Assembly: GCA_030603385.1 (NCBI GenBank)
Contig: JAUVXW010000014.1
Location: 17,402-81,401, forward strand
Length of the DNA: 64,000 nt
From: Promethearchaeota archaeon
GTDB lineage: Archaea; Asgardarchaeota; Lokiarchaeia; Sigyniarchaeales; SOKP01
Direction: 5' to 3'
In this document: piece after piece, positions 1 through 64,000 of the stretch
Layout: every line of letters begins with the position of its first letter
Numbering within the stretch: the stretch's first letter is position 1
Position numbers and translations under genes: made by a program
Notes under the pieces: model-generated
The model's input: the letters and a program-made list of their open reading frames with translations, nothing else
Databases searched by the model: none
Told to the model about the DNA's origin: nothing

Positions 1-220
1 CATATATAAACACATTCTCTGGGCTTAGGGGATCAACTCCCGCAGGGCATTCGTCCCATAATATTTTACTCGCGAATCCGTAGCCTCCAATCCAGTCTCG
101 GCAAAACTCATTAGATAACGTAGATTTACTAATCTTTCCATCTGTTAGATCTACATCAATTCTAACCTGCGTAAAGCCCGAAATCTTGTCAGGAATAGGT
201 ATTTCTTTAGTTTTACTCAT
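1..220 (-). CDS. Aldehyde:ferredoxin oxidoreductase (W/Mo-pterin AOR family), N-terminal part; runs off the window
   Basis: Not in ORF track. Manual translation from ATG at 220: MSKTKEIPIPDKISGFTQVRIDVDLTDGKISKSTLSNEFCRDWIGGYGFASKILWDECPAGVDPLSPENVFIY, which matches the AOR N-terminal pattern (VDLT...IGG.G...L...DPLSPEN). Confidence 0.8.
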   Translation of the reverse strand, partial: MSKTKEIPIPDKISGFTQVRIDVDLTDGKISKSTLSNEFCRDWIGGYGFASKILWDECPAGVDPLSPENVFIY

Positions 221-437
221 GTTTTTCACTATTATTTATGAGTTATTTTTTGTAGATAATTATGAAAAAATAAAGTATCAAAATTTTAAAGGTTAATTGT
301 TAACTCTAAAAAACACCCTCTTTAAAATGAGAGTAAAATAGAAGAAAAAGTAATAGATTAATATTGAAAAATATGCAAAATAGTATATTTTTTATAATGA
401 TTCTGGAGATAAACCTTCAGTAAAATAATAAATTTGA

Positions 438-3200
438 TTAAATTAAAAAGAGTATTTGTCCTAGAAAGCTTACTATATCAACTACTTTTAATTTTTCTTT
501 TAATTCTCGATGTTCATTTAAATAACAATTTAAGTGAGCTATGCATTTTGGACAAGCGGTAATTAAGTATTCTGCGCCAGTCTCTATAGCCTGATTAATT
601 TTTTTCTCTTGGAGTTTTTTTGAATCTTCACTACAAGAAATATAAGCAGAAACTCCACAACACTCCGCATCTTGCATGGTATCTTCCATTTCGACTAATT
701 CTATAGAGGGAATTTGTTTTAGTACTTCACGCGGAGCATCAAAAACATTATTCATTCTCCCAAGTCTGCAGGGATCGTGATAAGTCACTTTTATTTTGTC
801 TAAACTTGGAAATGATATATCTTCTAATAGTTTTTCTTTTAAAATATACTCAGTAATGTGGTAAATCTCAAAATCAAACTCATCAGTACCCTTAAAAAGA
901 TCCTTGTATTCATGTTTCCAGGTATAATATCCTTCAGCACAACTAAAGATAAGAGTTTTAACTCCTGCTTCTTTAAACAATTTTATATTATATTCAGCTA
1001 ATTTTTTAAAAGTATCTACATCTCCACGCCAAAGACTGTCATGACCACAACACTTTTCTTCGGGTAGTACAACTGGAACAATATCATTTTGATTCAAAAT
1101 ACCTATAACTCTTTTAGGAATTTCTAAGTAATCAGGAGCATTCAGAGATCGCCAATTATCTTGACTCCCATAATCACATATCATAACTCCAGAAGCATCA
1201 AGTGCTTTTTCAAAATCTTCTGGGATCTGATCAGAATTAGAGCAACAATTACAATTTAAGCAACGGTTAGCTTCTTTTTTCGCTTGTTCCTCAGAAAAAC
1301 CTAATTCTATTTCATCAAAACAAACCAGCCTTTCGGAACTGGGCATAAAGTTCATTTCTTGGCATGATTGTGATTGTATATACTTTTTAGGAATAGTAGA
1401 TCGTTTAAGATCATTCTTTCTTATTCTTCCTTCTTTTAAATCAAGCCCTCGGAGATAACGATCAATAGTAAATGCCGCTTCTCTCCCATCTCCAATGGCA
1501 TCAACAGCACACATTAATGAATTATAAATTATATCTCCTCCAGCAAAAACACCAGGAATTCCAGTTTCATATGTCAAATCATCAACTACAATTTTTCCTC
1601 TTTCAATTTTTAATTTTTTATCCGTAGCAGCATTAAGTGGTTCTGGATCAAGTCCCTGACCAATCGCTATTACAATATGATCGACAACGATTTTAAATTC
1701 TGAACCTTTAATTTTATTTAAAGGTCTCCTCCCTGTTTCAGGGTCAGGCTCACCCCATTCAATTTTATAGCAATTCAAAGCTAATTTTCCATCTGGTTCT
1801 TGAGTGATTTTCGCTGTTGATGTCTCAAAATGGTATTCCATTACTTCTCTCTCAGCCTCATGCAAATCCTTAAGTACATTCTTTAAAGCTTCTTCTGTCA
1901 AAATATCGACAAGATCAGCCTTGGTTGCTCCGAGCCGAAGAGCTGTTTCACCAGCATCAACGGCTACTGCTCCACCTCCAATAATTCCAAAAGTTTTGCC
2001 CTTAAATTCTTCTGGATTTTCCACACATTTATATTTTCGCTCTAAAAGAAAATCTATGGCTACATGCACGTTAGGTAAATCTTCACCTTCAAGTCTGAGA
2101 GTTTTGGGTACATACAAGCCGACAGCAATAAAGACAGCTTTAAAATCGTGTTTCCAAATATCTTCTATTGTGAAATTTGGACCAAACTCTTTATTTAAAA
2201 CAATCTCTACTCCCATGCTTTTTATAAAATCTACATCATGGTCAAGAGCCTCATCAGAAAGTCTATATTGTGGAACACCGTATCTTACGACTCCACCGGT
2301 TTTATCCCCTTTCTCGAATATGGTTGGTTTATATCCCATTCTTGCGAGAAAATAAGCAGCAGATAATCCACCTGGTCCAGCACCAATAATAGCAACTTTT
2401 TCTTTAGTTTGCGCCACAGGTTTTATTCTACTTTGATTAGGATGTTCAGTTTCCCAGTCGGAAACAAATCGCTTAAGTTCACGGATAGCAACTGGATCAT
2501 CAAAATGTTCACGATTACAATTTAATGCACATTGAGCAGTACAAATTCGTCCACATAAGTAAGGTAACGGGTTTGTTTCTCTTATTAGATCGATAGATTC
2601 CTGAAATTTGCCTTCTGAAATTAATGAAACGTATCCTTGGACATCAACTCCTGCAGGACATCCTACAACACAAGGTGCTGTACCTGTTAAGAAAGGTACG
2701 CATCCCATAAAGTAGCCAATTTCTCCTTTATCCGTTGTTTTTAATCCTGTTCCTTCTAAAAATCCAGTTTTATTAGTAAATTTGATTTTATCATCAGCCA
2801 TTAATTTAGGTAAACTTGAGTATACTCTTTCATGATTACAGCTCAATAAAGTCTCTTTTAATGGTTCATATTCTGAAGCCAACGAACGAAGATCTTTAAT
2901 AATTTTAGTAAAATTGACGCCTACATCTTCCTTAGTCATTGGACAATATACTGAACACAATCCACATGTTAAGCATTTCCATATGTCATTGTTTTCTAAA
3001 GCCTCTTCGGGTGTTGAAAAAGTAAGATCCATAATTAGGCTACGTGGGTAAAATATATCAAGATAAGCAGTTGGACATACATTGTTACAACGATTACATG
3101 AGTAACAATAATTAGCAGCAGTATTTACTCTTTTGAGCAACTTTATTGACTCTGCACTCGTGATTTTTTCATCAGCTACTTTATTATCAGATTCAGTCAT
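438..3200 (-). CDS. HdrC/HdrD-like Fe-S oxidoreductase with an inserted GltD/SudA-like FAD/NAD(P) module
   Basis: CxxCxxCxxxCP twice at the N-terminus; GYFMGC; APC..GCP and NPLPYLCGRIC; IIGAGPGG; IIGGGAVAVD; FAGGD; EANRCLNC; then EKCCGH, VTYHDPCRLGR, ECCG, TACPKC (two CCG domains). Confidence 0.85.
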   Translation of the reverse strand: MTESDNKVADEKITSAESIKLLKRVNTAANYCYSCNRCNNVCPTAYLDIFYPRSLIMDLTFSTPEEALENNDIWKCLTCGLCSVYCPMTKEDVGVNFTKIIKDLRSLASEYEPLKETLLSCNHERVYSSLPKLMADDKIKFTNKTGFLEGTGLKTTDKGEIGYFMGCVPFLTGTAPCVVGCPAGVDVQGYVSLISEGKFQESIDLIRETNPLPYLCGRICTAQCALNCNREHFDDPVAIRELKRFVSDWETEHPNQSRIKPVAQTKEKVAIIGAGPGGLSAAYFLARMGYKPTIFEKGDKTGGVVRYGVPQYRLSDEALDHDVDFIKSMGVEIVLNKEFGPNFTIEDIWKHDFKAVFIAVGLYVPKTLRLEGEDLPNVHVAIDFLLERKYKCVENPEEFKGKTFGIIGGGAVAVDAGETALRLGATKADLVDILTEEALKNVLKDLHEAEREVMEYHFETSTAKITQEPDGKLALNCYKIEWGEPDPETGRRPLNKIKGSEFKIVVDHIVIAIGQGLDPEPLNAATDKKLKIERGKIVVDDLTYETGIPGVFAGGDIIYNSLMCAVDAIGDGREAAFTIDRYLRGLDLKEGRIRKNDLKRSTIPKKYIQSQSCQEMNFMPSSERLVCFDEIELGFSEEQAKKEANRCLNCNCCSNSDQIPEDFEKALDASGVMICDYGSQDNWRSLNAPDYLEIPKRVIGILNQNDIVPVVLPEEKCCGHDSLWRGDVDTFKKLAEYNIKLFKEAGVKTLIFSCAEGYYTWKHEYKDLFKGTDEFDFEIYHITEYILKEKLLEDISFPSLDKIKVTYHDPCRLGRMNNVFDAPREVLKQIPSIELVEMEDTMQDAECCGVSAYISCSEDSKKLQEKKINQAIETGAEYLITACPKCIAHLNCYLNEHRELKEKLKVVDIVSFLGQILFLI

Positions 3201-3294
3201 TTTACATCGTAAAAAATAAGTAATTTACTGTCTATTAAAAATGGTGTTTTTATTTTGAATCTAACTATTATAATTTGATTATGAAAAATTTATA

Positions 3295-4164
3295 TTAGTT
3301 ATTCTTAGGATTACCCTGAGGACAAATTTTTAGACAGTATGAACAATAGTTATTATTTATAAGACTTTCGATACATTTAGAGCGGTCAATATGTGTTATT
3401 ACGGGAGAATCATCATGATAAATTGGTGTTTCATAGGCAGCACCTCCCTTACAACCCCTAATGCAAGCACCACATTCTTTACAATAATCTTCCAACCATT
3501 TCAAATCTTTTTTAATTGGAGTGGGTATTTCAGCATCAGTAGATATAATAGCCCATCTTTGACGAGGTCCAAACTCAGGTGTGATTACAAGGCCATTTCT
3601 TCCCTTAATTCCTAGTCGCGCGGCAACAGCGTGAGGTGGGAATAAAAATTTACCCCCAAAAGGATGATGAGCTTCACTCTTATATCCAAGTTCTTTTAGA
3701 TATTCTGTTAATTGAATAGTTATTTCTCCTAATTCATAATATACCCGAAAAGCTTCAATGCTACAATTAATGCTTGGAGCAGTTTTTATTTCATCCCACT
3801 CCATTTCCATTCCAAGTATGATCGCATTTCTTCCAAATACTTTAAGGTTATAAAAAACAAAATCTTCAATAATAGGAGTATATCCGATAAGATCAACCCC
3901 TAACTCTTTTGATTTCTTTTCAAAATTCTGCCAAAATTCAGAGGTTGTTTCTGTTTTATTATTATTTTCATTTCCATATTTAGTCTTTCTAGCCTCTTGA
4001 AAACCATTAAAAGTATCCTGAATATATTTACTATATTTCTTAGAAATTTCACGATCTATTTTATCATCAGACTGTAATTTCATTCTAAAGAGTTCTGTTG
4101 GTACTATAAACTTTAAGCTCTCATTCTTACCAATATAAGTTGGTTCTATCCCTAATTCCGACAT
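3295..4164 (-). CDS. Reductive dehalogenase/QueG-superfamily cobalamin and 2x[4Fe-4S] protein
   Basis: LG..GRNGLVITPEFGPRQR...STD motif followed by CKECGACIRGC and C...CSYCLKICP. Confidence 0.7.
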   Translation of the reverse strand: MSELGIEPTYIGKNESLKFIVPTELFRMKLQSDDKIDREISKKYSKYIQDTFNGFQEARKTKYGNENNNKTETTSEFWQNFEKKSKELGVDLIGYTPIIEDFVFYNLKVFGRNAIILGMEMEWDEIKTAPSINCSIEAFRVYYELGEITIQLTEYLKELGYKSEAHHPFGGKFLFPPHAVAARLGIKGRNGLVITPEFGPRQRWAIISTDAEIPTPIKKDLKWLEDYCKECGACIRGCKGGAAYETPIYHDDSPVITHIDRSKCIESLINNNYCSYCLKICPQGNPKNN

Positions 4165-4234
4165 TTCTTAATCAGTTTTAATTTAAAATACTAAAATTTT
4201 TACTTCTTCTCATACTAAATACAATATAAAGATA

Positions 4235-7200
4235 ATGGTTTCAAAGATAAAAGCACTTAAATATAATTGTCCATTCTGTGGAAAGGAATTAGAATCAAGA
4301 TTTTCCAAATGTTTCAATGTATATTGCCAAGGGCAGAAGTTCAATTTAGGAAATTTAGTGATTTATAGGCTAAATCCAGACTTAGGATTAGGCAAGGTTA
4401 TCAAAATAATAGAAATCCCTACTTCAAAGTCTTTAGATGATGAAGACACTCAAATTCTTACCAAATATAAAGTGCTCTTTAAAAATAATATTATTAAAAT
4501 AATCCATCCTATTGATTTGATTCATTTTGTTTTCGATATCAATGAAAAAATTGAAAGTAAACAAGGTATTGGCATAATAAATTCAAAAGATTTTATGGTT
4601 AAAGATGGATCAATATCATATGAATTTCTAAAAGAAGATGGTAAAAAAACTCAAATTTACGAGAATGAAATTTATGCTAAATACGCTACACCGATAGAGA
4701 CTCTAATATTAAAACAGAGAATTGATCCCCCACGAAATTTTTTGCTCAAATATTGGGCTCATTTGTTTTATTCTTATTATACGTCTTATCAAATCAAATG
4801 TATTATTAATTCTCGTTTATCTTTAATGCCACATCAAATAAATGTTACACATCGTTTAGCCGAGGAGCATTTTCCTAGAATTATTCTAGCGGATGAAGTA
4901 GGATTAGGAAAAACAATAGAAGCTGGAATATACATTAAGGAAATGATGGCTCGGAATCTTTCTGAGAGAATATTAATTATAGTTCCAGCATCGTTAGTTT
5001 GGCAATGGAAATTCGAACTTGAAAACAAATTTAACTTAAATTTTACTATTTATGATGGTAAAAAAATAAAAGAATTAAAACGTAGAGGGTATTTTAAGAG
5101 TGCATATTTACTTCAAAATCCATTTTATTATAATAATTTAATTATCTGTTCACTTCAATTTACACGAAATAGAAAATATATCGAGTTATTATCAAAAATT
5201 TCATGGGATATTGTAATTTTTGATGAAGCACATCATTTACGACGTTATCTGATAAATGCTGCTACAGGAAGATATAGAGAAACGTTAAATTATGAGTTAG
5301 CTCGAAATTTAAGCACGAGTTCTGAAAGTATGCTTTTATTAACCGCGACACCATTACAACTCAATTCATTTGAACTTTATTCTTTAATTGAGCTTATACA
5401 TCCTGAAATTTTTACTTCATTTAGTGAATTTGAGCATTTTAGAAAAAACTTACAATTTATTAATCTTCTATTTACAAACATAAATCAAATTGATAAGTTA
5501 AATAATTTTGAAGTCAAAAATACTCTAAAATTGTTGCGAAAACTAAGATATATAAATGAGAATAAAACAAATGAGCAAGTTTTATCAGAACTAGGCGATG
5601 AGTCATTCAAACAAAAATTATTTAGAAAAATTGAAGAAGATCATACTTTATCGAAACTAATTATCAGAAATAGAAAGAAGAATGTTTTTACAGAAGAATT
5701 TCAGAACAAAAGGATTGTTAATACTATTATAGTTAACCCAACAAAGGAAGAGTTAGAGGTTTATAATGAAATTCGGTTATACCTTGCCCAAATCTATAAT
5801 TCATCTATTAGTCGGGAAAATGCGGGTTTAGGATTTGTAATAACTACTCTTCAGAAGTTATTAACAAGCTCGAAGTATGCAATTCTTAAGAGCCTTGAGC
5901 GAAGATTAGAACAGATTTCTCGTTATAAAGATATTTTTCTTAACTTAGATGTTATAAAAGAGGAAGATCCTGAATTTTTCGAACTAGAACTGGAAGAAGA
6001 ATTCCTTGATTCCGAATCATTCGATAACCTTAAAGAAAAATTAACAGAAAAACAAATTGAAGAAAGTCTTAAGATATCTAATCAAGAAAAGATTTTAAAG
6101 GAGTTTTACATAAAATTAAAGAAAATTCCATATGATTCAAAATCTGATAAATTAATTGAAATCCTTGATCAGATATATTCTCACAATTCTAATGAAAAAG
6201 TTATAGTATTTACGCAATTTGTTGATACGCTTAAATTTTTAAAAGAGTTAATAGTAGAAAAACAAGAAAATAGCTATTTTGTAGAAATTTTTTATGGTGG
6301 ATTAGACAAACAACAAAAAAATGAAGCGGTTGAGAGATTCCGTAATCATCAAGGATTTTCAGTATTACTCTCGACGGAAATAGGAGGTGAAGGTCGTAAT
6401 TTTCAATTCTGTAGAACACTTATTAATTATGATTTACCATGGAATCCAATGAAACTTGAACAAAGAATTGGTCGTGTTGATAGAATTGGACAGGAATCAC
6501 GAGAAATTTATATTTATAACTTTTATATGGAAGGTACTGTTGAGACGGATGTAATTTATGCTTTAATTAAAAGAATTAACTTATTTGAAGAATCAATAGG
6601 AATTTTAGAGCCAATCATAGGAAAAGTTGAGAAAGACCTTAAAAACGTTATTTTTGCTGAAGATGATGGTAAGAAGAGGAAAAAACTTAATAAATTTTAT
6701 CGTACTCTAGATGAAGAGATAAAAAAAGCAAAAGAAATTGAGATGCAATTAGACGATTTAATGATCGATAAAAAATCATTCCAAATGGAAGGACATCTCA
6801 GCTCTTTAGCCTCTTGTATCGATGTGAAGTTAACACATAATGAACTATTTCTCCTTATGAACCATTTTTTAAATCTCGATAATAATAAATACGGATTCAT
6901 AGAAAATATTAAAACGGATTTAGTTCAAACGAAAGAATTGGATGACGTTATGTCAAAGATAAAAATCAATGATATTTTATTAAAAAGTCCTAAATACAAA
7001 CTTTCAAATGAATATACTGGTACCTTTAATTTAGAATTTGCAAGAGAAAGAGAAGAAATTGATTTTTTTGCCTTAGGTCATCCATTAATTAATGCTGTTT
7101 TAGATCTCTGTAGAGATGATTCGTTTAAAGGTACCTACACCATACTTGAAATAAGAAAACAGAATTTACCAATACATTTTAAATTAGAATCACCCCTAAT

Positions 7201-7846
7201 AAAGGAATTATTTCTCTTTATCTTCATCGTCAAATTCCAAGGATATATAATTGAAAGTCAGATCTTACCTGTAATTGTAGACAAAAACGAAAATGAAATG
7301 AAGAATTTAGATAGTTTTGTGTTAGACATAGAAAACTATGATAAAATATTTCAATTCGATAATGAGAGAGACGAGATGAATCTGGATGGCAATTTTATTA
7401 TTACTCTCCAAGAAAAAGCTAAAAAGCTCATAAAATCTAAGACATCAATTTGGAAAAGGGAAGTTAGGAAATTAAATGAAAATTTATTTACAAAAGAATG
7501 GGATAAGAAAAGGAAAATCTATGAGCAAAATAAGAGTGGTTTAAATTTAAAATTAGGATCGTTGAAATTAAGATTAGAAAGAAAAGAAAAAAATAGACCA
7601 ACACAACGGCAATTACAAAATATAAATAACTTGAAGGATGAAACAAGGAAACAGAAAAGGTTACAGGATATGCAGAATTTAGAAGAAGAAATCAAGTTTA
7701 TTGAAAAAGATATAAAGATTATAGAAAAGAAATTAGATGATATCGCTTTTGAACATGAAGATTTAACTAATGATATGAAGAGGCGTAATTTAGCTAAGTT
7801 CTATACAAACTTACTATCACTTGCAATTATTAGAATCATTGATTAA
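4235..7846 (+). CDS. SNF2-family helicase, RapA/HepA-like, with N-terminal Cys4 Zn finger and C-terminal coiled coil
   Basis: LMPHQ, LADEVGLGKTIEAG, FDEAHH, LLLTATP, STEIGGEGRNFQ, NYDLPWNPMKLEQRIGRVDRIGQ; N-terminal CPFC...C...C and PDLGLGKV. Confidence 0.85.
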   Translation: MVSKIKALKYNCPFCGKELESRFSKCFNVYCQGQKFNLGNLVIYRLNPDLGLGKVIKIIEIPTSKSLDDEDTQILTKYKVLFKNNIIKIIHPIDLIHFVFDINEKIESKQGIGIINSKDFMVKDGSISYEFLKEDGKKTQIYENEIYAKYATPIETLILKQRIDPPRNFLLKYWAHLFYSYYTSYQIKCIINSRLSLMPHQINVTHRLAEEHFPRIILADEVGLGKTIEAGIYIKEMMARNLSERILIIVPASLVWQWKFELENKFNLNFTIYDGKKIKELKRRGYFKSAYLLQNPFYYNNLIICSLQFTRNRKYIELLSKISWDIVIFDEAHHLRRYLINAATGRYRETLNYELARNLSTSSESMLLLTATPLQLNSFELYSLIELIHPEIFTSFSEFEHFRKNLQFINLLFTNINQIDKLNNFEVKNTLKLLRKLRYINENKTNEQVLSELGDESFKQKLFRKIEEDHTLSKLIIRNRKKNVFTEEFQNKRIVNTIIVNPTKEELEVYNEIRLYLAQIYNSSISRENAGLGFVITTLQKLLTSSKYAILKSLERRLEQISRYKDIFLNLDVIKEEDPEFFELELEEEFLDSESFDNLKEKLTEKQIEESLKISNQEKILKEFYIKLKKIPYDSKSDKLIEILDQIYSHNSNEKVIVFTQFVDTLKFLKELIVEKQENSYFVEIFYGGLDKQQKNEAVERFRNHQGFSVLLSTEIGGEGRNFQFCRTLINYDLPWNPMKLEQRIGRVDRIGQESREIYIYNFYMEGTVETDVIYALIKRINLFEESIGILEPIIGKVEKDLKNVIFAEDDGKKRKKLNKFYRTLDEEIKKAKEIEMQLDDLMIDKKSFQMEGHLSSLASCIDVKLTHNELFLLMNHFLNLDNNKYGFIENIKTDLVQTKELDDVMSKIKINDILLKSPKYKLSNEYTGTFNLEFAREREEIDFFALGHPLINAVLDLCRDDSFKGTYTILEIRKQNLPIHFKLESPLIKELFLFIFIVKFQGYIIESQILPVIVDKNENEMKNLDSFVLDIENYDKIFQFDNERDEMNLDGNFIITLQEKAKKLIKSKTSIWKREVRKLNENLFTKEWDKKRKIYEQNKSGLNLKLGSLKLRLERKEKNRPTQRQLQNINNLKDETRKQKRLQDMQNLEEEIKFIEKDIKIIEKKLDDIAFEHEDLTNDMKRRNLAKFYTNLLSLAIIRIID

Positions 7847-7875
7847 TTAATGAGTCGAAAGAGAATTATAAGATC

Positions 7876-8412
7876 TTACTCGAGTTTCTGATTTTTTATC
7901 ATTCTGTGAGTAAGATTTAGAAATGCACCTTCGACATTTTCGCCTGTTTTAGCTGAGGTTTCTACAAAATATGTATTTTCACTTTTCGCATATTCTTCAA
8001 CACCCTCTTTGTCGTATTCTCCGAAAACATCTTTAATGAGATCAACTTTATTTCCTATCAATATAAAAGGAACACCTTCTCCAGCAAATTCTCGTAAATC
8101 AGAAACCCAATCATTTAATTCTTCATATGTATGCCATCTTGAAATATCGAAAACTACTAATGCCCCATTAGCTCCATTAAAAAAGCTTGATCTTAAAAAT
8201 TTATATCTTTCTTGCCCCCCAATATCCCATATCTGTAATTTGCAAGTTGTATCGGGATTTGGGTATCCTTCAATTACTTTAGATAAAAAATCAGCTCCAA
8301 TTGTAAGCTTGTATCTAAAATTAAACTTATTTTCTACAAATCTATGTAAAAGACTTGTTTTTCCTACAGCACCACCACCAATAATTATTACTTTGAAAAC
8401 AAATAACGGCAT
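7876..8412 (-). CDS. Rab-like small GTPase (Ras superfamily, eukaryotic signature protein)
   Basis: G1 GGGAVGKTS, TIGADF, KLQIWDIGGQERY, NKVD, ETSAK; no C-terminal Cys. Confidence 0.92.
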   Translation of the reverse strand: MPLFVFKVIIIGGGAVGKTSLLHRFVENKFNFRYKLTIGADFLSKVIEGYPNPDTTCKLQIWDIGGQERYKFLRSSFFNGANGALVVFDISRWHTYEELNDWVSDLREFAGEGVPFILIGNKVDLIKDVFGEYDKEGVEEYAKSENTYFVETSAKTGENVEGAFLNLTHRMIKNQKLE

Positions 8413-8560
8413 TAAAACAACTTTTACTAATTTTTACGATTCTAATAAATAATCTCCATCAGATATTTAAACATTTTCATAAACGATTCATTTAAATAAG
8501 AACGACAAAAAGCATTTATGATTCTTTAGGGGGTAGATTCCATCTTTTTCTACAAATTTG

Positions 8561-9088
8561 TTAAGAGTTTTGCTTTAACATTCGCCGAGTTAGTTCAATA
8601 AAAGCATTCTCAACATTATCGCCTGTTTTAGCAGAAGTTTCAATATAAATACTTTCTTCATTTTCAGCAAACTTCTTAGGTTTGTCCCTATTGATTACTT
8701 CACCGACTTCAGGGAGTAAATCAGATTTATTCCCCAATATTATAATGGGAATCTTTTCTTCAAGTATACTACGCATATCTATAAGCCATTCTTTCATTTT
8801 GGGAAATGTATTTGCTCTTGAAAGGTCAAAAACTAATAGTGCTCCATGGGCTCCTTCATAAAAACTACGACGTAGGATTTTGAAACGTTCTTGGCCACCC
8901 ACATCCCAAATAGAAAGTTTTGCGATTTTATCTTTTTCAAATTTTACTGTTTTAGCTAAAAAGTCTACACCTATAGTGAATTTATAACTTGTTGAGAATT
9001 GATCCTCTACGAATCTTCTGATGAGACTAGTTTTGCCAACCGCGGAAGGACCTATTATTAAACACTTAAATGTAAAATCCGCAGTCAT
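8561..9088 (-). CDS. Rab-like small GTPase (second tandem paralog)
   Basis: GPSAVGKTS, TIGVDF, KLSIWDVGGQERF, NKSD, ETSAK; likely start ATG 9088 (ORF track extends to 9133). Confidence 0.92.
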   Translation of the reverse strand: MTADFTFKCLIIGPSAVGKTSLIRRFVEDQFSTSYKFTIGVDFLAKTVKFEKDKIAKLSIWDVGGQERFKILRRSFYEGAHGALLVFDLSRANTFPKMKEWLIDMRSILEEKIPIIILGNKSDLLPEVGEVINRDKPKKFAENEESIYIETSAKTGDNVENAFIELTRRMLKQNS

Positions 9089-9151
9089 TATTAGATGAGT
9101 TTGATTTTTTTTAAAAATTAAATTATAAAACAATAATTGGTTGTTTCTTTA

Positions 9152-9964
9152 TTAAATCTTTATTAAATTGTACTTTTTACCAAATTTCTTAAATAATTTG
9201 GTTCCACCCCCCTCTTGCAAAATTCTCAATGTTGACTTTGAATCAGTGATTTCCATTCCACCGACAATGTCTACACCATAATCAAACAAAATATCTGGTA
9301 GCATGCCTACAGATGGTCCCATTACTATAGTTTTTCGAGCCTTTTTTCTGAAAAGATTTAAAATTTTTTCAATAGTATTATTTATTAAAGAAGTACCGGT
9401 ACAAAATAGAATATCAGTAGAAATTTCCTCTTTCTCTAATTCATCTATATTTGTTCGAAAATTAAATTCGCTGAATTCTTTTGGGGTTGAAATTGTATCT
9501 TCCACTAAAGTAATGTTTAATGTCTTTTTTCTTAATTTTTGAATAAGAGGTTTCATTAATCCAATAATAGTAATACTCGTATCCTGATTAATCTCTAAAA
9601 ATTCAAAAGGATCTCCTATTAACTTGGAGTAAGAATTCTTTATTTTTAAAATATGTTGAGACACAGCATTTACAGTAGCAATTCCAATAATCTTTTTTAA
9701 GCTTGGTGTTAGGTAAGACCACTCTAATAATTCTAATAGTTTTTTGTTGGTGAGGTTTCCAGCAAAGTTGATTTTGCTACAATCAACACTATTAATTAGG
9801 CTTGGTAGGGTAGAAGCTAATCCTAAAATTGGTTCTAAACCATAAGCAGAAACTTCTACCCCTGTATAGCCTAAGCCTATTACAACTTTACTAACTTTTG
9901 GAGATACTATTTCATGAACTTTATAGATTTGCTTAATGAACTCAACAGTTTTTTCAAGAATCAT
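9152..9964 (-). CDS. DUF364 / Rossmann-like putative metal-chelation protein
   Basis: IGIATVNAVSQ, TGTSLINNTIE, MGPS...LFDYGVDIVGG, GGG patterns typical of DUF364. Confidence 0.7.
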   Translation of the reverse strand: MILEKTVEFIKQIYKVHEIVSPKVSKVVIGLGYTGVEVSAYGLEPILGLASTLPSLINSVDCSKINFAGNLTNKKLLELLEWSYLTPSLKKIIGIATVNAVSQHILKIKNSYSKLIGDPFEFLEINQDTSITIIGLMKPLIQKLRKKTLNITLVEDTISTPKEFSEFNFRTNIDELEKEEISTDILFCTGTSLINNTIEKILNLFRKKARKTIVMGPSVGMLPDILFDYGVDIVGGMEITDSKSTLRILQEGGGTKLFKKFGKKYNLIKI

Positions 9965-10046
9965 TTATTCAAATATATATCAAGATCGTTTAAATAATAA
10001 AATTGCTTAATTTCAATTAAAAATTTATTTTGATTGTGAGATTGAT

Positions 10047-10424
10047 ATGGAGTATATTATCATTGAAAATGAAAAAATTGGTCAAATGAAAGCAAAATTG
10101 CTCACCGATAAGAATCCTAAGACATGTGAAGCAATTTGGAACGCATTACCCTTTGAAGTTAATCTATCAAGATGGGGAGAAGAATTGTATGGGGAAATCC
10201 CTGTTTCATTAGAAGAAGAAAATTCCCAAGTTGATTGTGAGGTAGGAGATATTGGTTATTGGCCTAGTGGAAAAGGATTTTGTATCTTTTTTGGTCCTAC
10301 GCCTGCTAGTAAAGGAGATAAACCAAAAGCAGCTTCTCCAGTAAATATATTCGCTAGAGTTGACGGAGATGCTAAAATATTTAACCAATTTTCATCTTTT
10401 AAAGGGCAAGTAAAAAGAGGTTAA
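10047..10424 (+). CDS. Cyclophilin-like fold protein (DUF369/TM1367-like)
   Basis: NPKTCEAIWNALP, WGEELY, GDIGYWPSGKGFCIFFGPTPAS, ASPVN. Confidence 0.8.
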   Translation: MEYIIIENEKIGQMKAKLLTDKNPKTCEAIWNALPFEVNLSRWGEELYGEIPVSLEEENSQVDCEVGDIGYWPSGKGFCIFFGPTPASKGDKPKAASPVNIFARVDGDAKIFNQFSSFKGQVKRG

Positions 10425-10474
10425 TTAAAAATCTTACTCGTCTATAAAAACGTAGCTTTATCTACTATTTTTCT

Positions 10475-10792
10475 CTATATTTTATTGTATTTCTTTAAGA
10501 TTTTTTCGATTTCTAATTCTGCTTCAGAAATTTTGTAGTTCAAAGTAACATTCCTTTTTTTTAATTCATCGAACATCTCCCATATGGAAATTCCAGCAAT
10601 TTCGGATGCTTTTCCAAGGGAGATTTTATCTTTAAGATATTCTTTTAAAGCAAATTCTAACTTTTCTTGAGCGATGCTTTTCCATAATAATTTTCTTATA
10701 AAACTGGATTGATCTTCTTTATATAGTTCCCGTAATTTGTCAATCTCTTCTTTCAAATCATCTGGTAGAACAATAGAAATTTTATCTCCCAT
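10475..10792 (-). CDS. UPF0175 family antitoxin-like protein
   Basis: RHH-like N-terminus (ISIVLPDDL) and ISLGKASEIAGISIWEM...LKKR; likely start ATG 10792. Confidence 0.8.
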   Translation of the reverse strand: MGDKISIVLPDDLKEEIDKLRELYKEDQSSFIRKLLWKSIAQEKLEFALKEYLKDKISLGKASEIAGISIWEMFDELKKRNVTLNYKISEAELEIEKILKKYNKI

Positions 10793-10871
10793 ATTTTTCA
10801 CCTTTTTCAATATACTCTTGGATTACATCTGCTGAAATCCAACTATTTTAATGAATATTACTTATTAATTC
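10782..10871 (-). pseudogene. C-terminal remnant of a DUF3368/PIN-type toxin
   Basis: Reads ELISNIH*NSWISADVIQEYIEKGEKYGR* and overlaps the UPF0175 start. WIS...I is typical of the DUF3368 C-terminus. It is truncated at the TTCGTGAAA site. Confidence 0.5.
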
Positions 10872-10961
10872 TTCGTGAAAGGTCTGCTAAAGTACGAGAA
10901 AGGTATAAATTTATACTTCTTAATAAAAGTTCATGAAATAATATCTTGATATTTATAACAT

Positions 10962-10985
10962 ATCGTGAAATCCACCTTTCACGAT
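10962..10985. repeat. Perfect 9-6-9 inverted repeat ATCGTGAAA-TCCACC-TTTCACGAT (dif/Xer-like architecture)
   Basis: Read directly. The arms match those at 10872-10880 and 11545-11553. Confidence 0.75.
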
Positions 10986-11036
10986 CAATTATCAATTAAT
11001 TATCATTGAAAAAAAGATTTACTATCAGACTCTTTT

Positions 11037-11540
11037 ATGTTAAATACGAGTGTCAAAAAATATATTATTATGGAAGACGAAAATATTGAGATTTTCAAAG
11101 ACTTTGTAATAGGATTAAATAAAAGGAATAAACTTAAACAATGTACTAAATGTACAAGAACTTTTTCTATAACATCTGAATTTTTCTACAGAAATAGAAC
11201 TACTAAAGATGGTCTTGATTCTTGGTGTAAAGAATGTAAAAAGGAATATGATAAATATCATTATCAGTATAAAAGATATAACATAACAAAGGAGGATTAT
11301 GAGAATATGATGGAAGGGCAGAATGGGAAATGTCTCATATGTGGAAGGAATTTTGATAAAATATATTTTCCACAAAACACACATATTGATCACGATCATA
11401 GGACAGGAAAAGTTAGAGGTCTTCTATGTAATAACTGCAACGTAATATTAGGGAATGCTTTTGATAATCCTCTCATTTTAATTAAGGCAATTAAATACTT
11501 ACAAGAGAATAAGAAAAAAAGAAATAAAAAATCCATATAG
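11037..11540 (+). CDS. Recombination endonuclease VII (HNH-like) domain protein
   Basis: N-terminal CxxC...CxxC (KQCTKC...WCKEC); QNGKCLICG, HIDHDHRTGKVRGLLCNNCNVILG. Confidence 0.88.
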   Translation: MLNTSVKKYIIMEDENIEIFKDFVIGLNKRNKLKQCTKCTRTFSITSEFFYRNRTTKDGLDSWCKECKKEYDKYHYQYKRYNITKEDYENMMEGQNGKCLICGRNFDKIYFPQNTHIDHDHRTGKVRGLLCNNCNVILGNAFDNPLILIKAIKYLQENKKKRNKKSI

Positions 11541-11567
11541 TCTGTTTCACGAACATATATATTTTTT

Positions 11568-11948
11568 TTATAAGTTTAAATATGATTTTACTATTTTAAT
11601 AGTAGTTTCAGCTAGATCTAATGCATCATTAGCAGATTTTTTATTGAAAACTTCAGCAGGTATTCCTTCTGGAAGTCCATTAGGGTATCTAGTCGGAATA
11701 TAATAACTATCTAAGATAGATACATCTTCGCCTAATTTTGTAAACTTTTTATCGAAAGTACCAGCCCAATCTGCTAATTTCTTAACTGAATGTCCTAGAA
11801 CAAGATCCTCTTTATTAAAATAAATTACAGATTTTAAAGCTTTTTCAACAATTTGTTGAGATATAAAACAAACAAGATAATAGCGTTCATTTTCAAATAG
11901 AATTTAGAATCTATTTGCTTCCTTAGAATATTTACTTATTTCGCTCAT
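11568..11948 (-). pseudogene. HEPN domain protein with premature stop
   Basis: Manual translation: MSEISKYSKEANRF*ILFENERYYLVCFISQQIVEKALKS...GHSVKKL...LDSYYIPTRYP...; TAA at codon 15 with an apparent short deletion; overlaps the MNT stop. Confidence 0.8.
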
Positions 11949-12279
11949 AAATGACCTTTCCTTCTTTTAATATATGTTGAATAAATAAATTTTCTCCTGC
12001 CATGCGTTTAAACTCAATTGGGGTATAGATGAGTAAATCAATTTCTTTAGGTTTTACTTTTTTATAAATTTCTGCTGATCTTTCTATAAAGTCTAGCTTA
12101 GATTCAATTATTATAATTAAATCAATATCACTTGTTAAACTTAATTCCTCTCTAACAGATGATCCAAATTGAATAATTTTTAAAGCGCCCAATTTAATTA
12201 ATTCAGAGATGACACGGTTTAATTCTTGTTTTAGCTCTTTTAAATGCTTTTTCTTAAGCATTTTAACTTTTTGGATCAT
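11932..12279 (-). CDS. Minimal nucleotidyltransferase (MNT) antitoxin
   Basis: FGSSVREELSLTSDIDLIII, IDLLIYTP.EF, EGKVIYE. Confidence 0.85.
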   Translation of the reverse strand: MIQKVKMLKKKHLKELKQELNRVISELIKLGALKIIQFGSSVREELSLTSDIDLIIIIESKLDFIERSAEIYKKVKPKEIDLLIYTPIEFKRMAGENLFIQHILKEGKVIYERNK

Positions 12280-12400
12280 TATTGTATAAATATTTATTAG
12301 TCTTATTAAATTAAATGTAAGAATTCTAAATCATAAAGGTTCTAAATATAAATACTATTGCATGATATAGAAATTCACATCTAATCAAAATAATTTTATG

Positions 12401-12443
12401 CGGGAAAAATTAAAATAATCTGAATTATTTTAAACGGGAAAAA
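12401..12443. promoter_or_regulatory. Candidate operator upstream of gabT
   Basis: TTAAAATAAT-CTGA-ATTATTTTAA palindrome (12410-12433) flanked by CGGGAAAAA direct repeats (12401, 12435). Confidence 0.4.
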
Positions 12444-12464
12444 ATTATAAAAGGAGTAGAAATC

Positions 12465-13727
12465 ATGAAAAAGAATGAAAATCTGCTTGAATTAAGAAAA
12501 CAATATGTCCCAAAGGCTGTTTACAATACTTTTCCATCCTTTATCAGTCAAGCAAATGGTGCTAAAATGACTGATATAGAGGGTTATGAAATGATTGATT
12601 TTGCAGGGGGCATAGCTACAGTCAATGTAGGTCATTGTCATCCCAAAGTTGTAAGTGCTATTAAAGATCAGGCTGAAAAGTACATCCATACATGCTTTCA
12701 TGTAGCAATGTATGAACCATATATAGAGTTAGCACAAAGACTTTGTGAAATTGCACCTGGGGATTTCCCTAAAATGGCTTTTTTTGCAAATAGTGGTGCT
12801 GAAGCTGTAGAAAATGCAATAAAAATTGCCAGATATTACACAAAACGTTCGGGTATAATTACTTTTGAAAATGCTTTCCACGGAAGGACACTTATGGGGA
12901 TGAGTCTAACAAGTAAAGTAAAACCATACAAATTAGGTTTTGGACCATTTGCTCCGGAGATTTATCGAATACCATTTGGTGATGCTAATTTATTCGAAAC
13001 ATTTCTTATAAACCACATTGCACCAGAATCCGTTGCAGCGATCATTGCAGAACCCGTTCAAGGTGAAGGTGGATTTATAACTCCCCCTCCAGAATTTTTC
13101 CCTAAGATTATCGAGATTTGTAAAGAAAATGGAATACTGTTTATTGCTGACGAAATTCAATCCGGGATGGGACGAACGGGAAAGATGTTCGCAATTGAAC
13201 ATTGGGATGTTGTACCTGATATTATTCTTCTAGCAAAGAGCTTAGCAGCAGGCTTACCTTTAAGTGCAATAATAGGACGGAAAGAAATTATGGATTCTCC
13301 TCACATTGGTGGGTTAGGAGGAACATTTGGTGGCAATCCCGTTGCTTGTAGAGCAGCTTTAGCCGTGTTAGACATATTTAAAGAGGAAAATTTATTACAT
13401 AAAGCTGAAATTTTAGGACAAAAATTAAATAAGCAAATTAAGACCTGGCAGAAAAATTTTGAAATTGTTGGAAACATTCATGGTATTGGATCAATGCTCG
13501 CCTTTGAGATAGTAGATACAAAGTCAAAAAAACCCGCAAAGGATAAAGCTAAGGAATTAATCGACTTATGCTATAAGAAGGGTTTAATAATTCTTACTTG
13601 TGGAAAATATGGAAACACTATAAGGTTGCTGATGCCCCTTGTAATAAATAATGATGAATTAGATAAAGGTCTTAAAATACTTGAAGAAAACCTTCAAATT
13701 TTAGAAAATAGGAGTTTGGAAATGTAA
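12465..13727 (+). CDS. gabT: 4-aminobutyrate/5-aminovalerate aminotransferase (class III PLP)
   Basis: IDFAGGIATVNVGH, NSGAEAVENAIK, FHGRT, EPVQGEGG, DEIQSGMGRTG, AKSLAAG, GGTFGGNP. Confidence 0.8.
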   Translation: MKKNENLLELRKQYVPKAVYNTFPSFISQANGAKMTDIEGYEMIDFAGGIATVNVGHCHPKVVSAIKDQAEKYIHTCFHVAMYEPYIELAQRLCEIAPGDFPKMAFFANSGAEAVENAIKIARYYTKRSGIITFENAFHGRTLMGMSLTSKVKPYKLGFGPFAPEIYRIPFGDANLFETFLINHIAPESVAAIIAEPVQGEGGFITPPPEFFPKIIEICKENGILFIADEIQSGMGRTGKMFAIEHWDVVPDIILLAKSLAAGLPLSAIIGRKEIMDSPHIGGLGGTFGGNPVACRAALAVLDIFKEENLLHKAEILGQKLNKQIKTWQKNFEIVGNIHGIGSMLAFEIVDTKSKKPAKDKAKELIDLCYKKGLIILTCGKYGNTIRLLMPLVINNDELDKGLKILEENLQILENRSLEM

Positions 13728-13734
13728 TAACTCT

Positions 13735-15021
13735 TTATTCTACACCACACCAATCCATTATTGTACCAATTATTATCTCGGTTGTTTTTACGGTTGATTT
13801 AATGGAAACTCGTTCATCAATTGAATGAATTTTTTCTGCTAACGGTCCGAATGAAACTGCAGGGATACCGTTATATACAAAAAATCGAGCATCCAATCCA
13901 GATGATCCTCCGATATATATTGGTTTGATACCAGAAAATTCTTGAATTTTTTTATCTATCAGTTGTACGAAAGGATCTTCAGGATTTTGTTCATGAGGTC
14001 TTGCTTTCCACCCAAACCACTCAATTTTTGGGGGGTGATCTTTCAACCATCTATCTTTATTCGCGATATTTTGGATAGTTCTCTCAATTTGACTCATAAC
14101 AATTTCTCGGGTCTCACCAGGAGGAAAACCTATTCGACACTCGAGAATACACAAGGCTGGTACTGTTGAAGGCCAATCTCCCGCTTTTATGACTCCAATG
14201 TTAAGTGTCGTTGCTTTCCCCTTCATGCGTGGATCTACTTCTGCATATTTATAACTGATTGTGCTCTGTCTTTCAATGTTTAGGGATGTAAGGGCTTCAA
14301 TTATCGGCACCATTTTTACAATAGCATTCACACCATAATGTGCTGTTGCTGCATGTGCCGGAACACCAGTAACAATAACACGAAAATACATAACCCCTGC
14401 ACTAGCGATACTTATAGCATATCCACCCGGTTCAGGAATTATAGCGGCATCTGTCTTTGGCTGAGTTAGACGCATATATAAATTCCCTCCTATACCGCCA
14501 TCTTCTTCATCAATAGTTGTTTCTATAAGCACATCACCCTTTAACTGAGTTTTTGTTTCTTTAAGTGCTTGAAGAGCAAAAATCATGGATGCAACTCCTG
14601 CTTTCATATCTCCAGCACCCCGTCCATATATGAAATCACCGTCTATTTCACCACTCCATGGATTACGACTCCAATGTTCTACGGGTTCTGGACTCACTAC
14701 ATCAACATGTCCACTAAGGCAAATAGATCGACCATTTCCAGTTCCTTTAAGGATTCCTGCTACATTGGGACGATCCTTATAACCATATTTAGTAAAGGAC
14801 GTTGTTTCAAAATAATCATCACTTTTTCGTAAGATTTCAATATTAGGATAGATCAATTTAGGTTTAAGATCTAATTCTGTAAGCTTTTTATATATGAATT
14901 TTTGGATTTCTCCTTCTTCCCCAGAAATACTAGGGATCCGAACTAGATCTTGAATAAATTTTACAAGCTTATCCTGATTATTTCGAATCCAAGTTATCGG
15001 AGTTGGTTCTTCTGAATTCAT
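13735..15021 (-). CDS. M20 ArgE/DapE-family deacylase (YodQ-like)
   Basis: GHVDVV, YGRGAGDMKAG, DEEDGG, PEP, H..DE motifs. Confidence 0.85.
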   Translation of the reverse strand: MNSEEPTPITWIRNNQDKLVKFIQDLVRIPSISGEEGEIQKFIYKKLTELDLKPKLIYPNIEILRKSDDYFETTSFTKYGYKDRPNVAGILKGTGNGRSICLSGHVDVVSPEPVEHWSRNPWSGEIDGDFIYGRGAGDMKAGVASMIFALQALKETKTQLKGDVLIETTIDEEDGGIGGNLYMRLTQPKTDAAIIPEPGGYAISIASAGVMYFRVIVTGVPAHAATAHYGVNAIVKMVPIIEALTSLNIERQSTISYKYAEVDPRMKGKATTLNIGVIKAGDWPSTVPALCILECRIGFPPGETREIVMSQIERTIQNIANKDRWLKDHPPKIEWFGWKARPHEQNPEDPFVQLIDKKIQEFSGIKPIYIGGSSGLDARFFVYNGIPAVSFGPLAEKIHSIDERVSIKSTVKTTEIIIGTIMDWCGVE

Positions 15022-15070
15022 TTAATTACTTTCCTTTTTTTATCATATTTATTTTTATTAATATTTAAAA

Positions 15071-15694
15071 TTAATTCTTGGGATCTCTTAACATTGACCA
15101 ATTTGTTATTCCTGTACTCTCAATTTCAAATTCTTTCATAACATTAAATCCAAAATTTTGATAATACAAAACATTGCTTTTCTTATTTGTATCTAAGTAA
15201 CATTTAAGATTATTCTCATCTAAATATTCTATCATGGGGAGTAGAAGCTTTCTACCAAAACCCTTTCTTTGAAATTTTGGATCCACCGCTATAACCATGA
15301 GATAAATATGAGGTTCTTTTATAAGTTGTTCATGGATATCATTGGCATAAGAAGTGACTGATAATCTTTCGAGATATTTCTGACCTAACACATAGAAAAA
15401 AACTTCATCACCGCATTCTTTAGAGCGTTCTGGCGTGATATATGCAAATTCTGAGGGGACCCATAACGTTATACCTTCCAAATTAGGTGAAGATGCATAA
15501 ACTACTCCAAATTGAAGACAGTACCAAATATAGGCTTTGAATAAGTATGGAAGATATTTTTTTCTCTCAGATTCATCGGGAATAATATATACATGTAATG
15601 GATCATCATGAAATGCTCGTGAAATAATTTCTGCAGCTTTATTTAAAGGTATATACTTTAACTGATATAGGTCTCGGAGATTTTTCATTTTCAA
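15071..15694 (-). CDS. GNAT family N-acetyltransferase
   Basis: AFHDDP, IAVDPKFQRKGFGRKLL, YLDT...NVLYYQNFGF. Confidence 0.85.
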   Translation of the reverse strand: MKMKNLRDLYQLKYIPLNKAAEIISRAFHDDPLHVYIIPDESERKKYLPYLFKAYIWYCLQFGVVYASSPNLEGITLWVPSEFAYITPERSKECGDEVFFYVLGQKYLERLSVTSYANDIHEQLIKEPHIYLMVIAVDPKFQRKGFGRKLLLPMIEYLDENNLKCYLDTNKKSNVLYYQNFGFNVMKEFEIESTGITNWSMLRDPKN

Positions 15695-15897
15695 TACCAG
15701 TTTTTAAAATTTATTGAAAAGAGATAAAACAAATCTAATTCTCTTAGAAATAATTAAATATAAAACGTAATCCATAAATTAAATGTGTTATTGTTGATCA
15801 GATTCTGGTATAAATACATAAAAAGGACTTGAATGAATATTAAAGATTTTTTGATTCCATTCAATAAACTTAATTTTGAAATTATATTATTACACGC

Positions 15898-17286
15898 GTG
15901 GAACAGATAAATTACTTTGAAAAATTATTCTATCCTAAAACTATAGCCTTTATTGGTGCTTCAAAGAAGAGAGAGTGGCAGTTAAAAGGTTTGGTTGATC
16001 GAGGGTTCACTGGAAAGTTATACTTTGTTTCCAAAGGAAGTGATAAGATATTTGATATAGATTGTTTTAAGGACGTGTCTGAACTTCCTAATGGTATTGA
16101 TCACGCAATAATTGCTGTAAATCGAAACCAATTAGTCGATATTGTGAAAAAATGTATCAATAAAAAGTTTGCAACAATTCATATATTTTCCGCGGGAACA
16201 GGTGAATTTGATGAAGAGGGAAAACAAATTGAAGATGAAATATTCCATTTACTAAAAAACAGTTCTACTAAGGCTATTGGACCTAATTGTATGGGATTAT
16301 ATTCTACTGGTGGTCGATTTTCATTTAACGCTTCTTTTAAAGCAGATCCTATTGGCAATGTAGCATTTATTTCACAATCCGGTGACCTAACAGAAAGGTT
16401 TGTGGGAAGTTTAAATTATCTTGGTGTTAATTTTTCATGGGCAGCAAGCATTGGCAATTCTATATCGTTAAACGTGACAGATCTTATTCGATATTTCAAT
16501 GAAGACGATAAAACTGAGATATTAGCTATCTATCTTGAGGGATTTTCAAGATATCATAATAAAGAAGGAAGAAGGTTGTACAATGAGTTAAAAAAGGCAA
16601 GGAAACCAGTAATATTCTTAAGAAGTGGAAAGACTGTGGCAGGAAAGAGATCTGCAGAATCACATACAGGAAGTTTGACCACTTCAAATCAAATTTGGAA
16701 TGCTGTTTTCACTCAAACGAGTGGTATTAAAGTTCGTACATTTGAGGAATTAACTGATACAACACTAGCATTTTATTATTGCAAGGATATGTTACCCCGC
16801 GAAAAAGGCATACTGCTAATGACATGGTCAGGTGGAAATGCCACAATAGCTACGGATTTAATAACTCAACTTGGAGCTACCATCCCTGAATTTAGTGCAG
16901 CAACAAAGGCAGAATTGAAAAAATTAATTAGATTTGGGGGTGTTGTGAATCCATTAGACTTGCCATGGAAAAATTTTTCAGATGAATATTCGAATATCGC
17001 AAAAATTGCAATTAAAGAACCATATATAGGCGGCGTCTTTGCAGAAACATACCAACCTTGGGATAAAAATACGTTTGAAAATTACTTTGAAAATTTAGAG
17101 TTTCTTAAAAATTTGTGCCACGAACATGGGAAGCCATTTTTTCTTTCTTTACCTCTAGCTGGCTTTCAGGGTAGAGAAAAATATAGAAGGAAAATTGTAG
17201 AAATGGGGGTGCCAATTTTTCCTAGTTTTGAAAGAGCAGCTAAAGCATTCCTTAATTTATATAATTATGGGGAAAAATTAGATTGA
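15898..17286 (+). CDS. ADP-forming acyl-CoA synthetase, alpha-type subunit
   Basis: PKTIAFIGAS, IGPNCMG, ISQSG, SIGN, SHTGSL (phospho-His), NPLDL; no ATP-grasp beta domain. Confidence 0.8.
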   Translation: MEQINYFEKLFYPKTIAFIGASKKREWQLKGLVDRGFTGKLYFVSKGSDKIFDIDCFKDVSELPNGIDHAIIAVNRNQLVDIVKKCINKKFATIHIFSAGTGEFDEEGKQIEDEIFHLLKNSSTKAIGPNCMGLYSTGGRFSFNASFKADPIGNVAFISQSGDLTERFVGSLNYLGVNFSWAASIGNSISLNVTDLIRYFNEDDKTEILAIYLEGFSRYHNKEGRRLYNELKKARKPVIFLRSGKTVAGKRSAESHTGSLTTSNQIWNAVFTQTSGIKVRTFEELTDTTLAFYYCKDMLPREKGILLMTWSGGNATIATDLITQLGATIPEFSAATKAELKKLIRFGGVVNPLDLPWKNFSDEYSNIAKIAIKEPYIGGVFAETYQPWDKNTFENYFENLEFLKNLCHEHGKPFFLSLPLAGFQGREKYRRKIVEMGVPIFPSFERAAKAFLNLYNYGEKLD

Positions 17287-17305
17287 AAAAAACATACACT
17301 ACGAT

Positions 17306-17737
17306 TTATCTCTCTCTAATTATTTCTAATTCTTCTTCAGATTCAGCAATTCCCTTTAAGATACAATTTTTACTACTAAAATTGTCAAAATTAAGTTTAC
17401 TATCATTTATAATTATACAATTATCTAATTTGAAATTCTTTCCAATTTTTACATTATCAAATATTATAGAATTCGAGATCTCTGCATAATCCTCGATTAC
17501 AGAATCATTTCCGATATAAACCTTCGGTCCGATGAGTACATCATCACCGATTTTAACTTTATCTCCAAGAATAACCGGTTCCATGAAAGTAGGATAATCT
17601 CCTATATAATTTTCAATTTTTAATCCTTTAACATGATTTTTTAGAATTTCAGTCTTTAGTTCTTGGATCTTTAATAAATCGAAATCTTTTTCATTAAGCA
17701 GTTGCTCTAATTGTTTTAATAGTTCTTTCATTCTCAT
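17306..17737 (-). CDS. Stand-alone hexapeptide-repeat (left-handed beta-helix) protein
   Basis: ILGDKVKIGDDVLIGPKVYIGNDSVIEDYAEISNSIIFDNVKIG. Confidence 0.7.
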   Translation of the reverse strand: MRMKELLKQLEQLLNEKDFDLLKIQELKTEILKNHVKGLKIENYIGDYPTFMEPVILGDKVKIGDDVLIGPKVYIGNDSVIEDYAEISNSIIFDNVKIGKNFKLDNCIIINDSKLNFDNFSSKNCILKGIAESEEELEIIRER

Positions 17738-17753
17738 TCATCTAAAATATGAA

Positions 17754-18470
17754 TTATAATTCTAATATATCAATCAATTTATCAATATTTTTACCAGTTT
17801 TTGCACTGGTAGTAATAACCTCTATGTCTGGATTAATTTCTTTTGCATCTTTTAGCATTTTTTGAACATTCGTTCCTAATCTCTCAGCTAAATCAATTTT
17901 ATTAATAACTGCTACTTGAGACATCTTGAAAAGCATGGGGTGTTTTTCTATAACCCATTCTCCTTCAGTTGTAGAAACTACAGTAATTCGAGTATCAGTA
18001 CCAAGAGTGAATTCTGAAGGACAAATCAAATTTCCTACGTTTTCGATAAAAAGTAAATCGTAATCATCTAAATCTTTATTTTCAATAATCTTGTGTATGT
18101 GATAAGCATTTAACGCACATTCTCGACCAGTATTAATTTGAATACTTTCAGCATTATGCGCTTGAATTCGATCAGCATCTAGTCTAGTAGTTATATCACC
18201 ACAAATTACTAAAATCCTATATTTTTCTGATAAAATTTCTACTATTTTTTCAATTAACGCAGTTTTACCCGCTCCAATAGCACCAACGATATCTACTGAT
18301 TTAATCTTATGTTCCTTCAATTCTTCATTATTCTGTCGAGCTAAAAGCTCATTGTCTTCTTTTACTTTCATTTTAGTTTGAACTACATCATCTCTGATAT
18401 CATCAGTAGCCAAATTGATGCTTTCCAGTTCTTTAATCCGTTGTATATCCTTTTTTCTTTTTTCTGACAT
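17754..18470 (-). CDS. hypB: Hydrogenase nickel-incorporation GTPase HypB
   Basis: GAIGAGKT, GDI...DA.RI, QINTG, IENVGNLICP, KHP, INKID, TSAKTG. Confidence 0.85.
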   Translation of the reverse strand: MSEKRKKDIQRIKELESINLATDDIRDDVVQTKMKVKEDNELLARQNNEELKEHKIKSVDIVGAIGAGKTALIEKIVEILSEKYRILVICGDITTRLDADRIQAHNAESIQINTGRECALNAYHIHKIIENKDLDDYDLLFIENVGNLICPSEFTLGTDTRITVVSTTEGEWVIEKHPMLFKMSQVAVINKIDLAERLGTNVQKMLKDAKEINPDIEVITTSAKTGKNIDKLIDILEL

Positions 18471-18535
18471 TGTGATAGTAAATAAAAAATAAGACTATAA
18501 GGATTACTTTTTTAAATTAAAAATAGAAAAAAAAC

Positions 18536-19378
18536 TTATTGGCTCTTATAATTATAAAAACCTTTTCCAGATTTTACTCCTAATTCTCCCCTTTCAACCA
18601 TTTCTTTTAGAGCATCTGGTGGCTTATCATCAGGGTAACCGCTATTTTTAAAATAGGACATTTCAATATCGTAAACTACATCTAATCCTATTCGATCCAT
18701 GAACTGAAAAGGGCCATAATCGCTTTTGGAAAAGAATTGGCAAAATAATTTCCATCCTTTATCAACAGTTTCAATATCTGCATGACCACCTGCCCAAATC
18801 TTCAGACAATCCTTTTTAATCGCTCTCCATATCCTATTCATGACAAAGCCATAACACTCTTTCTTAACTTCAAGAGGTGTGATATCAATGCTTTCTAACC
18901 AATTCCTCCCTTTATCGAATGTTTCCTCACTTGTCTGATTTCCACGCATAATATCTGCTACTGGTAGCCTAAAAAGATCGTAAAAATGAATATTTAAAAC
19001 TTTATCTTTTCGATCTACTACATCTTCAATTTTTGAGATTGGTATTGAAGAACTATTTGTTGCAATTATTGTGTTGGGTGAAGCTGCTTTATCTATCTTT
19101 GAAAAAACTTCTCGCTTTAACTCAAGTTTTTCTGTTACAGCTTCAATCACAAGATCTACATCTTTAACAGCTTCAGCAATAGTATAATGTTGAGTGATTG
19201 TCGCATTCAAATTTTCTTCTTTTATTTTTCCTCTCATTTTTTCTGTAAATGCACTTAAATCTTCTTGATTAGTATCAAAAGCTTTGATGTCATAATTATA
19301 TAAAAGAGATTTCTCAATGATTTGTTTACCCAAATAACCCGTCCCTATTATAGAAATTGTATTTAGTTTCCTACCCAT
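18536..19378 (-). CDS. 3-hydroxyacyl-CoA dehydrogenase family protein
   Basis: GTGYLG, IEAVTEKLELK, TNSSS, HF, GFVMNRI, GPFQFMDRIGLD, LGVKSGKGFY. Confidence 0.85.
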   Translation of the reverse strand: MGRKLNTISIIGTGYLGKQIIEKSLLYNYDIKAFDTNQEDLSAFTEKMRGKIKEENLNATITQHYTIAEAVKDVDLVIEAVTEKLELKREVFSKIDKAASPNTIIATNSSSIPISKIEDVVDRKDKVLNIHFYDLFRLPVADIMRGNQTSEETFDKGRNWLESIDITPLEVKKECYGFVMNRIWRAIKKDCLKIWAGGHADIETVDKGWKLFCQFFSKSDYGPFQFMDRIGLDVVYDIEMSYFKNSGYPDDKPPDALKEMVERGELGVKSGKGFYNYKSQ

Positions 19379-19478
19379 ATCTAATCATTTTGCATTATTG
19401 AAGAGAATAATTATTTTTATGAATAATAGTAAATTAATCTAATCCTATATACGAAAATCGATTCTTTATCTAGGTATT

Positions 19479-20450
19479 TTGAAAATGGAAGCAAGAAACA
19501 TTAAAAAAATTACGGTACTTGGAGCAGGTGTTATTGGAAACAGTTGGGTTGCGAATTTTATATGGAAGGGATATCCAGTGAATTTGTGGCTCTATTCCGC
19601 TGAGGAAGAAATAACTGCAAAACAAGTAGTCCAAGGCCATCTTGAAGGTTTAGTAATAAACGGGATTTTGGGAGAAGAAGAAATTCCAAAGATGATGAAA
19701 TTAATAAATTTTACGACTTCACTTGAAATTGCTGTTAAAGATGCTCAATTAATTATAGAGGCAATAATTGAAGATTTAACTATAAAACAGAAATGTCTTG
19801 CAGAAATTGATAAATATGCGGATACAGAAGCTATATATGCTAGTAGTACATCATATAAGTTAATTAGTGATATCGCAAAATTTTCGCAATTTTCAAAAAG
19901 GTGTATTGGAGCTCATCCGTATAACCCACCACACCTTATCCCATTAGTTGAAATAACTATACCAGAAGGAGAAAGGGGATCAAAAAAAACAGCCAAAATT
20001 GCTGCTGATTTTTTTGAGTTGATAAATAAAGTGCCAGTTATTCTGAAAAAAGATGTTTCAGGTTTTATAGCAAACCAAATTCAGAGTGTGGTAAGTACTA
20101 AATGTGAAGAATTACTTGCAAATGGGGTATGCACGGCAGAAGATATTGATAAGGCTGTTAGTTTTGGTCCAGGTTTGCGGTGGGCTATTGTTGGACCATA
20201 TTTAATTGCTCAATTAGGTGGAGGAGAAGGTGGTATTAAAGGAATCACGCTACATATCGGAAAAGCAAACTTAGAAGATGCTAATGAGCAAGCGATTAAA
20301 GAATTGGAACAGTATGCTGATTTTATCCAAGAAGAAGTAAATAAAGAGATGGCAAATCGTCCCCCGGAATTTGGGAATGATAATAAATCTTTAAGAAAAT
20401 TTAGAGATAAAGTTTTGATTAAGTTATTAAAAGCACATAAGAAAATATAA
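19479..20450 (+). CDS. 3-hydroxyacyl-CoA/carnitine dehydrogenase family (lambda-crystallin-like)
   Basis: GAGVIG, SSTS, HPYNPPHLIPLVE, GFIANQIQ, GPGLRWA. Confidence 0.8.
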   Translation: MKMEARNIKKITVLGAGVIGNSWVANFIWKGYPVNLWLYSAEEEITAKQVVQGHLEGLVINGILGEEEIPKMMKLINFTTSLEIAVKDAQLIIEAIIEDLTIKQKCLAEIDKYADTEAIYASSTSYKLISDIAKFSQFSKRCIGAHPYNPPHLIPLVEITIPEGERGSKKTAKIAADFFELINKVPVILKKDVSGFIANQIQSVVSTKCEELLANGVCTAEDIDKAVSFGPGLRWAIVGPYLIAQLGGGEGGIKGITLHIGKANLEDANEQAIKELEQYADFIQEEVNKEMANRPPEFGNDNKSLRKFRDKVLIKLLKAHKKI

Positions 20451-20679
20451 TTGTAAATTAGGAACAGGTCCTAAATTCTCAAGTTTTAGAATTCTTTCCC
20501 CTTTTATCGTATTTTAAAGAAAAAAATTGATATTTGTGTGGAACTTAATTTTAATAAATAATTAGCATTTCTGAAATTTTTTTATTTGGTATTTATTAAT
20601 GACCTTAACTAATATCTATATTAACAACTTTATTAGAGATCTAAAAAAAATTAAAAAAATTAAAGAGAGTAGATTATCT

Positions 20680-21972
20680 ATGAGTCAAAAACAACCTACT
20701 TGGTATGAACAACAAATGATTAAGGATATGATGGGTTTATTTGGTGGTAAAGCTATTAGAGGTATAACAAGTTCATTCAGATCACCGAAATTGTATATCG
20801 GTAAAACTGGTATTCTTTCAATGGCAGGAGATCTAGAAGCTTTTATTGATAAGGAAAATAGAAGAGCTCTAATCATAACAGACTCTTTTACCAAAAAATT
20901 TGCATCTAAAGTCACTGAAAGCCTTGAATATTGTGAAGTAGATTATAGAATTTATTCTAATATAGAACCAGAAGTCCCTTTAATAAACATTGAAGATGGA
21001 GTCAAAATTTGCGAAGAATTTAAACCTACAGCCATAATAGCAATCGGTGGAGGGAGTGTTATGGATGCTGCTAAAGTAATTATGCTTAAATATGAAAAAC
21101 CTGAAACTAATCTTTATATGCTTTTGCCTCTCGGTAGTCCTTTAGGATTACGCAAGAAAATTAGATATCTAATAGCAATTCCTACTACTTCAGGAACAGG
21201 ATCGGAAGTTACTAATGCCGCTGTTTTAACAGATACAAATAGAACACCTTATAAAAAATTTGAAATTACATGGCCTGAATTAGTTCCAGATATAGCTATT
21301 TTAGATACTGACTTTGTAGAAGATATGCCTCCCTTCTTAACAAAAGGAACTGGATTAGATGCTCTTGCTCATGCTGTTGGAAGTTATGTTTCAAATTGGG
21401 GAACTCCACTTATTGATGCTCTTAATTTAACCGCTATAAGAGAAACTGTAAAATACCTTCCGCGAGCCTATAAATATGGAAAAGGCGATATAGAAGCTAG
21501 AAGTCATATGCAGATGGCTGCAACATTAGCAGGACTTGGCTTTGGAAATAGTTTACCCGGAATAGACCATTCTTTGGGTCATAGTTTTGGAAAAATATTC
21601 AATGTCCATCATGGCCTTGCTGTAGGTCTGTTTCTACCATATTCATTAGGATTTCAAGCAAAAGTTACTGATAGATGGAAAGACTTATGTCCAATTTTTG
21701 GTGTAGAACCTGGAAATAAGGATAGGGATACATTGTTTAAAGATTTTTTAGGGGCACTTAACGATTTCATCCATTCTATAGATGGTCCCACGTGTGTAAA
21801 AGATCTGAATGAACCTACAATTAATAAAGATGAATATATGAATAAAATTGTGCTTTTAGCAGAATACGCTGAAGATGATGCAGTAAGTCTTCTCTCTTAC
21901 CGACCTATGACCGTAAGTCTTTATAAAAAGATTTTTGAGTATGCTTGGGATGGAAAAAATATAGATTTTTAA
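20680..21972 (+). CDS. Iron-containing alcohol dehydrogenase
   Basis: GGGSVMDAAK, IPTTSGTGSEVT, DALAH, HSLGH, HG; likely start ATG 20680 (ORF track 20599). Confidence 0.88.
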   Translation: MSQKQPTWYEQQMIKDMMGLFGGKAIRGITSSFRSPKLYIGKTGILSMAGDLEAFIDKENRRALIITDSFTKKFASKVTESLEYCEVDYRIYSNIEPEVPLINIEDGVKICEEFKPTAIIAIGGGSVMDAAKVIMLKYEKPETNLYMLLPLGSPLGLRKKIRYLIAIPTTSGTGSEVTNAAVLTDTNRTPYKKFEITWPELVPDIAILDTDFVEDMPPFLTKGTGLDALAHAVGSYVSNWGTPLIDALNLTAIRETVKYLPRAYKYGKGDIEARSHMQMAATLAGLGFGNSLPGIDHSLGHSFGKIFNVHHGLAVGLFLPYSLGFQAKVTDRWKDLCPIFGVEPGNKDRDTLFKDFLGALNDFIHSIDGPTCVKDLNEPTINKDEYMNKIVLLAEYAEDDAVSLLSYRPMTVSLYKKIFEYAWDGKNIDF

Positions 21973-21994
21973 TTATTTAAAAAGAGGGAAGTAA

Positions 21995-23875
21995 ATGAGC
22001 GAAAAGTTAATTGGTTATAATGGAAAAATTGCTTTTATCGATTTAAATAATAAAAGCTGGGAAACTAAAGATTTAAATCCCCAAATTGCAAGAGAATACT
22101 TAGGAGGAACTGGATTAAGCGCAAAATTGACATATGATTTACTATCAGAAGCAGATTATAAAACTTTAAAAGAAGATCCATTAAATGAGATTAATCCTTT
22201 AATTTTTGCTACTGGACCGGTAACAGGTACAATAAGACCATCCTCTGGTAGATATACAGTGACAGCGATATCCCCACTTACAAAAATATGGGGGGAAAGT
22301 TCTTCCGGGGGTTATTTCTGTATATCTCTACGAAATAGTGGTTTTGATGCAATAGTTATTACTGGCAAATCTAATACGCCAATATATTTATATATTCATG
22401 ATAAAACTATTGAGTTTAAAGATGCAAGTAAATATTGGGGGAAAGATACTTATGAGACACAAACACTCATAAAGGAAGAGTTAAATAAAGAAAGAGTAAG
22501 AGTAGTAACAATTGGATTAGCGGCTGAGAATTTGGTAAAATACGCTGGAATGATAAATGATGAAGGTAGAGCGATTGGAAGATGTGGATTAGGTTCAGTT
22601 ATGGCATCAAAAAATGTAAAAGCTTTAGCGGTTATCGGAAGCGGTAGAGTCCAAATAGCTGATAATAAAATCGGTAAAGAAATGATTAAAGAGGCTAAAG
22701 AAGCAGCAAAAGGAGATGCAATTGGGAGTTTAGGATCCTTTTTGTTTACTTTATATGGGACAAATGGTTATCTTGATATAGGAATGGCTCTTGGTGATAC
22801 TCCTGCATATTATTTTACAGAAACCGAATTTTTAGCTGAAAAGTTAACAGGAAAAACATTAAGAGAGGAATACCCCGTATTAGATTATGGATGTGCTGGT
22901 TGTACAATAAAATGTGGGAAACAAACTATTATAGAAGATAATGGTACAGAAATTAGGGTAGATGGACCAGAATATGAATCAGTTGCTGCATTCGGTCCTT
23001 TATGCGGTGTATTTGAATCTAAAAGTGTAATTTTAGCTCATCATTTATGCAATGTTTATGGAATGGATACAATTTCATGCGGCGTAAGCATTGCTTTCTT
23101 AATATATTTGGTTGAGAACAAACTTGGTACTGAAAAAATAAAACAGTCACTAAATAAGATTAACCTTGAGGAAATTCATTGGGGGAATGGAAAACTACTT
23201 TTAGATTTAATCGAACTGATTTCAAAAAGAGAAAGTGTCGGCAATATTTTGGCTGAAGGTGTGCAATCGATGGCGAAGGAATTTGGAGTAGACCCAGAAT
23301 TAGCTGCTCATGTTAAAGGGTTAGAAATTCCTATGCATGATCCTCGAGCCTTTGCCGGACAAGCTTTAAGTTATGTAACATGTTGCGTAGGTGCCAATCA
23401 TGAAAAATGTGACTGGTTTAACGTAGAAATGGGATCCATCAATTATTCTAGATTAAGAATTAAGTCAGGAGAACGGGCTTCCATTAAAAGAAGAGAGAAA
23501 GGAGTTATGGCATTGCAAGATATAAGGGCTATTGATGATTCTGCTGTAAATTGTAATTTTAAAAATCCTAGTCTCGAGCATTTTATAGGACATATTAATG
23601 CAGCAACAGGTTTTAATTATGATAGGAAATCGCTCGTATCCGTTGGTGAAAGAATCAATACTCTAAAAAGGGTTATAAACTGTAATTTAGGAATAACTAG
23701 AGCTGACGATAGATTACCTAATCATGTTCTTAAAGTTCTAAAATCAGGAAAAACTAGTGATGTGAAAATCGATATAGATCAAAACTTAAAAGAATATTAC
23801 AAACTTAGAGGTTGGGATTGGGAAACTGGTCGCCCCACAGATGAGAAATTAAGGGATTTAAATATAGTTAACTAA
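21995..23875 (+). CDS. Tungsten-type aldehyde:ferredoxin oxidoreductase
   Basis: YLGGTG, SPLT...ESSSGG, GRCGLGSVMASKNVKA, CAGCTIKC, GPEYES, GMDTIS, VKGLEIPMHDPR, YYKLRGWD. Confidence 0.9.
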   Translation: MSEKLIGYNGKIAFIDLNNKSWETKDLNPQIAREYLGGTGLSAKLTYDLLSEADYKTLKEDPLNEINPLIFATGPVTGTIRPSSGRYTVTAISPLTKIWGESSSGGYFCISLRNSGFDAIVITGKSNTPIYLYIHDKTIEFKDASKYWGKDTYETQTLIKEELNKERVRVVTIGLAAENLVKYAGMINDEGRAIGRCGLGSVMASKNVKALAVIGSGRVQIADNKIGKEMIKEAKEAAKGDAIGSLGSFLFTLYGTNGYLDIGMALGDTPAYYFTETEFLAEKLTGKTLREEYPVLDYGCAGCTIKCGKQTIIEDNGTEIRVDGPEYESVAAFGPLCGVFESKSVILAHHLCNVYGMDTISCGVSIAFLIYLVENKLGTEKIKQSLNKINLEEIHWGNGKLLLDLIELISKRESVGNILAEGVQSMAKEFGVDPELAAHVKGLEIPMHDPRAFAGQALSYVTCCVGANHEKCDWFNVEMGSINYSRLRIKSGERASIKRREKGVMALQDIRAIDDSAVNCNFKNPSLEHFIGHINAATGFNYDRKSLVSVGERINTLKRVINCNLGITRADDRLPNHVLKVLKSGKTSDVKIDIDQNLKEYYKLRGWDWETGRPTDEKLRDLNIVN

Positions 23876-23899
23876 CTTTCTTTTATTTTTTTTTATTAT

Positions 23900-25015
23900 T
23901 TAAAACTTCTTTAAAGCCATTTCAATTTCTTCTTTAACAAGATCTTTACTCTTGGGTTTAAACCCCTCTAAGGCACTTTTGGCAACCTTTCCACCGATTC
24001 GTCCTAAAGCCCATACGATCATTCCTTTTACACGTTCATCTTGATTTTCTTTAAAACCTCGAATTAATTCTGGAATATATTTAGGATCAAGTGTATTTCC
24101 CATTGCTCTTGCTGCGTTCATTTTCCACCGCCATGTCTCATTATAAGACATATAGAACATATGAGACCAAATCCTTGTTTGATAATATTTTTTATCCATA
24201 TGAAGCAGTTTTATCAAGGCAAAATCTTTTTCTTTTGCAACTACTCTTTTATTAAGGGGTAAATCTTGAGATAACCATGGTCTATTACGAGGACAAACTT
24301 CTTGACATCGATCACAACCATAAACCCAAGTACTCATCTGCTCGCGGATCTCTAATGGTGTTATTCCTTCTTGATAATAACTAAGATAAGAAATACATTT
24401 TCGAGGATCGATTTTATTTGGTGCACTAAGAGCGCCAGTAGGGCAAGAGGCAATACAAGTATTTTTACACCATTTAGGACACCCGATTTCTATTGTAGGT
24501 TCATCAGGCTCGAATTCATAATCAACTATTAAGGGTATAGGAGATATCCAAGAACTTTTTCTTGCAATTCTATTTGAATAGAGAAAATTATTCTTTCCAA
24601 AAGTCCCCACTCCCGCTCTAGCTGCTGTTAATCGATGTGGAATATTAAATGGTGCTCTAGAATCAATTCCATTATCTCGTAAATAGCTTCTAAATGCTTT
24701 AAGCCGTTGATATAATTGACCTTTTGTCATACGATCATCATCCAAATATGCACGACCAAAATAACCCTCTAAACCAGAAGGAAATCCTTCTTTGAAATAG
24801 ACATCAATTAAAACAATAATAGATTTACCATCATGCAATATGTTTTTAGGATCTAGACCTTTTATGAGTGCAATACCTGCTTTTAAAGCCCATGCATATT
24901 CTTCTTTTCTAGAATCCAAAATCTCTTTTTGAGATTCAAAAGGTTCCATAGTTGTAAACCCAATATCTTCAAAGCCTAATTCTAACGCTTTTTTGACTAC
25001 TTCGCTTTTCTCCAT
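23900..25015 (-). CDS. Epoxyqueuosine reductase (QueG)-like cobalamin/Fe-S protein with HEAT repeat
   Basis: AARAGVGTFGKN, CPKWCKNTCIASCPTGAL, CISYLS, VYGCDRCQEVCP, AARAMGN, WALGRIGG. Confidence 0.75.
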   Translation of the reverse strand: MEKSEVVKKALELGFEDIGFTTMEPFESQKEILDSRKEEYAWALKAGIALIKGLDPKNILHDGKSIIVLIDVYFKEGFPSGLEGYFGRAYLDDDRMTKGQLYQRLKAFRSYLRDNGIDSRAPFNIPHRLTAARAGVGTFGKNNFLYSNRIARKSSWISPIPLIVDYEFEPDEPTIEIGCPKWCKNTCIASCPTGALSAPNKIDPRKCISYLSYYQEGITPLEIREQMSTWVYGCDRCQEVCPRNRPWLSQDLPLNKRVVAKEKDFALIKLLHMDKKYYQTRIWSHMFYMSYNETWRWKMNAARAMGNTLDPKYIPELIRGFKENQDERVKGMIVWALGRIGGKVAKSALEGFKPKSKDLVKEEIEMALKKF

Positions 25016-25115
25016 AATTTACCATTTAAAGTCTAATTATGATATAATATGATATCTTAGAATCTAAAATCATTTTATAAGTTAAGCCCTTCTAAATATA
25101 ATCTATAAGTAGATC

Positions 25116-26222
25116 TTAGCTTTCAATTTGAATAACTAATTCTTCTTTATATCCTATTATTACTTTCGCAAACCCTTTAAGCTCATTATCAAATTCACTA
25201 TCTCCAGTATCTACTCTTAAACAATGAAGATTTCTCATTTTATCTTCAGTTGCAATAATTTTTATGTTCTTTTTCCCTATTTTTTTAATAACTTTTGGAG
25301 TAAATTGTTTATTACCGCGTCCAAAAATAAATCCTTGTCCTCCTATCGGAGAAATTATAAGCTCAGCCTTATCGAACTCTCCTAACAATTCAAAGATACT
25401 TTTTTCATTCAAATCTTTCCCTACGATCTTTCTATTGTCAATTGCATCTATACCAAGAAGAGTTTTAGGCAACCCTAAATTGTCTGTTATTGTTTTTACA
25501 GTAGTACCCGGTCCTAATAAATAGAGTGTATCTTTCTTCATATCTTCAATTACAAATTGAGCAATTTCATGTTTATTTTCTTCAATAGTCCTTCCGAATT
25601 TTGAACCAATTTTCCCTGCTTGTACTAAATTTCTGATTTTAAGAACTTTTAAATAGCCATACAGAGTCGATTTTAACATATCTTTTCTTACAAGCTTCTC
25701 GTCAATATCTAAGACTTCTCTATCTTCATTTTCAATAACATCCTCTAAAAATCCGTCAATTATTTGAGCTGCTGCTATAGGATTAATCGAAAATACAGAA
25801 CTGAACATTTTAACTCCTCCAGGTACAGCAACTACTGGTTTTTCTAATCCAATTGCATCATAAATATCTCTTGCGGTTCCATCCCCGCCACAAAAAATCA
25901 AAAGTTCAATCCCTCTTTTAAGCATCTGTTTTGCTATTTTTTTTGTATCCTCAGCTGATGTAATTTCACCAATTTTACCTATTACTTCAAATTCGATGCC
26001 CTTACCTTTAATAACATCCGCACCCATCTTACCAGGTGCAACTAACATAAATATCTTTTCTTTGTGCTTTATATGGGATAGTAACTCACTTACTCTTTTT
26101 GGAGTTATAGCTTTAGCCCCCATTTTTAATGCTTTCTGATATATGTCTCCATCTGTCCCTTTAAGACCGACACTACCTCCCATCCCGGCAATTGGATTTA
26201 TTATAAGCCCGATTTTCTTCAT
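25116..26222 (-). CDS. ATP-NAD kinase family protein
   Basis: IINPIAGMGGSVGLKGTDG, GGDGTARD, PGGVKMFS, GGQGFIFGRGNKQ, LRVDTGD. Confidence 0.8.
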   Translation of the reverse strand: MKKIGLIINPIAGMGGSVGLKGTDGDIYQKALKMGAKAITPKRVSELLSHIKHKEKIFMLVAPGKMGADVIKGKGIEFEVIGKIGEITSAEDTKKIAKQMLKRGIELLIFCGGDGTARDIYDAIGLEKPVVAVPGGVKMFSSVFSINPIAAAQIIDGFLEDVIENEDREVLDIDEKLVRKDMLKSTLYGYLKVLKIRNLVQAGKIGSKFGRTIEENKHEIAQFVIEDMKKDTLYLLGPGTTVKTITDNLGLPKTLLGIDAIDNRKIVGKDLNEKSIFELLGEFDKAELIISPIGGQGFIFGRGNKQFTPKVIKKIGKKNIKIIATEDKMRNLHCLRVDTGDSEFDNELKGFAKVIIGYKEELVIQIES

Positions 26223-26283
26223 GACTGTAGAATTTTTAAAAGATTTATTGGTTTAAAATTTTATTTTTTGACTGATTAGATTA

Positions 26284-27135
26284 TTATATTTTTCCTAATC
26301 TTTTTCTTGCCTTCTTATAACTTTTATCTGACCAATATCTAATGATTTTAGGAAAATGACGATTTAATTTCCAGATGAATTTAGCCTCACCGGGTAAAAT
26401 GTTAAACTTATTTCTTAAAATACCATGTATAAAGACTTCAGCAACATTTTCAGGTGTTTCAAGTCCTCCTCTTGCTTCCATTATTCGACATTCTTCAGGT
26501 TTTGTCTTGTTTTCTATTTCAAATCCAGGAGTATCCATAGAAGGAGGATAAAGAATTGATACATTAATTCTGTAAGGTTTTAACTCATTTCGAAGCGTTT
26601 CCGATAAACCTACTACTGCGTATTTAGATGGAACATAAGTTGTAAAGCCCATTAAGCCCATATACCCTAATATGGAAGAAACATTTACAATGTGTCCCTT
26701 TTTTTCCTTCATAAAGTAGGGTAATAGAATTAGAATTGGAACTAACTGCCCATAATAATTCACTTCCATGTTCTTTTTAAAATCACCGAGAGAACATTTT
26801 TCAATATAATTGGCATACGCATACCCAACACAGTTTAATAAATAATCAGGAATTCCATATTTCTCTATAAATTCAGTTAAAAGTGGTTTTAATTTATCCA
26901 TAATTGTGGTATCACATGCAATGATCTCTATAAATTGGGAATCGCCAAGTTTTAATTCATTAATCTCATTAGCAGCTTCTTTTAAAATTTCTGTCCTCCT
27001 TGCAATAATACATACGCTTCCCCCTAATTCTACAAAATATTTTGCTGATGCTTTTCCTAATCCCTGAGATCCACCAGTGATAATAGCAATTTTGTCTTTA
27101 AATGGTTGCTGTCTAACTAATTTCTCTTTTTTCAT
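26284..27135 (-). CDS. SDR oxidoreductase, 3-ketodihydrosphingosine reductase (KDSR/Tsc10)-like
   Basis: TGGSQGLG, ARR, NYYG, YVPSK, and the KDSR-type segment YPPSMDTPGFEIENKTKPEE. Confidence 0.7.
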   Translation of the reverse strand: MKKEKLVRQQPFKDKIAIITGGSQGLGKASAKYFVELGGSVCIIARRTEILKEAANEINELKLGDSQFIEIIACDTTIMDKLKPLLTEFIEKYGIPDYLLNCVGYAYANYIEKCSLGDFKKNMEVNYYGQLVPILILLPYFMKEKKGHIVNVSSILGYMGLMGFTTYVPSKYAVVGLSETLRNELKPYRINVSILYPPSMDTPGFEIENKTKPEECRIMEARGGLETPENVAEVFIHGILRNKFNILPGEAKFIWKLNRHFPKIIRYWSDKSYKKARKRLGKI

Positions 27136-27188
27136 ATTATCTCACTTAAATTATTTCAGAATTTTGATAAAAATAATTTCCTCAAATT

Positions 27189-27584
27189 TTATATATTTGA
27201 CCAACCATAAATCATAAAAATAGGTCCAAAAATTATACAAAATAGGTTAACTACTAGATTTAGAATAATTTCAAATTTTTCACCACTATATCCCCCATAT
27301 TGTAGATTGTGAGAAATATCAAGTAAGCCCAAGAAAACCATAGTACTTCCACCTGCAATTGAAAAAAAAACCCCAAATTTTTCGTTCATAATAAGGCCAA
27401 TGGCTCCTAAGATTAAACAAGGCACTGCCCATCCTAAATCTGGTAACGGAAAGGATCTCTCAAATTCAAGATACCCTTCTCGTTGATCAGGTTTTTTATT
27501 CTCAGCTATAAAAAAGTAGATCCAAAACCCAATAAAACCAACTGCCATAAAAATTTCTAATCCTGCAATCATTAAATCCATCAT
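27189..27584 (-). CDS. Small four-helix membrane protein, unknown function
   Basis: Four hydrophobic segments; FERSFPLPD loop. Confidence 0.7.
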   Translation of the reverse strand: MMDLMIAGLEIFMAVGFIGFWIYFFIAENKKPDQREGYLEFERSFPLPDLGWAVPCLILGAIGLIMNEKFGVFFSIAGGSTMVFLGLLDISHNLQYGGYSGEKFEIILNLVVNLFCIIFGPIFMIYGWSNI

Positions 27585-27631
27585 GATTTATCTCATTTTG
27601 ATTTTAAAAGTAAATAATATTCTTAAAAGAT

Positions 27632-28444
27632 TTAAATATCAGACTTTAATGTATTTGGAGCGACACCTACTTCAGCGATACCTCCATCTATAGGAAATGT
27701 ATGACCGGTTATAAAATTACTTCTTGGTGAGGCTAAAAAAACCATTAAATCAACAACATCTTCAATAGTCCCTATTCTATTTAATGGTGTTTTTACATTT
27801 CCATCTTTCATGGTCTGAATCATAATATCTTCTCTATTTCCATAAACACCTGTGACATGAAATCCCGGTGCTATCGCGTTTGAGGTAATATAAGGAGCAA
27901 GACTTTTAGCTACTAGCTGTGTTAAAGCTATTATCCCAATTTTACTTATACTATAAACTGGGATTAAGGGATCAACAACTGTCCCTGCAATTGATGAAGT
28001 ATGAATAATCTTCCCTCTTAAAGGCTCAAATTTTTGTCGATTCATTTTACGGGACACAAATTTATCTGTTAACCATTGACCTTTAAGATTAACATTCATA
28101 GTCAAATCCCATGCTTTTTCACCTACTTTTAAAACATCTACACCATAAGCTGCTTCGGTACCTGCGTTATTAAATAAAACATATATATTATCTAGTTCTG
28201 AAAAAGCTTGTTCAGTCATTTTTTTAACTTGCTTAGCCTCTGATACATCGCATAATATGGGGATTACTTTTTGTTTTGTTTCTTTCTCGACATTCTTACT
28301 TGTTTCATTAAGGAGTTCTTCATTTATATCAACTAAAACTAAGTCCGCCCCTCTTTCGGCAAAGGCATAGGCTACACCCCTACCAAATCCAGATGCGCCT
28401 CCAGTAATGAGGCACCCTTTCCCTTCTAGAAATTTTTCCGTCAC
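27632..28444 (-). CDS. Classical SDR oxidoreductase (NAD-type)
   Basis: TGGASGFG, VDIN, NNAG, YSISK, NAIAPG, ITGHTFPIDGG. Confidence 0.88.
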   Translation of the reverse strand: MTEKFLEGKGCLITGGASGFGRGVAYAFAERGADLVLVDINEELLNETSKNVEKETKQKVIPILCDVSEAKQVKKMTEQAFSELDNIYVLFNNAGTEAAYGVDVLKVGEKAWDLTMNVNLKGQWLTDKFVSRKMNRQKFEPLRGKIIHTSSIAGTVVDPLIPVYSISKIGIIALTQLVAKSLAPYITSNAIAPGFHVTGVYGNREDIMIQTMKDGNVKTPLNRIGTIEDVVDLMVFLASPRSNFITGHTFPIDGGIAEVGVAPNTLKSDI

Positions 28445-28612
28445 ATTTCACCATCATTGATATTTGAATTATCTTTTTGTTAATGATATTAATTTTCTTT
28501 CACTCTATTTAAAATTTTAATATAGAACCTTTATAATGATGGAGCTAAAACCAAAACTTTAATTATTAAAACGTAATTAAAAAATAATATAGAAATATCA
28601 AGTGAATCAAAT

Positions 28613-30193
28613 ATGGTTGATAAAGTAGTACCTTATTTAATTAATGTGGGTGAGGTCACTCCCGCACGGAGTCAAGCTGCAGTATTAAATGAATTGGCAA
28701 TGGCTTTAATTGAATGTATAGGAATTTATAGTAAAAATCTTAAAAAATTGGGAAGATTATCAAAAATCTCAACTGCCTTTTGGCCAGTTCGATTAATCCC
28801 TTTATCTGATACTAGAGCGTGTGTAATGAGTTATCTTTATAATAAACAAGAGAAGTTGAATATAGGGAAATTTGCTAAAATGCCCCCAAGACCAGAAGCG
28901 GTTATTAAAGGAGCAGATCCGGTGAGTTTTCTTAATTCTTTACGGCAATTTAATAATACTTACCTTAAAAGATCTAAAAACTTCAAAAGAGGTTTGGTCA
29001 TTCAAGAGGCTCTCTTTAATACCAATGAAATTGGCTATTTTCAGAACTTCTTCCTTAATCAATACAATTTAAGCGCCCACCCTTCTCCGTATTTTCTACT
29101 CGAAGGGGGTTCGATTTCAAAAAGTGTAAATCAAACTAAAATTGTAAACGACATTCCTGAATATGTAACTCAAAAGGATGTTCATCTTCTTGATACTTTT
29201 GGAGATGCTATTACAAAACTATGTGAAAGATGGATTGAAAAAGGAGGCAAAGATGCTGATAAAATCAGAGATACTAAAGTTGACACAGGTGAAGAAGAAA
29301 AACAATTAGCTATACTTAATAAAGAATTGCAAGCAGAAAAAGAACGAGAAATTGAAAAATCTCCAGAAGAATTGGTAAAAAGTGGTAAATATAAAATCAA
29401 TGACAAAACTGGTGAATTAAATAATAATATCAGCACTCTTAAAGGCAGTGTTGATAGTATGAGGAATGCATTAAATCAAAGAGATCTTTTTTTAACTGAA
29501 GAGGCTTTAAAAGATATTGATTTAAAATATCGAGATTTAGGAAATTCAATTACACGTTATAAAAATGAAATTGCTCAATTAAGGAAAAATGTGCAACGTG
29601 AAATATCTGATCTTGAGAAAACAAAACAACAAAAGTTAAAAGAACTAGAACGCAAAAAAACAGAAGTTGAGAAGCAAATTGAGGCAAAACACTCTGGATT
29701 AAGTAAAGATTTAAGTTCTGCTGAAGGAGTAGTTGCCCAAATTGCAACGGAAAAGCAATCTTCTTTAAATAATATCGAAAGTGTCAAGGATAAAGAAATG
29801 ACAAATGTTCAAAACTTTTTTAATAACTATACTCTAGAGCTAAAAACACAAAATGTTATAGTTGGAATACCAATATACATCTTTTACTTCCTTGATCCTA
29901 ATACAAATAGAACTACTGAAAGAGCGCCGATATTACCAATATTGATAGATAAAGGAAAACCTGTGAAGACAAAAGTTAAAGCAAGTTTTCGGCAAAAACT
30001 TAGAGATTTAATGAATAAAGATAACGCAATGATAGATTTAGTAGAAACTCAAGGTGATAAAAATAATTTAATGGAGATGAAGAACTTAGATAGTCGATTA
30101 GAAGATTCAATTAATGATCTAAGAATTCGAAAAATCCTAAACAAGAGACAAGCTGAAATGGCAAAAGATGTAATTGCTAACTTAATTTGGTAA
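28613..30193 (+). CDS. Hypothetical protein with long central coiled coil
   Basis: 526 aa; heptad-rich E/K/Q/L region at about aa 210-400 between globular-looking termini. Confidence 0.75.
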   Translation: MVDKVVPYLINVGEVTPARSQAAVLNELAMALIECIGIYSKNLKKLGRLSKISTAFWPVRLIPLSDTRACVMSYLYNKQEKLNIGKFAKMPPRPEAVIKGADPVSFLNSLRQFNNTYLKRSKNFKRGLVIQEALFNTNEIGYFQNFFLNQYNLSAHPSPYFLLEGGSISKSVNQTKIVNDIPEYVTQKDVHLLDTFGDAITKLCERWIEKGGKDADKIRDTKVDTGEEEKQLAILNKELQAEKEREIEKSPEELVKSGKYKINDKTGELNNNISTLKGSVDSMRNALNQRDLFLTEEALKDIDLKYRDLGNSITRYKNEIAQLRKNVQREISDLEKTKQQKLKELERKKTEVEKQIEAKHSGLSKDLSSAEGVVAQIATEKQSSLNNIESVKDKEMTNVQNFFNNYTLELKTQNVIVGIPIYIFYFLDPNTNRTTERAPILPILIDKGKPVKTKVKASFRQKLRDLMNKDNAMIDLVETQGDKNNLMEMKNLDSRLEDSINDLRIRKILNKRQAEMAKDVIANLIW

Positions 30194-30239
30194 AAAAATA
30201 TTATTTTTTAAAATCTTTATTTTTATAATTTTCTTGAAT

Positions 30240-30407
30240 TTATGTATATACCATCGTTTTTCCACAACATTCAGGAATAGGTTGATATACACATTCTTCT
30301 GAGCAGCAACATAATAAATATCCATTTTTAAGTATCATAGATTTATCACAGCATTTTGGTACCTCTTGCTCCTTCCCACAAACCGAACAAATTAATTTTT
30401 CTCCCAT
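30240..30407 (-). CDS. 55-aa Cys-rich protein with tandem desulforedoxin/Zn-ribbon-like motifs
   Basis: Not in ORF track: MGEKLICSVCGKEQEVPKCCDKSMILKNGYLLCCCSEECVYQPIPECCGKTMVYT (10 Cys). Confidence 0.75.
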   Translation of the reverse strand: MGEKLICSVCGKEQEVPKCCDKSMILKNGYLLCCCSEECVYQPIPECCGKTMVYT

Positions 30408-30644
30408 TCTTAACATCACTTATTCATTAATTTTATCCAAAGATTCCAAAACAATAAACAAACTAAAATAGTACTATTATTATTTATAATCCTCATGCAA
30501 GAACTATTTGTATAAGGAAGGTAAAATTCATTAAAACTTTGTGAATTATAAGAATTATAATTGTAAGACCTTTCCTTTTAAAAATCTTCAAAAATTATGT
30601 TATATATAAATTATTTTAATTATTCTAAACTTGAGGAGTACAAA

Positions 30645-31898
30645 ATGTCTAAAAAATTAACTTTAAAAAATACATTTAAACTTTATGAAGATGCGCTTAA
30701 ATTAATACCGGGGGCAATTTTAGGAATAAGACGCCCAAGTAATTTTATTGAAGGTGAATATCCGATATTTTTTGAGAAGGCAAAAGGTGGAAAGGTTATT
30801 GATGTTGACGGAAATGAATATATTGATATGTTGTGTGCTTATGGACCAATAATAATTGGACACAGAGAAGAGGAAATTGATAATGAAGTTATAAAACAAA
30901 TCAAAGATAAGGGTTTTTGTATGTCATTGACCCAACCAGTACAAAATAAGTTAGCTCAAAAATTAAAATCATTAATACCCTGTTGTGAAAAGATGGTTTT
31001 TGTTAAAACAGGTTCAGATGCTACAACAACAGGAATTCGAGTTGCTCGAGCATTTACAAAACGTTTTAAAATACTTAGATGCGGATATCATGGATGGCAT
31101 GATTGGGCTATAGGTCATGAACTTTCTGGAGGGATACCTAAGAAACTATTTGAAGATGTGCATGAATTTGAATTTAATAATTTTAATCAAGTAGAAGAGT
31201 TGATGAAAAAATATGGTGATGATGTAGCAGCTATTATTACTACACCTGTTAATCATCCAGGAGGTCATAAAGTAGAGATGCCAAACCCAGGATTTTTAGA
31301 AGGTCTTCGAAAAATTACTAATGAGTATGGTTCTTTATTGATGTTTGATGAAATTCGCACTGGGTTTCGGTTTGATCTAGGAGGAGCACAAAAATTATTT
31401 GGTGTAATACCTGATCTTGCTGCTTTTGGAAAATCAATGGCAAATGGTTATCCTATAAGCTTCCTTGGAGGAAAACAAAAGATTATGGATGTATTGGTCG
31501 AAGAAGTTTTTCTTAGTTCAACTTTTTTCCCTAATAGCTTAGCACAAATTGCGTCACTTAAGACAATAGAGATCTTAGAAAGGGAAAAAGTCTTGGAAAA
31601 TATTAATAAAAAGGGAAATGAATTCGCTAAAAAAGTAATTGACTTGATCGAAGAAAGTGGTGTTCCATGTGTTTTCTCTGGGGGACCTTGGATGCCTTAT
31701 ATTACATTTGAGCATGATCCAAATCTTTTATATAAAAAATTACGTGAGGAATTTTACACACAATTAATTCGTCGTAAAGTTTTTCTTCAACCATTTCACC
31801 ACGGCTATATTTGTTATCGACATACAAATGAAGATTTAGATTTTGCCGCTGATATGATTAGTGAATCTTTAAATGAATGTAAAAAAATGATCAAGTGA
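30645..31898 (+). CDS. kat: 3-aminobutyryl-CoA aminotransferase (Kat; GSA-aminotransferase-like class III)
   Basis: GIRRP.NF..GEYPIFF, LCAYGPIIIG, KTGSDATT, GYHGWHDW, FGKSMANG, VFLSSTFFPNS, QPFHHGYICYRH resemble the recalled Cloacimonas Kat; first gene of the lysine operon; start ATG 30645 after GAGGA. Confidence 0.78.
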   Translation: MSKKLTLKNTFKLYEDALKLIPGAILGIRRPSNFIEGEYPIFFEKAKGGKVIDVDGNEYIDMLCAYGPIIIGHREEEIDNEVIKQIKDKGFCMSLTQPVQNKLAQKLKSLIPCCEKMVFVKTGSDATTTGIRVARAFTKRFKILRCGYHGWHDWAIGHELSGGIPKKLFEDVHEFEFNNFNQVEELMKKYGDDVAAIITTPVNHPGGHKVEMPNPGFLEGLRKITNEYGSLLMFDEIRTGFRFDLGGAQKLFGVIPDLAAFGKSMANGYPISFLGGKQKIMDVLVEEVFLSSTFFPNSLAQIASLKTIEILEREKVLENINKKGNEFAKKVIDLIEESGVPCVFSGGPWMPYITFEHDPNLLYKKLREEFYTQLIRRKVFLQPFHHGYICYRHTNEDLDFAADMISESLNECKKMIK

Positions 31899-33094
31899 AA
31901 AATTCTATGGTTCGGCCATTGGAAGGGATAAAAGTTTTGGATTTATCAAGGGCTTTAGCTGGTCCTTATTGTACAATGATGCTAGCAGATATGGGTGCAG
32001 AAGTAATAAAAATTGAAATACCTGAAAGAGGCGATGATTCTCGAGCATGGGGTCCTCCATTTATCGAAGGAGAAAGCGCCTATTTTATAAGTGTTAATCG
32101 AAACAAAAAGTCCATGACTTTAAACTTAAAGAAGGAGAAATCCGTAGAGATTATTCATAGATTAATTAAACAAGCTGATGTTTTGATTGAAAACTTTCGT
32201 CCTGGTACAATGGAAAAGTTGAGTTTATCCTATGATGAAGTAAAAGAGATAAACCCAAAGATTATATATTGTAGCATATCTGGGTTTGGTCAAGATGGTC
32301 CGTATCGGTTATTGCCTGGTATGGATCAAGTTCTTCAAGGAATGGGTGGATTGATGAGCATTACAGGTGAACCTGATGGTCCTCCCATCAAGGTTGGAGT
32401 AGCTGTTGCCGATATTGCCGGTGGAATGTTCGCGGCATATGGGATAGTAGTAGCACTTTTTAATAGAGAAACGGGCGGTAAAGGACAGATGATTGATCTA
32501 AGTTTGTTAGACTGTCAAGTAGCTTGGTTAACCTATCGAGCTGGTTCTTTCTTTGCATCAGGAGAAATTCCAAAACCATTAGGCTCTGGTCACCCTGTTA
32601 TTGTTCCTTACCAAGCATTTAAAGCTAAAGATGTATATGTTAATGTTGCTGCTGGTAATGATCAATTATGGCAAAAATTTTGTAAAGCTCTTGGATTGGA
32701 AAATATAATGAATGAACAGCGATTTGCTACAAATGCTATGCGGGTTAAAAATAGGGAAGAAATAATTGAAATTATCGGAGATGTAATTTGCACTAAAAAA
32801 GCTGATGAATGGCTTAAAATCTTGACTGAAGCGGGGGTACCATGTGGTCCTATCTATAATATGGATAAGATTTTTAGTGACCCTCAAGTATTACACAGGG
32901 AAATGGTAAAGGAACTTGAACATCCGACAGCAGGAAAAGTCAAAGTAACTGGAATTCCAATCAAATTATCTAATACACCTGGAGAAATCCTCAAAGCACC
33001 ACCAGTTTTAGGACAACATACAAAAGAAATCCTCTCTGAATTAGGATTTAAAGAAATTGAAATTGAGAAATTGTATGAGGAAAAAGTAATTTAA
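31895..33094 (+). CDS. CaiB/BaiF family III CoA-transferase
   Basis: LDLSRALAGPYCTMMLADMGAEVIKIE, NRNKKS, ENFRPG, SISGFGQDGPY, D..LQGMGGLMSITG. Confidence 0.9.
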   Translation: MKNSMVRPLEGIKVLDLSRALAGPYCTMMLADMGAEVIKIEIPERGDDSRAWGPPFIEGESAYFISVNRNKKSMTLNLKKEKSVEIIHRLIKQADVLIENFRPGTMEKLSLSYDEVKEINPKIIYCSISGFGQDGPYRLLPGMDQVLQGMGGLMSITGEPDGPPIKVGVAVADIAGGMFAAYGIVVALFNRETGGKGQMIDLSLLDCQVAWLTYRAGSFFASGEIPKPLGSGHPVIVPYQAFKAKDVYVNVAAGNDQLWQKFCKALGLENIMNEQRFATNAMRVKNREEIIEIIGDVICTKKADEWLKILTEAGVPCGPIYNMDKIFSDPQVLHREMVKELEHPTAGKVKVTGIPIKLSNTPGEILKAPPVLGQHTKEILSELGFKEIEIEKLYEEKVI

Positions 33095-33134
33095 TTTATC
33101 TGAATTTTTTAAAAGCTAATTGGGATGTATTATA

Positions 33135-33959
33135 TTGGATAAGCTAATTATTACTGCTGCTATTTGTGGTGCGGAAGTTACCAAAGAAATTAATAGTAAT
33201 GTACCATATACAGTAGAAGAAATCGGGAGAGAAGCAGAGTCTGCATATTATGCAGGTGCTAGCATAATCCATCTACATGTTAGAGAAGATGATGGGACTC
33301 CCACTCAAGATATAAAAAGGTTCAAGGTGTGCACAGAAGAAATTAAAGAAAGATGCCCAGACGTTATTATTCAACCGTCTACTGGTGGCGCAATTGGAAT
33401 GACGAACAAGGAAAGGTTACAGCCAATTTATTTAGATCCACCTCCTGAAATGGCAACTTTAGATTGTGGAACGATGAATTTTGGAGGGGATGAAATTTTT
33501 GTAAATACTGAAAATGCTATTATCTATTTTGCTGAAGAAATGAATCGTTTAGGGATAAAATATGAATTAGAATGTTTTGATAAAGGAATGATTGATATGG
33601 TGATGCGATTACATGATAAGGGATATATTAAGGCCCCTATGCATTTCAACTTTGTACTAGGTGTTGTTGGAGGAATTGGTGCTACAGCACGTGACTTAGA
33701 GTTTCTCATTGGGAGTATTCCAAAAGATTCAACTTATACTGTTTGCGCAATTGGTAAGCATGAATTTCCAATGGTCTCATTATCAATTAAAAAAGGAGGG
33801 CACGCTAGGGTAGGCTTTGAGGATAATGTATATCTCTCGAAGGGCGTATTAGCAAAATCGAATGGAGAATTAGTGGAAAAAGTGGTTAGTATTGCAAATG
33901 AATTTAGAAGAGATATTGCATCTCCGAATGAAGCACGAAAAATCCTAGGTATATTATAG
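33135..33959 (+). CDS. kce: 3-keto-5-aminohexanoate cleavage enzyme
   Basis: KLIITAAICGAEVTK, IIHLHVR, QPSTGG, LDCGTMNFG, RVGFEDN; likely TTG start 33135. Confidence 0.92.
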   Translation: MDKLIITAAICGAEVTKEINSNVPYTVEEIGREAESAYYAGASIIHLHVREDDGTPTQDIKRFKVCTEEIKERCPDVIIQPSTGGAIGMTNKERLQPIYLDPPPEMATLDCGTMNFGGDEIFVNTENAIIYFAEEMNRLGIKYELECFDKGMIDMVMRLHDKGYIKAPMHFNFVLGVVGGIGATARDLEFLIGSIPKDSTYTVCAIGKHEFPMVSLSIKKGGHARVGFEDNVYLSKGVLAKSNGELVEKVVSIANEFRRDIASPNEARKILGIL

Positions 33960-33989
33960 TCAAATTAAATAGAAAAATAAAAGGTAATT

Positions 33990-34697
33990 ATGTATAAGGA
34001 ATTAGCAAAATATTATGATTTAATTTATTCTTGGAAGGATTATAAAAAGGAATCTAAGAAAATCAATAAATTAATTAAAAAATATAAGAAATCCGATGGG
34101 AATAAGTTACTTGATGTAGGATGTGGAACAGGAAAGCATCTAGAATATATTAAAGAAAACTTCTCCTGTACAGGTATTGATTTGAATGAAGAAATGATAG
34201 GTGTTGCAAAAAATAATATTAGTGATGTAGATTTCAAACCAGCAGATATGATAAATTTTGATTTAAATGATAAATTTGATGTAATAACCTGTCTGTTTAG
34301 TTCAATTGGATATTTAAAAACCTATGATAATTTAGAAAAAACCATTTTAAACTTTGCGAAACATTTAAAAACTGGTGGGGTTGTAATCATTGAACCATGG
34401 TTTACTAAATCTACGTATATGGTGGGACATCTTGGAATGACTACTTATGATGGAGAAGACATTAAGATTGCTAGATTAAATACAACAGCATTAGATAACG
34501 ATCTATCAGTTATGGAAATGCATTATTTAATTGTTGAAAGAGATAAAGATGTAAAATATTTTGTTGATAAGCATGAAGTAGGGCTTTTTGAGATAGACAA
34601 GTTCTTAGAAATAATGATTAATGCGAGTTTTAAAGCAGAGTTTTTAAAAGATGGGTTAATGAAAGAAAGAGGTCTGTATATAGGTATAAAATCATAA
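33990..34697 (+). CDS. Class I SAM-dependent methyltransferase (TylM1/DesVI-like)
   Basis: YYDLIY..KDY, LLDVGCGTGKHL, DM..F.L...FDVITCLFSSIG, HLKTGGVVIIEPW. Confidence 0.85.
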   Translation: MYKELAKYYDLIYSWKDYKKESKKINKLIKKYKKSDGNKLLDVGCGTGKHLEYIKENFSCTGIDLNEEMIGVAKNNISDVDFKPADMINFDLNDKFDVITCLFSSIGYLKTYDNLEKTILNFAKHLKTGGVVIIEPWFTKSTYMVGHLGMTTYDGEDIKIARLNTTALDNDLSVMEMHYLIVERDKDVKYFVDKHEVGLFEIDKFLEIMINASFKAEFLKDGLMKERGLYIGIKS

Positions 34698-34733
34698 AAA
34701 ATATAATATATAACATGATGAAAAGAGATTATT

Positions 34734-35777
34734 ATGAAAAAAGGAAATAAATATGGAACTCATAGAGTTATTCTTCCTAAAGGAGCACTTCCACAACCTG
34801 CATTAAAAATATCAAACGATATGGAGATTTTTGATAATGAAATTTTAATCGATGTAGACTACCTCAATATTGATTCTGCTAGTTTTACGCAACTCAAAGA
34901 AGAAGCGAAAGGAGATATCGAAAAGGTTAAAACGAAAATAATGGAAATTGTAAATGAAAGGGGTAAAATGCAAAATCCGGTGACTGGTTCTGGTGGAATG
35001 CTTATTGGAAAAGTGGAGAAAATTGGAGATTCATTGAAGGGTAAGGTCAAAATAAAAGAAGGAGATAAGATTGCCACATTAGTTTCACTTTCCTTGACAC
35101 CACTACGAATTGACAAAATTCTGGATGTTAACCCAAATATCGATAGAGTAGAAATTGATGGAAAAGCAATTCTTTTTGAAAGTGGTATCTATGCAAAACT
35201 TCCTGAAGATATGGAGGATACATTAGCATTGGCAGTTTTGGATGTAGCAGGAGCACCAGCTCAAGTCAAAAATTTAGTGAAATCAGGTAATACAGTTCTA
35301 ATCTTAGGAGCAACAGGTAAGTCTGGATTAATGTGTTCTTATGTTGCTAAGAAGCTAGTTGGCAATAATGGGAAGGTTATCGGTCAAGCGAGAAATGAAA
35401 AAAGGGCAGTATTTTTGCGCGATACTGATTTTTGTCATGAAGTAATAATTGCTGATGTTTATGAGCCCACAGATGTACTAAAAAAGACTTTAGAAGTAAA
35501 TAATGGAAATGAGGTCGACATTTCAATAAATTGTCTAAGTATTCCTAATACCGAATTATCTTGCATTCTTCCTGTTAGAGATGGGGGGATTGTATATTTC
35601 TTTTCCATGGCTACTAGCTTCACTAAAGCTGCACTTGGAGCAGAGGGTGTAGGAAAAGATGTATCGATGATTATAGGTAATGGTTACACAAAAAATCATG
35701 ACCAAATAGCATTAGATATACTAAGGGAATCAAATGTCTTAAGGAAAATATTTGAAGATAAATACGTAAAAAAGTGA
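34734..35777 (+). CDS. kdd: L-erythro-3,5-diaminohexanoate dehydrogenase
   Basis: GNKYGTHRV, LPQPA, LNIDSASF, RGKMQNPVTGSGGML, TLVSLSLTPL, FFSMATSFTKAALGAEG. Confidence 0.93.
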   Translation: MKKGNKYGTHRVILPKGALPQPALKISNDMEIFDNEILIDVDYLNIDSASFTQLKEEAKGDIEKVKTKIMEIVNERGKMQNPVTGSGGMLIGKVEKIGDSLKGKVKIKEGDKIATLVSLSLTPLRIDKILDVNPNIDRVEIDGKAILFESGIYAKLPEDMEDTLALAVLDVAGAPAQVKNLVKSGNTVLILGATGKSGLMCSYVAKKLVGNNGKVIGQARNEKRAVFLRDTDFCHEVIIADVYEPTDVLKKTLEVNNGNEVDISINCLSIPNTELSCILPVRDGGIVYFFSMATSFTKAALGAEGVGKDVSMIIGNGYTKNHDQIALDILRESNVLRKIFEDKYVKK

Positions 35778-35864
35778 TGGTGTAAATCATCAAATTAAAC
35801 AAAATTTTTAGTTTAGGAAATCTTTATTTTAATTAGATTCGAATTAGAGTTTAAATTTATTATT

Positions 35865-37103
35865 ATGAAAGTTAGTAGACGAAAGGAAATATTTTCTCAT
35901 GTAAATGATGAGGATTGGAATGATTGGAAATGGCAAGTTAAAAATAGAATAACGACGTTAGAAGAACTTAAAAAGTGTATCAAATTGACCAAAGAGGAAG
36001 ACGATCCTAGAATCTTACAAGAATATAGGATGGCAATTACCCCCTATTATCTATCCTTAATCGATCCCGATGATCCTTATGATCCTGTTAGAAAACAAGC
36101 AATTCCAACAAATCTTGAATTAGTAAGATATACTGGAGACCTTGAAGATCCACTTAGTGAGGATGTTGATTCTCCTGTTGAGGGGTTAACTCATCGTTAT
36201 CCTGATAGAGTACTCTTGTTAGTTAGTGAAACTTGCTCCATGTATTGCAGACATTGTACACGAAGACGATTTGCTGGCCATCACGATATGGCTCCTCCAC
36301 AGTCACAAATAGATGCTTGTATAGAATATATAAAAGACACTCCCACCATAAGAGATGTTCTTTTGTCTGGAGGAGATGCTTTATTAGTATCTGATAAAAA
36401 ATTGGAGGATATTTTAAAAAAATTGAAAGAAATACCTCATGTAGAAATAATACGAATTGGTTCTAGAGCACCAGTAACAAATCCATTCCGAATCACTCCA
36501 GAATTATGTGAAATGCTTAAAAAATATCAACCTATATGGTTTAATACACACTTTAATCACTCAAATGAAATCACGGAAGATTCTACGAAAGCATGTGAGA
36601 TGTTAGCCGATGCTGGAATTCCACTTGGCAACCAATCAGTATTATTAAGGGGTGTCAATGACTGTATACATATCATGAAAAAGTTAGTTCAGGATTTAGT
36701 AAAGATTAGAGTAAGACCTTATTACCTTTATCAATGTGATCTTTCTTTAGGACTTGGGCATTTTAGAACCAGTGTAGCTCAAGGTATTGAAATCATTGAA
36801 GGACTGAGAGGTCATACTTCGGGATTATGTGTTCCAACTTTCGTTGTTGATGCTCCTGGTGGAGGTGGAAAAATTCCTGTGATGCCGGATTATACTATCT
36901 CGCAAGGAAATACTCGTGTTGTATTGAGAAACTTTGAAGGTGTCATAACAACCTATGAGGAACCAGCAGATTACATACCTAATTGTCATTGTGAAGACTG
37001 TGAAAAACAAATCGGAGTTAGTGCTTTATTGAGTGGTCAAAAAATGACGATTGAACCAGAAGATCTTGTAAGAAAGATAAGAAGGGAAAAACTTAGTAAA
37101 TAA
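35865..37103 (+). CDS. kamA: L-lysine 2,3-aminomutase (radical SAM/PLP)
   Basis: [51 protein letters not shown]. Confidence 0.96.
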
Positions 37104-37134
37104 TGGATAAAAATATAAATATTTCCCAGTTTTC

Positions 37135-37554
37135 TTAAATAATTCTTTTTTGGTTTTCGAGCAGGCTAATTTTTTCTTGAATGCTGATAAATTGATTGGA
37201 TTTATATCTTCCAACCATTTCTTTCCAGATTGACCTATATTTATAAAAATATTCTGAGATTTCAAGTGGATCTCCAAATAATACATAATATGATTCAATT
37301 ATTTCAATTTTTAAAAAAAGAGGTAAGAGTTCAAAAATTTTTATATCATAACTGGGGGTGATTTTTTCTAATAAAGACAACCACAATTTTGAATTACTCT
37401 CTTTATCTTTAACTTTTGTGATTATAGCAACATCCACGTCAGATCGATTTAAGATAAAATTACCCTTAACAAAACTTCCATAAAGAACAGTCCAATAATT
37501 ATTACAAAAATCTAAATTTTTCTTAATTTTAAGCATTGAATTTGATTTTTTCAC
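37135..37554 (-). CDS. MNT/MntA-type nucleotidyltransferase antitoxin
   Basis: VLYGSFVKG....RSDVDVAII; YDIKIFELLP. Confidence 0.8.
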   Translation of the reverse strand: MKKSNSMLKIKKNLDFCNNYWTVLYGSFVKGNFILNRSDVDVAIITKVKDKESNSKLWLSLLEKITPSYDIKIFELLPLFLKIEIIESYYVLFGDPLEISEYFYKYRSIWKEMVGRYKSNQFISIQEKISLLENQKRII

Positions 37555-37942
37555 TAATAATCACTTCCACTTCTTTTGCAAAAGTTATTAGCGTCTCTAC
37601 AACTCTATTCTTATTTTGAAATACAATTTCTTCTTCTATCTTGTTATATTTATATACAAGAACATTTCTTAAACCATTCCATTTACGTAGTTCATTAATA
37701 AGTCCCGGTGTAAATATGGATAATTTTTCTATTTCGTCTAAATTTGAATAGTCATCTTTAACAGTTATACCTAAGTCTTTACATAGCATCGCAACAACAT
37801 CCATAGACGCATCAATAGAAATTTGAAGACGATAAAACAAGGCATCGAGAAAAAACTTATTATCATCTAACTTTTCTGGTAAAACAGTAATCTTATCAAT
37901 GATAAACTCTAATTTTCTTTTATACTGTTCTATGCGATTCAT
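37529..37942 (-). CDS. DUF86/HepT-like HEPN toxin, catalytic His replaced by Tyr
   Basis: ALFYRLQISIDASMD, DDYSN, NGLRNVLVYKY (canonical Rx4HxY). Confidence 0.8.
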   Translation of the reverse strand: MNRIEQYKRKLEFIIDKITVLPEKLDDNKFFLDALFYRLQISIDASMDVVAMLCKDLGITVKDDYSNLDEIEKLSIFTPGLINELRKWNGLRNVLVYKYNKIEEEIVFQNKNRVVETLITFAKEVEVIISEKIKFNA

Positions 37943-38268
37943 TATATTAATTTTTGCGTTTTTCTCTATTAATATTTACTGTTTTTATGTGATATATATC
38001 AAATTAATTTCAATTAGGAAATATTAGTTTTAATTAATTAAATACATATATTGAACTAGAAGAGTCATTTATCTGGATGCTAATATGAAGAATATTACTT
38101 ACTAGAAAAATATACTTCTTTTACTTAAGTAGGCAAGTTAGACTACAATTATTAATTGATATATCTAACTAATTTTTTTAAAAATATATCTCTAATTGTA
38201 TCTCAACATCACAATGTTCTTAATTTTTATCAATTTTTAATAGATTGATTGATTATTCATAATATAAA

Positions 38269-39303
38269 ATGACTTTCATAGAAGAATTTATCAAGAAGAC
38301 CAGAGAATATATAGTTATTTCCATTATAGGTTTAGCTAAAAACGTCAGTAAGACTACTACATTAAATTTTCTTATTTCAAATCTTACAGAAAAATATAAG
38401 CTTGGTTTAACCTCTATCGGTAGAGATGGAGAAAAATATGATGTTATTACTGAACTACCAAAACCTCGAATCTATGTTAAGGCAGGGACTTATGTTGTAA
38501 CAGCAAAACATTGTTTTGAAGTTAGTAAAATAAAATTTGAGATAATTAAAAATACAGGATTTAATACACCTTTAGGAGAGATTATGATTTTAAAGGCTGT
38601 AAGTGAAGGGTTCATTGAACTAGCTGGCCCCTCAATAAATAAACATTTGTTTAAAATCTGCTCAGATTTAAAAAGCTTAGGATGTGATCTTATTTTAGTG
38701 GATGGAGCATTTGATAGAAGATCATATGCTACACCTTTAATTTCAGATGCTACTATACTATCAACTGGTGCTTCTGTATCAAGAAATATGAATGAAGTCA
38801 TTGATTTAACAATTCATACAATTAAGTTATTAAATTTAGAGCAGGAGAAAAATTTAAAAATCAAAGAGCTTTCTAAAAATGTTTTAAAAAAGTCAAAAGT
38901 GAGCATTATTGATAAAGCCTATTCAGTAAATTCTTTAAATGTAGTAACTGCGTTAGATGCCGCGGAGGAAATCATTCAAAATTTAAAAGACGATTCTCAA
39001 TATGTTCTAATAAATGGTGCTGTGACAGATAAACTATTAGAAGATCTAATGAAATCCACACAAAAATATAAAGGAATTACTTTTATTGTGGAAGATGGTA
39101 CAAAATTATTTTTAAGTCAAAAAACAACAAAAAAATTTCTCAAAAAGGGTGGGATTCTAAAGGTTTTAAACCCTATAAATATAATTGCAATAACGATAAA
39201 TCCAACTTCTCCGTATGGATATAAATTTGATAAAGATAAATTTTTAAAATCATTACAAGAGGAATTAAAAATTCCTGTTTATAACCTTGGAGTAAATGAT
39301 TAA
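38269..39303 (+). CDS. kamB: KamB-like lysine 5,6-aminomutase reactivase subunit
   Basis: ISIIGLAKNVSKTTTLN, TSIGRDGE..D.IT..PKP, TPLGEI, LAGPS, VDGAFDR, LSTGA; lies directly before kamDE. Confidence 0.7.
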   Translation: MTFIEEFIKKTREYIVISIIGLAKNVSKTTTLNFLISNLTEKYKLGLTSIGRDGEKYDVITELPKPRIYVKAGTYVVTAKHCFEVSKIKFEIIKNTGFNTPLGEIMILKAVSEGFIELAGPSINKHLFKICSDLKSLGCDLILVDGAFDRRSYATPLISDATILSTGASVSRNMNEVIDLTIHTIKLLNLEQEKNLKIKELSKNVLKKSKVSIIDKAYSVNSLNVVTALDAAEEIIQNLKDDSQYVLINGAVTDKLLEDLMKSTQKYKGITFIVEDGTKLFLSQKTTKKFLKKGGILKVLNPINIIAITINPTSPYGYKFDKDKFLKSLQEELKIPVYNLGVND

Positions 39304-39337
39304 TTTTTTAGGATTTTTATTAAAAAAAGTGAGATAA

Positions 39338-40927
39338 GTGAAAGAAAAAGAAATAAACCGAAGAAGTAAGTTAAATTTAGATTTTTCAATTGTAGAAAAA
39401 GCAAGAGAAGCAGCAAAGGTCATTGCGTTAGATACTCAGAAATTCATAGTTCAGCATACAACTACCACAATTGAAAGGACAGTCTGCAGATTATTTGGTA
39501 TTGATGGTGTAGATGAATTTGATATACCATTACCAAATATCGTAGTTGATAATATAGAAAAGGGAAATGGTTTAGGGATCGGTGCTGCAATCCATATAGG
39601 AAATGCAATATTGCATACTAATCTTTCACCTCAAGAAATTGCAGAAAAAGTTGTAAAAGATGAATTAGATTTAACTAAACTTTCTCTAAAAGACATTTCA
39701 GAAATAAAAGCAACAGTAAACATAATTGCTCAAGAAAAATTGGCACTTATTACTCAAAAAAAGAAAACAAGAGATAAATTACTCAAAAAGTATGGTGATA
39801 AGGAAGGACCTCTTATTTATGTTATTGTAGCAACGGGTAATATTTTTGAAGATATTATTCAGGCTCAAGCAGCAGCTAGACAAGGAGCTGATGTAATCGC
39901 AGTTATAAGGTCTACAGTTCAGAGTTTACTAGATTATGTACCTTATGGCGCTACAACTGAAGGTTTTGGGGGAACATATGCTACCCAGGAGAACTTTCGA
40001 TTAATGAGAAAGGCATTGGATGAGGTTGGTGAAGAATTAGGACGATATGTTAGGTTAACAAATTATTGTTCTGGTTTATGTATGCCTGAGATTGCAGCAC
40101 TGGGTGCGTTTGAAAGACTTGATATGATGCTTAATGATGCTCTATATGGAATCCTTTTTCGAGACATAAATATGAAAAGAACCATTGTCGATCAATATTT
40201 TTCAAGAATGATAAATGCTTATGCGGGAGTAATTATTAATACAGGTGAAGATAATTATCTAACTACTGCAGATGCATTTGAAGCAGCTCATACTGTTCTT
40301 GCTTCTGAATTTATTAACGAACAATTTGCGCTGCTTGCAGGGTTGAAAGAAGAACAGATGGGCTTAGGTCATGCGTTTGAAATGAATCCTGAATTAGAGA
40401 ATGGGTTTTTGTATGAACTTGCTCAAGCCCAAATGGCTCGAGAAATATTTCCAAAAGCTCCTTTGAAATATATGCCTCCTACAAAATTCAAGACAGGTAA
40501 CATCTTCAAAGGCCATATTCAAGATGCATTATTCAATATGATTACAATTATGACCAACCAAAGAATACATCTACTAGGTATGTTAACCGAAGCAATACAT
40601 ACCCCCTTTATGGCAGATAGAGCTTTATCTATAGAAAATGCACGTTATATCTTTAAAAATATGAAATCAATAAGTGAGGAAATTGAGTTTAAAAATGGGG
40701 GAATAATGGAAAAAAGAGCCAATGAGGTTCTTATTAAAGCATATAATTTACTAAAAGGAATTGAAAACCAAGGACTATTTAAAACCATTGAAAAAGGGAT
40801 TTTTGCTGGAATTAAACGATCTATGGATGGCGGTAAGGGGTTAAGTGGAGTAATTTTAAAAGAGAAAGAATACATTAACCCATTTATGGATTTAATGAGT
40901 TATGAATTAAAAAAAGGAGGGATTTAA
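39338..40927 (+). CDS. kamD: Beta-lysine/D-lysine 5,6-aminomutase alpha subunit
   Basis: IVATGNIFED, AVIRST.QSLLDYVPYG, NYCSGLCMPEIA, LNDALYGILFRDINM, KYMPPTK. Confidence 0.95.
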   Translation: MKEKEINRRSKLNLDFSIVEKAREAAKVIALDTQKFIVQHTTTTIERTVCRLFGIDGVDEFDIPLPNIVVDNIEKGNGLGIGAAIHIGNAILHTNLSPQEIAEKVVKDELDLTKLSLKDISEIKATVNIIAQEKLALITQKKKTRDKLLKKYGDKEGPLIYVIVATGNIFEDIIQAQAAARQGADVIAVIRSTVQSLLDYVPYGATTEGFGGTYATQENFRLMRKALDEVGEELGRYVRLTNYCSGLCMPEIAALGAFERLDMMLNDALYGILFRDINMKRTIVDQYFSRMINAYAGVIINTGEDNYLTTADAFEAAHTVLASEFINEQFALLAGLKEEQMGLGHAFEMNPELENGFLYELAQAQMAREIFPKAPLKYMPPTKFKTGNIFKGHIQDALFNMITIMTNQRIHLLGMLTEAIHTPFMADRALSIENARYIFKNMKSISEEIEFKNGGIMEKRANEVLIKAYNLLKGIENQGLFKTIEKGIFAGIKRSMDGGKGLSGVILKEKEYINPFMDLMSYELKKGGI

Positions 40928-40928
40928 G

Positions 40929-41717
40929 ATGGGAGGAGGATTAAATTCAACTAAAAAAGAGGATTTTGATAAATCTCTTGATTTAACAGAAGTAAAGCCA
41001 TATGGGGATACGATGAATGACGGAAAAACACAAGTGAGCTTTACTCTTCCTATAAACGATAGTGAAAAAGCAATTATAGCAGCTCAAGAATTAGCTAAGA
41101 AAATGGGTATAAAAGACCCAACTATAGTTTATCATATCCAATTAGATATAGGGTTTACATTTTTTATACTTTATGGTTCTTTAATTCATACTATTGATTT
41201 TACTAAAATTAAAGTAGAATCAATAGAAGTAGAAGCATTGTCAATAAAGAAGATTAATGCCTATATAAAAGAAAGCTTTAAGCGTAAAATTGTTGTTCTT
41301 GGTGCAACCACAGGCACAGATGCTCATACTGTAGGAATTGATGCGATAATGAATATGAAAGGATTTGCAGGTCACTATGGTCTTGAAAGCTACGAAATGA
41401 TTGAAGCTTATAATCTTGGCAGTCAGGTAACAAATGAAGAATTCGTGAAAAAGGCAATACAATTAAAGGCTGACATTTTGCTTGTTTCACAAACAGTTAC
41501 CCAAAAAGGGATTCATGTTAAAAATTTAACTAACTTGGTGGAACTCTTAGAGGCAGAAGGGATTAGAGATAAAATTATTTTGATTTGTGGAGGTGCACGA
41601 ATTAGTAATGAATTAGCAAAAGAATTAGGATATGATGCGGGATTTGGACCAAATACTTATGCTAATATTGTTGCTACTTATGCAATTAAAGAGCTCTTTG
41701 GAAGGATGAATAGATAA
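40929..41717 (+). CDS. kamE: Lysine 5,6-aminomutase beta (B12-binding) subunit
   Basis: KPYGDTMNDG, GTDAHTVGIDAIMNMKG, NLGSQV, VSQTVTQ, ELGYDAGFGP. Confidence 0.95.
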   Translation: MGGGLNSTKKEDFDKSLDLTEVKPYGDTMNDGKTQVSFTLPINDSEKAIIAAQELAKKMGIKDPTIVYHIQLDIGFTFFILYGSLIHTIDFTKIKVESIEVEALSIKKINAYIKESFKRKIVVLGATTGTDAHTVGIDAIMNMKGFAGHYGLESYEMIEAYNLGSQVTNEEFVKKAIQLKADILLVSQTVTQKGIHVKNLTNLVELLEAEGIRDKIILICGGARISNELAKELGYDAGFGPNTYANIVATYAIKELFGRMNR

Positions 41718-41760
41718 GAAATTAATAACTACACTAAAAAAAAAAAAAAGATTATTTATT

Positions 41761-43601
41761 GAGTAAATTTTAACTTTTAATCCTTTTATTTTTTTCTTTT
41801 TTTTTACTCGGTTTTTCGAGTTAGGATAATAATCCATAACGATTTTTAATTCGTCGGCGTAATACATCTTCGGAATTAAAGTAAATATATCCCGAGTTCT
41901 GTGCTTCATAAGGAAGCATTAGTTTAAAATTGGAATTCCTGGAAGACTCAAAAGAAGAAGGCTTCATGATTAAATTGGGGCGTCCTAATTTATACGCGGT
42001 CAGCGCTTTCAGCAGTGCTAAAATATAAAGAATTGATCGAAGCTTTATCGCCGCATCCATTCCCCGCGTATTCATCCGAAAGGCATTGTAAAACGTATTA
42101 TTGTAAGAATTTCCTTGTTCAATCATCGGTCGAAAGCTGTAGATCTTGAGAAAATACTCATCCGACCATCCTTTTGGGATATAGTCTATGTTGAAGAAAA
42201 ATCCTTTTTTTAACTCTCTTACAGGATGGGTTTTCAGGTTTTTTCGCGCTCGAATAATTGGTATTAGCCCTTTAAACCGGATATTCTCCATGTTTTGCAG
42301 AGAATAGGGTTCCGAATCTGCGATGAGTACTTGCCATTCATATTCTGTTTGTGAAAAAAAATCTTCCATTGTTTCTTTAAACGCGAGGATATCGTTCCGA
42401 TTTCCGGCAAACATCTTGAAATGTATGGGAAACCAGCGATTAAAACAATGAGCATATAATATTCCTGGATCATATCCTACTCCCTTTTTTATGCCATTAT
42501 GTCGACAATATCCAGCATCAGGATCAGTATATGTTGAGTGTCCTTTCTTTTTATTATTGTTACAATTTGAACGTATGAATTGGCCATCCCAAATTAGGAT
42601 TCTTGGGATAATAATCCCACAATCAATGCATTCCTTTACCAATAGCTGAAAAAACTCAAAAAGCGCTTCAGACGGGATTCTGGTCATTACATAACTGATA
42701 TCTTGTGCTTTTGGAAAGAATTTAGGGTTATGAGTAATGCTGAATAAGGGCGGATAAGAAAGAAATCTCCCCATTCTTTCAATTCCAGAGTAATTCTTAA
42801 AGCCCAAGTTAATCCGCAGCATTTCATATGCAAGTACATCTTCAATAAACATATCCTTAAATGAAACGCCGTCATCCTCAAGAACACCTTGTAAATCCTG
42901 GAAAAAGCTAAAATCGTTAAATTCAAATAGGTTTTCAAAGAATCCACCAAATCCTTTAAGATACCGATGCATATCCCATTCCATTTTAGAGATCACTCCC
43001 ATTCCAAAATCTTCAAAACGAGGGATTTTCACGCGAGGGAACCGATATAAGTATTTATCCTTTAGTTTAGGCTCCCAATCTATGAAATCTTGAATCCTTT
43101 TCTGAGATTTAGATAATGTCCTCGTAGTAGATGGTGCTCGCTTCCCCCAAGTGGGATGTATTGGAATCCATCGAAATCTTTTTCGGGCAATTCTGTAATC
43201 TTTTGGAACGTTCATGTCGTACTGTTCAATAGATATTAACCCTATAAAATCTGTCAATTGTGTTTGGTAAATACTGGGCTTTATTTTGTATAAGATTATT
43301 ATCATGATGAGTCAATTTTATGATCTATAATAAAACATTAGATAATCGCCTATTTATTCTTTTTGGTTAATGTCTAAATCTACAATTGATCACTTATAAC
43401 TTTCATCCCTTAGATACTCTTCAATATGAATAGAATCTTAGAGAACTTAACCTTGGTGCTTTGATTTTACGCTCGCTTCTCTTGTAATGGAGGTTTCAAA
43501 TCGCACGACATAAATCTAATAGGTATAGAACTATTATAAAGGAAGTAATTAATACAAGAATAAGTAAAAAAAATAAAAAAATTAAAAGTTAAAATTTACT
43601 C
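41761..43601. mobile_element. Insertion sequence (1841 bp; IS4/IS5/IS1182-superfamily DDE)
   Basis: Perfect 21-bp terminal IR GAGTAAATTTTAACTTTTAAT (41761-41781 / 43581-43601), extendable to about 35 bp with 2 mismatches; flanked on both sides by TATT. Confidence 0.75.
41821..43305 (-). CDS. DDE transposase
   Basis: IWDGQFI, TDPDAGY, LIADS, YSFRPMIEQ (YxxRxxIE); higher GC than the flanks. Confidence 0.85.
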   Translation of the reverse strand: MIIILYKIKPSIYQTQLTDFIGLISIEQYDMNVPKDYRIARKRFRWIPIHPTWGKRAPSTTRTLSKSQKRIQDFIDWEPKLKDKYLYRFPRVKIPRFEDFGMGVISKMEWDMHRYLKGFGGFFENLFEFNDFSFFQDLQGVLEDDGVSFKDMFIEDVLAYEMLRINLGFKNYSGIERMGRFLSYPPLFSITHNPKFFPKAQDISYVMTRIPSEALFEFFQLLVKECIDCGIIIPRILIWDGQFIRSNCNNNKKKGHSTYTDPDAGYCRHNGIKKGVGYDPGILYAHCFNRWFPIHFKMFAGNRNDILAFKETMEDFFSQTEYEWQVLIADSEPYSLQNMENIRFKGLIPIIRARKNLKTHPVRELKKGFFFNIDYIPKGWSDEYFLKIYSFRPMIEQGNSYNNTFYNAFRMNTRGMDAAIKLRSILYILALLKALTAYKLGRPNLIMKPSSFESSRNSNFKLMLPYEAQNSGYIYFNSEDVLRRRIKNRYGLLS

Positions 43602-43632
43602 TATTATTATTTGATTATTTTTCTTCCACTTT

Positions 43633-46080
43633 CTAATAGTTAAAATATAAGACTGATTCTCGAACTTTCCATATATCCCAGAAATAGTATCGCATTGGTT
43701 TATACGTCCAAGTTTCATACAAAGCTAATTGATCGTAAGCATGAGGACTTGGAACTCCCATGTAGTTGACAAATCCACTTTGCCCGGGTGGAATTACGTT
43801 GACTGCATGTGGTGCGGGTTTCCACCATCGATTCCACCCTCTTCCTTTTATCATTTCTGCTATCTGGTTATAGGTACCACGATTCATACCATGCATAGTT
43901 GGAGCTGGTAAAGCACCTTGTGCGCTAAATGTTACTGTTTGAATCGGAGTAAGCCAAGTTGACATGTCTGGTCCGTATTTTGATTGTAAGTATATAATGG
44001 CTTCTTTAAGTACTCGATTTATAACTTCATATTTCTCTTCGCCATTTAAATAATCATAGTATAATGGCAATTTTGAATCTACACCATCAAATACGTGTAT
44101 TAATGTACTTGTTCCTGCTCCTGCACCAGAAGGAATGTCATCGTCAAAAACTTCATTATCTATATTACGATACCATCTTTCGAAGATTGTAAGTCCTGGA
44201 TCATCATATGTAGCTGTAGGATCAGGCCAACTTGGATTTAATACATCATTGTAATGAAGGTTCCATCCTTCCAAGTATGGTAAAGCTGCTTGAATGTCAG
44301 GATCCATAGATGTGCTCGCTGCTTCAATTAGATCATCAAGAAAACTCATTGCAGGAATGTGATTGTATCCCGCATCCATGTTTATTCTATTCATATCTTC
44401 AAAAGAGATTTTATCATCAGATGCCAGAAGATCTTGTATTCGTTTGACACGATGCCCTTCACCCCAATCTGCTTCTCCATATGGCCAATCTGCTATTGGT
44501 TTATTATTCCAATTAGCAAGAAATCCTTGTTTTGGATCGATGCACTTAGGCATTTCACTAAATCCTGTAAGACCAACCCATTCTTCTTCACCCGTTCCGT
44601 ATAAAGGTAATCTGTCATCAATAGGTCGACCATCCCTTCCTGTTTCTGGTTTTATTGGAAATGTTCCAGCATGCCAAAATCCTACTCTTCCATGTCTATC
44701 CGCCCATAAGAAGTTATGATTCGGTTGTATTGTTTTAACAGCTTTTTGAAAATCCCAGATATTTCTTGCTTGTTGAAAGAGAGACCAACCTTCTTCTGCG
44801 GCCATCTCATTCTTATAGTATGGTGCTTTTATTGTGAAAGCAAGATGGTTAACCTCGTCAATAAAGAGTATCGGACCATGTACCGTACGATAGATCTCTT
44901 CTTCTCTAGTAGGTTCAAAAGGGGAATAAAATGTTTCAGTTCTGACTTCCATATCTATAAATTCACCATTATACAAGTATTGAGTATGATCAGTTGGATT
45001 TAGAGTTTCAATATAGGTATCCATTACATCTGAACCCCCAGTTGTAGATGTCCAAGCGCCGTCTTTACTAACACCAATTAATATTGAAGGTGATTGGGGC
45101 ATCATCATACCCACAGCATCAATACCAGCACCATGCAATCCCATTTCTAGGACAATCTGAGGAATTGTTTGACCCATTTGAGGCCCTCCTAATTCCATTG
45201 CATTGCGTGTTGTCGTCTTTTTTGGATGAACAACCCATGCGTTACTTCCAAATTTGGTTGGAATCCCAAGAGATTCGAATAATTGAGTTTGTCCCATTTG
45301 TATTTGTTCATATTCATTATACAATGTTCCAAAATTTCCAGGTAATTCCATCATGGGATTAGATATTTTATTGTTAGAAAATTTGCCTCCAGTACCAGGA
45401 ATTGTAACTTCAGCACCTGGATCTTGTTGAGGATAAAGATCATTAAACATCAACCATCCTTCCGTTTCTCCATGTGCCGCTTGCAATGCTTGCAATGCTG
45501 CAAAATATGAAAGTTCATTTCCACCAGTTCCGCCAAACCTCCAAGCCATCATAACCGTAACAACTACACTATCTTCGATAGAGAATGGTTCAAGCGGGAG
45601 TTCATATGCAAGATATTCTGCGGGAACAAGAGATGGATCTCCCCCCGCGAGGGCAGTTAAAGCTTCTGTAATATAGTAATTAATACCATCAATATATGCT
45701 AAATTCATTTCTTTTAACTTTGCTTTAGGGTTAATAGGTTCCCACTTATCAAAAATTTCTTTTAATTCTTCCCTACTATATCCTAATTTCCTTGTTTCAT
45801 AATCTTGATCAATAGTTGCCAAACCAAATTCCGCTAGATTTCCGAAAGCAGATCGTCTGTAGATATCTGCTTGCCATAATCTATCCTGAGCCATAGCGTA
45901 TCCTGCGCCAAAACCCAAACCCTCTTTAGTCTTTGCAAAAACATGCGGAACACCATAATCATCTCTAATAATTGTAATTCTTTTACGATTCCAGCCTTTA
46001 CATGCATAGACAGGAGATAATGGGATAAACAATAACAAGACCATTAATGACAGAGCAAGAACTGTTATTTTTTTTTTCAT
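43633..46080 (-). CDS. Secreted penicillin acylase/AHL acylase family Ntn-hydrolase (S45)
   Basis: Signal peptide MKKKITVLALSLMVLLLFIPLSPVYA; RDDYGVPH, GYAMAQDRLWQ, GSNAW nucleophile, RTVHGP, NWNNKP, PPGQSG; likely start 46080. Confidence 0.9.
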   Translation of the reverse strand: MKKKITVLALSLMVLLLFIPLSPVYACKGWNRKRITIIRDDYGVPHVFAKTKEGLGFGAGYAMAQDRLWQADIYRRSAFGNLAEFGLATIDQDYETRKLGYSREELKEIFDKWEPINPKAKLKEMNLAYIDGINYYITEALTALAGGDPSLVPAEYLAYELPLEPFSIEDSVVVTVMMAWRFGGTGGNELSYFAALQALQAAHGETEGWLMFNDLYPQQDPGAEVTIPGTGGKFSNNKISNPMMELPGNFGTLYNEYEQIQMGQTQLFESLGIPTKFGSNAWVVHPKKTTTRNAMELGGPQMGQTIPQIVLEMGLHGAGIDAVGMMMPQSPSILIGVSKDGAWTSTTGGSDVMDTYIETLNPTDHTQYLYNGEFIDMEVRTETFYSPFEPTREEEIYRTVHGPILFIDEVNHLAFTIKAPYYKNEMAAEEGWSLFQQARNIWDFQKAVKTIQPNHNFLWADRHGRVGFWHAGTFPIKPETGRDGRPIDDRLPLYGTGEEEWVGLTGFSEMPKCIDPKQGFLANWNNKPIADWPYGEADWGEGHRVKRIQDLLASDDKISFEDMNRINMDAGYNHIPAMSFLDDLIEAASTSMDPDIQAALPYLEGWNLHYNDVLNPSWPDPTATYDDPGLTIFERWYRNIDNEVFDDDIPSGAGAGTSTLIHVFDGVDSKLPLYYDYLNGEEKYEVINRVLKEAIIYLQSKYGPDMSTWLTPIQTVTFSAQGALPAPTMHGMNRGTYNQIAEMIKGRGWNRWWKPAPHAVNVIPPGQSGFVNYMGVPSPHAYDQLALYETWTYKPMRYYFWDIWKVRESVLYFNY

Positions 46081-46354
46081 TTTTTTGAGATCACTTTTTT
46101 TTGGATATTCATTTTTATAAAATTTATGCAAGTAATATGTTTGACACTTTAATATATAAATCTTCTTTTTTCGAAATTAAAGTTTAAAATATAAGTAGAT
46201 TTAGACAATTTTATAATGATAACTTAGTAAATGACATACTTTTAAGAAAATTAAATAAACTTGCATAATCCCCAAATTAATTTGAAAAAAGTTTAATGAA
46301 TCTTTTCATTTCATTTTATAGTAATCTGTTAATATAAGATAAATTTGAATCATC

Positions 46355-47611
46355 ATGCCAAGTTCTAAAGAGTATATTGATTTAGATAATGAATATTGCG
46401 CTCATAATTACCATCCTATTCCTGTTGTGATATCAAGAGCAGAAGGGGTTTGGGTTTATGATCCAGAAGGAAAGAAGTATTTGGACTGTTTATCAGCATA
46501 TTCAAGCCAGAATACGGGGCATTGTCATCCCGAAATTATCGCAGCTTTAAAAGAACAGGCAGATATTGTTACCCTAACTTCGCGGGCATTTCATAATGAT
46601 TTAATGGGTCCATTTTTGAAAATGTTAGCCGAAGTTGTGGGCCCACACATCAACGATCCAACAAATTCGGGTATAATGAGCATTCCTATGAACACAGGAA
46701 CTGAAGCAGTTTCAACGGGATTAAAAGTAGCTAGAGCATGGGGTTATATTAAGAAAAAAATCCCAAAAAACGAAGCTAAGATAATTGTCTGCAGAAATAA
46801 TTTTCATGGAAGGACAATTACTATTGTAGGTTTTAGTTCTGATATTTCAGTTCGCTATCATGAAAATTTTGGACCATATACCCCGGGATTTATCATGATA
46901 CCGTATGGAGATGCTAAAGAATTAAAGAATACAATTTTAGATTTAGGACCTGAAAAAGTTGCTGCTTTTTTGTTTGAGCCCATTCAAGGCGAAGCGGGAG
47001 TAAATATCCCTCCAGAAGGATATTTAAAAAAGGTTAGAGAAATTTGCACAAAATATAATGTTTTGATGGTATTAGACGAGATTCAGACTGGTTTTTGTCG
47101 AACTGGAGAATTTTTTGCATGTGATCATGAGAAGGTGAAGCCAGATATGTTATTGTTGGGTAAAGCTCTAGGAGGTGGGGTTTATCCTGTTTCTGCATGT
47201 GTGGCGACTAAAGAAATAATAGGTCCTGATGTAATTAAACCTGGTACTCACGGGAGCACTTTCGGTGGAAACCCATTAGCATGTGCTGTAGCAATGAAAT
47301 CTATAGACATTCATTTACGCGAAAATCTCGCTGAACGAGCAAAAGAGATGGGTGCTTATTTTATTAAGAGACTCAAAGAGGTTGCAGAAAAAAAAACAAA
47401 AATTCCAATCAAAGACATAAGGGGAAAAGGACTACTGGTTGCTGTTGAATTTGCTGAAGATGCAAGGTATATTGTTGAAGAATTAAAAAATAATGGAATT
47501 TTAGCAAAAGATACTCATTCTACAACAATTAGGTTTGCTCCTCCATTGGTTATTACACGAGAAGAAATTGATTGGGCTATTGAAATTATTGAAAAAGTAC
47601 TCATCATGTAA
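46355..47611 (+). CDS. rocD: Ornithine--oxo-acid aminotransferase
   Basis: AHNYHPIPVV, DCLSAYS, TLTSRAF, PMNTGTEAV, EPIQGEAGV, LGKALGGG, HGSTFGGNP. Confidence 0.92.
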   Translation: MPSSKEYIDLDNEYCAHNYHPIPVVISRAEGVWVYDPEGKKYLDCLSAYSSQNTGHCHPEIIAALKEQADIVTLTSRAFHNDLMGPFLKMLAEVVGPHINDPTNSGIMSIPMNTGTEAVSTGLKVARAWGYIKKKIPKNEAKIIVCRNNFHGRTITIVGFSSDISVRYHENFGPYTPGFIMIPYGDAKELKNTILDLGPEKVAAFLFEPIQGEAGVNIPPEGYLKKVREICTKYNVLMVLDEIQTGFCRTGEFFACDHEKVKPDMLLLGKALGGGVYPVSACVATKEIIGPDVIKPGTHGSTFGGNPLACAVAMKSIDIHLRENLAERAKEMGAYFIKRLKEVAEKKTKIPIKDIRGKGLLVAVEFAEDARYIVEELKNNGILAKDTHSTTIRFAPPLVITREEIDWAIEIIEKVLIM

Positions 47612-47672
47612 ATTTCAACTTTTAAGGTTAATTCCTAACTTTTTAATTCTTATTTAATTTTTTCCTCTTAGC

Positions 47673-48629
47673 GTGAGCAACAATAATTTAAAAAAAGGAC
47701 TTACTTTCGGATTAATTGGAGTCTTTTTAATAGGTCTGCAGCCGGTTATTTCCAACGCACGACCTTCAATTATCGATCCCTTTATTTTTGCTGCTATGAC
47801 AGCTCTAGTTGAAGCATTAATCTTCTTACCATTGTACCTCATTGAAAGAAGAGGATTAATTCAAAATAAGAATAAAGGATTTGATTTACAAATTAGAGAT
47901 TTATTGTTGAACGGGTGGAAGAAAAAGAAAAATTTATATCTCCTTATTACAATAGGCATTATCTTTAGCGTTGTTCCTGTCCTTTTATATATAGGTTTCG
48001 AAATAGCAGGAGCGATCAATAGTTCTCTTGTATTGAAAAGTGAAATAATATTCGCATTAATTTTTGGATCAATAATTCTCAAAGAAAAAAGAATCTCTAA
48101 AGTACAAATTATATTTTGTTTGGTTCTATTCTTCGGATTACTCCTTGCAATTACTCAAGGTTCATTTAATTTATTAGAATTTAACTTAGGTGTGATTATC
48201 TTAACCATAAGTGTTGCTCTATTTACATTTATTCATACGTTTACAAAAGCTGCATTTGATAGAAATGAAATATTTCCTACCCAAGTTGTTTTTGTGAGAA
48301 ACCTGATGAGTGGATTAATCTTATTTATATTATATCTATTTATTTTCCCTCTTGAAAATGTGCTGCTCATGTTTAATTTTCAAAACTTCATATTTATTTT
48401 GTTAATGGGTGTTGATTACGGTTTTAGCCTATTTCTTTGGTATAAAACCTTGACTTATATAGAAATAGGGAAGGCAAGTATCGTCAATTCTTTAACACCT
48501 ATAATATCAGCCTTTTTTGCTTGGATGATTCTGGGTGAGATATTTACTATATTCCACCTATTTGGTACTATAATCGTCATTCTTTCAATTTATATTATCG
48601 TGAGAGAGAAAGAAGTCTCAAAAATATAA
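47673..48629 (+). CDS. DMT/EamA family transporter
   Basis: About 10 TM segments in two EamA repeats (FALIFGSIILKEK; PIISAFFAWMILGE). Confidence 0.85.
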   Translation: MSNNNLKKGLTFGLIGVFLIGLQPVISNARPSIIDPFIFAAMTALVEALIFLPLYLIERRGLIQNKNKGFDLQIRDLLLNGWKKKKNLYLLITIGIIFSVVPVLLYIGFEIAGAINSSLVLKSEIIFALIFGSIILKEKRISKVQIIFCLVLFFGLLLAITQGSFNLLEFNLGVIILTISVALFTFIHTFTKAAFDRNEIFPTQVVFVRNLMSGLILFILYLFIFPLENVLLMFNFQNFIFILLMGVDYGFSLFLWYKTLTYIEIGKASIVNSLTPIISAFFAWMILGEIFTIFHLFGTIIVILSIYIIVREKEVSKI

Positions 48630-48728
48630 TGTTAAAACTTATTAAAGATAGATCTGATTTCGACTGATAAAACTATGATTTTATTTCAAATATTTAATAT
48701 GTAAGGTTTTCTTAAGTTTAGATAGGTC

Positions 48729-49250
48729 ATGAAAACAAATTTTTCTCAAGCGAAGAGTTGGATTGCTTCTTCGATTAATGATATAAAAAGAGTATTAAAT
48801 GACCTTAGTTTAAAGGATTTCTCCCGTGTTGCCTTTACAAGTCAATTCGCTGTAGAAAAACTAAATAAAGCGATTTTGAGTTTAATTGGAATAAAAATTG
48901 AAAAAACACATAATCCATCAGAAATATTAAAGGAAGTTTTTATAGATGAGGAAACTTTAAGTATTGATGAAAAAGCAAGAGAATGGATAGAAATTATTAT
49001 CCGAAATTCTGAGTTCTTTGAAAGGCAAGGTACAAAAACACGATATGGGATAATTGAGGGTGATAAAATAAGATTTCCCGAGGAAATATATAGTTCCTTT
49101 GAAGATATTCATAATTTTCTCGAAAATCTTAAAACTATAATTAATATGTATATAAAGCTTATGAAGGAAACTTTCAGACTCTCTAAGAAGGAATTTGAAT
49201 CAATAGAAGTGTTAAAAGAATTAGAAGGTGAAATAAGTAAATGGATATAA
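48729..49250 (+). CDS. HEPN domain protein
   Basis: AFTSQFAVEKLNKA, KTHNP, TRYG; overlaps the MNT gene. Confidence 0.8.
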   Translation: MKTNFSQAKSWIASSINDIKRVLNDLSLKDFSRVAFTSQFAVEKLNKAILSLIGIKIEKTHNPSEILKEVFIDEETLSIDEKAREWIEIIIRNSEFFERQGTKTRYGIIEGDKIRFPEEIYSSFEDIHNFLENLKTIINMYIKLMKETFRLSKKEFESIEVLKELEGEISKWI

Positions 49251-49729
49251 ATCTCTCTTTTATAAAAAATGAATATTTTTTAAGAAAGTTAGAAAATTGT
49301 ATTAATCAATTATTTCGCATAAAGAAAGAAATACAAGGAATAATATTATTTGGTTCTTTAGCTAGGGACAAAGCGATTTATTCTGCTAAAAAAATAAGTG
49401 ATATTGATATAATTGTTATTTTTAAGGATAATCAACTCCCAAAAAACCATAATGAAAGAATTAATCTTCAAATTAAACTAATGGATTTAAAAGAATTAGG
49501 TTTTGATTCTTTATGGATGACAGAATCCGAATTTAAAAACTTAGTTCAAATTAAAGCTGACATGATTTTAGACGTTTTAAATGAGGGAATTGTCTTATAT
49601 GATCCATATAGCTTAATAAATGAACAAAAAGGCAAATTATTTAAAGAATTAGAAGAAAAAGGTGTAATCAAACGTGAACATTATTGGATATGGCCTTTAA
49701 AAAATCTTGGAGATGAAATTGAGTGGTAG
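49241..49729 (+). CDS. MNT nucleotidyltransferase
   Basis: ILFGSLARD...SDIDII, EGIVLYD. Confidence 0.85.
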   Translation: MDINLSFIKNEYFLRKLENCINQLFRIKKEIQGIILFGSLARDKAIYSAKKISDIDIIVIFKDNQLPKNHNERINLQIKLMDLKELGFDSLWMTESEFKNLVQIKADMILDVLNEGIVLYDPYSLINEQKGKLFKELEEKGVIKREHYWIWPLKNLGDEIEW

Positions 49730-49812
49730 AAATTAACTTCCTATTATGGTTTTAAGAATTCCTTTTTAAAAAGTTAAGACTTAATAATCATATATTTTTT
49801 TCTACTAATATT

Positions 49813-50754
49813 ATGAAATTTGGGTATTTTGTAAGAAGTACAGTTTTTACTTATCCTGAAGTTAGAGATTTATCAATAAAAGTAGACAAATTAGGATTTG
49901 ACTCGATTCATGTAAATGATCATTTTCTAGGTATGGATGCGAGGCAAGATAGAAAAGAACCAATGTTAGATGCTATGATGTTACTGACAGCGTTAGCTGT
50001 GGAAACAAAGAAGGTAAAACTTGGTCAAATTGTGTTATGTAATTCTTTTCGAAATCCAGCATATCTCGCTAAAATGATTTCAACGCTTGATAATGTTTCC
50101 AATGGGCGAGCTTTATTGTGGATTGGGGCAGGATGGTTTGAAGAAGAATACAAAGCATATGGCTACCCTTTTCCCTCACCTAAAAGAAGAGTTGATGAGC
50201 TCGAGGAATCGTTGACAATGTATAAAAAGATATTTACTGAAGAAGAGACTGATTTTAAGGGAAACTTTTGGGAGTTAATACGACATAGAAATTTTCCTAA
50301 ACCCATTCAAAAACCTTATCCACAAATAGTAGTTGGAACTACAGGGAAGAGAATGACTGACATTGCCTGTAAAGAAGCAGATGGGGTAAATTTAGACTTA
50401 TGGTATGCTCCAAATATGGAAGATATTCCTCCAAGGATTTCTTATATTAATGAAAGGTTACAAAAACACAATCGTGATCCTTCTGAGTTTGAAATATCTC
50501 TATTCACTGCTATTACTATTGTCAATAGTCAAGAAAAACTCGACGATCTTGTAGAAAGAATAATAAAAAGAACTAGTGGGGATAAGAAACTCACTAAAGA
50601 ACATATTCTGAAAAATCATTATGTAGGTTTCCCTGAAGATTTAAAGGAAAAGATGACCAGATTAGAAAATATGGGGATTAAAAAAATAGTAACCTGGATC
50701 CGAAGATCTGACTTCGAAGATTCAATAGAAGTTTTTAGTAAAAAGGTAAGGTAA
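49813..50754 (+). CDS. LLM-class (probably F420-dependent) oxidoreductase
   Basis: GFDSIHVNDH, VLCNSFRNPAYLAK, SNGR..IGAGW.EEEY.AYG, PKPIQKP. Confidence 0.85.
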   Translation: MKFGYFVRSTVFTYPEVRDLSIKVDKLGFDSIHVNDHFLGMDARQDRKEPMLDAMMLLTALAVETKKVKLGQIVLCNSFRNPAYLAKMISTLDNVSNGRALLWIGAGWFEEEYKAYGYPFPSPKRRVDELEESLTMYKKIFTEEETDFKGNFWELIRHRNFPKPIQKPYPQIVVGTTGKRMTDIACKEADGVNLDLWYAPNMEDIPPRISYINERLQKHNRDPSEFEISLFTAITIVNSQEKLDDLVERIIKRTSGDKKLTKEHILKNHYVGFPEDLKEKMTRLENMGIKKIVTWIRRSDFEDSIEVFSKKVR

Positions 50755-51669
50755 TTAATTCTGTTTATATATCTCTGTTCCAGCTTTTCCTTCTAATGCT
50801 TCTATTATTTTATCAATAGAAGTTATTATTGCTCTTTCACCACCTGATTCCAAGAAATTTATTACGGCTTGAATTTTTGGCCCCATGCTTCCTGCTGGAA
50901 ATTGTCCTTCTTCTAAATACTTTTTTGCTTCAGAGATTGATAATCTATCTAATTCTTGTTGGTTTGGGTTTCCATAATTAAGAGAAACTCTTTCAACATC
51001 AGTAGCGATCAATAAAATATCAGCATTAATTTGTTCAGCCAATTTAGCACTAGCCAAATCTTTATCAATGACAGCTTCAACACCATACAGTCTTTTTTTC
51101 TCTTTTATTACAGGAATACCCCCACCCCCACAAGCAATTACTATCCAACTACCTAATTCCATTAATTTGTTTATCTCACGCCACTGATAGATTTTTATAG
51201 GTTTTGGAGAAGGTACAACACGCCGATAACCTTTTGCAGTTTTTACATATCCTGGTTTTGGAACATCATAAGCAGGGCCAATTGGTTTAGTGGGATTAAA
51301 AAAGGCGGGATCCTCAGCATCTACCTTGACATACGTAAGAACAGTAATAAAGAGTTTTTCTTCATCAAGACCAATTTTCATTAATTCTTCATCAAGAGTA
51401 GATTCAATCATAAAACCAATCTGACCTTGCGTTTCAGCAACTAATATTTGTAAGGGCCTTTTCGAAACTGCTTTAGTCGCTTCTTGTTGTAGTAATAAGT
51501 TACCAACTTGTGGTCCATTACCATGAGTTATGATAATATTATATTCCTTTGCTAATTCTGCAATTTGACTAATTGGTACTTGTAAATTTCGAAATTGCTC
51601 TTCAGTTGTACCTTCATCACCAAATTTGATTAAAGCATTACCGCCTAGTGCAACAATCAATGTTTTCAA
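50755..51669 (-). CDS. arcC: Carbamate kinase
   Basis: VALGGNAL, THGNGPQVG, PTKPIGP, YRRVVPSP, GGGGIPV, EAVIDKD, GSMGPK. Confidence 0.95.
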   Translation of the reverse strand: MKTLIVALGGNALIKFGDEGTTEEQFRNLQVPISQIAELAKEYNIIITHGNGPQVGNLLLQQEATKAVSKRPLQILVAETQGQIGFMIESTLDEELMKIGLDEEKLFITVLTYVKVDAEDPAFFNPTKPIGPAYDVPKPGYVKTAKGYRRVVPSPKPIKIYQWREINKLMELGSWIVIACGGGGIPVIKEKKRLYGVEAVIDKDLASAKLAEQINADILLIATDVERVSLNYGNPNQQELDRLSISEAKKYLEEGQFPAGSMGPKIQAVINFLESGGERAIITSIDKIIEALEGKAGTEIYKQN

Positions 51670-51734
51670 TTAATAAACCTCTAGGTAAAATTACATAAAA
51701 GTAAATGAAAAATAGATAATATTTAGCTTATTAT

Positions 51735-52667
51735 TTAAAATTTTTCTTGTAAAAAGAGCATAATTGCTTTTTGAATGTGTAAGCGATTTTCTGCTTGATC
51801 AAACACAATTGATTGAGGACCATCAATAACTTCAGCTGTTTGTTCATATTCTCTCATGGCAGGTAAACAATTCATAAATGCCGCATCTGGCCTCGCAGCT
51901 TTCATTATCGATGATGTAACTTGATAAGGCATAAAGGCTTTTTTCCGTTCTTCTTCTTGTTCTTGTGGAATCCCATAGCTCATCCAGCTATCAGTATAAA
52001 TTATATCAGTGTCTCTAGCAGCTTCAAATGCATCATGAACTACTTTTACCTCAGCACCACTACTTTTTGAAAGTTCTAACACTTCATCTATGACCAATTG
52101 TTCAGGTGAATAATCAGGATTTTTAGGACAGGCAACATCCATCCTCAAACCAAACATAGCACACATCCTCATTAAATCATATGTTACATTATTATTAGCA
52201 TCTCCAAAATAGGATAATTTAAAGTTATCAAGTCTTCCCTTTTTTTCGTTGATTGTTTGAAAATCTCCAAGAACCTGGCATGGATGCGCAAAATCGTCAA
52301 GCATGTTAATTACTGGTACATCAGCATATTTAGCGAGATCCCAAATGTCTTGCCTTTTGAAGACACGAGCAGCGATTATATTGACGAACCTCGATGCGAC
52401 TTTTGCAGTATCGCTAATGTTTTCTTTTTTGCCCAATGGAGAATCTTTAATTGAATAGAATATAGCGTGTCCTCCTAATTGTTGCATGCCTGTTTCAAAA
52501 GAAATTCGAGTTCTTAAGGATGGTTTTTCAAATAGCATCAAAAGCGTTTCTCCTTCTAAGGCAGAGTTATATTTTTTAGGATTTTTCTTAATCTCAATAG
52601 ATTTATTAATAACCTTCTCGCACTCTTCTTTTGAAAAATCTGAGACTTTTAATAAATGTCGAACCAT
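51735..52667 (-). CDS. arcB: Ornithine carbamoyltransferase (catabolic, Giardia/eukaryote-clade-like)
   Basis: FEKPSLRTR, HPCQ, NNVTYDLMR, YTDSWMSY, FMNCLPA, QAENRLH; likely start ATG 52667. Confidence 0.9.
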   Translation of the reverse strand: MVRHLLKVSDFSKEECEKVINKSIEIKKNPKKYNSALEGETLLMLFEKPSLRTRISFETGMQQLGGHAIFYSIKDSPLGKKENISDTAKVASRFVNIIAARVFKRQDIWDLAKYADVPVINMLDDFAHPCQVLGDFQTINEKKGRLDNFKLSYFGDANNNVTYDLMRMCAMFGLRMDVACPKNPDYSPEQLVIDEVLELSKSSGAEVKVVHDAFEAARDTDIIYTDSWMSYGIPQEQEEERKKAFMPYQVTSSIMKAARPDAAFMNCLPAMREYEQTAEVIDGPQSIVFDQAENRLHIQKAIMLFLQEKF

Positions 52668-52750
52668 TTTTAACAATAAGTAATATTTATATACACTTGA
52701 ATATAAAAAAGAAAGATTAGATTTAAGTCAAGATATATGCTTATTTATTT

Positions 52751-53917
52751 TTATTTTAATTCTTCTTCTATTCCAAAATCTCTTTCATATGAAAGGGTGT
52801 CTATGATTTCATGATCCTTTGAATTTAATTTTTCTGTTAATATACGACTAAGAAGTTCTCCTAATCCTGGTCCTAACATGAACCCTTGACCACACATTCC
52901 AACCGCATTAATATATCCGTCTATTTCATCAACTTTACCTATGATTGGATTGCCATCTGGTGTCATCGGATATAACCCACGCCATGTTCTCCTTACTTTA
53001 ATATTTCTTAAGCGAGGTAAGAGTTGTATCATTCTTTTTGAAATTTGAGGTAAGAAAGAGCTAGTTTCTCTTCTATCAGTACCTACCATATTAGGGTCTG
53101 GAGTCAGACAAAATAATATTTTACCTTCTTTGTTTTGATAAAAATAGTAGTTTTTTGAGTTTCCAAATTTGGAGTCTATGCATGGTCTAATATCAACAAC
53201 CATTGTGGTAAAGAAATTCTTTACCGGTTCAGTGATTCCTGCTTCATGAGAGTCTGGTTCAACTGGAACATCTAAACCAACCATTTTTCCAATTTCTTTT
53301 GCTTGAGCTCCAGCTGTATTAATAACATATTTAGTTTTATATTTTCCTTTTGTTGTTTTAATACCAATAACATTGTCTTCTTTAGTTAGAATACCTGTTA
53401 CTTTTTCATTAAATCTATACTCTGCTTCTAATTCTTCAGAATTTCTAAAAATAGAATGTAAAGCTAATAACGGAGAAGCATTTCCATCTTCAGGACTATA
53501 AGTACCTCCCATTAATCCCTCATCATTGATTCCAGGGACTAATTCTTTGATTTTTTCCGCATCGACAAAATCGATATTTAAACCATAACTTTTCTGGAGT
53601 TTAACGGTATCCTTGAGCAGCTTTTCATCTTCTTCGGAAAAAGCTAAAAAAGTATATCCTCCTTGGGTCCACCAAATGTCGTCTCCATATTTTTCTTCCC
53701 AACTAGAAAAAATTTCTATTGATCTTTGACAAAGAAGAGATTTTCCGATATGAGAATGAGTACTCCTTATACCCCCAATTGCGTGTTTATTATCTGCTTG
53801 TGCAACTGAAGGTAATGAATCAATAACTAAAGTTTTAAGTCCATCTTTCACTGTTGCTAGGGCCGTTGGGACCCCAACACTGCCAGCGCCAATGATAATT
53901 ACATCATATTCGACCAA
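52751..53917 (-). CDS. FAD-dependent dehydrogenase beta subunit (dye-linked proline dehydrogenase/sarcosine oxidase family)
   Basis: IIGAGSVG, GGIR, DGNASP, RTWRGLYPMTPDGNPIIG, GMCGQGFMLGP. Confidence 0.8.
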   Translation of the reverse strand: MVEYDVIIIGAGSVGVPTALATVKDGLKTLVIDSLPSVAQADNKHAIGGIRSTHSHIGKSLLCQRSIEIFSSWEEKYGDDIWWTQGGYTFLAFSEEDEKLLKDTVKLQKSYGLNIDFVDAEKIKELVPGINDEGLMGGTYSPEDGNASPLLALHSIFRNSEELEAEYRFNEKVTGILTKEDNVIGIKTTKGKYKTKYVINTAGAQAKEIGKMVGLDVPVEPDSHEAGITEPVKNFFTTMVVDIRPCIDSKFGNSKNYYFYQNKEGKILFCLTPDPNMVGTDRRETSSFLPQISKRMIQLLPRLRNIKVRRTWRGLYPMTPDGNPIIGKVDEIDGYINAVGMCGQGFMLGPGLGELLSRILTEKLNSKDHEIIDTLSYERDFGIEEELK

Positions 53918-53919
53918 TG

Positions 53920-56004
53920 TTATTTTCTCTCCTTTTTTTCTTTAGCTAAAGCAAAAATACCCATTGGTACTTCCATGAATAATGGACGTTTTGTCCCTGA
54001 AGTAATATCGTCAATCGAAATACCTTCCTCTTGAAATACTCTATTGATTAAAGGAGTGCAAGTTTTTCCACCACACGCACCCATACCAATTTTAGTTAGA
54101 GCTTTTAGTTCGTTAAAATCTTTTACACCCGAGCGAATCCATTTTCGAATCTCTCCAACTGACACACGTTCACATCTGCAGATAATTATATCATCATCTG
54201 TAAAATCTCTTTGATAGATTTCAGTAGGCTCGGAATATGTGCTTTCAACCAGTTTTATAGCAACAGCTTGTTTTGCTATTTCTGATGGTAGTTTAACTGT
54301 TATTAATTGAGTTTTAGGAAATTCTTTTAGGATCCTTGTTCTATGAACTTTAAATTCGCCTAACTCTTGATCATTGTTCACAACAATAATTTTATGATCT
54401 TTTTCTAGCTTATTAGCTGTGAGTTCGAGAGGAAATGTTATAAATGGATTATTTTTATCCTTTCTGTAATCTTTTAATACAACTGCCAACCCAGGACAAA
54501 CAGCAACACATTTACCACATCCTATACATTCTTGTTCATCTTTAAAATATGGTAGCTGCGTAATTAAATCGTCAATTGTTTCAATCTGTTCATTTGGGCA
54601 GACTGTAGTACAAGGGTTACAAGGAATTTCTTGGTTACAGTAGAAGACTGGAAAAATCCCTTCCTCTTTATGTGAAAAATCTATATCAACTGGGGGTGGG
54701 GGTTTTGCTTTCATAATTTCATAAAATTTCTTAAGTGTTTTTAAGTCCTCTTCTGTTTTAATTCCAATTTCTTTTAATATCTTTAAAGCTTCAATTTTAC
54801 CCGTGAATATTGCTGCAGAAGCTTCCGCTATTTCTTGAGCATCCCCGGCAACCCAAACTTTTAATCCATATTCCATTGCTTTCTGGTAAAACTCATTAAC
54901 TGGGTTTAAACCAACTGCAATCAATATGGTATCGCAGGTAAATGTTTTCTCATTTCCAGAAATGGCTTTAAATTTCTCATCTATCTGTGCTATCGTTATA
55001 GATTCAACTTTATTATATCCATTTGCAGAAATTATTGTATGGTTGGTAAAAATAGGAACACCTAATCGTCTTAACTTATCTTCATGGACCTTATAGCCAC
55101 CACATTGGGGCATTGCTTCAATTAACCCAACCACCTCAATTCCCGCTTGAATAGCATGATAACCTGCAATTAAACCAACATTTCCTCCTCCAACAATAAA
55201 AGTTTTTTCTGCAGCTCTAATTAAATCACGATTTACTAACGTTTGAAATGCACCAGCACCATATACTCCTGGCAGGGTATTACCAGGAAAAATTAACATC
55301 TTTTCACGTGCCCCAGTGGCAACAAGAAGATATTTAGGTTTGACTAATACATATTCTTTATTATTTTTGAGAATTCCAACATATCCATCACTAAAAACTG
55401 CTAAGCACACACTATTTAGCCAAACTTGAACATTTTTGAGTGAGAGAACTGATTGCCCGAGGATTTTTGCTATATCAATCCCACGTTTCCCGGCATATAC
55501 ATCCTCTTGAGAACCAAAAAACTTGTGAGTTTGAAGGACCAACTTACCTCCAAATCTATCTTTATCATCAACCAATAATACATTAAGTTTTGATTCTCCT
55601 AAGATTTTAGTTGCTGAAAGCCCTGCGGGTCCAGCACCAATTACTAGAACCTCAAGATTAATAATCTCAGAATCCCCTACACTTACAGGTTTATCTTCGA
55701 CAGGTAATTCTGGCAACCCATTACAACTTTTTATAATCATATCTTCAATAAGAGGAGTCATACATGCCTTAACGGGTATACCATTCGCAATTACATTGCA
55801 TTGAGAACATTGACCATTAGCACAAAAAATTCCTTGAGGACTTGAATCCTTGACATGATGTCCAAAAACCTTAATTTTATTGAGAAAAAGCGCAGAGGAT
55901 ATAACCATCCCCTCATATCCAGATAATTTTTTACCATCAAAACTAAAGGTGATCTTTTTTCTTTCAGGTATTTCCAATATGGGATGAGATGTTATATTCT
56001 CCAT
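53920..56004 (-). CDS. Fused proline-dehydrogenase-type alpha subunit: [2Fe-2S] + FAD/NAD + 2x[4Fe-4S] + BFD-like [2Fe-2S]
   Basis: GIFCANGQCSQC..ACMT; VIGAGPAG; KLVLQTHKFFG; ATGARE; CNQEIPCNPCTTVCP and CIGCGKCVAVCPG; ICRCERV...GMGACGGKTC. Confidence 0.8.
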   Translation of the reverse strand: MENITSHPILEIPERKKITFSFDGKKLSGYEGMVISSALFLNKIKVFGHHVKDSSPQGIFCANGQCSQCNVIANGIPVKACMTPLIEDMIIKSCNGLPELPVEDKPVSVGDSEIINLEVLVIGAGPAGLSATKILGESKLNVLLVDDKDRFGGKLVLQTHKFFGSQEDVYAGKRGIDIAKILGQSVLSLKNVQVWLNSVCLAVFSDGYVGILKNNKEYVLVKPKYLLVATGAREKMLIFPGNTLPGVYGAGAFQTLVNRDLIRAAEKTFIVGGGNVGLIAGYHAIQAGIEVVGLIEAMPQCGGYKVHEDKLRRLGVPIFTNHTIISANGYNKVESITIAQIDEKFKAISGNEKTFTCDTILIAVGLNPVNEFYQKAMEYGLKVWVAGDAQEIAEASAAIFTGKIEALKILKEIGIKTEEDLKTLKKFYEIMKAKPPPPVDIDFSHKEEGIFPVFYCNQEIPCNPCTTVCPNEQIETIDDLITQLPYFKDEQECIGCGKCVAVCPGLAVVLKDYRKDKNNPFITFPLELTANKLEKDHKIIVVNNDQELGEFKVHRTRILKEFPKTQLITVKLPSEIAKQAVAIKLVESTYSEPTEIYQRDFTDDDIIICRCERVSVGEIRKWIRSGVKDFNELKALTKIGMGACGGKTCTPLINRVFQEEGISIDDITSGTKRPLFMEVPMGIFALAKEKKERK

Positions 56005-56040
56005 TTGGATTCTTTCTAAATTATTAAATAATATATTAAA

Positions 56041-58224
56041 TTACTGGTGTGGTTTTATTACAGATAACACATCATCAAAGTCTATGCTTAATTCTTTTAT
56101 CAATTCTATTGTTGGACAGCCGTTCTGATTCCAACCACGCTCTATATAAACAGCTTCTTGGAGTTTTGAATATTGTTTTTCTCGATGTTGTCGAAGCTTC
56201 TTTATTTTTTCGTCAGTAGATTTACCTTCAATATCGAATCCTAATTCTTCAAGCTGTCCATCATATCTATCAACTCGACTCTCATATTCTAAAGGAGTTA
56301 CTGGTCCAACTGCCCTGTAAGGTAAATTTGAATCATGTTCTCGAAGCCCTTTACCCAATCTAATGTTAAAAATCCTCTGAAAGTTATATACTCTTTCAGA
56401 CATTTTGAGGAGATCATCCGTCGTCGATTGACGCCCCGTTACTGCTGAATAATATTCAGTGTACCATTTCACGTGATCAGGAATTTTCGCGCGAACTAAC
56501 TCTCCTGTTTTAGGATCTTTAATTGGGTATTCTCGTTGGCTCAATGGTTGTATATCGTTCCAGGGGAGCTTACAGAGTCCATTTAGCGAAAACCAGGTCC
56601 TCCAATAAGGGAAGAAACGCAGAGCTTTAGCTTTATCTTCGAAAGTTGGAATTGAATTTCTAATCACATCATCAAAAATAAGCCAAGCTTCGTCATGTTG
56701 AGGCCCCTTATTTGTCAGTCCATATCCCCCTTGCTGGGCTAATGATTCTTTGGTCACATATTCGGAAAACTCTAATCCTTTATGTTCCATTCCGATATCT
56801 TGTAAAAATTTTGGATCTGCTCCATATTTCTCAGCAAAAATCTTTTTCATTTCTTTAATTCCTTGACCAACAACTAATCCAAACCCTTCTCCTTTAGCCA
56901 TTTGATGTATCAATTCCATAGCTGCTTTAGCATTCCCAAAACTAAGATCCAGTCCCCCGGTAATTTCTTTATTTAGTATACCTTCTTCATAACATTCCAT
57001 TACGAAAGCAATTCCGGTACCTAAACTTATAGTATCGAGCCCATATGTATCTGCGTAAAAATTAACTTCTAATACCCATTTAGGATCCCATACACCCCAA
57101 TTAGAACCACAACCAGCAATTGTTTCATATTCAGGTCCATCTACAATTACTTTCTGGCCCTTAAAAGGACCTGTTAAGACTTGATGGCCTTCAGAATAGT
57201 GAGAGCAACTAACCGTGCATCCAATCCAACAACCATCAGCTCCTTCCTTTCCAGAATAGATGGTTCTCATGATTTCTCGACTATAGGGAATATCCTTTCC
57301 GCTTATTTCTTTATGCATCCCAAAACGAAAGTTTTCAGTTGGCAGAAGATCAGTCACATTCATAATATCTGGGAGATGCCCGGTCCCAACTTTACGCATT
57401 TCGTTTTGTATTGGATCAAGTTCAATAATTTCTTGACTATGCATTTTTCCAATTTTTCTAGCCCCTTCTAAATCTGCTGGATTATTTGAATTGATTGTTA
57501 CTTTTGGAGAAAGGCATACTAAAGCTTTGAGATTCTTGTCTTTAAATACAGTTCCAATTCCACCCCGTCCTGCTTGTTTAGATGATGCCCAATTACGACC
57601 ACGGACAAACCATGAAAAATTTAACATCCCCCATTTAGTATGTCGTGCCGCAGGTCCAGAACTTACTACTGAAACACGTTGTTTTTCAGCATCATCTTTA
57701 GCATATTTTTCTGTTAATTGTTGCGTAAGTTCGTGAGAATATTCAGAAAGTCCTTCAGAAACTTCTACTTCTTTTATTTGAATTAATCCTTCTATACCAT
57801 CAATATAAATAATTACTTCATTTTTCGCTTTTCCTTGTATTTCTAATGCGTCAAATCCCGAAAATTTAAGGTATGGTCCGAAATAACCTCCAACATTAGA
57901 ATCTATAATAATTCCTGTTAGAGGCGATATCGAGGTAACAATTGATTTTCCAGAACCGGGGTAAAAAATACTCCCCCCCAATGGACCAGAGGAAATACAA
58001 ATCTCGTTTTCAAGATCATTCCATTTGATAATGCGATTCTTTGGAAGTGAGTTCCACATTAACCATAAATCAAAACCTTTTCCTCCAATGAACTTCTCTT
58101 TCATTTCATTTGAAACAGGTTTTATAGCAATTTCATTGTTAGTTAAATTGATATACAAAGTTCGGTTTACGTAACCTTTTTGAACCTCTCGAAGTTCGTA
58201 ATTTTTTTCAGCTATAATCATCAA
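56041..58224 (-). CDS. Tungsten-type aldehyde:ferredoxin oxidoreductase (long, divergent subfamily)
   Basis: FIGGKG, SPLTG..DSNVGG, KQAGRGGIG...KNLKA, CWIGCTVSC, DGPEYET, YGLDTIS, KGLE, RGW. Confidence 0.88.
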   Translation of the reverse strand: MMIIAEKNYELREVQKGYVNRTLYINLTNNEIAIKPVSNEMKEKFIGGKGFDLWLMWNSLPKNRIIKWNDLENEICISSGPLGGSIFYPGSGKSIVTSISPLTGIIIDSNVGGYFGPYLKFSGFDALEIQGKAKNEVIIYIDGIEGLIQIKEVEVSEGLSEYSHELTQQLTEKYAKDDAEKQRVSVVSSGPAARHTKWGMLNFSWFVRGRNWASSKQAGRGGIGTVFKDKNLKALVCLSPKVTINSNNPADLEGARKIGKMHSQEIIELDPIQNEMRKVGTGHLPDIMNVTDLLPTENFRFGMHKEISGKDIPYSREIMRTIYSGKEGADGCWIGCTVSCSHYSEGHQVLTGPFKGQKVIVDGPEYETIAGCGSNWGVWDPKWVLEVNFYADTYGLDTISLGTGIAFVMECYEEGILNKEITGGLDLSFGNAKAAMELIHQMAKGEGFGLVVGQGIKEMKKIFAEKYGADPKFLQDIGMEHKGLEFSEYVTKESLAQQGGYGLTNKGPQHDEAWLIFDDVIRNSIPTFEDKAKALRFFPYWRTWFSLNGLCKLPWNDIQPLSQREYPIKDPKTGELVRAKIPDHVKWYTEYYSAVTGRQSTTDDLLKMSERVYNFQRIFNIRLGKGLREHDSNLPYRAVGPVTPLEYESRVDRYDGQLEELGFDIEGKSTDEKIKKLRQHREKQYSKLQEAVYIERGWNQNGCPTIELIKELSIDFDDVLSVIKPHQ

Positions 58225-58317
58225 ATTTCACTTCAATAAGAGTTGCTACTATGATATTTAAAAATTAAAAATATAAAATTATAATGATTAAACTGGGTTC
58301 TATTTTAAATTAATCCC

Positions 58318-59658
58318 TTATTTTAAATGTTGTTTAATAAATTTATCAAGCACTTCTTCAATAGTTGGACTTTTTATTGCTTCTATATCGTAGTTTACTC
58401 TTACTATTGGTTTGTTACTTTTAATTAATTTCCCAAGATCTATTGGACTGCCATCAATAATAACTTCCGCTTCTGCGTTATTCAGTGTTTGTTCCATATC
58501 AGCAATTTGTTGATCATTGTAACCCATTGCTGGAATAATTTCAGTAATTTGGGGAAATTCTTCAAACAGCGTTTTCATTGTGCCTGATAAATAAGGTCTG
58601 GGATCTACTATTATAGCTCCACTATTTTTAGCAGCGACATAACCTGCCCCATATGACATATTCCCATGGGTCAACGTCGGACCATCTTCAACTACTATTA
58701 CTTTCTTTCCATTCAAATTTTGATTGCCTTCTACAGTTACAACAGAATTTGTATAGATTCTTATTGCATTTGGATTTAATTTATCTAAATTTTCCTCCAC
58801 AATTTTAACATCTTCTGTCTTCGCACTATTCATTTTATTGATAACAAAAGCATCAGCATATCGGGCATTTACCTCACCAGGATGATATTTAAGTTCATGG
58901 CCAGGTCTTAAAGGATCAACAACTATGAATAATAAATCAGTGATATAAAAAGAAATTTCATTATTCCCCCCATCAAAAATTATAACATCTGCTTCTTTTT
59001 CTGCTTCCCGAATTATTTTTTCATAATCGACACCAGAATAGATAACAAGCCCTTGCTCGATATAGGGTTCATACTCTTCTCGTTCTTCAATTGTACATTC
59101 GTATTTATCTAAATCTTCATATTTTTCAAAGCGCATGACATTTTGCTTAACTAAATCTCCATACGGCATCGGTTCTCTAATAGCTACTACCTTATACCCT
59201 TTACTCTTTAAGTATCTATAAGTTGCTCGAGAAACTTGACTTTTTCCACATCCAGTTCTCACAGCACATATTGCAACAACCGGTTTATTAGCTTTTATTT
59301 GAGTGAATCTTCCTGATATTAAGCGATAATTAGCACCAGCAGCAAGAGCTCTTGAGGCTTTGTGCATTACTTCTTCATGAGGAAGATCCGAATAAGCAAA
59401 CACCACTTCATCAACATCATTTTTTTTAATTAAATCTTCAAGTAACTCTTCTGAAACCATTGGAATTCCATCTGGATATAATTTGCCAGCTAGTTCTGCT
59501 GGATATTTTCTTTCAGCATTTCCAGTAGTACCAACGTTTTGTTCTCCAGCGATTGTAAAAGCAACTACATCATATTCTTTATTATCCCGAAATACTGTAT
59601 TAAATAAGTGGAAGTCCATTCCAAGCGCTCCGATAATAACAACCTTCTTTTTCTTCAT
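58318..59658 (-). CDS. arcE: Arginine synthetase ArcE (cDPG-synthase-like P-loop family)
   Basis: YPAELAG.LYP.GIP, FAYSD, AVRTGCGKSQ, PMPYGDL, CTIEEREEYEP, DGGNN, YHPGE.N, VEDGPTLTHG, PAMGY; same strand and operon as OTC and carbamate kinase. Confidence 0.8.
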   Translation of the reverse strand: MKKKKVVIIGALGMDFHLFNTVFRDNKEYDVVAFTIAGEQNVGTTGNAERKYPAELAGKLYPDGIPMVSEELLEDLIKKNDVDEVVFAYSDLPHEEVMHKASRALAAGANYRLISGRFTQIKANKPVVAICAVRTGCGKSQVSRATYRYLKSKGYKVVAIREPMPYGDLVKQNVMRFEKYEDLDKYECTIEEREEYEPYIEQGLVIYSGVDYEKIIREAEKEADVIIFDGGNNEISFYITDLLFIVVDPLRPGHELKYHPGEVNARYADAFVINKMNSAKTEDVKIVEENLDKLNPNAIRIYTNSVVTVEGNQNLNGKKVIVVEDGPTLTHGNMSYGAGYVAAKNSGAIIVDPRPYLSGTMKTLFEEFPQITEIIPAMGYNDQQIADMEQTLNNAEAEVIIDGSPIDLGKLIKSNKPIVRVNYDIEAIKSPTIEEVLDKFIKQHLK

Positions 59659-59758
59659 AGAAATTGACCATTTTTCTTACATTCTTTAGTTTATTATAAT
59701 AATTAATTTGGGATTTGTTATAATAGTTATTAATAGAATTATGGGAATAACAACCCAC

Positions 59759-60238
59759 TTATAGTGTAATCCATACATCTAGTGGATTTTCAACTTTTGG
59801 TCCCAAAGACTGAAATGATTCATGCTTGAAGTGAACATCACATGAATATATGACTTCGATTTCTTTATAGATTGGTAAGATACAGAGATAATCCCAGATA
59901 TGGATTCCACTTTTTAGGCTCATTTCTAAAGCTTTATTTACATGTTTGATTGTATTCTTATGCCAGATAATAAATTCACTTGTTAGTAATTGAAAACAAT
60001 ATCTTTGTACATTATTTAATGGGATTCGCATCCCTCGAAAACCTAAGATATGAAATATTTCACAAAGTTGATGGTATGTCATAAATATTTCATTTTGACT
60101 TATTTGGTTTTTTAAAAATTTTTTAGCTTTTTCATGGAAATTGCTAGCATTCTGAAAATCTGATTCCTTTGAAAATTTTTCGGATTTAGGTTTCTTTTTA
60201 GAAAAAATCCAAATTTCAGTATCTATAAAAACTCTCAT
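59759..60238 (-). CDS. vapC: PIN-domain VapC toxin
   Basis: MRVFIDTEIW, CEIF, IHIWDY, IYSCDVHF, ENPL; likely start 60238. Confidence 0.8.
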   Translation of the reverse strand: MRVFIDTEIWIFSKKKPKSEKFSKESDFQNASNFHEKAKKFLKNQISQNEIFMTYHQLCEIFHILGFRGMRIPLNNVQRYCFQLLTSEFIIWHKNTIKHVNKALEMSLKSGIHIWDYLCILPIYKEIEVIYSCDVHFKHESFQSLGPKVENPLDVWITL

Positions 60239-60239
60239 T

Positions 60240-60518
60240 CTATACACCAATATCTTCAAAATCATATTCTTTAAAATCATCTGGTCCCGCACCTTCAACA
60301 GTTTCTTCTAATAATTCAAGAAATTTCTTTCTATCTTGCTTAAGTTTTAAACTTTTCGATGAATTTTTTTCTGTATCTTTTTGTTTTTCTTCCAAAAGAT
60401 AATTTATTGCCCCTTCTAAGGTCACTCTTTTACCCCTCTCTTTAATCAATTCCCCTGCTAAACGATGCAATTTTTCAAGAGTCTTTTTTGATACTTTTAT
60501 AGTTGTATTTTTACTCAT
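60240..60518 (-). CDS. VapB-type RHH antitoxin
   Basis: NTTIKVSKKTLEKL...VTLEGAINYLL; 1 bp from the toxin start; AAAGTATACTTT palindrome at 60546-60557 upstream. Confidence 0.75.
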   Translation of the reverse strand: MSKNTTIKVSKKTLEKLHRLAGELIKERGKRVTLEGAINYLLEEKQKDTEKNSSKSLKLKQDRKKFLELLEETVEGAGPDDFKEYDFEDIGV

Positions 60519-60595
60519 GTGATATATATAGTATATTGAGTATATAAAGTATACTTTCTTATTTTTAAATATGGAGAAAATCTTAAATCTTTCAT

Positions 60596-60850
60596 TTAAG
60601 AGATTAATATATTAGTATCAATGATGAGCTTCATTTTTCTAAATTTCTCAGATATTCCTTATGTTTTTCCCCGCTTCTTTTAGTAATTTCATTGCTAATT
60701 TCTTCCACGTCGTCCAAAGTCAACTTACTTTTTGAAGTTAAATCTTCAGCGTTTTAGTGCTGACCGTGCAATTGAGTCCCATTTAATTTCTGGATGTTTT
60801 TTCATTTTTTCATATTAAGTTGCTGGAATATTAAGTTTTAGCTCTGTCAT
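60596..60850 (-). pseudogene. Decayed vapBC pair
   Basis: MTELKLNIPAT*YEKMKKHPEIKWDSIARSALKR* then frameshifted LTSKSKLTLDDVEEI...LEK*, coupled through ATGA to the PIN start MKLIIDTNILIS*. Confidence 0.8.
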
Positions 60851-61000
60851 GTCTTATTTAAAGTAAAAATACTATCTTAAGTATGTATTCTTTATGATTA
60901 TTCTTTCAATCCCACCCCGAATCCATAAAAATGTCACCAAGAGTGGAAATTTAGGCTGGAATAGACAAGCAAAAAAATTTGGATTATTAATTTATTGGTA

Positions 61001-61058
61001 TCCTTTCCAAGAGCGCCAATTATAATTAATTTCTTTTTCTTAATAGATACAAACCATT
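61001..61058 (-). pseudogene. Degenerate second copy of the arcE 5' end
   Basis: 44/58 nt ungapped identity to 59615-59672; reads IKKKKLIIIGALGKD versus MKKKKVVIIGALGMD. Confidence 0.75.
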
Positions 61059-61126
61059 CTAATAGTATTCGGTTTTTCTTAAAATATAAGATAGCTATAA
61101 ATATGTGTATGTATACATATATACAT

Positions 61127-61366
61127 ATGACTTCAAAAAATATTAGTATTACCGAGGATGTTTATAACAAATTACTTAAAATTAAACGCAACAATGAAAG
61201 CTTTTCAGAGCTATTCTTGAGGCTCTTAAAGATACAAAAAAGTACACTTGAAAAATCTTTTGGAGCATGGAATCTTTCAGAAGCTGAAAAAAAAGAGATT
61301 TGGGCAAGTTTATCAATGCGCAATGCAAGAAATTGGAATAAATCAAATTTAGAGGATTTTAAATGA
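61127..61366 (+). CDS. vapB: VapB antitoxin (DUF217-like)
   Basis: MTSKNISITEDVYNKLLKIKRNNESFSELFLRLL; TATGTATACATA palindrome at 61108-61119; the ORF-track extension to 60995 is spurious. Confidence 0.85.
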   Translation: MTSKNISITEDVYNKLLKIKRNNESFSELFLRLLKIQKSTLEKSFGAWNLSEAEKKEIWASLSMRNARNWNKSNLEDFK

Positions 61367-61770
61367 TTATTCTCGATACTTCTGCCTGCATCGATTATTT
61401 AAGTGGAAATAAAGAAATCAAAAAAGTAATTGAAGATCTAGAAGATCTGATTCACATTACTTCTATAACTGTCTATGAAATGAATATAGGGTTTGAAAGG
61501 ACTAAACGCAAAATTTCTGAGAATAGATTTAAGCAGCTTTACAAACCTTGGTTAGAATTTATAAGTAGTATGGAGATCTTTCCTTTAGGATATAAAGAAG
61601 CTGAAAGGGCGGCCGAGATTTGTGATATTTTAGAGGCCCAAGGGCAAGGAATAGATGATAACGACATTCTTATTGCAGGTATCATGTTAACAAATGGGAT
61701 TAAGGAATTAATAACTAGAAATGTAAGTCATTTTAAAAGAATTGAAGGTATAGATATCATAAAATACTAG
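61363..61770 (+). CDS. vapC: PIN-domain VapC toxin
   Basis: MIILDTS, TVYE, DNDILIAG, ITRNVSHFKRI; ATGA overlap with vapB. Confidence 0.9.
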   Translation: MIILDTSACIDYLSGNKEIKKVIEDLEDLIHITSITVYEMNIGFERTKRKISENRFKQLYKPWLEFISSMEIFPLGYKEAERAAEICDILEAQGQGIDDNDILIAGIMLTNGIKELITRNVSHFKRIEGIDIIKY

Positions 61771-61954
61771 TAACTTTATAATGAGAGTATTCTGTTCCAT
61801 CCCGAATCGATTAAAATGAACCTTAGAAATATAATCTCTTTCACCATTAATAAAAACATCTTAAAATTACTTTTTATCTTATAAATTTTCTATTTTATCA
61901 TATGGCTAAAAAAATCGAAAATCCAGAAGAATTTTTACAAAAGAACGTTTAGTT

Positions 61955-63091
61955 TTAGATAGATAATAATTGATAAGTTTTACCCGTTTTAAGAAAAGCT
62001 TTGAAGTTTTCTGGTCTGCAATTGGGAGGTACTTCACAACCAGATGCTAAAATATGCCCTCCATCAACTCCAAGTTTGTCAATAAGTTTTTTAACGTAAT
62101 CTTCGACTTGTTTTTGGCTTCCAATAGAAAATAAAGATCCACTAACATCACTCATAAGGCATAAATGATCTTTAAGGATTTCTTTAGCTCTGAATATATC
62201 TGTTAGTCCATCAAGGTCAATTATACATGAAGCTCTTGGTAGTTCCTTAAAATAAGGAATATTTAAATCCCAACATTGATCAAGATGAAGCCAAGATATT
62301 ATTCCTTCATCGTATAAACTTTCTACTATTCTTTTAGTATATGGCCACCAGAATCGTTCAAAAATTTTCAAGGGATAAATAGCCCCTTCTGCTCTCTCTT
62401 CAGGGATAAAAACCACATTGCCACCATTATATTTGCATTGTGCTGTAACACTTTTTATAAATTCATCCGTCATTGTATCGAGTGCGGCATCAACCAATTC
62501 AGGTCTATAATAGAGATCTTGTGTGAATTTGAGCATTGACCGATTTAACGAAAGAGTGAAAAAAGGATGGACTCGATTGGCTCCTGCCCTTAAACCAATT
62601 TTTCTTTTTACAATCCATTCTTCACCAGCTTTCAACCCTAATTCAAAGAATTGCTTTCTAGCCTTATCTACATCCTCAGGTGTCCAATCACTGATGCGAT
62701 AGATATACTCATTTGAGACAAATTTAGACCAACCAATATCTGTAACAGTTTTATAATCTTCTACTTTCATCCATTCTCCTTCATCAAACTGCCCAAAATA
62801 ATTGTCGGGCAATTCTTGTCCCGGTGCTTTAAATTTAAATCCTCCTAGTAAATATCCCGGTTTAACAAGGGGATATGTTGTGTATGCATCCCATCCTCCA
62901 AACTCATCAAAAAATTTAAGCATTACCTCAAGGCCTTTAATTGGTTCTTTATGCATTTCCGCTGTAGATAATCCATAATATGCTGCAGCTAGGTCCATCC
63001 CTACAAGAGGACTAATTGGCACCCGGTCTGGTTCTTCCAAATTTATTGCGGCATTTATTCTCTCTTCTGAACTCATATATTCTTCTTTCAT
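61955..63091 (-). CDS. Uroporphyrinogen decarboxylase-like MtaA/CmuA-family methylcorrinoid methyltransferase
   Basis: ERINAAINLEEPDRVP, DLYYRPE, FERFWWPY, HLD, ILASGCEVP..C.PEN. Confidence 0.75.
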   Translation of the reverse strand: MKEEYMSSEERINAAINLEEPDRVPISPLVGMDLAAAYYGLSTAEMHKEPIKGLEVMLKFFDEFGGWDAYTTYPLVKPGYLLGGFKFKAPGQELPDNYFGQFDEGEWMKVEDYKTVTDIGWSKFVSNEYIYRISDWTPEDVDKARKQFFELGLKAGEEWIVKRKIGLRAGANRVHPFFTLSLNRSMLKFTQDLYYRPELVDAALDTMTDEFIKSVTAQCKYNGGNVVFIPEERAEGAIYPLKIFERFWWPYTKRIVESLYDEGIISWLHLDQCWDLNIPYFKELPRASCIIDLDGLTDIFRAKEILKDHLCLMSDVSGSLFSIGSQKQVEDYVKKLIDKLGVDGGHILASGCEVPPNCRPENFKAFLKTGKTYQLLSI

Positions 63092-63093
63092 TT

Positions 63094-63756
63094 TTAAATT
63101 CCTCCCCGTGCTCTAATTACAACTCTTGCTTTAATTGTCTCCAAACAATATTGAACACCTTCCATGGCATCTATCGTTTGAAAATCTGCTCCAATATAAT
63201 CTTTCACCAGTGAGGTTGTGATTCCTCCACCCACCAATATCTTCAATTTATCGCGGAATCCAGCTTCTTTCAATCTATCAATTATCTCTTTCATTGGATC
63301 AAAGGTTATTGTAAGAAGAGATGAAAATCCTAGAAAATCGGGTTGAATTTCTTTTACTTTCTCAACTACAATATCTGGATTAACATCTACACCTAAATCA
63401 TAAACCTCAAAACCTTCTAATTTAAGAAGAGTAGCGAGGATATTTTTGCCTAAATCATGAATATCTCCCTGGATTGTAGCAAGTATTATTTTACCTTTAA
63501 TATTTCCCTCTATTTTTTTTTCCCCTAAATAAGGTTCGATAAGTTCCATAGCTTCTTTAAAAAGATCACCTGAGAGCATTAACTCCGCAAGAAAATATTC
63601 TTTTTTTTTATATCTCTCGCCTATCATTTCCATACCTTGCTTACATTCTTCGAATATCTTCATTGGATCTTCACTCTGATTAAGGCGTTCCTTTACTTCA
63701 GATAAAACTTTTTCACGTTCAAGCTCAATTAGATTTATTGTTAAATCTGATGACAT
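63094..63756 (-). CDS. Corrinoid (B12-binding) methyltransferase protein
   Basis: GMEMIGERY..EYFLAELM cap domain; GDIHDLGKN; DLGVDV; SSLLT; VGGG. Confidence 0.9.
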   Translation of the reverse strand: MSSDLTINLIELEREKVLSEVKERLNQSEDPMKIFEECKQGMEMIGERYKKKEYFLAELMLSGDLFKEAMELIEPYLGEKKIEGNIKGKIILATIQGDIHDLGKNILATLLKLEGFEVYDLGVDVNPDIVVEKVKEIQPDFLGFSSLLTITFDPMKEIIDRLKEAGFRDKLKILVGGGITTSLVKDYIGADFQTIDAMEGVQYCLETIKARVVIRARGGI

Positions 63757-64000
63757 AATTACTGAAAAATGAAGGATGATATTTAAACCAATGGATTTGA
63801 TACTCTAATTCCACAGTAAGAATCGTTAAATTATTGTTAATATGCTAAGAATAATTAAAATTCGGTTAATTTTATAAACGAATTAACAATTATAAATTAA
63901 CCCCCTTTTTTGTTTTCTTACATTATAATCCCCCGTTCTAGTAGGTCGGCGCATTCTATGAGTTTTAGATTATTCATTAAAAAATTTCCCCTCACTTGTC

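Follow-up and report, generated by a model that had tools for sequence, protein, structure and literature searches.

An endonuclease VII-family gene inside a split chromosomal palindrome of an Asgard archaeon: a candidate site-specific selfish cassette

In the genome of a Promethearchaeota archaeon (G000, 3.89 Mb in 58 contigs), the two halves of a GGTCTG palindrome stand 658 bp apart, with GTCTG present on both sides. How did the halves become separated, and what is the DNA that lies between them? We analysed this locus in a window of 64,000 nucleotides, to which all coordinates refer, and compared it with the other genomes of the genus.

The split palindrome and its insert

The left half reads TTCGTGAAA-GGTCTG (10872–10886) and the right half AGTCTG-TTTCACGAA (11539–11553), with AGTCTG (11539–11544) directly preceding the right arm, so that five of the six spacer bases are duplicated. 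The original prediction had taken these outer half-sites for one palindrome split by an insertion with its core duplicated, and had further described degenerate arms at 10893 and 10930, a spare intact palindrome inside the insert, and four exact arms within 700 bp. All of these motifs are found at the predicted positions (Table 1): the degenerate arms as TACGAGAAA and TTCATGAAA, the spare copy as ATCGTGAAA-TCCACC-TTTCACGAT, and the four exact arms as copies of TCGTGAAA within 10873–11552. The window as a whole contains seven copies of TCGTGAAA (1.9 expected), and since this number was reached in none of 100 shuffles, their clustering is not due to chance. On the right side, homology to the intact site and flank of G016 begins at window position 11542.

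Table 1. Features at the split palindrome and in its surroundings
Feature	Position	Strand	Basis and remarks
UPF0175/RHH antitoxin-like gene (left neighbour)	10475–10810	-	Pfam; outside the cassette; absent in G019
Left target half: arm TTCGTGAAA (10872–10880) and complete 6-bp spacer GGTCTG (10881–10886)	10872–10886	none	Sequence read; G019 homology begins exactly at 10872
Inserted cassette proper, 653 bp	10887–11539	+	Comparison of filled and empty alleles; no terminal inverted repeats, no arm-like ends
Left-end region: degenerate L-type half-sites TACGAGAAA (10893–10901) and TTCATGAAA (10930–10938), in direct orientation	10893–10938	+
14-bp palindrome GTATAAATTTATAC	10903–10916		Inside the left-end region
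TATA-like box (10950–10958), then intact internal palindrome ATCGTGAAA-TCCACC-TTTCACGAT (10962–10985)	10950–10985	+
Endonuclease VII-family gene (His-Me finger, two Zn-ribbon repeats)	11037–11540	+	167 aa from ATG 11037; 156 aa from ATG 11070
Right target half: duplicated GTCTG (11540–11544) and arm TTTCACGAA (11545–11553)	11540–11553	none	Sequence read
Right neighbours: HEPN gene (11568–11945) and MNT nucleotidyltransferase gene (11932–12279)	11568–12279	-	Pfam; outside the cassette

The cassette interrupts NCGTGAAA-GGTCTG-TTTCACGA, a conserved 22-bp chromosomal palindrome, within its 6-bp spacer. It begins with ~150 bp of regulatory DNA comprising the direct half-sites, the TATA-like box and its own palindrome, and is otherwise almost wholly occupied by a single gene of the Endonuclease_7 family (from 11037 or 11070 to 11540), whose TAG stop codon (11538–11540) overlaps the duplicated bases. 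The original description of an integrase-less cassette had overlooked the nuclease that the insert itself encodes. Clade 1 and clade 2 elements share a homologous left end (the GGTAT..TTTATACTT block), and the G043 counterpart of the half-site at 10930 is a perfect TCGTGAAA. The arrangement of TATA-like box and palindrome ahead of the nuclease gene recurs in G019, G043, G012, G007, L116 and L117, and a TATA-like box also precedes chromosomal GGTCTG sites. Judged by this layout, the TATA box and the internal palindrome likely constitute the promoter and operator of the nuclease gene.

The right neighbours, an MNT/HEPN pair, are shared with G016, where they lie beside an intact palindrome; the HEPN gene of the window is interrupted by an in-frame stop (stop-to-stop ORFs). 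With UPF0175/RHH on the left and MNT/HEPN on the right, and no methyltransferase in the cassette, there is no adjacent methylase as for a type II restriction-modification system. No arm-like sequences were found at the far ends of the neighbouring toxin–antitoxin (TA) modules, no known RNA family was detected in 10400–12500 at E ≤ 1, and G000 contains no second copy of the cassette or of the nuclease gene.

The assignment of the nuclease is supported at several levels. Pfam PF02945 matches with 85 bits against a cut-off of 23.6 and covers profile positions 5–81 of 82, and PHROG 2633 ("endonuclease VII") is matched over its full length (2.4e-36). PDB sequence matches are T4 endonuclease VII (2.7e-10) and Hpy99I (1.2e-8), the latter also being the best Foldseek match, with 134 aligned columns that span both zinc repeats. 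D107, H108, H110, N124, C88, C91, C120 and C123 are invariant among 30 homologues; they form the catalytic Asp-His..His..Asn motif and the CXXC...CXXC zinc site and align to the catalytic region of T4 endonuclease VII. The family includes the homing endonuclease F-CphI and the restriction enzyme Hpy99I with its 5-nt stagger. Translation more likely starts at ATG 11070 (156 aa), G019 having CTG at the position of the first ATG.

The nuclease is predicted to be a dimer. A homodimer model scores 0.74, compared to 0.00 for the best of three controls, a pass that may reflect likeness because the dimers of T4 endonuclease VII and Hpy99I are solved structures. Of the proteins solved as one-chain pairs, 20 of 30 reached the mark for a dimer, compared to 1 of 23 proteins with a single-chain structure. 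The runs share at least 97% of contacts with a partner pLDDT of at least 81, and the modelled interface is symmetric, formed by the catalytic domain and the C-terminal helix. Hpy99I is likewise a dimer, which leaves 5-nt 3' overhangs, a stagger that its authors term rare (PMC2699513).

Empty and filled sites across the genus

Relatives retain the empty site, as had been predicted. In G004, an intact TCTTGAAA-GGTCTG-TTTCACGA lies in the same neighbourhood, between the orthologous cyclophilin-like and aminotransferase genes, while in G016 and G049 the intact site is followed by the right flank of the window itself. A further intact site with the GGTCTG spacer occurs in G056, and ~36 of the 54 genomes of the genus carry one GGTCTG-type palindrome. 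G019, by contrast, has the same filled site (97% identity) but misses the TA neighbours. The genes beside the site vary, in line with the predicted hotspot of variable cargo: TA modules in the window, GNAT-like and luciferase-like ORFs (named by eye) in G004, and nothing in G019.

Three further insertions follow the same pattern. In G020/G015, the junctions read L-GTTGAG-cassette-TTGAG-R; the GTTGAG site is intact in G003, where both flanks are orthologous (79% and 74%, ~2 kb each), and G006 holds an intact counterpart with matching right flank. Between TFS and rpS27e in L121/L122, the order is L-GTTCA-cassette-GTTCAG-R, and G000, G017 and G064 carry intact palindromes at this locus. The metagenome event L119, known from its junctions alone, reads L-TAACCG-cassette-AACCG-R. 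Thus, all four events repeat five of the six spacer bases, with the odd base next to the cassette and a different sequence each time, and for three of the four, relatives carry an intact allele between orthologous flanks. The inserts of all four contain Endonuclease_7 genes as their only genes, with neither a transposase nor terminal inverted repeats at the cassette ends; the sole trait in common with IS elements or DDE transposons is a short duplication of fixed length. We rejected a 4-bp symmetric duplication with one chance extra base, since the coincidence would be needed in all four events, and an origin of the empty sites by deletion of the element, given how rare the gene is and that conserved loci almost universally carry an intact site.

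Nuclease homologues led to three of the four events, which carry this ascertainment bias; the GGTCTG family alone was searched without it. In that genus-wide search for broken GGTCTG halves, split L-halves occur only in G000 and G019 and A-GTCTG R-halves only in G000, G019 and G043, each adjoining a nuclease gene. A single TGTCTG-TTTCACGA half on contig C48 of G043 has no nuclease gene nearby and counts against the reading as a selfish nuclease cassette. Scanning G000 for L-arm+N6 ... N5+R-arm pairs yielded 40 matches (~18 expected). Four GC-rich candidates were inspected, all of which have one or both arms within a gene; the candidates C13, C18, C47 and the second C25 were rejected, and the remaining matches, bar that of the window, have AT-rich 5-mers and were taken as chance.

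The nuclease gene is present in 13 of the 54 genomes at 36–98% identity, several copies containing stops. None of the five clade-1 carriers has an intact GGTCTG site, compared to ~35 of 49 non-carriers (hypergeometric p ~0.004). Between G000 and G012, the nuclease DNA is 88% identical, and the flanking host genes are 68–72% identical. As expected of a homing gene, it is optional and patchy, and genomes that lack it retain the intact target (G004, G016, G049, G056, G003, G006, G017 and G064). Classical homing leaves its target without duplication, whereas all four events show the 5-bp duplication. Consequently, the first colonisation of the site took a route other than homology-directed repair; later spread by repair remains compatible with these duplications.

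The target belongs to a genus-wide family of palindromes. Among 164 half-sites in G000, TCGTGAAA-N6-TTTCACGA occurs seven times, but not once at any other spacing from 0 to 12 or in the everted control. Together with two near-exact copies, these palindromes are distributed over nine contigs and have nine different spacers, each of 6 bp. All 24 genus genomes scanned carry between two and eight. Their loci are conserved, for example at rpS27e/TFS and beside a tRNA gene; the spacer of each locus is constant across species, while the flanks are mosaic and the arms are common to different loci. The eight other palindromes of G000 and the internal one are all intact, as expected if the nuclease reads the spacer. 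Several palindromes lie directly behind a TATA-like box, three of the nine in G000 are situated between convergent genes, and neither a common regulon nor a shared function was found among the genes flanking the G000 sites. A position mainly upstream of regulon genes, named in the original prediction as evidence against it, is not observed; there is no common gene context. A literature search for the arm sequence returned nothing beyond unrelated primers and similar matches. The comparison also brings to light a host feature, some ten palindromes per genome with shared arms and a locus-specific spacer that is invariant across species.

Separately, half-sites of the TAACCG palindrome flank arrays of TA and defence-like cassettes around one intact site (G000 C43, G069:C4, G045:C41). 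L-halves occupy the left side and R-halves the right, a single intact TAACCG palindrome lies between them, and all have full 6-nt spacers. The array cassettes lack the nuclease gene, and arrays also occur in genomes without any nuclease gene (G045, G002). The array motif is present in 20 of the 54 genomes and absent from the control. No integrase-like or other recombinase ORFs were noticed in the array stretches, whose ORFs were read by eye. A model of mirrored nesting fits the array of G045 but not that of G069.

Possible routes of insertion

We consider it reasonably probable that 10887–11544 of the window is a compact site-specific selfish cassette, whose free-standing, homing-endonuclease-like and dimeric nuclease cuts the spacer. 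By analogy with Hpy99I, the dimer would bind both arms, read at least part of the spacer and cleave the strands 5 nt apart. Such a cut can be placed on a 6-bp spacer in two registers, and both registers are observed among the events. The cassette would then be joined into the break and the overhangs filled, generating the 5-bp duplication. As insertion destroys the target, we propose that the carrier becomes immune. Between species, the cassette would reach the same site by ordinary homing, with the break being repaired from the filled allele. Each insert would leave a new intact palindrome inside itself, and this copy, which differs in its spacer, is probably the operator of an autorepression circuit, in which the protein shuts down its own promoter and leaves the palindrome uncut.

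Several observations weigh against the selfish cassette. The nuclease might be a passenger and not the cause of insertion, cleavage of the site being argued from analogy. The insertion step is not accounted for by a hydrolytic enzyme: His-Me nucleases hydrolyse DNA, and a joining activity is not known from them. Further, the TAACCG arrays surround cassettes that lack the nuclease gene and keep the full 6-nt spacer. Finally, clade 1 is always located in GGTCTG sites and could represent one old, vertically inherited insertion with rearranged flanks.

Alternatively, a host recombinase, of the tyrosine type or another, might insert cassettes in trans at the palindromes in an integron-, pdif- or IMEX-like manner, the nuclease being one cargo among others; this comes close to the second option of the original prediction. 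Inverted arms of 8–9 bp around 6 bp are the geometry of tyrosine-recombinase core sites, which the palindromes share; the spacer is unchanged at each locus amid mosaic flanks, as if it had to match a partner; variable genes adjoin the same site in G000, G004, G016 and G019; the arrays of G069, G045 and G000 C43 retain full 6-nt spacers around non-nuclease cassettes; and G000 contains five PF00589 matches. Still, we regard this route as rather unlikely. Compared by eye with the arms, CTAAAGTAC and AATCCATAT at the junctions agree in only 3/9 and 1/9 positions, and the repeat of five of six spacer bases in all four nuclease events counts against a recombinase because conservative exchange needs identical overlaps. 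Moreover, conservative insertion of a palindrome-bearing circle would give two full palindromes rather than half-sites, and GGTCTG-family sites are split by nuclease cassettes only. The surroundings of the window site contain no recombinase gene, and nothing resembling one was seen among the array ORFs read by eye. The role originally assigned to XerA or an integrase is therefore not supported, given the arm-less junctions, the five-of-six duplication and the fact that none of the five PF00589 matches falls on the contig of the window.

Were the palindromes simply transcription-factor operators, and the outer halves extra operator halves of the nuclease gene, no insertion would have happened at all. 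The TATA-like box immediately before the L arm, at GGTCTG sites and at the internal palindrome, and the several direct half-sites upstream of the nuclease gene agree with such a function. It is nevertheless very improbable as the whole explanation in view of the intact alleles with orthologous flanks for three of four events, the recurrence of the 5-bp repeat beside both arms in four events with four sequences, and sites that lie between convergent genes or next to genes without a shared function. An operator role of the intact sites would be compatible with the selfish cassette as well. Least probable of all is that the site is the chromosomal dif, as originally suggested for Asgard archaea, or that the insert is an IMEX using XerA: the arm and 6-bp spacer geometry and a presumed resemblance to Xer/lox arms are all that speak for it, the cassette junctions are devoid of arm-like sequence, and a dimer-resolution site must be single per replicon, so that the copy number (in G000 seven exact and two near-exact sites, each on a contig of its own and with its own spacer, and two to eight in each of 24 relatives) rules out a dif or otherwise unique site.

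Beyond the single cassette, the arrays hint at a broader insertion platform. In its furthest form, which we put forward as a speculative and doubtful extension, the palindrome family would be a genus-wide, recombinase-free platform for gene capture, at which nuclease cassettes cut the spacer, insert and build nested TA and defence islands. With every insert supplying another intact palindrome, repeated hits could produce nested islands with the order of half-sites seen in G069:C4, G045:C41 and G000 C43. If true, this would constitute a new mode of defence-island assembly and a new class of mobile element that is nuclease-driven, palindrome-targeted and self-renewing.

Relation to known systems

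Most known free-standing homing endonuclease genes come from phages and organelles, and conserved genes are what they cut. In the cassette, a member of the endonuclease VII/Hpy99I branch is found on the chromosomes of Asgard archaea, as an element directed at a short intergenic palindrome. Its duplication has the length expected from the cut geometry of Hpy99I, and it carries a spare target. The nuclease is thus a testable candidate for a His-Me nuclease with a long (22-bp) site and spacer specificity.

A close parallel is F-CphI (ORF177 of cyanophage S-PM2), which belongs to the "DHHRN" family of homing endonucleases using the endonuclease VII motif (PMC6083498). Like the cassette nuclease, F-CphI is encoded by a free-standing optional gene, has the catalytic motif of T4 endonuclease VII, groups with restriction enzymes and not with resolvases, and has a target that is intact only in genomes without the gene. 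In contrast, F-CphI is a phage gene product that cuts within psbA, a conserved protein-coding gene; its gene spreads by break repair, and no target duplication is reported for it. The cassette, for its part, resides on an archaeal chromosome, occupies an intergenic 22-bp palindrome in several spacer variants, shows the 5-bp duplication and includes a complete palindrome of its own.

In structure, the cassette protein matches Hpy99I best (PDB 3fc3; PMC2699513), which is dimeric and cuts with a stagger of 5 nt, as long as the duplication in the cassette events. Hpy99I differs in its extra N-terminal β-barrel, a 5-bp recognition sequence (CGWCG) and a neighbouring methyltransferase, while the cassette has no methylase neighbour, a 22-bp site and a gene inserted in its own target. 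T4 endonuclease VII (gp49) shares the Pfam family, the catalytic Asp/His/Asn residues, the zinc ligands and the symmetric dimer predicted for the cassette protein. Unlike the latter, it is a structure-specific Holliday-junction resolvase that functions in phage replication and packaging and is not a mobile gene; the cassette protein, in turn, has an additional N-terminal zinc repeat.

IMEX and pdif modules resemble the cassette as small recombinase-less units, inserted where short inverted arms enclose a 6-bp spacer, with variable, often TA, cargo alongside. They use XerC/D at dif-like sites that are carried also at the element junction, and the whole overlap is duplicated, whereas the cassette has a multi-copy site, locus-specific spacers, arm-less junctions and a five-of-six repeat, and encodes a nuclease. 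Integron arrays are comparable to the TAACCG arrays only, in that many promoter-poor TA or defence cassettes follow one another with a short conserved motif between them. In the TAACCG arrays, however, this motif is half of a 22-bp palindrome, the halves point to one intact central site, and neither an IntI-like gene nor an attC structure was noticed in the stretches read by eye. If these arrays arise by the same process as the nuclease cassettes, genomic islands would form by a novel route in Asgard archaea, the prokaryotes most closely related to eukaryotes.

Split palindrome and its intact counterparts

The insertion that splits the palindrome in the window is real. The layout described in the original prediction, with two half-sites, an intact internal copy, and degenerate arms, was recovered in full (see table), and the splitting of a palindrome by an insertion is supported by intact alleles in three related genomes. 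In G004, TCTTGAAA-GGTCTG-TTTCACGA lies between orthologous cyclophilin-like and aminotransferase genes with other cargo flanking the site, and in G016 and G049 the intact site is followed by the same right flank as in the window. G019 harbors the same filled site (97% identity) without the toxin–antitoxin (TA) modules, homology beginning exactly at the left arm. Moreover, G012, G043, and G007 carry a related nuclease copy in a GGTCTG site within a different flank context, for which G056 provides the matching intact site. The left arm of the G012 copy is joined directly to the internal spacer, a fusion for which deletion between direct arms is the simplest explanation. The octamer TCGTGAAA occurs seven times in the window (1.9 expected; seven reached in 0 of 100 shuffles), and four of these copies fall inside the 682 bp of the split-site region.

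The insert encodes no integrase, as had been noted; what had been overlooked is that a single Endonuclease_7 ORF takes up nearly all of it. On sequence grounds, translation more likely begins at the ATG at 11070 (156 aa), since the first ATG is CTG in G019 and homologues begin later. Elsewhere in the assembly, Ras-family small GTPase genes are found at window positions 8561-9133 and on contig C31 (L009:1848-4081), among them two genes arranged in tandem whose products have long N-terminal extensions; their presence fits an Asgard archaeon.

Features of the split site and its surroundings, in window coordinates
Feature	Position	Strand	Description	Basis
Left half-site	10872-10880; 10881-10886		TTCGTGAAA, then GGTCTG	sequence read
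Degenerate direct arms	10893 and 10930			sequence read
Palindrome at cassette left end	10903-10916		perfect, 14 bp, GTATAAATTTATAC; partly conserved in the G020 clade 2 element	
Internal palindrome	10962-10985		perfect, ATCGTGAAA-TCCACC-TTTCACGAT	sequence read
Endonuclease_7 gene	11037-11540	+	167 aa; 85 bits	Pfam
Right half-site	11539-11544; 11545-11553		AGTCTG, then TTTCACGAA	sequence read
Left neighbor			UPF0175/RHH antitoxin-like gene	Pfam
Right neighbor, MNT gene				Pfam
Right neighbor, HEPN toxin gene	11568-11945	−	beside MNT; in-frame stop after MSEISKYSKEANRF; G016 homologue open there	Pfam, ORF reading

Multi-copy palindrome family

In the G000 assembly, from which the window derives (3.89 Mb, 58 contigs), seven exact TCGTGAAA-N6-TTTCACGA sites and two with one mismatch are present, while arm pairs at all remaining spacings between 0 and 12, as well as everted and reversed control arms, are absent. 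All nine palindromes are intergenic, three of them between convergent genes (e.g., rpS27e/TFS), and no common function was found among the genes flanking them. Exact sites occur in every one of the 24 genus genomes scanned (2–8 in each; controls 0) and, beyond the genus, in two other genera only. Consequently, the proposal of an Asgard chromosomal dif site is contradicted by the copy numbers in G000 and its 24 relatives, as a dimer-resolution site must be unique and this family is multi-copy and conserved; a Xer system is likewise not supported.

Identical spacers recur from species to species. In the aligned GATGCG, TCATCG, and CCATCC families, palindrome and spacer are unchanged and the flanks mosaic or barely alignable; the sole exception is the G000 spacer CCATAG, of doubtful orthology. 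About 36 of 54 genomes have a single GGTCTG-type site, which usually adjoins a 282-aa gene and always has a TATA-like box directly before its left arm. About ten palindromes with common arms are seen per genome (e.g., G000 C18:56491, C11:7527, and C4:232408), and their locus-specific spacers are constant in nearly all species compared, amid otherwise unalignable intergenic DNA. In several genomes, the CCATCC palindrome (L071-L074, in G023, G006, G003, and G024) follows a tRNA gene, ~45 bp past its 3′ end, which is a typical location for integration sites.

Nuclease-linked insertions and half-site arrays

The nuclease gene is found in 13 of the 54 genus genomes (36–98% identity), several copies being broken; one homologue carries the NCBI label Candidatus Hermodarchaeota. 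A search for broken GGTCTG halves, run without using the nuclease gene, recovered split left halves in G000 and G019 only and A-GTCTG right halves in G000, G019, and G043 only, each of the latter adjoining a nuclease gene. None of the five carriers of clade 1 (nuclease copies in GGTCTG sites) retains an intact GGTCTG site, compared with about 35 of the 49 other genomes (p about 0.004). Between G000 and G012, nuclease DNA is 88% identical versus 68–72% for neighboring host genes, which at the sequence level is a hint of interspecies transfer. The search for broken halves also recovered a lone TGTCTG-TTTCACGA half-site at G043:C48:6158-6171 (L134), without a recognizable left arm or a nearby nuclease gene.

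Three further, independent events use other spacers. In G020/G015, TCGTGAAA-GTTGAG, the cassette, and TTGAG-TTTCACGA follow one another; G003 has an intact GTTGAG site whose two flanks are orthologous (79% and 74%, about 2 kb each), and the right flank matches in G006. On metagenome contig L119, a tandem pair of nuclease genes sits between TTCGTGAAA-TAACCG and AACCG-TTTCACGAA. Between TFS and rpS27e, L121/L122 read TCGTGAAA-GTTCA, cassette, GTTCAG-TTTCACGA, a locus with an intact site in G000 and intact GTTCAG in G017 and G064. Each of the four events repeats five spacer bases out of six (positions 2–6 in three events, 1–5 in one), and the unmatched base abuts the cassette. Cassette ends show neither terminal inverted repeats nor resemblance to the arms; at the left end, the clades share a homologous block. 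Within clade 2, the G020 and L121 proteins have 81% identity but are encoded at different loci, so a change of site has taken place. Some cassettes hold tandem pairs of two different Endonuclease_7 genes with a 4-bp overlap (L119:2501-3369, L123:141-1099, L118:2271-2995), which may represent a heterodimeric variant.

Half-sites also form arrays. On G000 contig C43:1-9500 (L120), which begins inside the array, TA-like cassettes (PIN-like, two HEPN/MNT pairs, and others) are separated by same-strand right arms, 11 exact TTTCACGA and two with 1–2 mismatches, each preceded by TAACCG or its reverse complement CGGTTA and often paired about 135 bp apart. In G069:C4:20000-59000 (L126, L127) and G045:C41:54000-66000 (L128), left halves (TCGTGAAA plus TAACCG or CGGTTA) lie to the left and right halves to the right of one intact NCGTGAAA-TAACCG-TTTCACGA (at 32641 and 60120, respectively), with TA, ATPase, and other cassettes in between and a nuclease pseudogene within the G069 array. 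The TAACCG-right arm motif occurs in 20 of 54 genomes (control 0). It is conceivable, albeit unlikely, that a host enzyme inserts cassettes in trans and the nuclease is cargo. We keep this alternative alive because the arrays differ from the nuclease events: their half-sites retain all six spacer bases, some array-bearing genomes lack the nuclease gene, and, in a nesting test, the half-site order agreed with simple nesting of insertions for G045 and disagreed with it for G069.

Predicted nuclease dimer and relation to homing endonucleases

Across 30 homologues, 12 Cys/Asp/His/Asn positions are invariant and make up two CXXC...CXXC zinc sites and a D-H..H..N catalytic set. Searches of solved-structure sequences retrieved T4 endonuclease VII (2.7e-10) and Hpy99I (1.2e-8), and the best structural match of the AlphaFold model (mean pLDDT 83.7) is Hpy99I (E 1e-5; 134 columns, both zinc repeats included), followed by T4 endonuclease VII, which places the protein in the endonuclease VII family. 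When modeled as a homodimer, the protein scored 0.74 (best of three controls 0.00; contact agreement between runs at least 97%, partner pLDDT at least 81). This score passes a mark that 20 of 30 proteins with a solved structure of two identical chains also attain, compared with 1 of 23 whose solved structure is a single chain; as related dimers are already solved, this pass may reflect likeness to them. Hpy99I itself is a dimer with two β4-α2 zinc repeats and cuts with a five-nucleotide stagger, termed rare by its authors (PMC2699513).

For the nuclease acting on its own target, a dimer would bind the two arms, where an intrinsic 5-nt stagger cannot centre on a 6-bp spacer, and would be offset by half a base pair to either side. 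Such off-centre cutting would explain both the 5-bp duplication and its two registers. The other eight G000 palindromes and the internal one are intact; therefore, the enzyme must read the spacer too or be tightly repressed. The cassette does carry a spare intact site, as anticipated. Together with its TATA-like box, this internal palindrome repeats the arrangement of the chromosomal GGTCTG module, which makes it the natural candidate for autoregulation of the nuclease gene.

Another free-standing nuclease gene may be present at G000 C13:30860-32725, where a 621-aa ORF whose N-terminus looks GIY-YIG-like by eye lies shortly downstream of a thermosome-like gene. The endonuclease VII motif also serves the free-standing homing endonuclease F-CphI, and homing and restriction enzymes with this motif group apart from resolvases (PMC6083498). 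With cleavage as a predicted activity, the cassette shows the features of a classical homing element except for the target duplication. It is best regarded as a novel form of free-standing homing endonuclease element, distinguished by its archaeal, chromosomal setting, palindromic target, target duplication, and spare site.

Follow-up and report, generated by a model that had tools for sequence, protein, structure and literature searches.

Gene content and arrangement of the locus

The analysed DNA (hereafter the window) is a 64,000-nucleotide stretch of a contig from a Promethearchaeota archaeon of the Loki type (Asgard). It contained an operon of six minus-strand open reading frames, in the order arcE-like gene, aldehyde ferredoxin oxidoreductase (AOR) family gene, proline dehydrogenase (PDH) alpha, PDH beta, ornithine carbamoyltransferase and carbamate kinase. 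Two plus-strand genes lay beyond the carbamate kinase end.

58318..59658, minus strand: arcE-like gene, arginine synthetase candidate; 446 aa; P-loop GCGKS at residues 136-140
56041..58224, minus strand: divergent AOR-family (tungsten-type) oxidoreductase, candidate glutamate-5-semialdehyde:ferredoxin oxidoreductase; 727 aa; AFOR_N and AFOR_C domains
53920..56004, minus strand: 'PDH alpha', SoxA/HcnB/PH1363-like FAD protein with four Fe-S cluster sites; 694 aa
52751..53917, minus strand: 'PDH beta', DAO-family flavoprotein; 388 aa; DAO domain, 203 bits
51735..52676, minus strand: ornithine carbamoyltransferase (OTC); 313 aa; TIGR00658, 358 bits (cut-off 281), and NF001986 above cut-off
50755..51669, minus strand: carbamate kinase (CK); 304 aa; TIGR00746, 373 bits (cut-off 358)
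46355..47611, plus strand: ornithine--oxo-acid aminotransferase (OAT/RocD); TIGR01885, 529 bits (cut-off 378)
47673..48629, plus strand: EamA-family transporter, possible amino-acid carrier, membership uncertain; EamA domains

The initial annotation had described six co-oriented genes with gaps of 2-93 bp and an OAT gene about 3 kb away, and both descriptions were confirmed, the six reading frames lying exactly at the coordinates given. The intergenic gaps along the operon were 93, 36, 2, 74 and 65 bp, the 2-bp gap lying between PDH alpha and PDH beta, and the OAT gene was convergent on the operon and separated from the CK gene by 3143 bp. Elsewhere among Asgard archaea, EamA homologues flanked the AOR orthologue at six loci. 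Metatranscriptome contigs from one study matched parts of the OTC, PDH beta, PDH alpha, AOR and arcE genes at 92-99%. None of them spanned a gene junction and DNA carry-over is possible, so they are no proof of transcription or co-transcription.

The arginine-side genes

The OTC gene of the operon was the only one in the genome, in which one further weak carbamoyltransferase match was found, and in most relatives the OAT gene directly adjoined the CK gene. The 446-aa arcE-like protein, encoded by a single-copy gene, matched no Pfam or NCBIfam model, and its identification is for this reason indirect. It showed a weak match to cDPG-synthetase and matched clusters named 'putative GTPase' in Promethearchaeota, Planctomycetota and Chloroflexota, and in the related genera g2 and g9 its gene heads an arcE-OTC-CK-OAT operon. 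A cDPG-synthetase likeness, a P-loop, the 'putative GTPase' naming and synteny with OTC and CK are the features given for homologues of the Thermococcus kodakarensis arginine synthetase TK2200, and ArcE homologues have been noted in Lokiarchaeota and near arcB/arcC (PMC11032458). This agreement points indirectly to the 446-aa protein as a putative ArcE.

The PDH alpha/beta pair

The nearest kin of PDH beta was the catalytic (beta) subunit of the archaeal L-proline dehydrogenases. Its best solved relative was the beta subunit of Pyrococcus horikoshii PDH1 (1Y56_B, 181 bits), followed at 87 bits by the next best. From this match to a single characterised enzyme L-proline is its predicted substrate, with contextual support from the OCD, ProC and OAT neighbours described below. 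PDH alpha combined Fer2_4, Pyr_redox_2, Fer4 (2x[4Fe-4S]) and BFD [2Fe-2S] (Fer2_BFD) domains. It matched 2GAG_A and 1Y56_A among the solved structures, with PH1363 matching its N-terminal half, and the 16 cysteines of its four cluster motifs and its two dinucleotide folds were invariant in 14 orthologues.

The flavoprotein could instead oxidise another cyclic or secondary amine (pipecolate, D-proline, sarcosine or an opine). The AOR would then act on the matching aldehyde, such as formaldehyde or 2-aminoadipate semialdehyde. PDH beta also matched sarcosine, dimethylglycine and glycine oxidases, and PDH alpha matched SoxA. Lysine cyclodeaminases belong to the OCD (ornithine-cyclodeaminase) family, homologues of which neighbour the AOR in bacteria (see below). 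The formaldehyde:ferredoxin oxidoreductase (FOR) of Pyrococcus furiosus oxidises formaldehyde in vitro (PMC12096430). We nevertheless regard a different amine substrate as unlikely, since no other oxidase exceeded 87 bits against PDH beta and since the companion genes all belong to C5 metabolism: P5C reductase, the arc genes and an OAT that passes its equivalog cut-off.

The AOR protein

The 727-aa protein was assigned to the AOR family by both of its domains (PF02730, 158 bits; PF01314, 311 bits). When compared with solved structures it scored 185 bits to AOR (1AOR) and 169 bits to FOR (1B25), BamB being the weakest PDB match. It is no close kin of the FOR subfamily and, with only 169-185 bits to the two enzymes, belongs to neither Pyrococcus furiosus subfamily. 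The [4Fe-4S] ligands C332, C336, C340 and C551 were invariant across 26 clade members; the first cysteine motif reads CxxxCxxxC, one residue off the usual CxxCxxxC spacing. The pterin motifs GLDT and GLC were both present, and Glu313/Tyr312, His448, Tyr427 and Thr243 of P. furiosus AOR aligned with the conserved PEYE, H510, Y489 and T281 of the window protein. By these alignments, the catalytic and cluster-binding residues are intact.

The genome encodes ten AOR-family proteins. The one in the operon was just 24-28% identical to its nine paralogues, in line with its earlier description as divergent, and fell into a separate clade on a long branch away from them.

Missing enzymes and alternative aldehyde dehydrogenases

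Arginine deiminase and P5C dehydrogenase (P5CDH) had been noted as missing from the window. Neither P5CDH nor a real arginine deiminase was found in the whole 94%-complete genome, and the same held for ProA, ProC and argininosuccinate synthase. The sole ALDH-superfamily gene of the genome (PF00171) was a CoA-acylating MMSDH; a PutA-type P5CDH domain would match PF00171 too, and the MMSDH was the sole match. The products of OAT and PDH would be glutamate-5-semialdehyde (GSA) and P5C, for which the genome holds no conventional consumer. The pathway thus has a hole at this step, and since the NAD-dependent P5CDH is lacking, the AOR may take its place.

The anticorrelation with rocA/putA that would be expected from such a replacement was not demonstrable. 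Among 41 relatives, NF002852 scored above cut-off in none and TIGR01236 in one, so that canonical P5CDH was missing from 40 of the 41 whether or not they carried the AOR, which makes the comparison uninformative. One genome (G030) had both the AOR cluster and a canonical P5CDH (TIGR01236, 747 bits). Many congeners encoded one or two ALDHs, which are candidates for GSA oxidation and count against a role of the AOR in this step. One of them (G245) had an extra ALDH-superfamily gene within this very operon, a hint that the operon's pathway includes an aldehyde step. Apart from this gene, no ALDH or P5CDH occupied the place of the AOR beside PDH in 30 Asgard PDH alpha/beta loci, taken from within and beyond the family.

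Conservation in Lokiarchaeial and other Asgard genomes

The synteny is not confined to one genome: two Lokiarchaeial families contained the cluster, with at least seven genera between them. The order arcE-AOR-PDH alpha-PDH beta-OTC-CK, with OAT, was kept in genera g1, g5, g12, g14, g18, g22 and g23, with AOR identities down to 67%. AOR and PDH beta occurred together in 26 of the 41 relatives and were both absent from 10; three had only the AOR and two only PDH. In genera g2 and g9 the arc-OAT operon and PDH alpha/beta lay apart, and the nearest AOR came from a neighbouring subclade.

In other Asgard lineages, AOR orthologues (66-75% identity) were located amid housekeeping genes, without amino-acid genes. 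Across 35 such loci no shared functional partner was found beyond P5C reductase (ProC, six loci) and a MoaD/ThiS-like gene. Two of these genomes (G042 and G043) had neither PDH beta nor an OAT above cut-off.

The AOR clade in bacteria and its neighbours

The AOR clade comprised 7933 cluster representatives (E<=1e-100 to a bacterial member), with source names in Desulfobacterales/Deltaproteobacteria. Loci with an AOR less than 64% identical to that of the window were classed as bacterial-type. There the commonest AOR neighbour was PDH alpha/beta, in the order PDH alpha>PDH beta>AOR, and PDH was present within 6 kb in 23 loci. The next commonest was P5C reductase, which lay at most 6 kb from the AOR in 22 loci when all groups were counted, six of them Asgard, followed by OCD-family homologues and class-III/OAT-like aminotransferases. 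On one unrelated contig a clade member of 45% identity lay 22 bp downstream of an OAT-like aminotransferase gene and was co-directional with it. In distant bacteria, then, the clade keeps synteny with ProC, OCD homologues, PDH alpha/beta and OAT-like aminotransferases, all four of which handle P5C or glutamate semialdehyde.

The linkage was not universal. Among the 23 bacterial-type loci with at least 3 kb visible on each side, only 7 had PDH or ProC within 6 kb. One clade member (P0122) had a second AOR and a polyferredoxin as its neighbours but no genes for amino acids, and the contigs of four distant representatives (P0124, P0125, P0129 and P0131) were too short for neighbourhood information. 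Conceivably, the AOR scavenges a broad range of aldehydes, or serves a function unconnected with the adjacent genes, and came into the operon by drift in a single Lokiarchaeial lineage. The number of AOR-family genes in the genome, the company of only housekeeping and MoaD/ThiS-like genes in other Asgard lineages and the lack of a P5C gene within 6 kb in most bacterial loci would fit this. It is, however, a very unlikely explanation: the PDH alpha/beta linkage recurs in two sister clades with differing gene orders, the PDH, ProC, OCD and OAT-like neighbours converge on a single metabolite, and chance pairing of single-copy genes within only 12 kb could by no means produce 23 such loci.

The neighbourhoods also bear on the direction of the reaction. 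Run in reverse, the AOR would reduce glutamate to GSA with low-potential ferredoxin as an ATP-free replacement of ProB/ProA, feeding OAT, OTC, CK and ArcE for ornithine and arginine and ProC or OCD for proline. Such a role would agree with the lack of ProA, ProC and argininosuccinate synthase and the single OTC of the genome, and with the many bacterial and six Asgard loci in which P5C reductase adjoins the AOR without PDH. G042 has ProC and the AOR and no ProA, PDH or OAT. ArcE and CK are reported to be reversible and able to act biosynthetically in T. kodakarensis (PMC11032458; PMC13260591), and AORs of acetogens are known to reduce acids (PMC12096430). Against this, the tightest partner of the AOR, the flavin-dependent PDH alpha/beta, works oxidatively and has no role in synthesis. 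Aldehyde/acid couples lie at about -580 mV, so that acid reduction is strongly uphill. In addition, G043 has ProA and ProC besides the AOR, and in bacteria the AOR gene can share a transcript with genes for a GntR regulator and an ABC importer of amino acids, a catabolic pattern. Taken together, a reductive role appears improbable.

Proposed pathway

The reading that we favour, at slightly better than even probability, is that the operon encodes a route from arginine and proline to glutamate in which the AOR acts as a glutamate-5-semialdehyde:ferredoxin oxidoreductase. Over a comparison of hundreds of archaeal and bacterial loci it is the best supported because the neighbours of the clade all handle P5C/GSA and the catalytic and cluster residues are intact; every substrate and electron acceptor named in this section is predicted from sequence. 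ArcE would convert arginine, ADP and Pi to citrulline, ATP and NH3, a reaction that has been established for the T. kodakarensis enzyme (PMC11032458) and is assumed for the 446-aa protein. OTC and CK would then yield ornithine and a second ATP, and OAT would convert ornithine to GSA, in equilibrium with P5C. The PDH alpha/beta flavoprotein would deliver the same P5C/GSA from L-proline. The AOR would oxidise GSA to glutamate at its pterin centre, holding tungsten (or molybdenum), and two electrons would leave through the [4Fe-4S] cluster, either to ferredoxin or into the Fe-S chain of PDH alpha.

The initial annotation had proposed that this AOR replaces P5CDH. The synteny, the clade neighbours and the missing P5CDH, ProA and ProC speak for the proposal, whereas the rocA/putA distribution lends it nothing. 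It had also called the activity undescribed. No relevant paper in the searchable literature connected aldehyde ferredoxin oxidoreductase with glutamate semialdehyde or with proline dehydrogenase, but the idea has a precedent: for FOR, which binds glutarate, the oxidation of a C5 semialdehyde, glutaric semialdehyde, is a proposal of long standing (PMC12096430).

A bolder version would have PDH alpha/beta and the AOR form one four-electron, oxygen-free proline-to-glutamate system, a tungsten-dependent analogue of PutA. Electrons from GSA (about -580 mV) and from proline (about -120 mV) would join in the Fe-S chain of PDH alpha and reduce NAD(P)+ or drive H2 formation. A predicted complex of the AOR with the Fe-S C-terminal part of PDH alpha (residues 425-694) received a score of zero; it gives no support and carries no weight as evidence. 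We consider a joint system quite improbable. If true, it would remove the thermodynamic obstacle that syntrophic anaerobes face in proline oxidation and account for the lasting linkage from Desulfobacterales to Asgard archaea.

Should the favoured arginine/proline-to-glutamate route hold, it would give a very large clade of tungsten-type oxidoreductases, uncharacterised and counting thousands of sequence clusters from Asgard archaea and sulfate-reducing bacteria, its first physiological substrate, and would add a ferredoxin-reducing step to the fermentation of arginine, ornithine and proline. The newly discovered arginine synthetase pathway would then reach glutamate, with 2 ATP and low-potential electrons per arginine. 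Loki-type Asgard archaea are syntrophic amino-acid fermenters closest to eukaryotes, and the route would bear on their reducing equivalents for H2/formate transfer.

Comparison with known systems

The arginine side of the locus resembles the arginine synthetase pathway of T. kodakarensis (ArcE TK2200, OTC, CK and OAT TK2101): arcE-like, OTC, CK and OAT genes are present and arginine deiminase is not. In T. kodakarensis ornithine feeds proline synthesis and a GSA-oxidising step is not described (PMC11032458), whereas in the window the arcE and OTC genes are set apart by an inserted AOR and proline dehydrogenase pair.

The PDH pair is akin in both subunits, and in its adjoining genes, to the dye-linked L-proline dehydrogenase PDH1 of P. 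horikoshii (alpha4beta4, PH1363/PH1364, 1Y56). It differs in that the alpha subunit adds an N-terminal [2Fe-2S] domain, a 2x[4Fe-4S] ferredoxin domain and a BFD [2Fe-2S] domain and in that the pair is genetically coupled to an AOR, a coupling for which no report on the Thermococcales enzymes was found in the searchable literature.

With FOR (1B25/1B4N) and AOR (1AOR) of P. furiosus the window AOR shares the two-domain architecture, the [4Fe-4S] ligands, the pterin motifs and the second-shell Glu, His, Tyr and Thr, and like FOR it has Trp where AOR has Tyr452. It exceeds both in length by about 110-120 residues, has several insertions and is embedded in an amino-acid operon.

Finally, PutA/RocA, the NAD-dependent P5CDH of the ALDH superfamily, carries out the net reaction proposed for the AOR, from GSA to glutamate, and is likewise paired with a proline dehydrogenase. 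The likeness would be one of functional analogy: the window AOR has an unrelated fold and cofactor, would use a low-potential acceptor rather than NAD+ and is expected to be oxygen sensitive.

Organization of the operon

The window genome (3.9 Mb in 58 contigs, 94% complete) contains six minus-strand ORFs at 50755-59658, separated by gaps of 93, 36, 2, 74 and 65 bp. ORF coordinates and family scans bore out the initial annotation, which had described six co-oriented genes at this position and an ornithine aminotransferase (OAT) about 3 kb from them.

Genes of the operon and its surroundings in the window, with family scan results
41821-43305, minus: DDE transposase, flanking region
43633-46131, minus: 832-aa penicillin-amidase-family (Ntn hydrolase) gene, adjoining OAT in several congeners too
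3.1 kb from the operon, opposite strand: OAT, TIGR01885 match above cut-off
48729-49729, plus: HEPN and minimal nucleotidyltransferase pair
50755-59658, minus, operon:
446-aa arcE-like protein, no model match
727-aa aldehyde oxidoreductase (AOR), AFOR_N/AFOR_C
694-aa protein (PDH alpha), Fer2_4, Pyr_redox_2, two-cluster Fer4 domain and BFD [2Fe-2S] domain
388-aa protein (PDH beta), DAO-family flavoprotein
ornithine carbamoyltransferase (OTC), above equivalog cut-off
carbamate kinase (CK), above equivalog cut-off
60995-61770, plus: VapB/VapC (PIN) toxin-antitoxin pair upstream of arcE
61955-63756, minus: URO-D-like methyltransferase with B12-binding corrinoid protein, flanking region

An EamA transporter, the HEPN/nucleotidyltransferase pair and an LLM-class oxidoreductase lie between OAT and CK in the window genome only; OAT directly abuts the kinase gene in most relatives. 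The VapB/VapC pair is found between OTC and CK in several congeners (loci L027, L029, L064 and L067 among them), and these differing sites point to a mobile module moving inside the operon.

Homologues of the arginine synthetase TK2200 have no family assignment and are annotated as 'putative GTPase', faintly resemble cyclic 2,3-diphosphoglycerate synthetase (cDPGS), occur in Lokiarchaeota, Planctomycetota and Chloroflexi and adjoin arcB/arcC (PMC11032458). The 446-aa protein fits these traits: it has a cDPGS match and a P-loop and falls in 'putative GTPase' clusters spanning the same taxa. It is a well supported, though indirectly identified, candidate for arginine synthetase (ArcE). The genes arcE, OTC and CK are each present in one copy, and a clean arcE-OTC-CK-OAT operon occurs in the genera g2 and g9. 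The search for arginine deiminase in the window genome returned just one fragmentary ADI-fold match of 24 bits.

The best solved relative of the 388-aa flavoprotein was 1Y56_B, the catalytic beta subunit of Pyrococcus horikoshii L-proline dehydrogenase, with 181 bits (next chain, 87 bits). The first 400 residues of the 694-aa protein match the alpha subunits of the same dehydrogenase and of heterotetrameric sarcosine oxidase, and its four Fe-S cluster motifs are all fully conserved.

The 727-aa protein aligned about equally with P. furiosus AOR (185 bits) and FOR (169 bits); its identity to the other nine AOR-family genes in the genome was only 24-28%. As it retains the cysteines of the cluster and both pterin motifs, along with Glu, His, Tyr and Thr of the second shell, it is probably an active aldehyde oxidoreductase. 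A second, canonical-length AOR-family gene (626 aa) follows an iron-type alcohol dehydrogenase at 20599-23875 on the plus strand; this pair is separate from, and bears no relation to, the arginine operon.

Conservation among Asgard relatives

The order arcE-AOR-PDH alpha-PDH beta-OTC-CK, together with OAT, recurs in about 50 species-level genomes retrieved via the AOR, and was found again in loci retrieved independently via PDH beta. Far from being unique to this genome, the cluster occurs in at least seven genera of two families, g1, g12, g14, g18, g22 and g23 of the window family and g5 of a second. Among 41 relatives, AOR and PDH beta were both present in 26 and both absent in 10, with AOR only in three and PDH only in two, the latter being fragmented assemblies; since these genomes are kin, the counts look more independent than they are. 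The g2 and g9 genomes carry their arc-OAT operon and PDH pair at separate places, and their nearest AOR falls in a neighbouring subclade of the FastTree tree.

In other Asgard lineages, AOR orthologues with 66-75% identity are located among housekeeping genes. Recurrent neighbours are a MoaD/ThiS-like gene and an EamA transporter, and a P5C reductase lies about 2 kb away in six loci. The EamA-family transporter beside the orthologue in the Asgard loci L082, L085, L088, L089, L092 and L095 is 43-47% identical to that of the window.

Bacterial and metagenomic relatives

A search of 1.84 billion representatives recovered few long relatives (700-740 aa, 37-58% identity), below which scores were those of generic AORs. 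A pattern scan over metagenome contigs gave 80 loci (GC 0.32-0.70), whose AORs form a sister clade to the Asgard group. This clade is bacterial, as judged from contig marker genes (rpoZ, gmk, dxs and xseB on one contig; yggT, divIVA and pilT on others) and from named relatives in Desulfobacterales or Deltaproteobacteria, 6-7 Mb chromosomes among them.

The commonest neighbours of the bacterial AORs are orthologues of PDH alpha and beta (49-57% identity), within 6 kb in 23 loci; many loci have the arrangement PDH alpha>PDH beta>AOR, which differs from the Lokiarchaeial order. P5C reductase, ornithine cyclodeaminase (OCD)-family homologues, class-III aminotransferases and a GntR regulator follow in descending frequency. 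One 6.1-Mb genome has the AOR behind a GntR gene and an amino-acid ABC importer, with PDH alpha/beta running divergently from it. A further clade member (45% identity), located on an unrelated contig, begins 22 bp past an aminotransferase whose best families are ornithine--oxo-acid transaminases. The synteny with PDH and OAT-like genes for which the initial annotation proposed a check is thus seen beyond Asgard archaea.

On the Logan contigs of loci L127-L130, a 52%-identical clade member overlaps a 153-aa polyferredoxin gene by 4 bases. Next come an ACP-phosphodiesterase-like gene, MoaD/ThiS-like genes and a second AOR, which is short, with a radical-SAM/SPASM gene nearby. This arrangement resembles AorA/AorB and is without amino-acid genes.

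Proposed substrate and direction

The metabolite shared by the AOR partners is P5C/glutamate-5-semialdehyde (GSA), which each of them makes or uses. Mainly because the partners converge on it in two domains and in different gene orders, GSA is proposed as the AOR substrate. OAT and the proline-dehydrogenase-like enzyme would both yield P5C/GSA, and no conventional consumer was found in the window genome, which leaves the AOR as sole candidate within the operon. The lack of a P5C dehydrogenase, claimed for the window, extends to the 94%-complete genome: neither this enzyme nor ProA was found, and the sole ALDH-superfamily gene scores as CoA-acylating methylmalonate-semialdehyde dehydrogenase. 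One OCD-family gene is present. A second semialdehyde may likewise lack an obvious ALDH, as the segment 12465-17286 encodes a GABA-type aminotransferase (TIGR00700 match above cut-off), with genes for an M20 peptidase and the alpha subunit of an ADP-forming acyl-CoA synthetase beside it, in a genome without succinate-semialdehyde dehydrogenase.

Several observations weaken the GSA assignment. Genome G030 has both the cluster and a canonical P5C dehydrogenase, and many congeners carry one or two ALDHs with no assigned specificity. An AOR orthologue occurs in G042 and G043 together with ProC (in G043 also ProA), with neither PDH beta nor OAT above cut-off, and of the 23 bacterial loci visible on both sides, just 7 have a P5C gene within 6 kb. 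In genome G245 (locus L243, contig C9, ~4905-6400), an AOR-bearing arginine/proline operon has an ALDH-superfamily gene inserted between its CK and OTC genes; the product shares 73% identity with an ALDH of G006 that resembles succinic-semialdehyde dehydrogenase. Such an insertion suggests that the operon includes an aldehyde step, and there may be an NAD(P)-dependent alternative in that genus.

A serious rival, where the AOR pairs with ProC alone, is the reverse reaction, with the AOR reducing glutamate as an ATP-free substitute for ProB/ProA. This is conceivable in the window genome too, where classical proline and arginine synthesis genes, P5C reductase and argininosuccinate synthase among them, were not found. 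However, the closest partner of the AOR is a flavin-dependent proline dehydrogenase, and the bacterial loci carry catabolic regulators and importers; for the window operon the oxidative direction is therefore favoured. The AOR would then oxidize GSA to glutamate and reduce ferredoxin. Given the established ArcE, OTC, CK and OAT reactions, arginine and 2-oxoglutarate would yield two glutamate, 2 ATP, CO2, 2 NH3 and two reduced ferredoxins. More speculatively, the low-potential electrons of the AOR could enter the Fe-S chain of PDH alpha.

Comparison with known systems

The window AOR belongs to the AOR/WOR family and falls in none of the groups with structures (AOR, FOR, GAPOR, WOR4, WOR5 and BamB). 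Roy et al. in 1999 reportedly tied the FOR substrate to basic amino acid catabolism. The nearest published proposal gives FOR a glutaric semi- or dialdehyde as its true substrate (PMC12096430). Our literature search found nothing that connects an aldehyde:ferredoxin oxidoreductase to GSA, P5C or proline dehydrogenase, and the arginine synthetase literature does not describe a step past ornithine or proline. What is proposed as new is thus the specificity, within an enzyme family already known, and an added branch of an established pathway.
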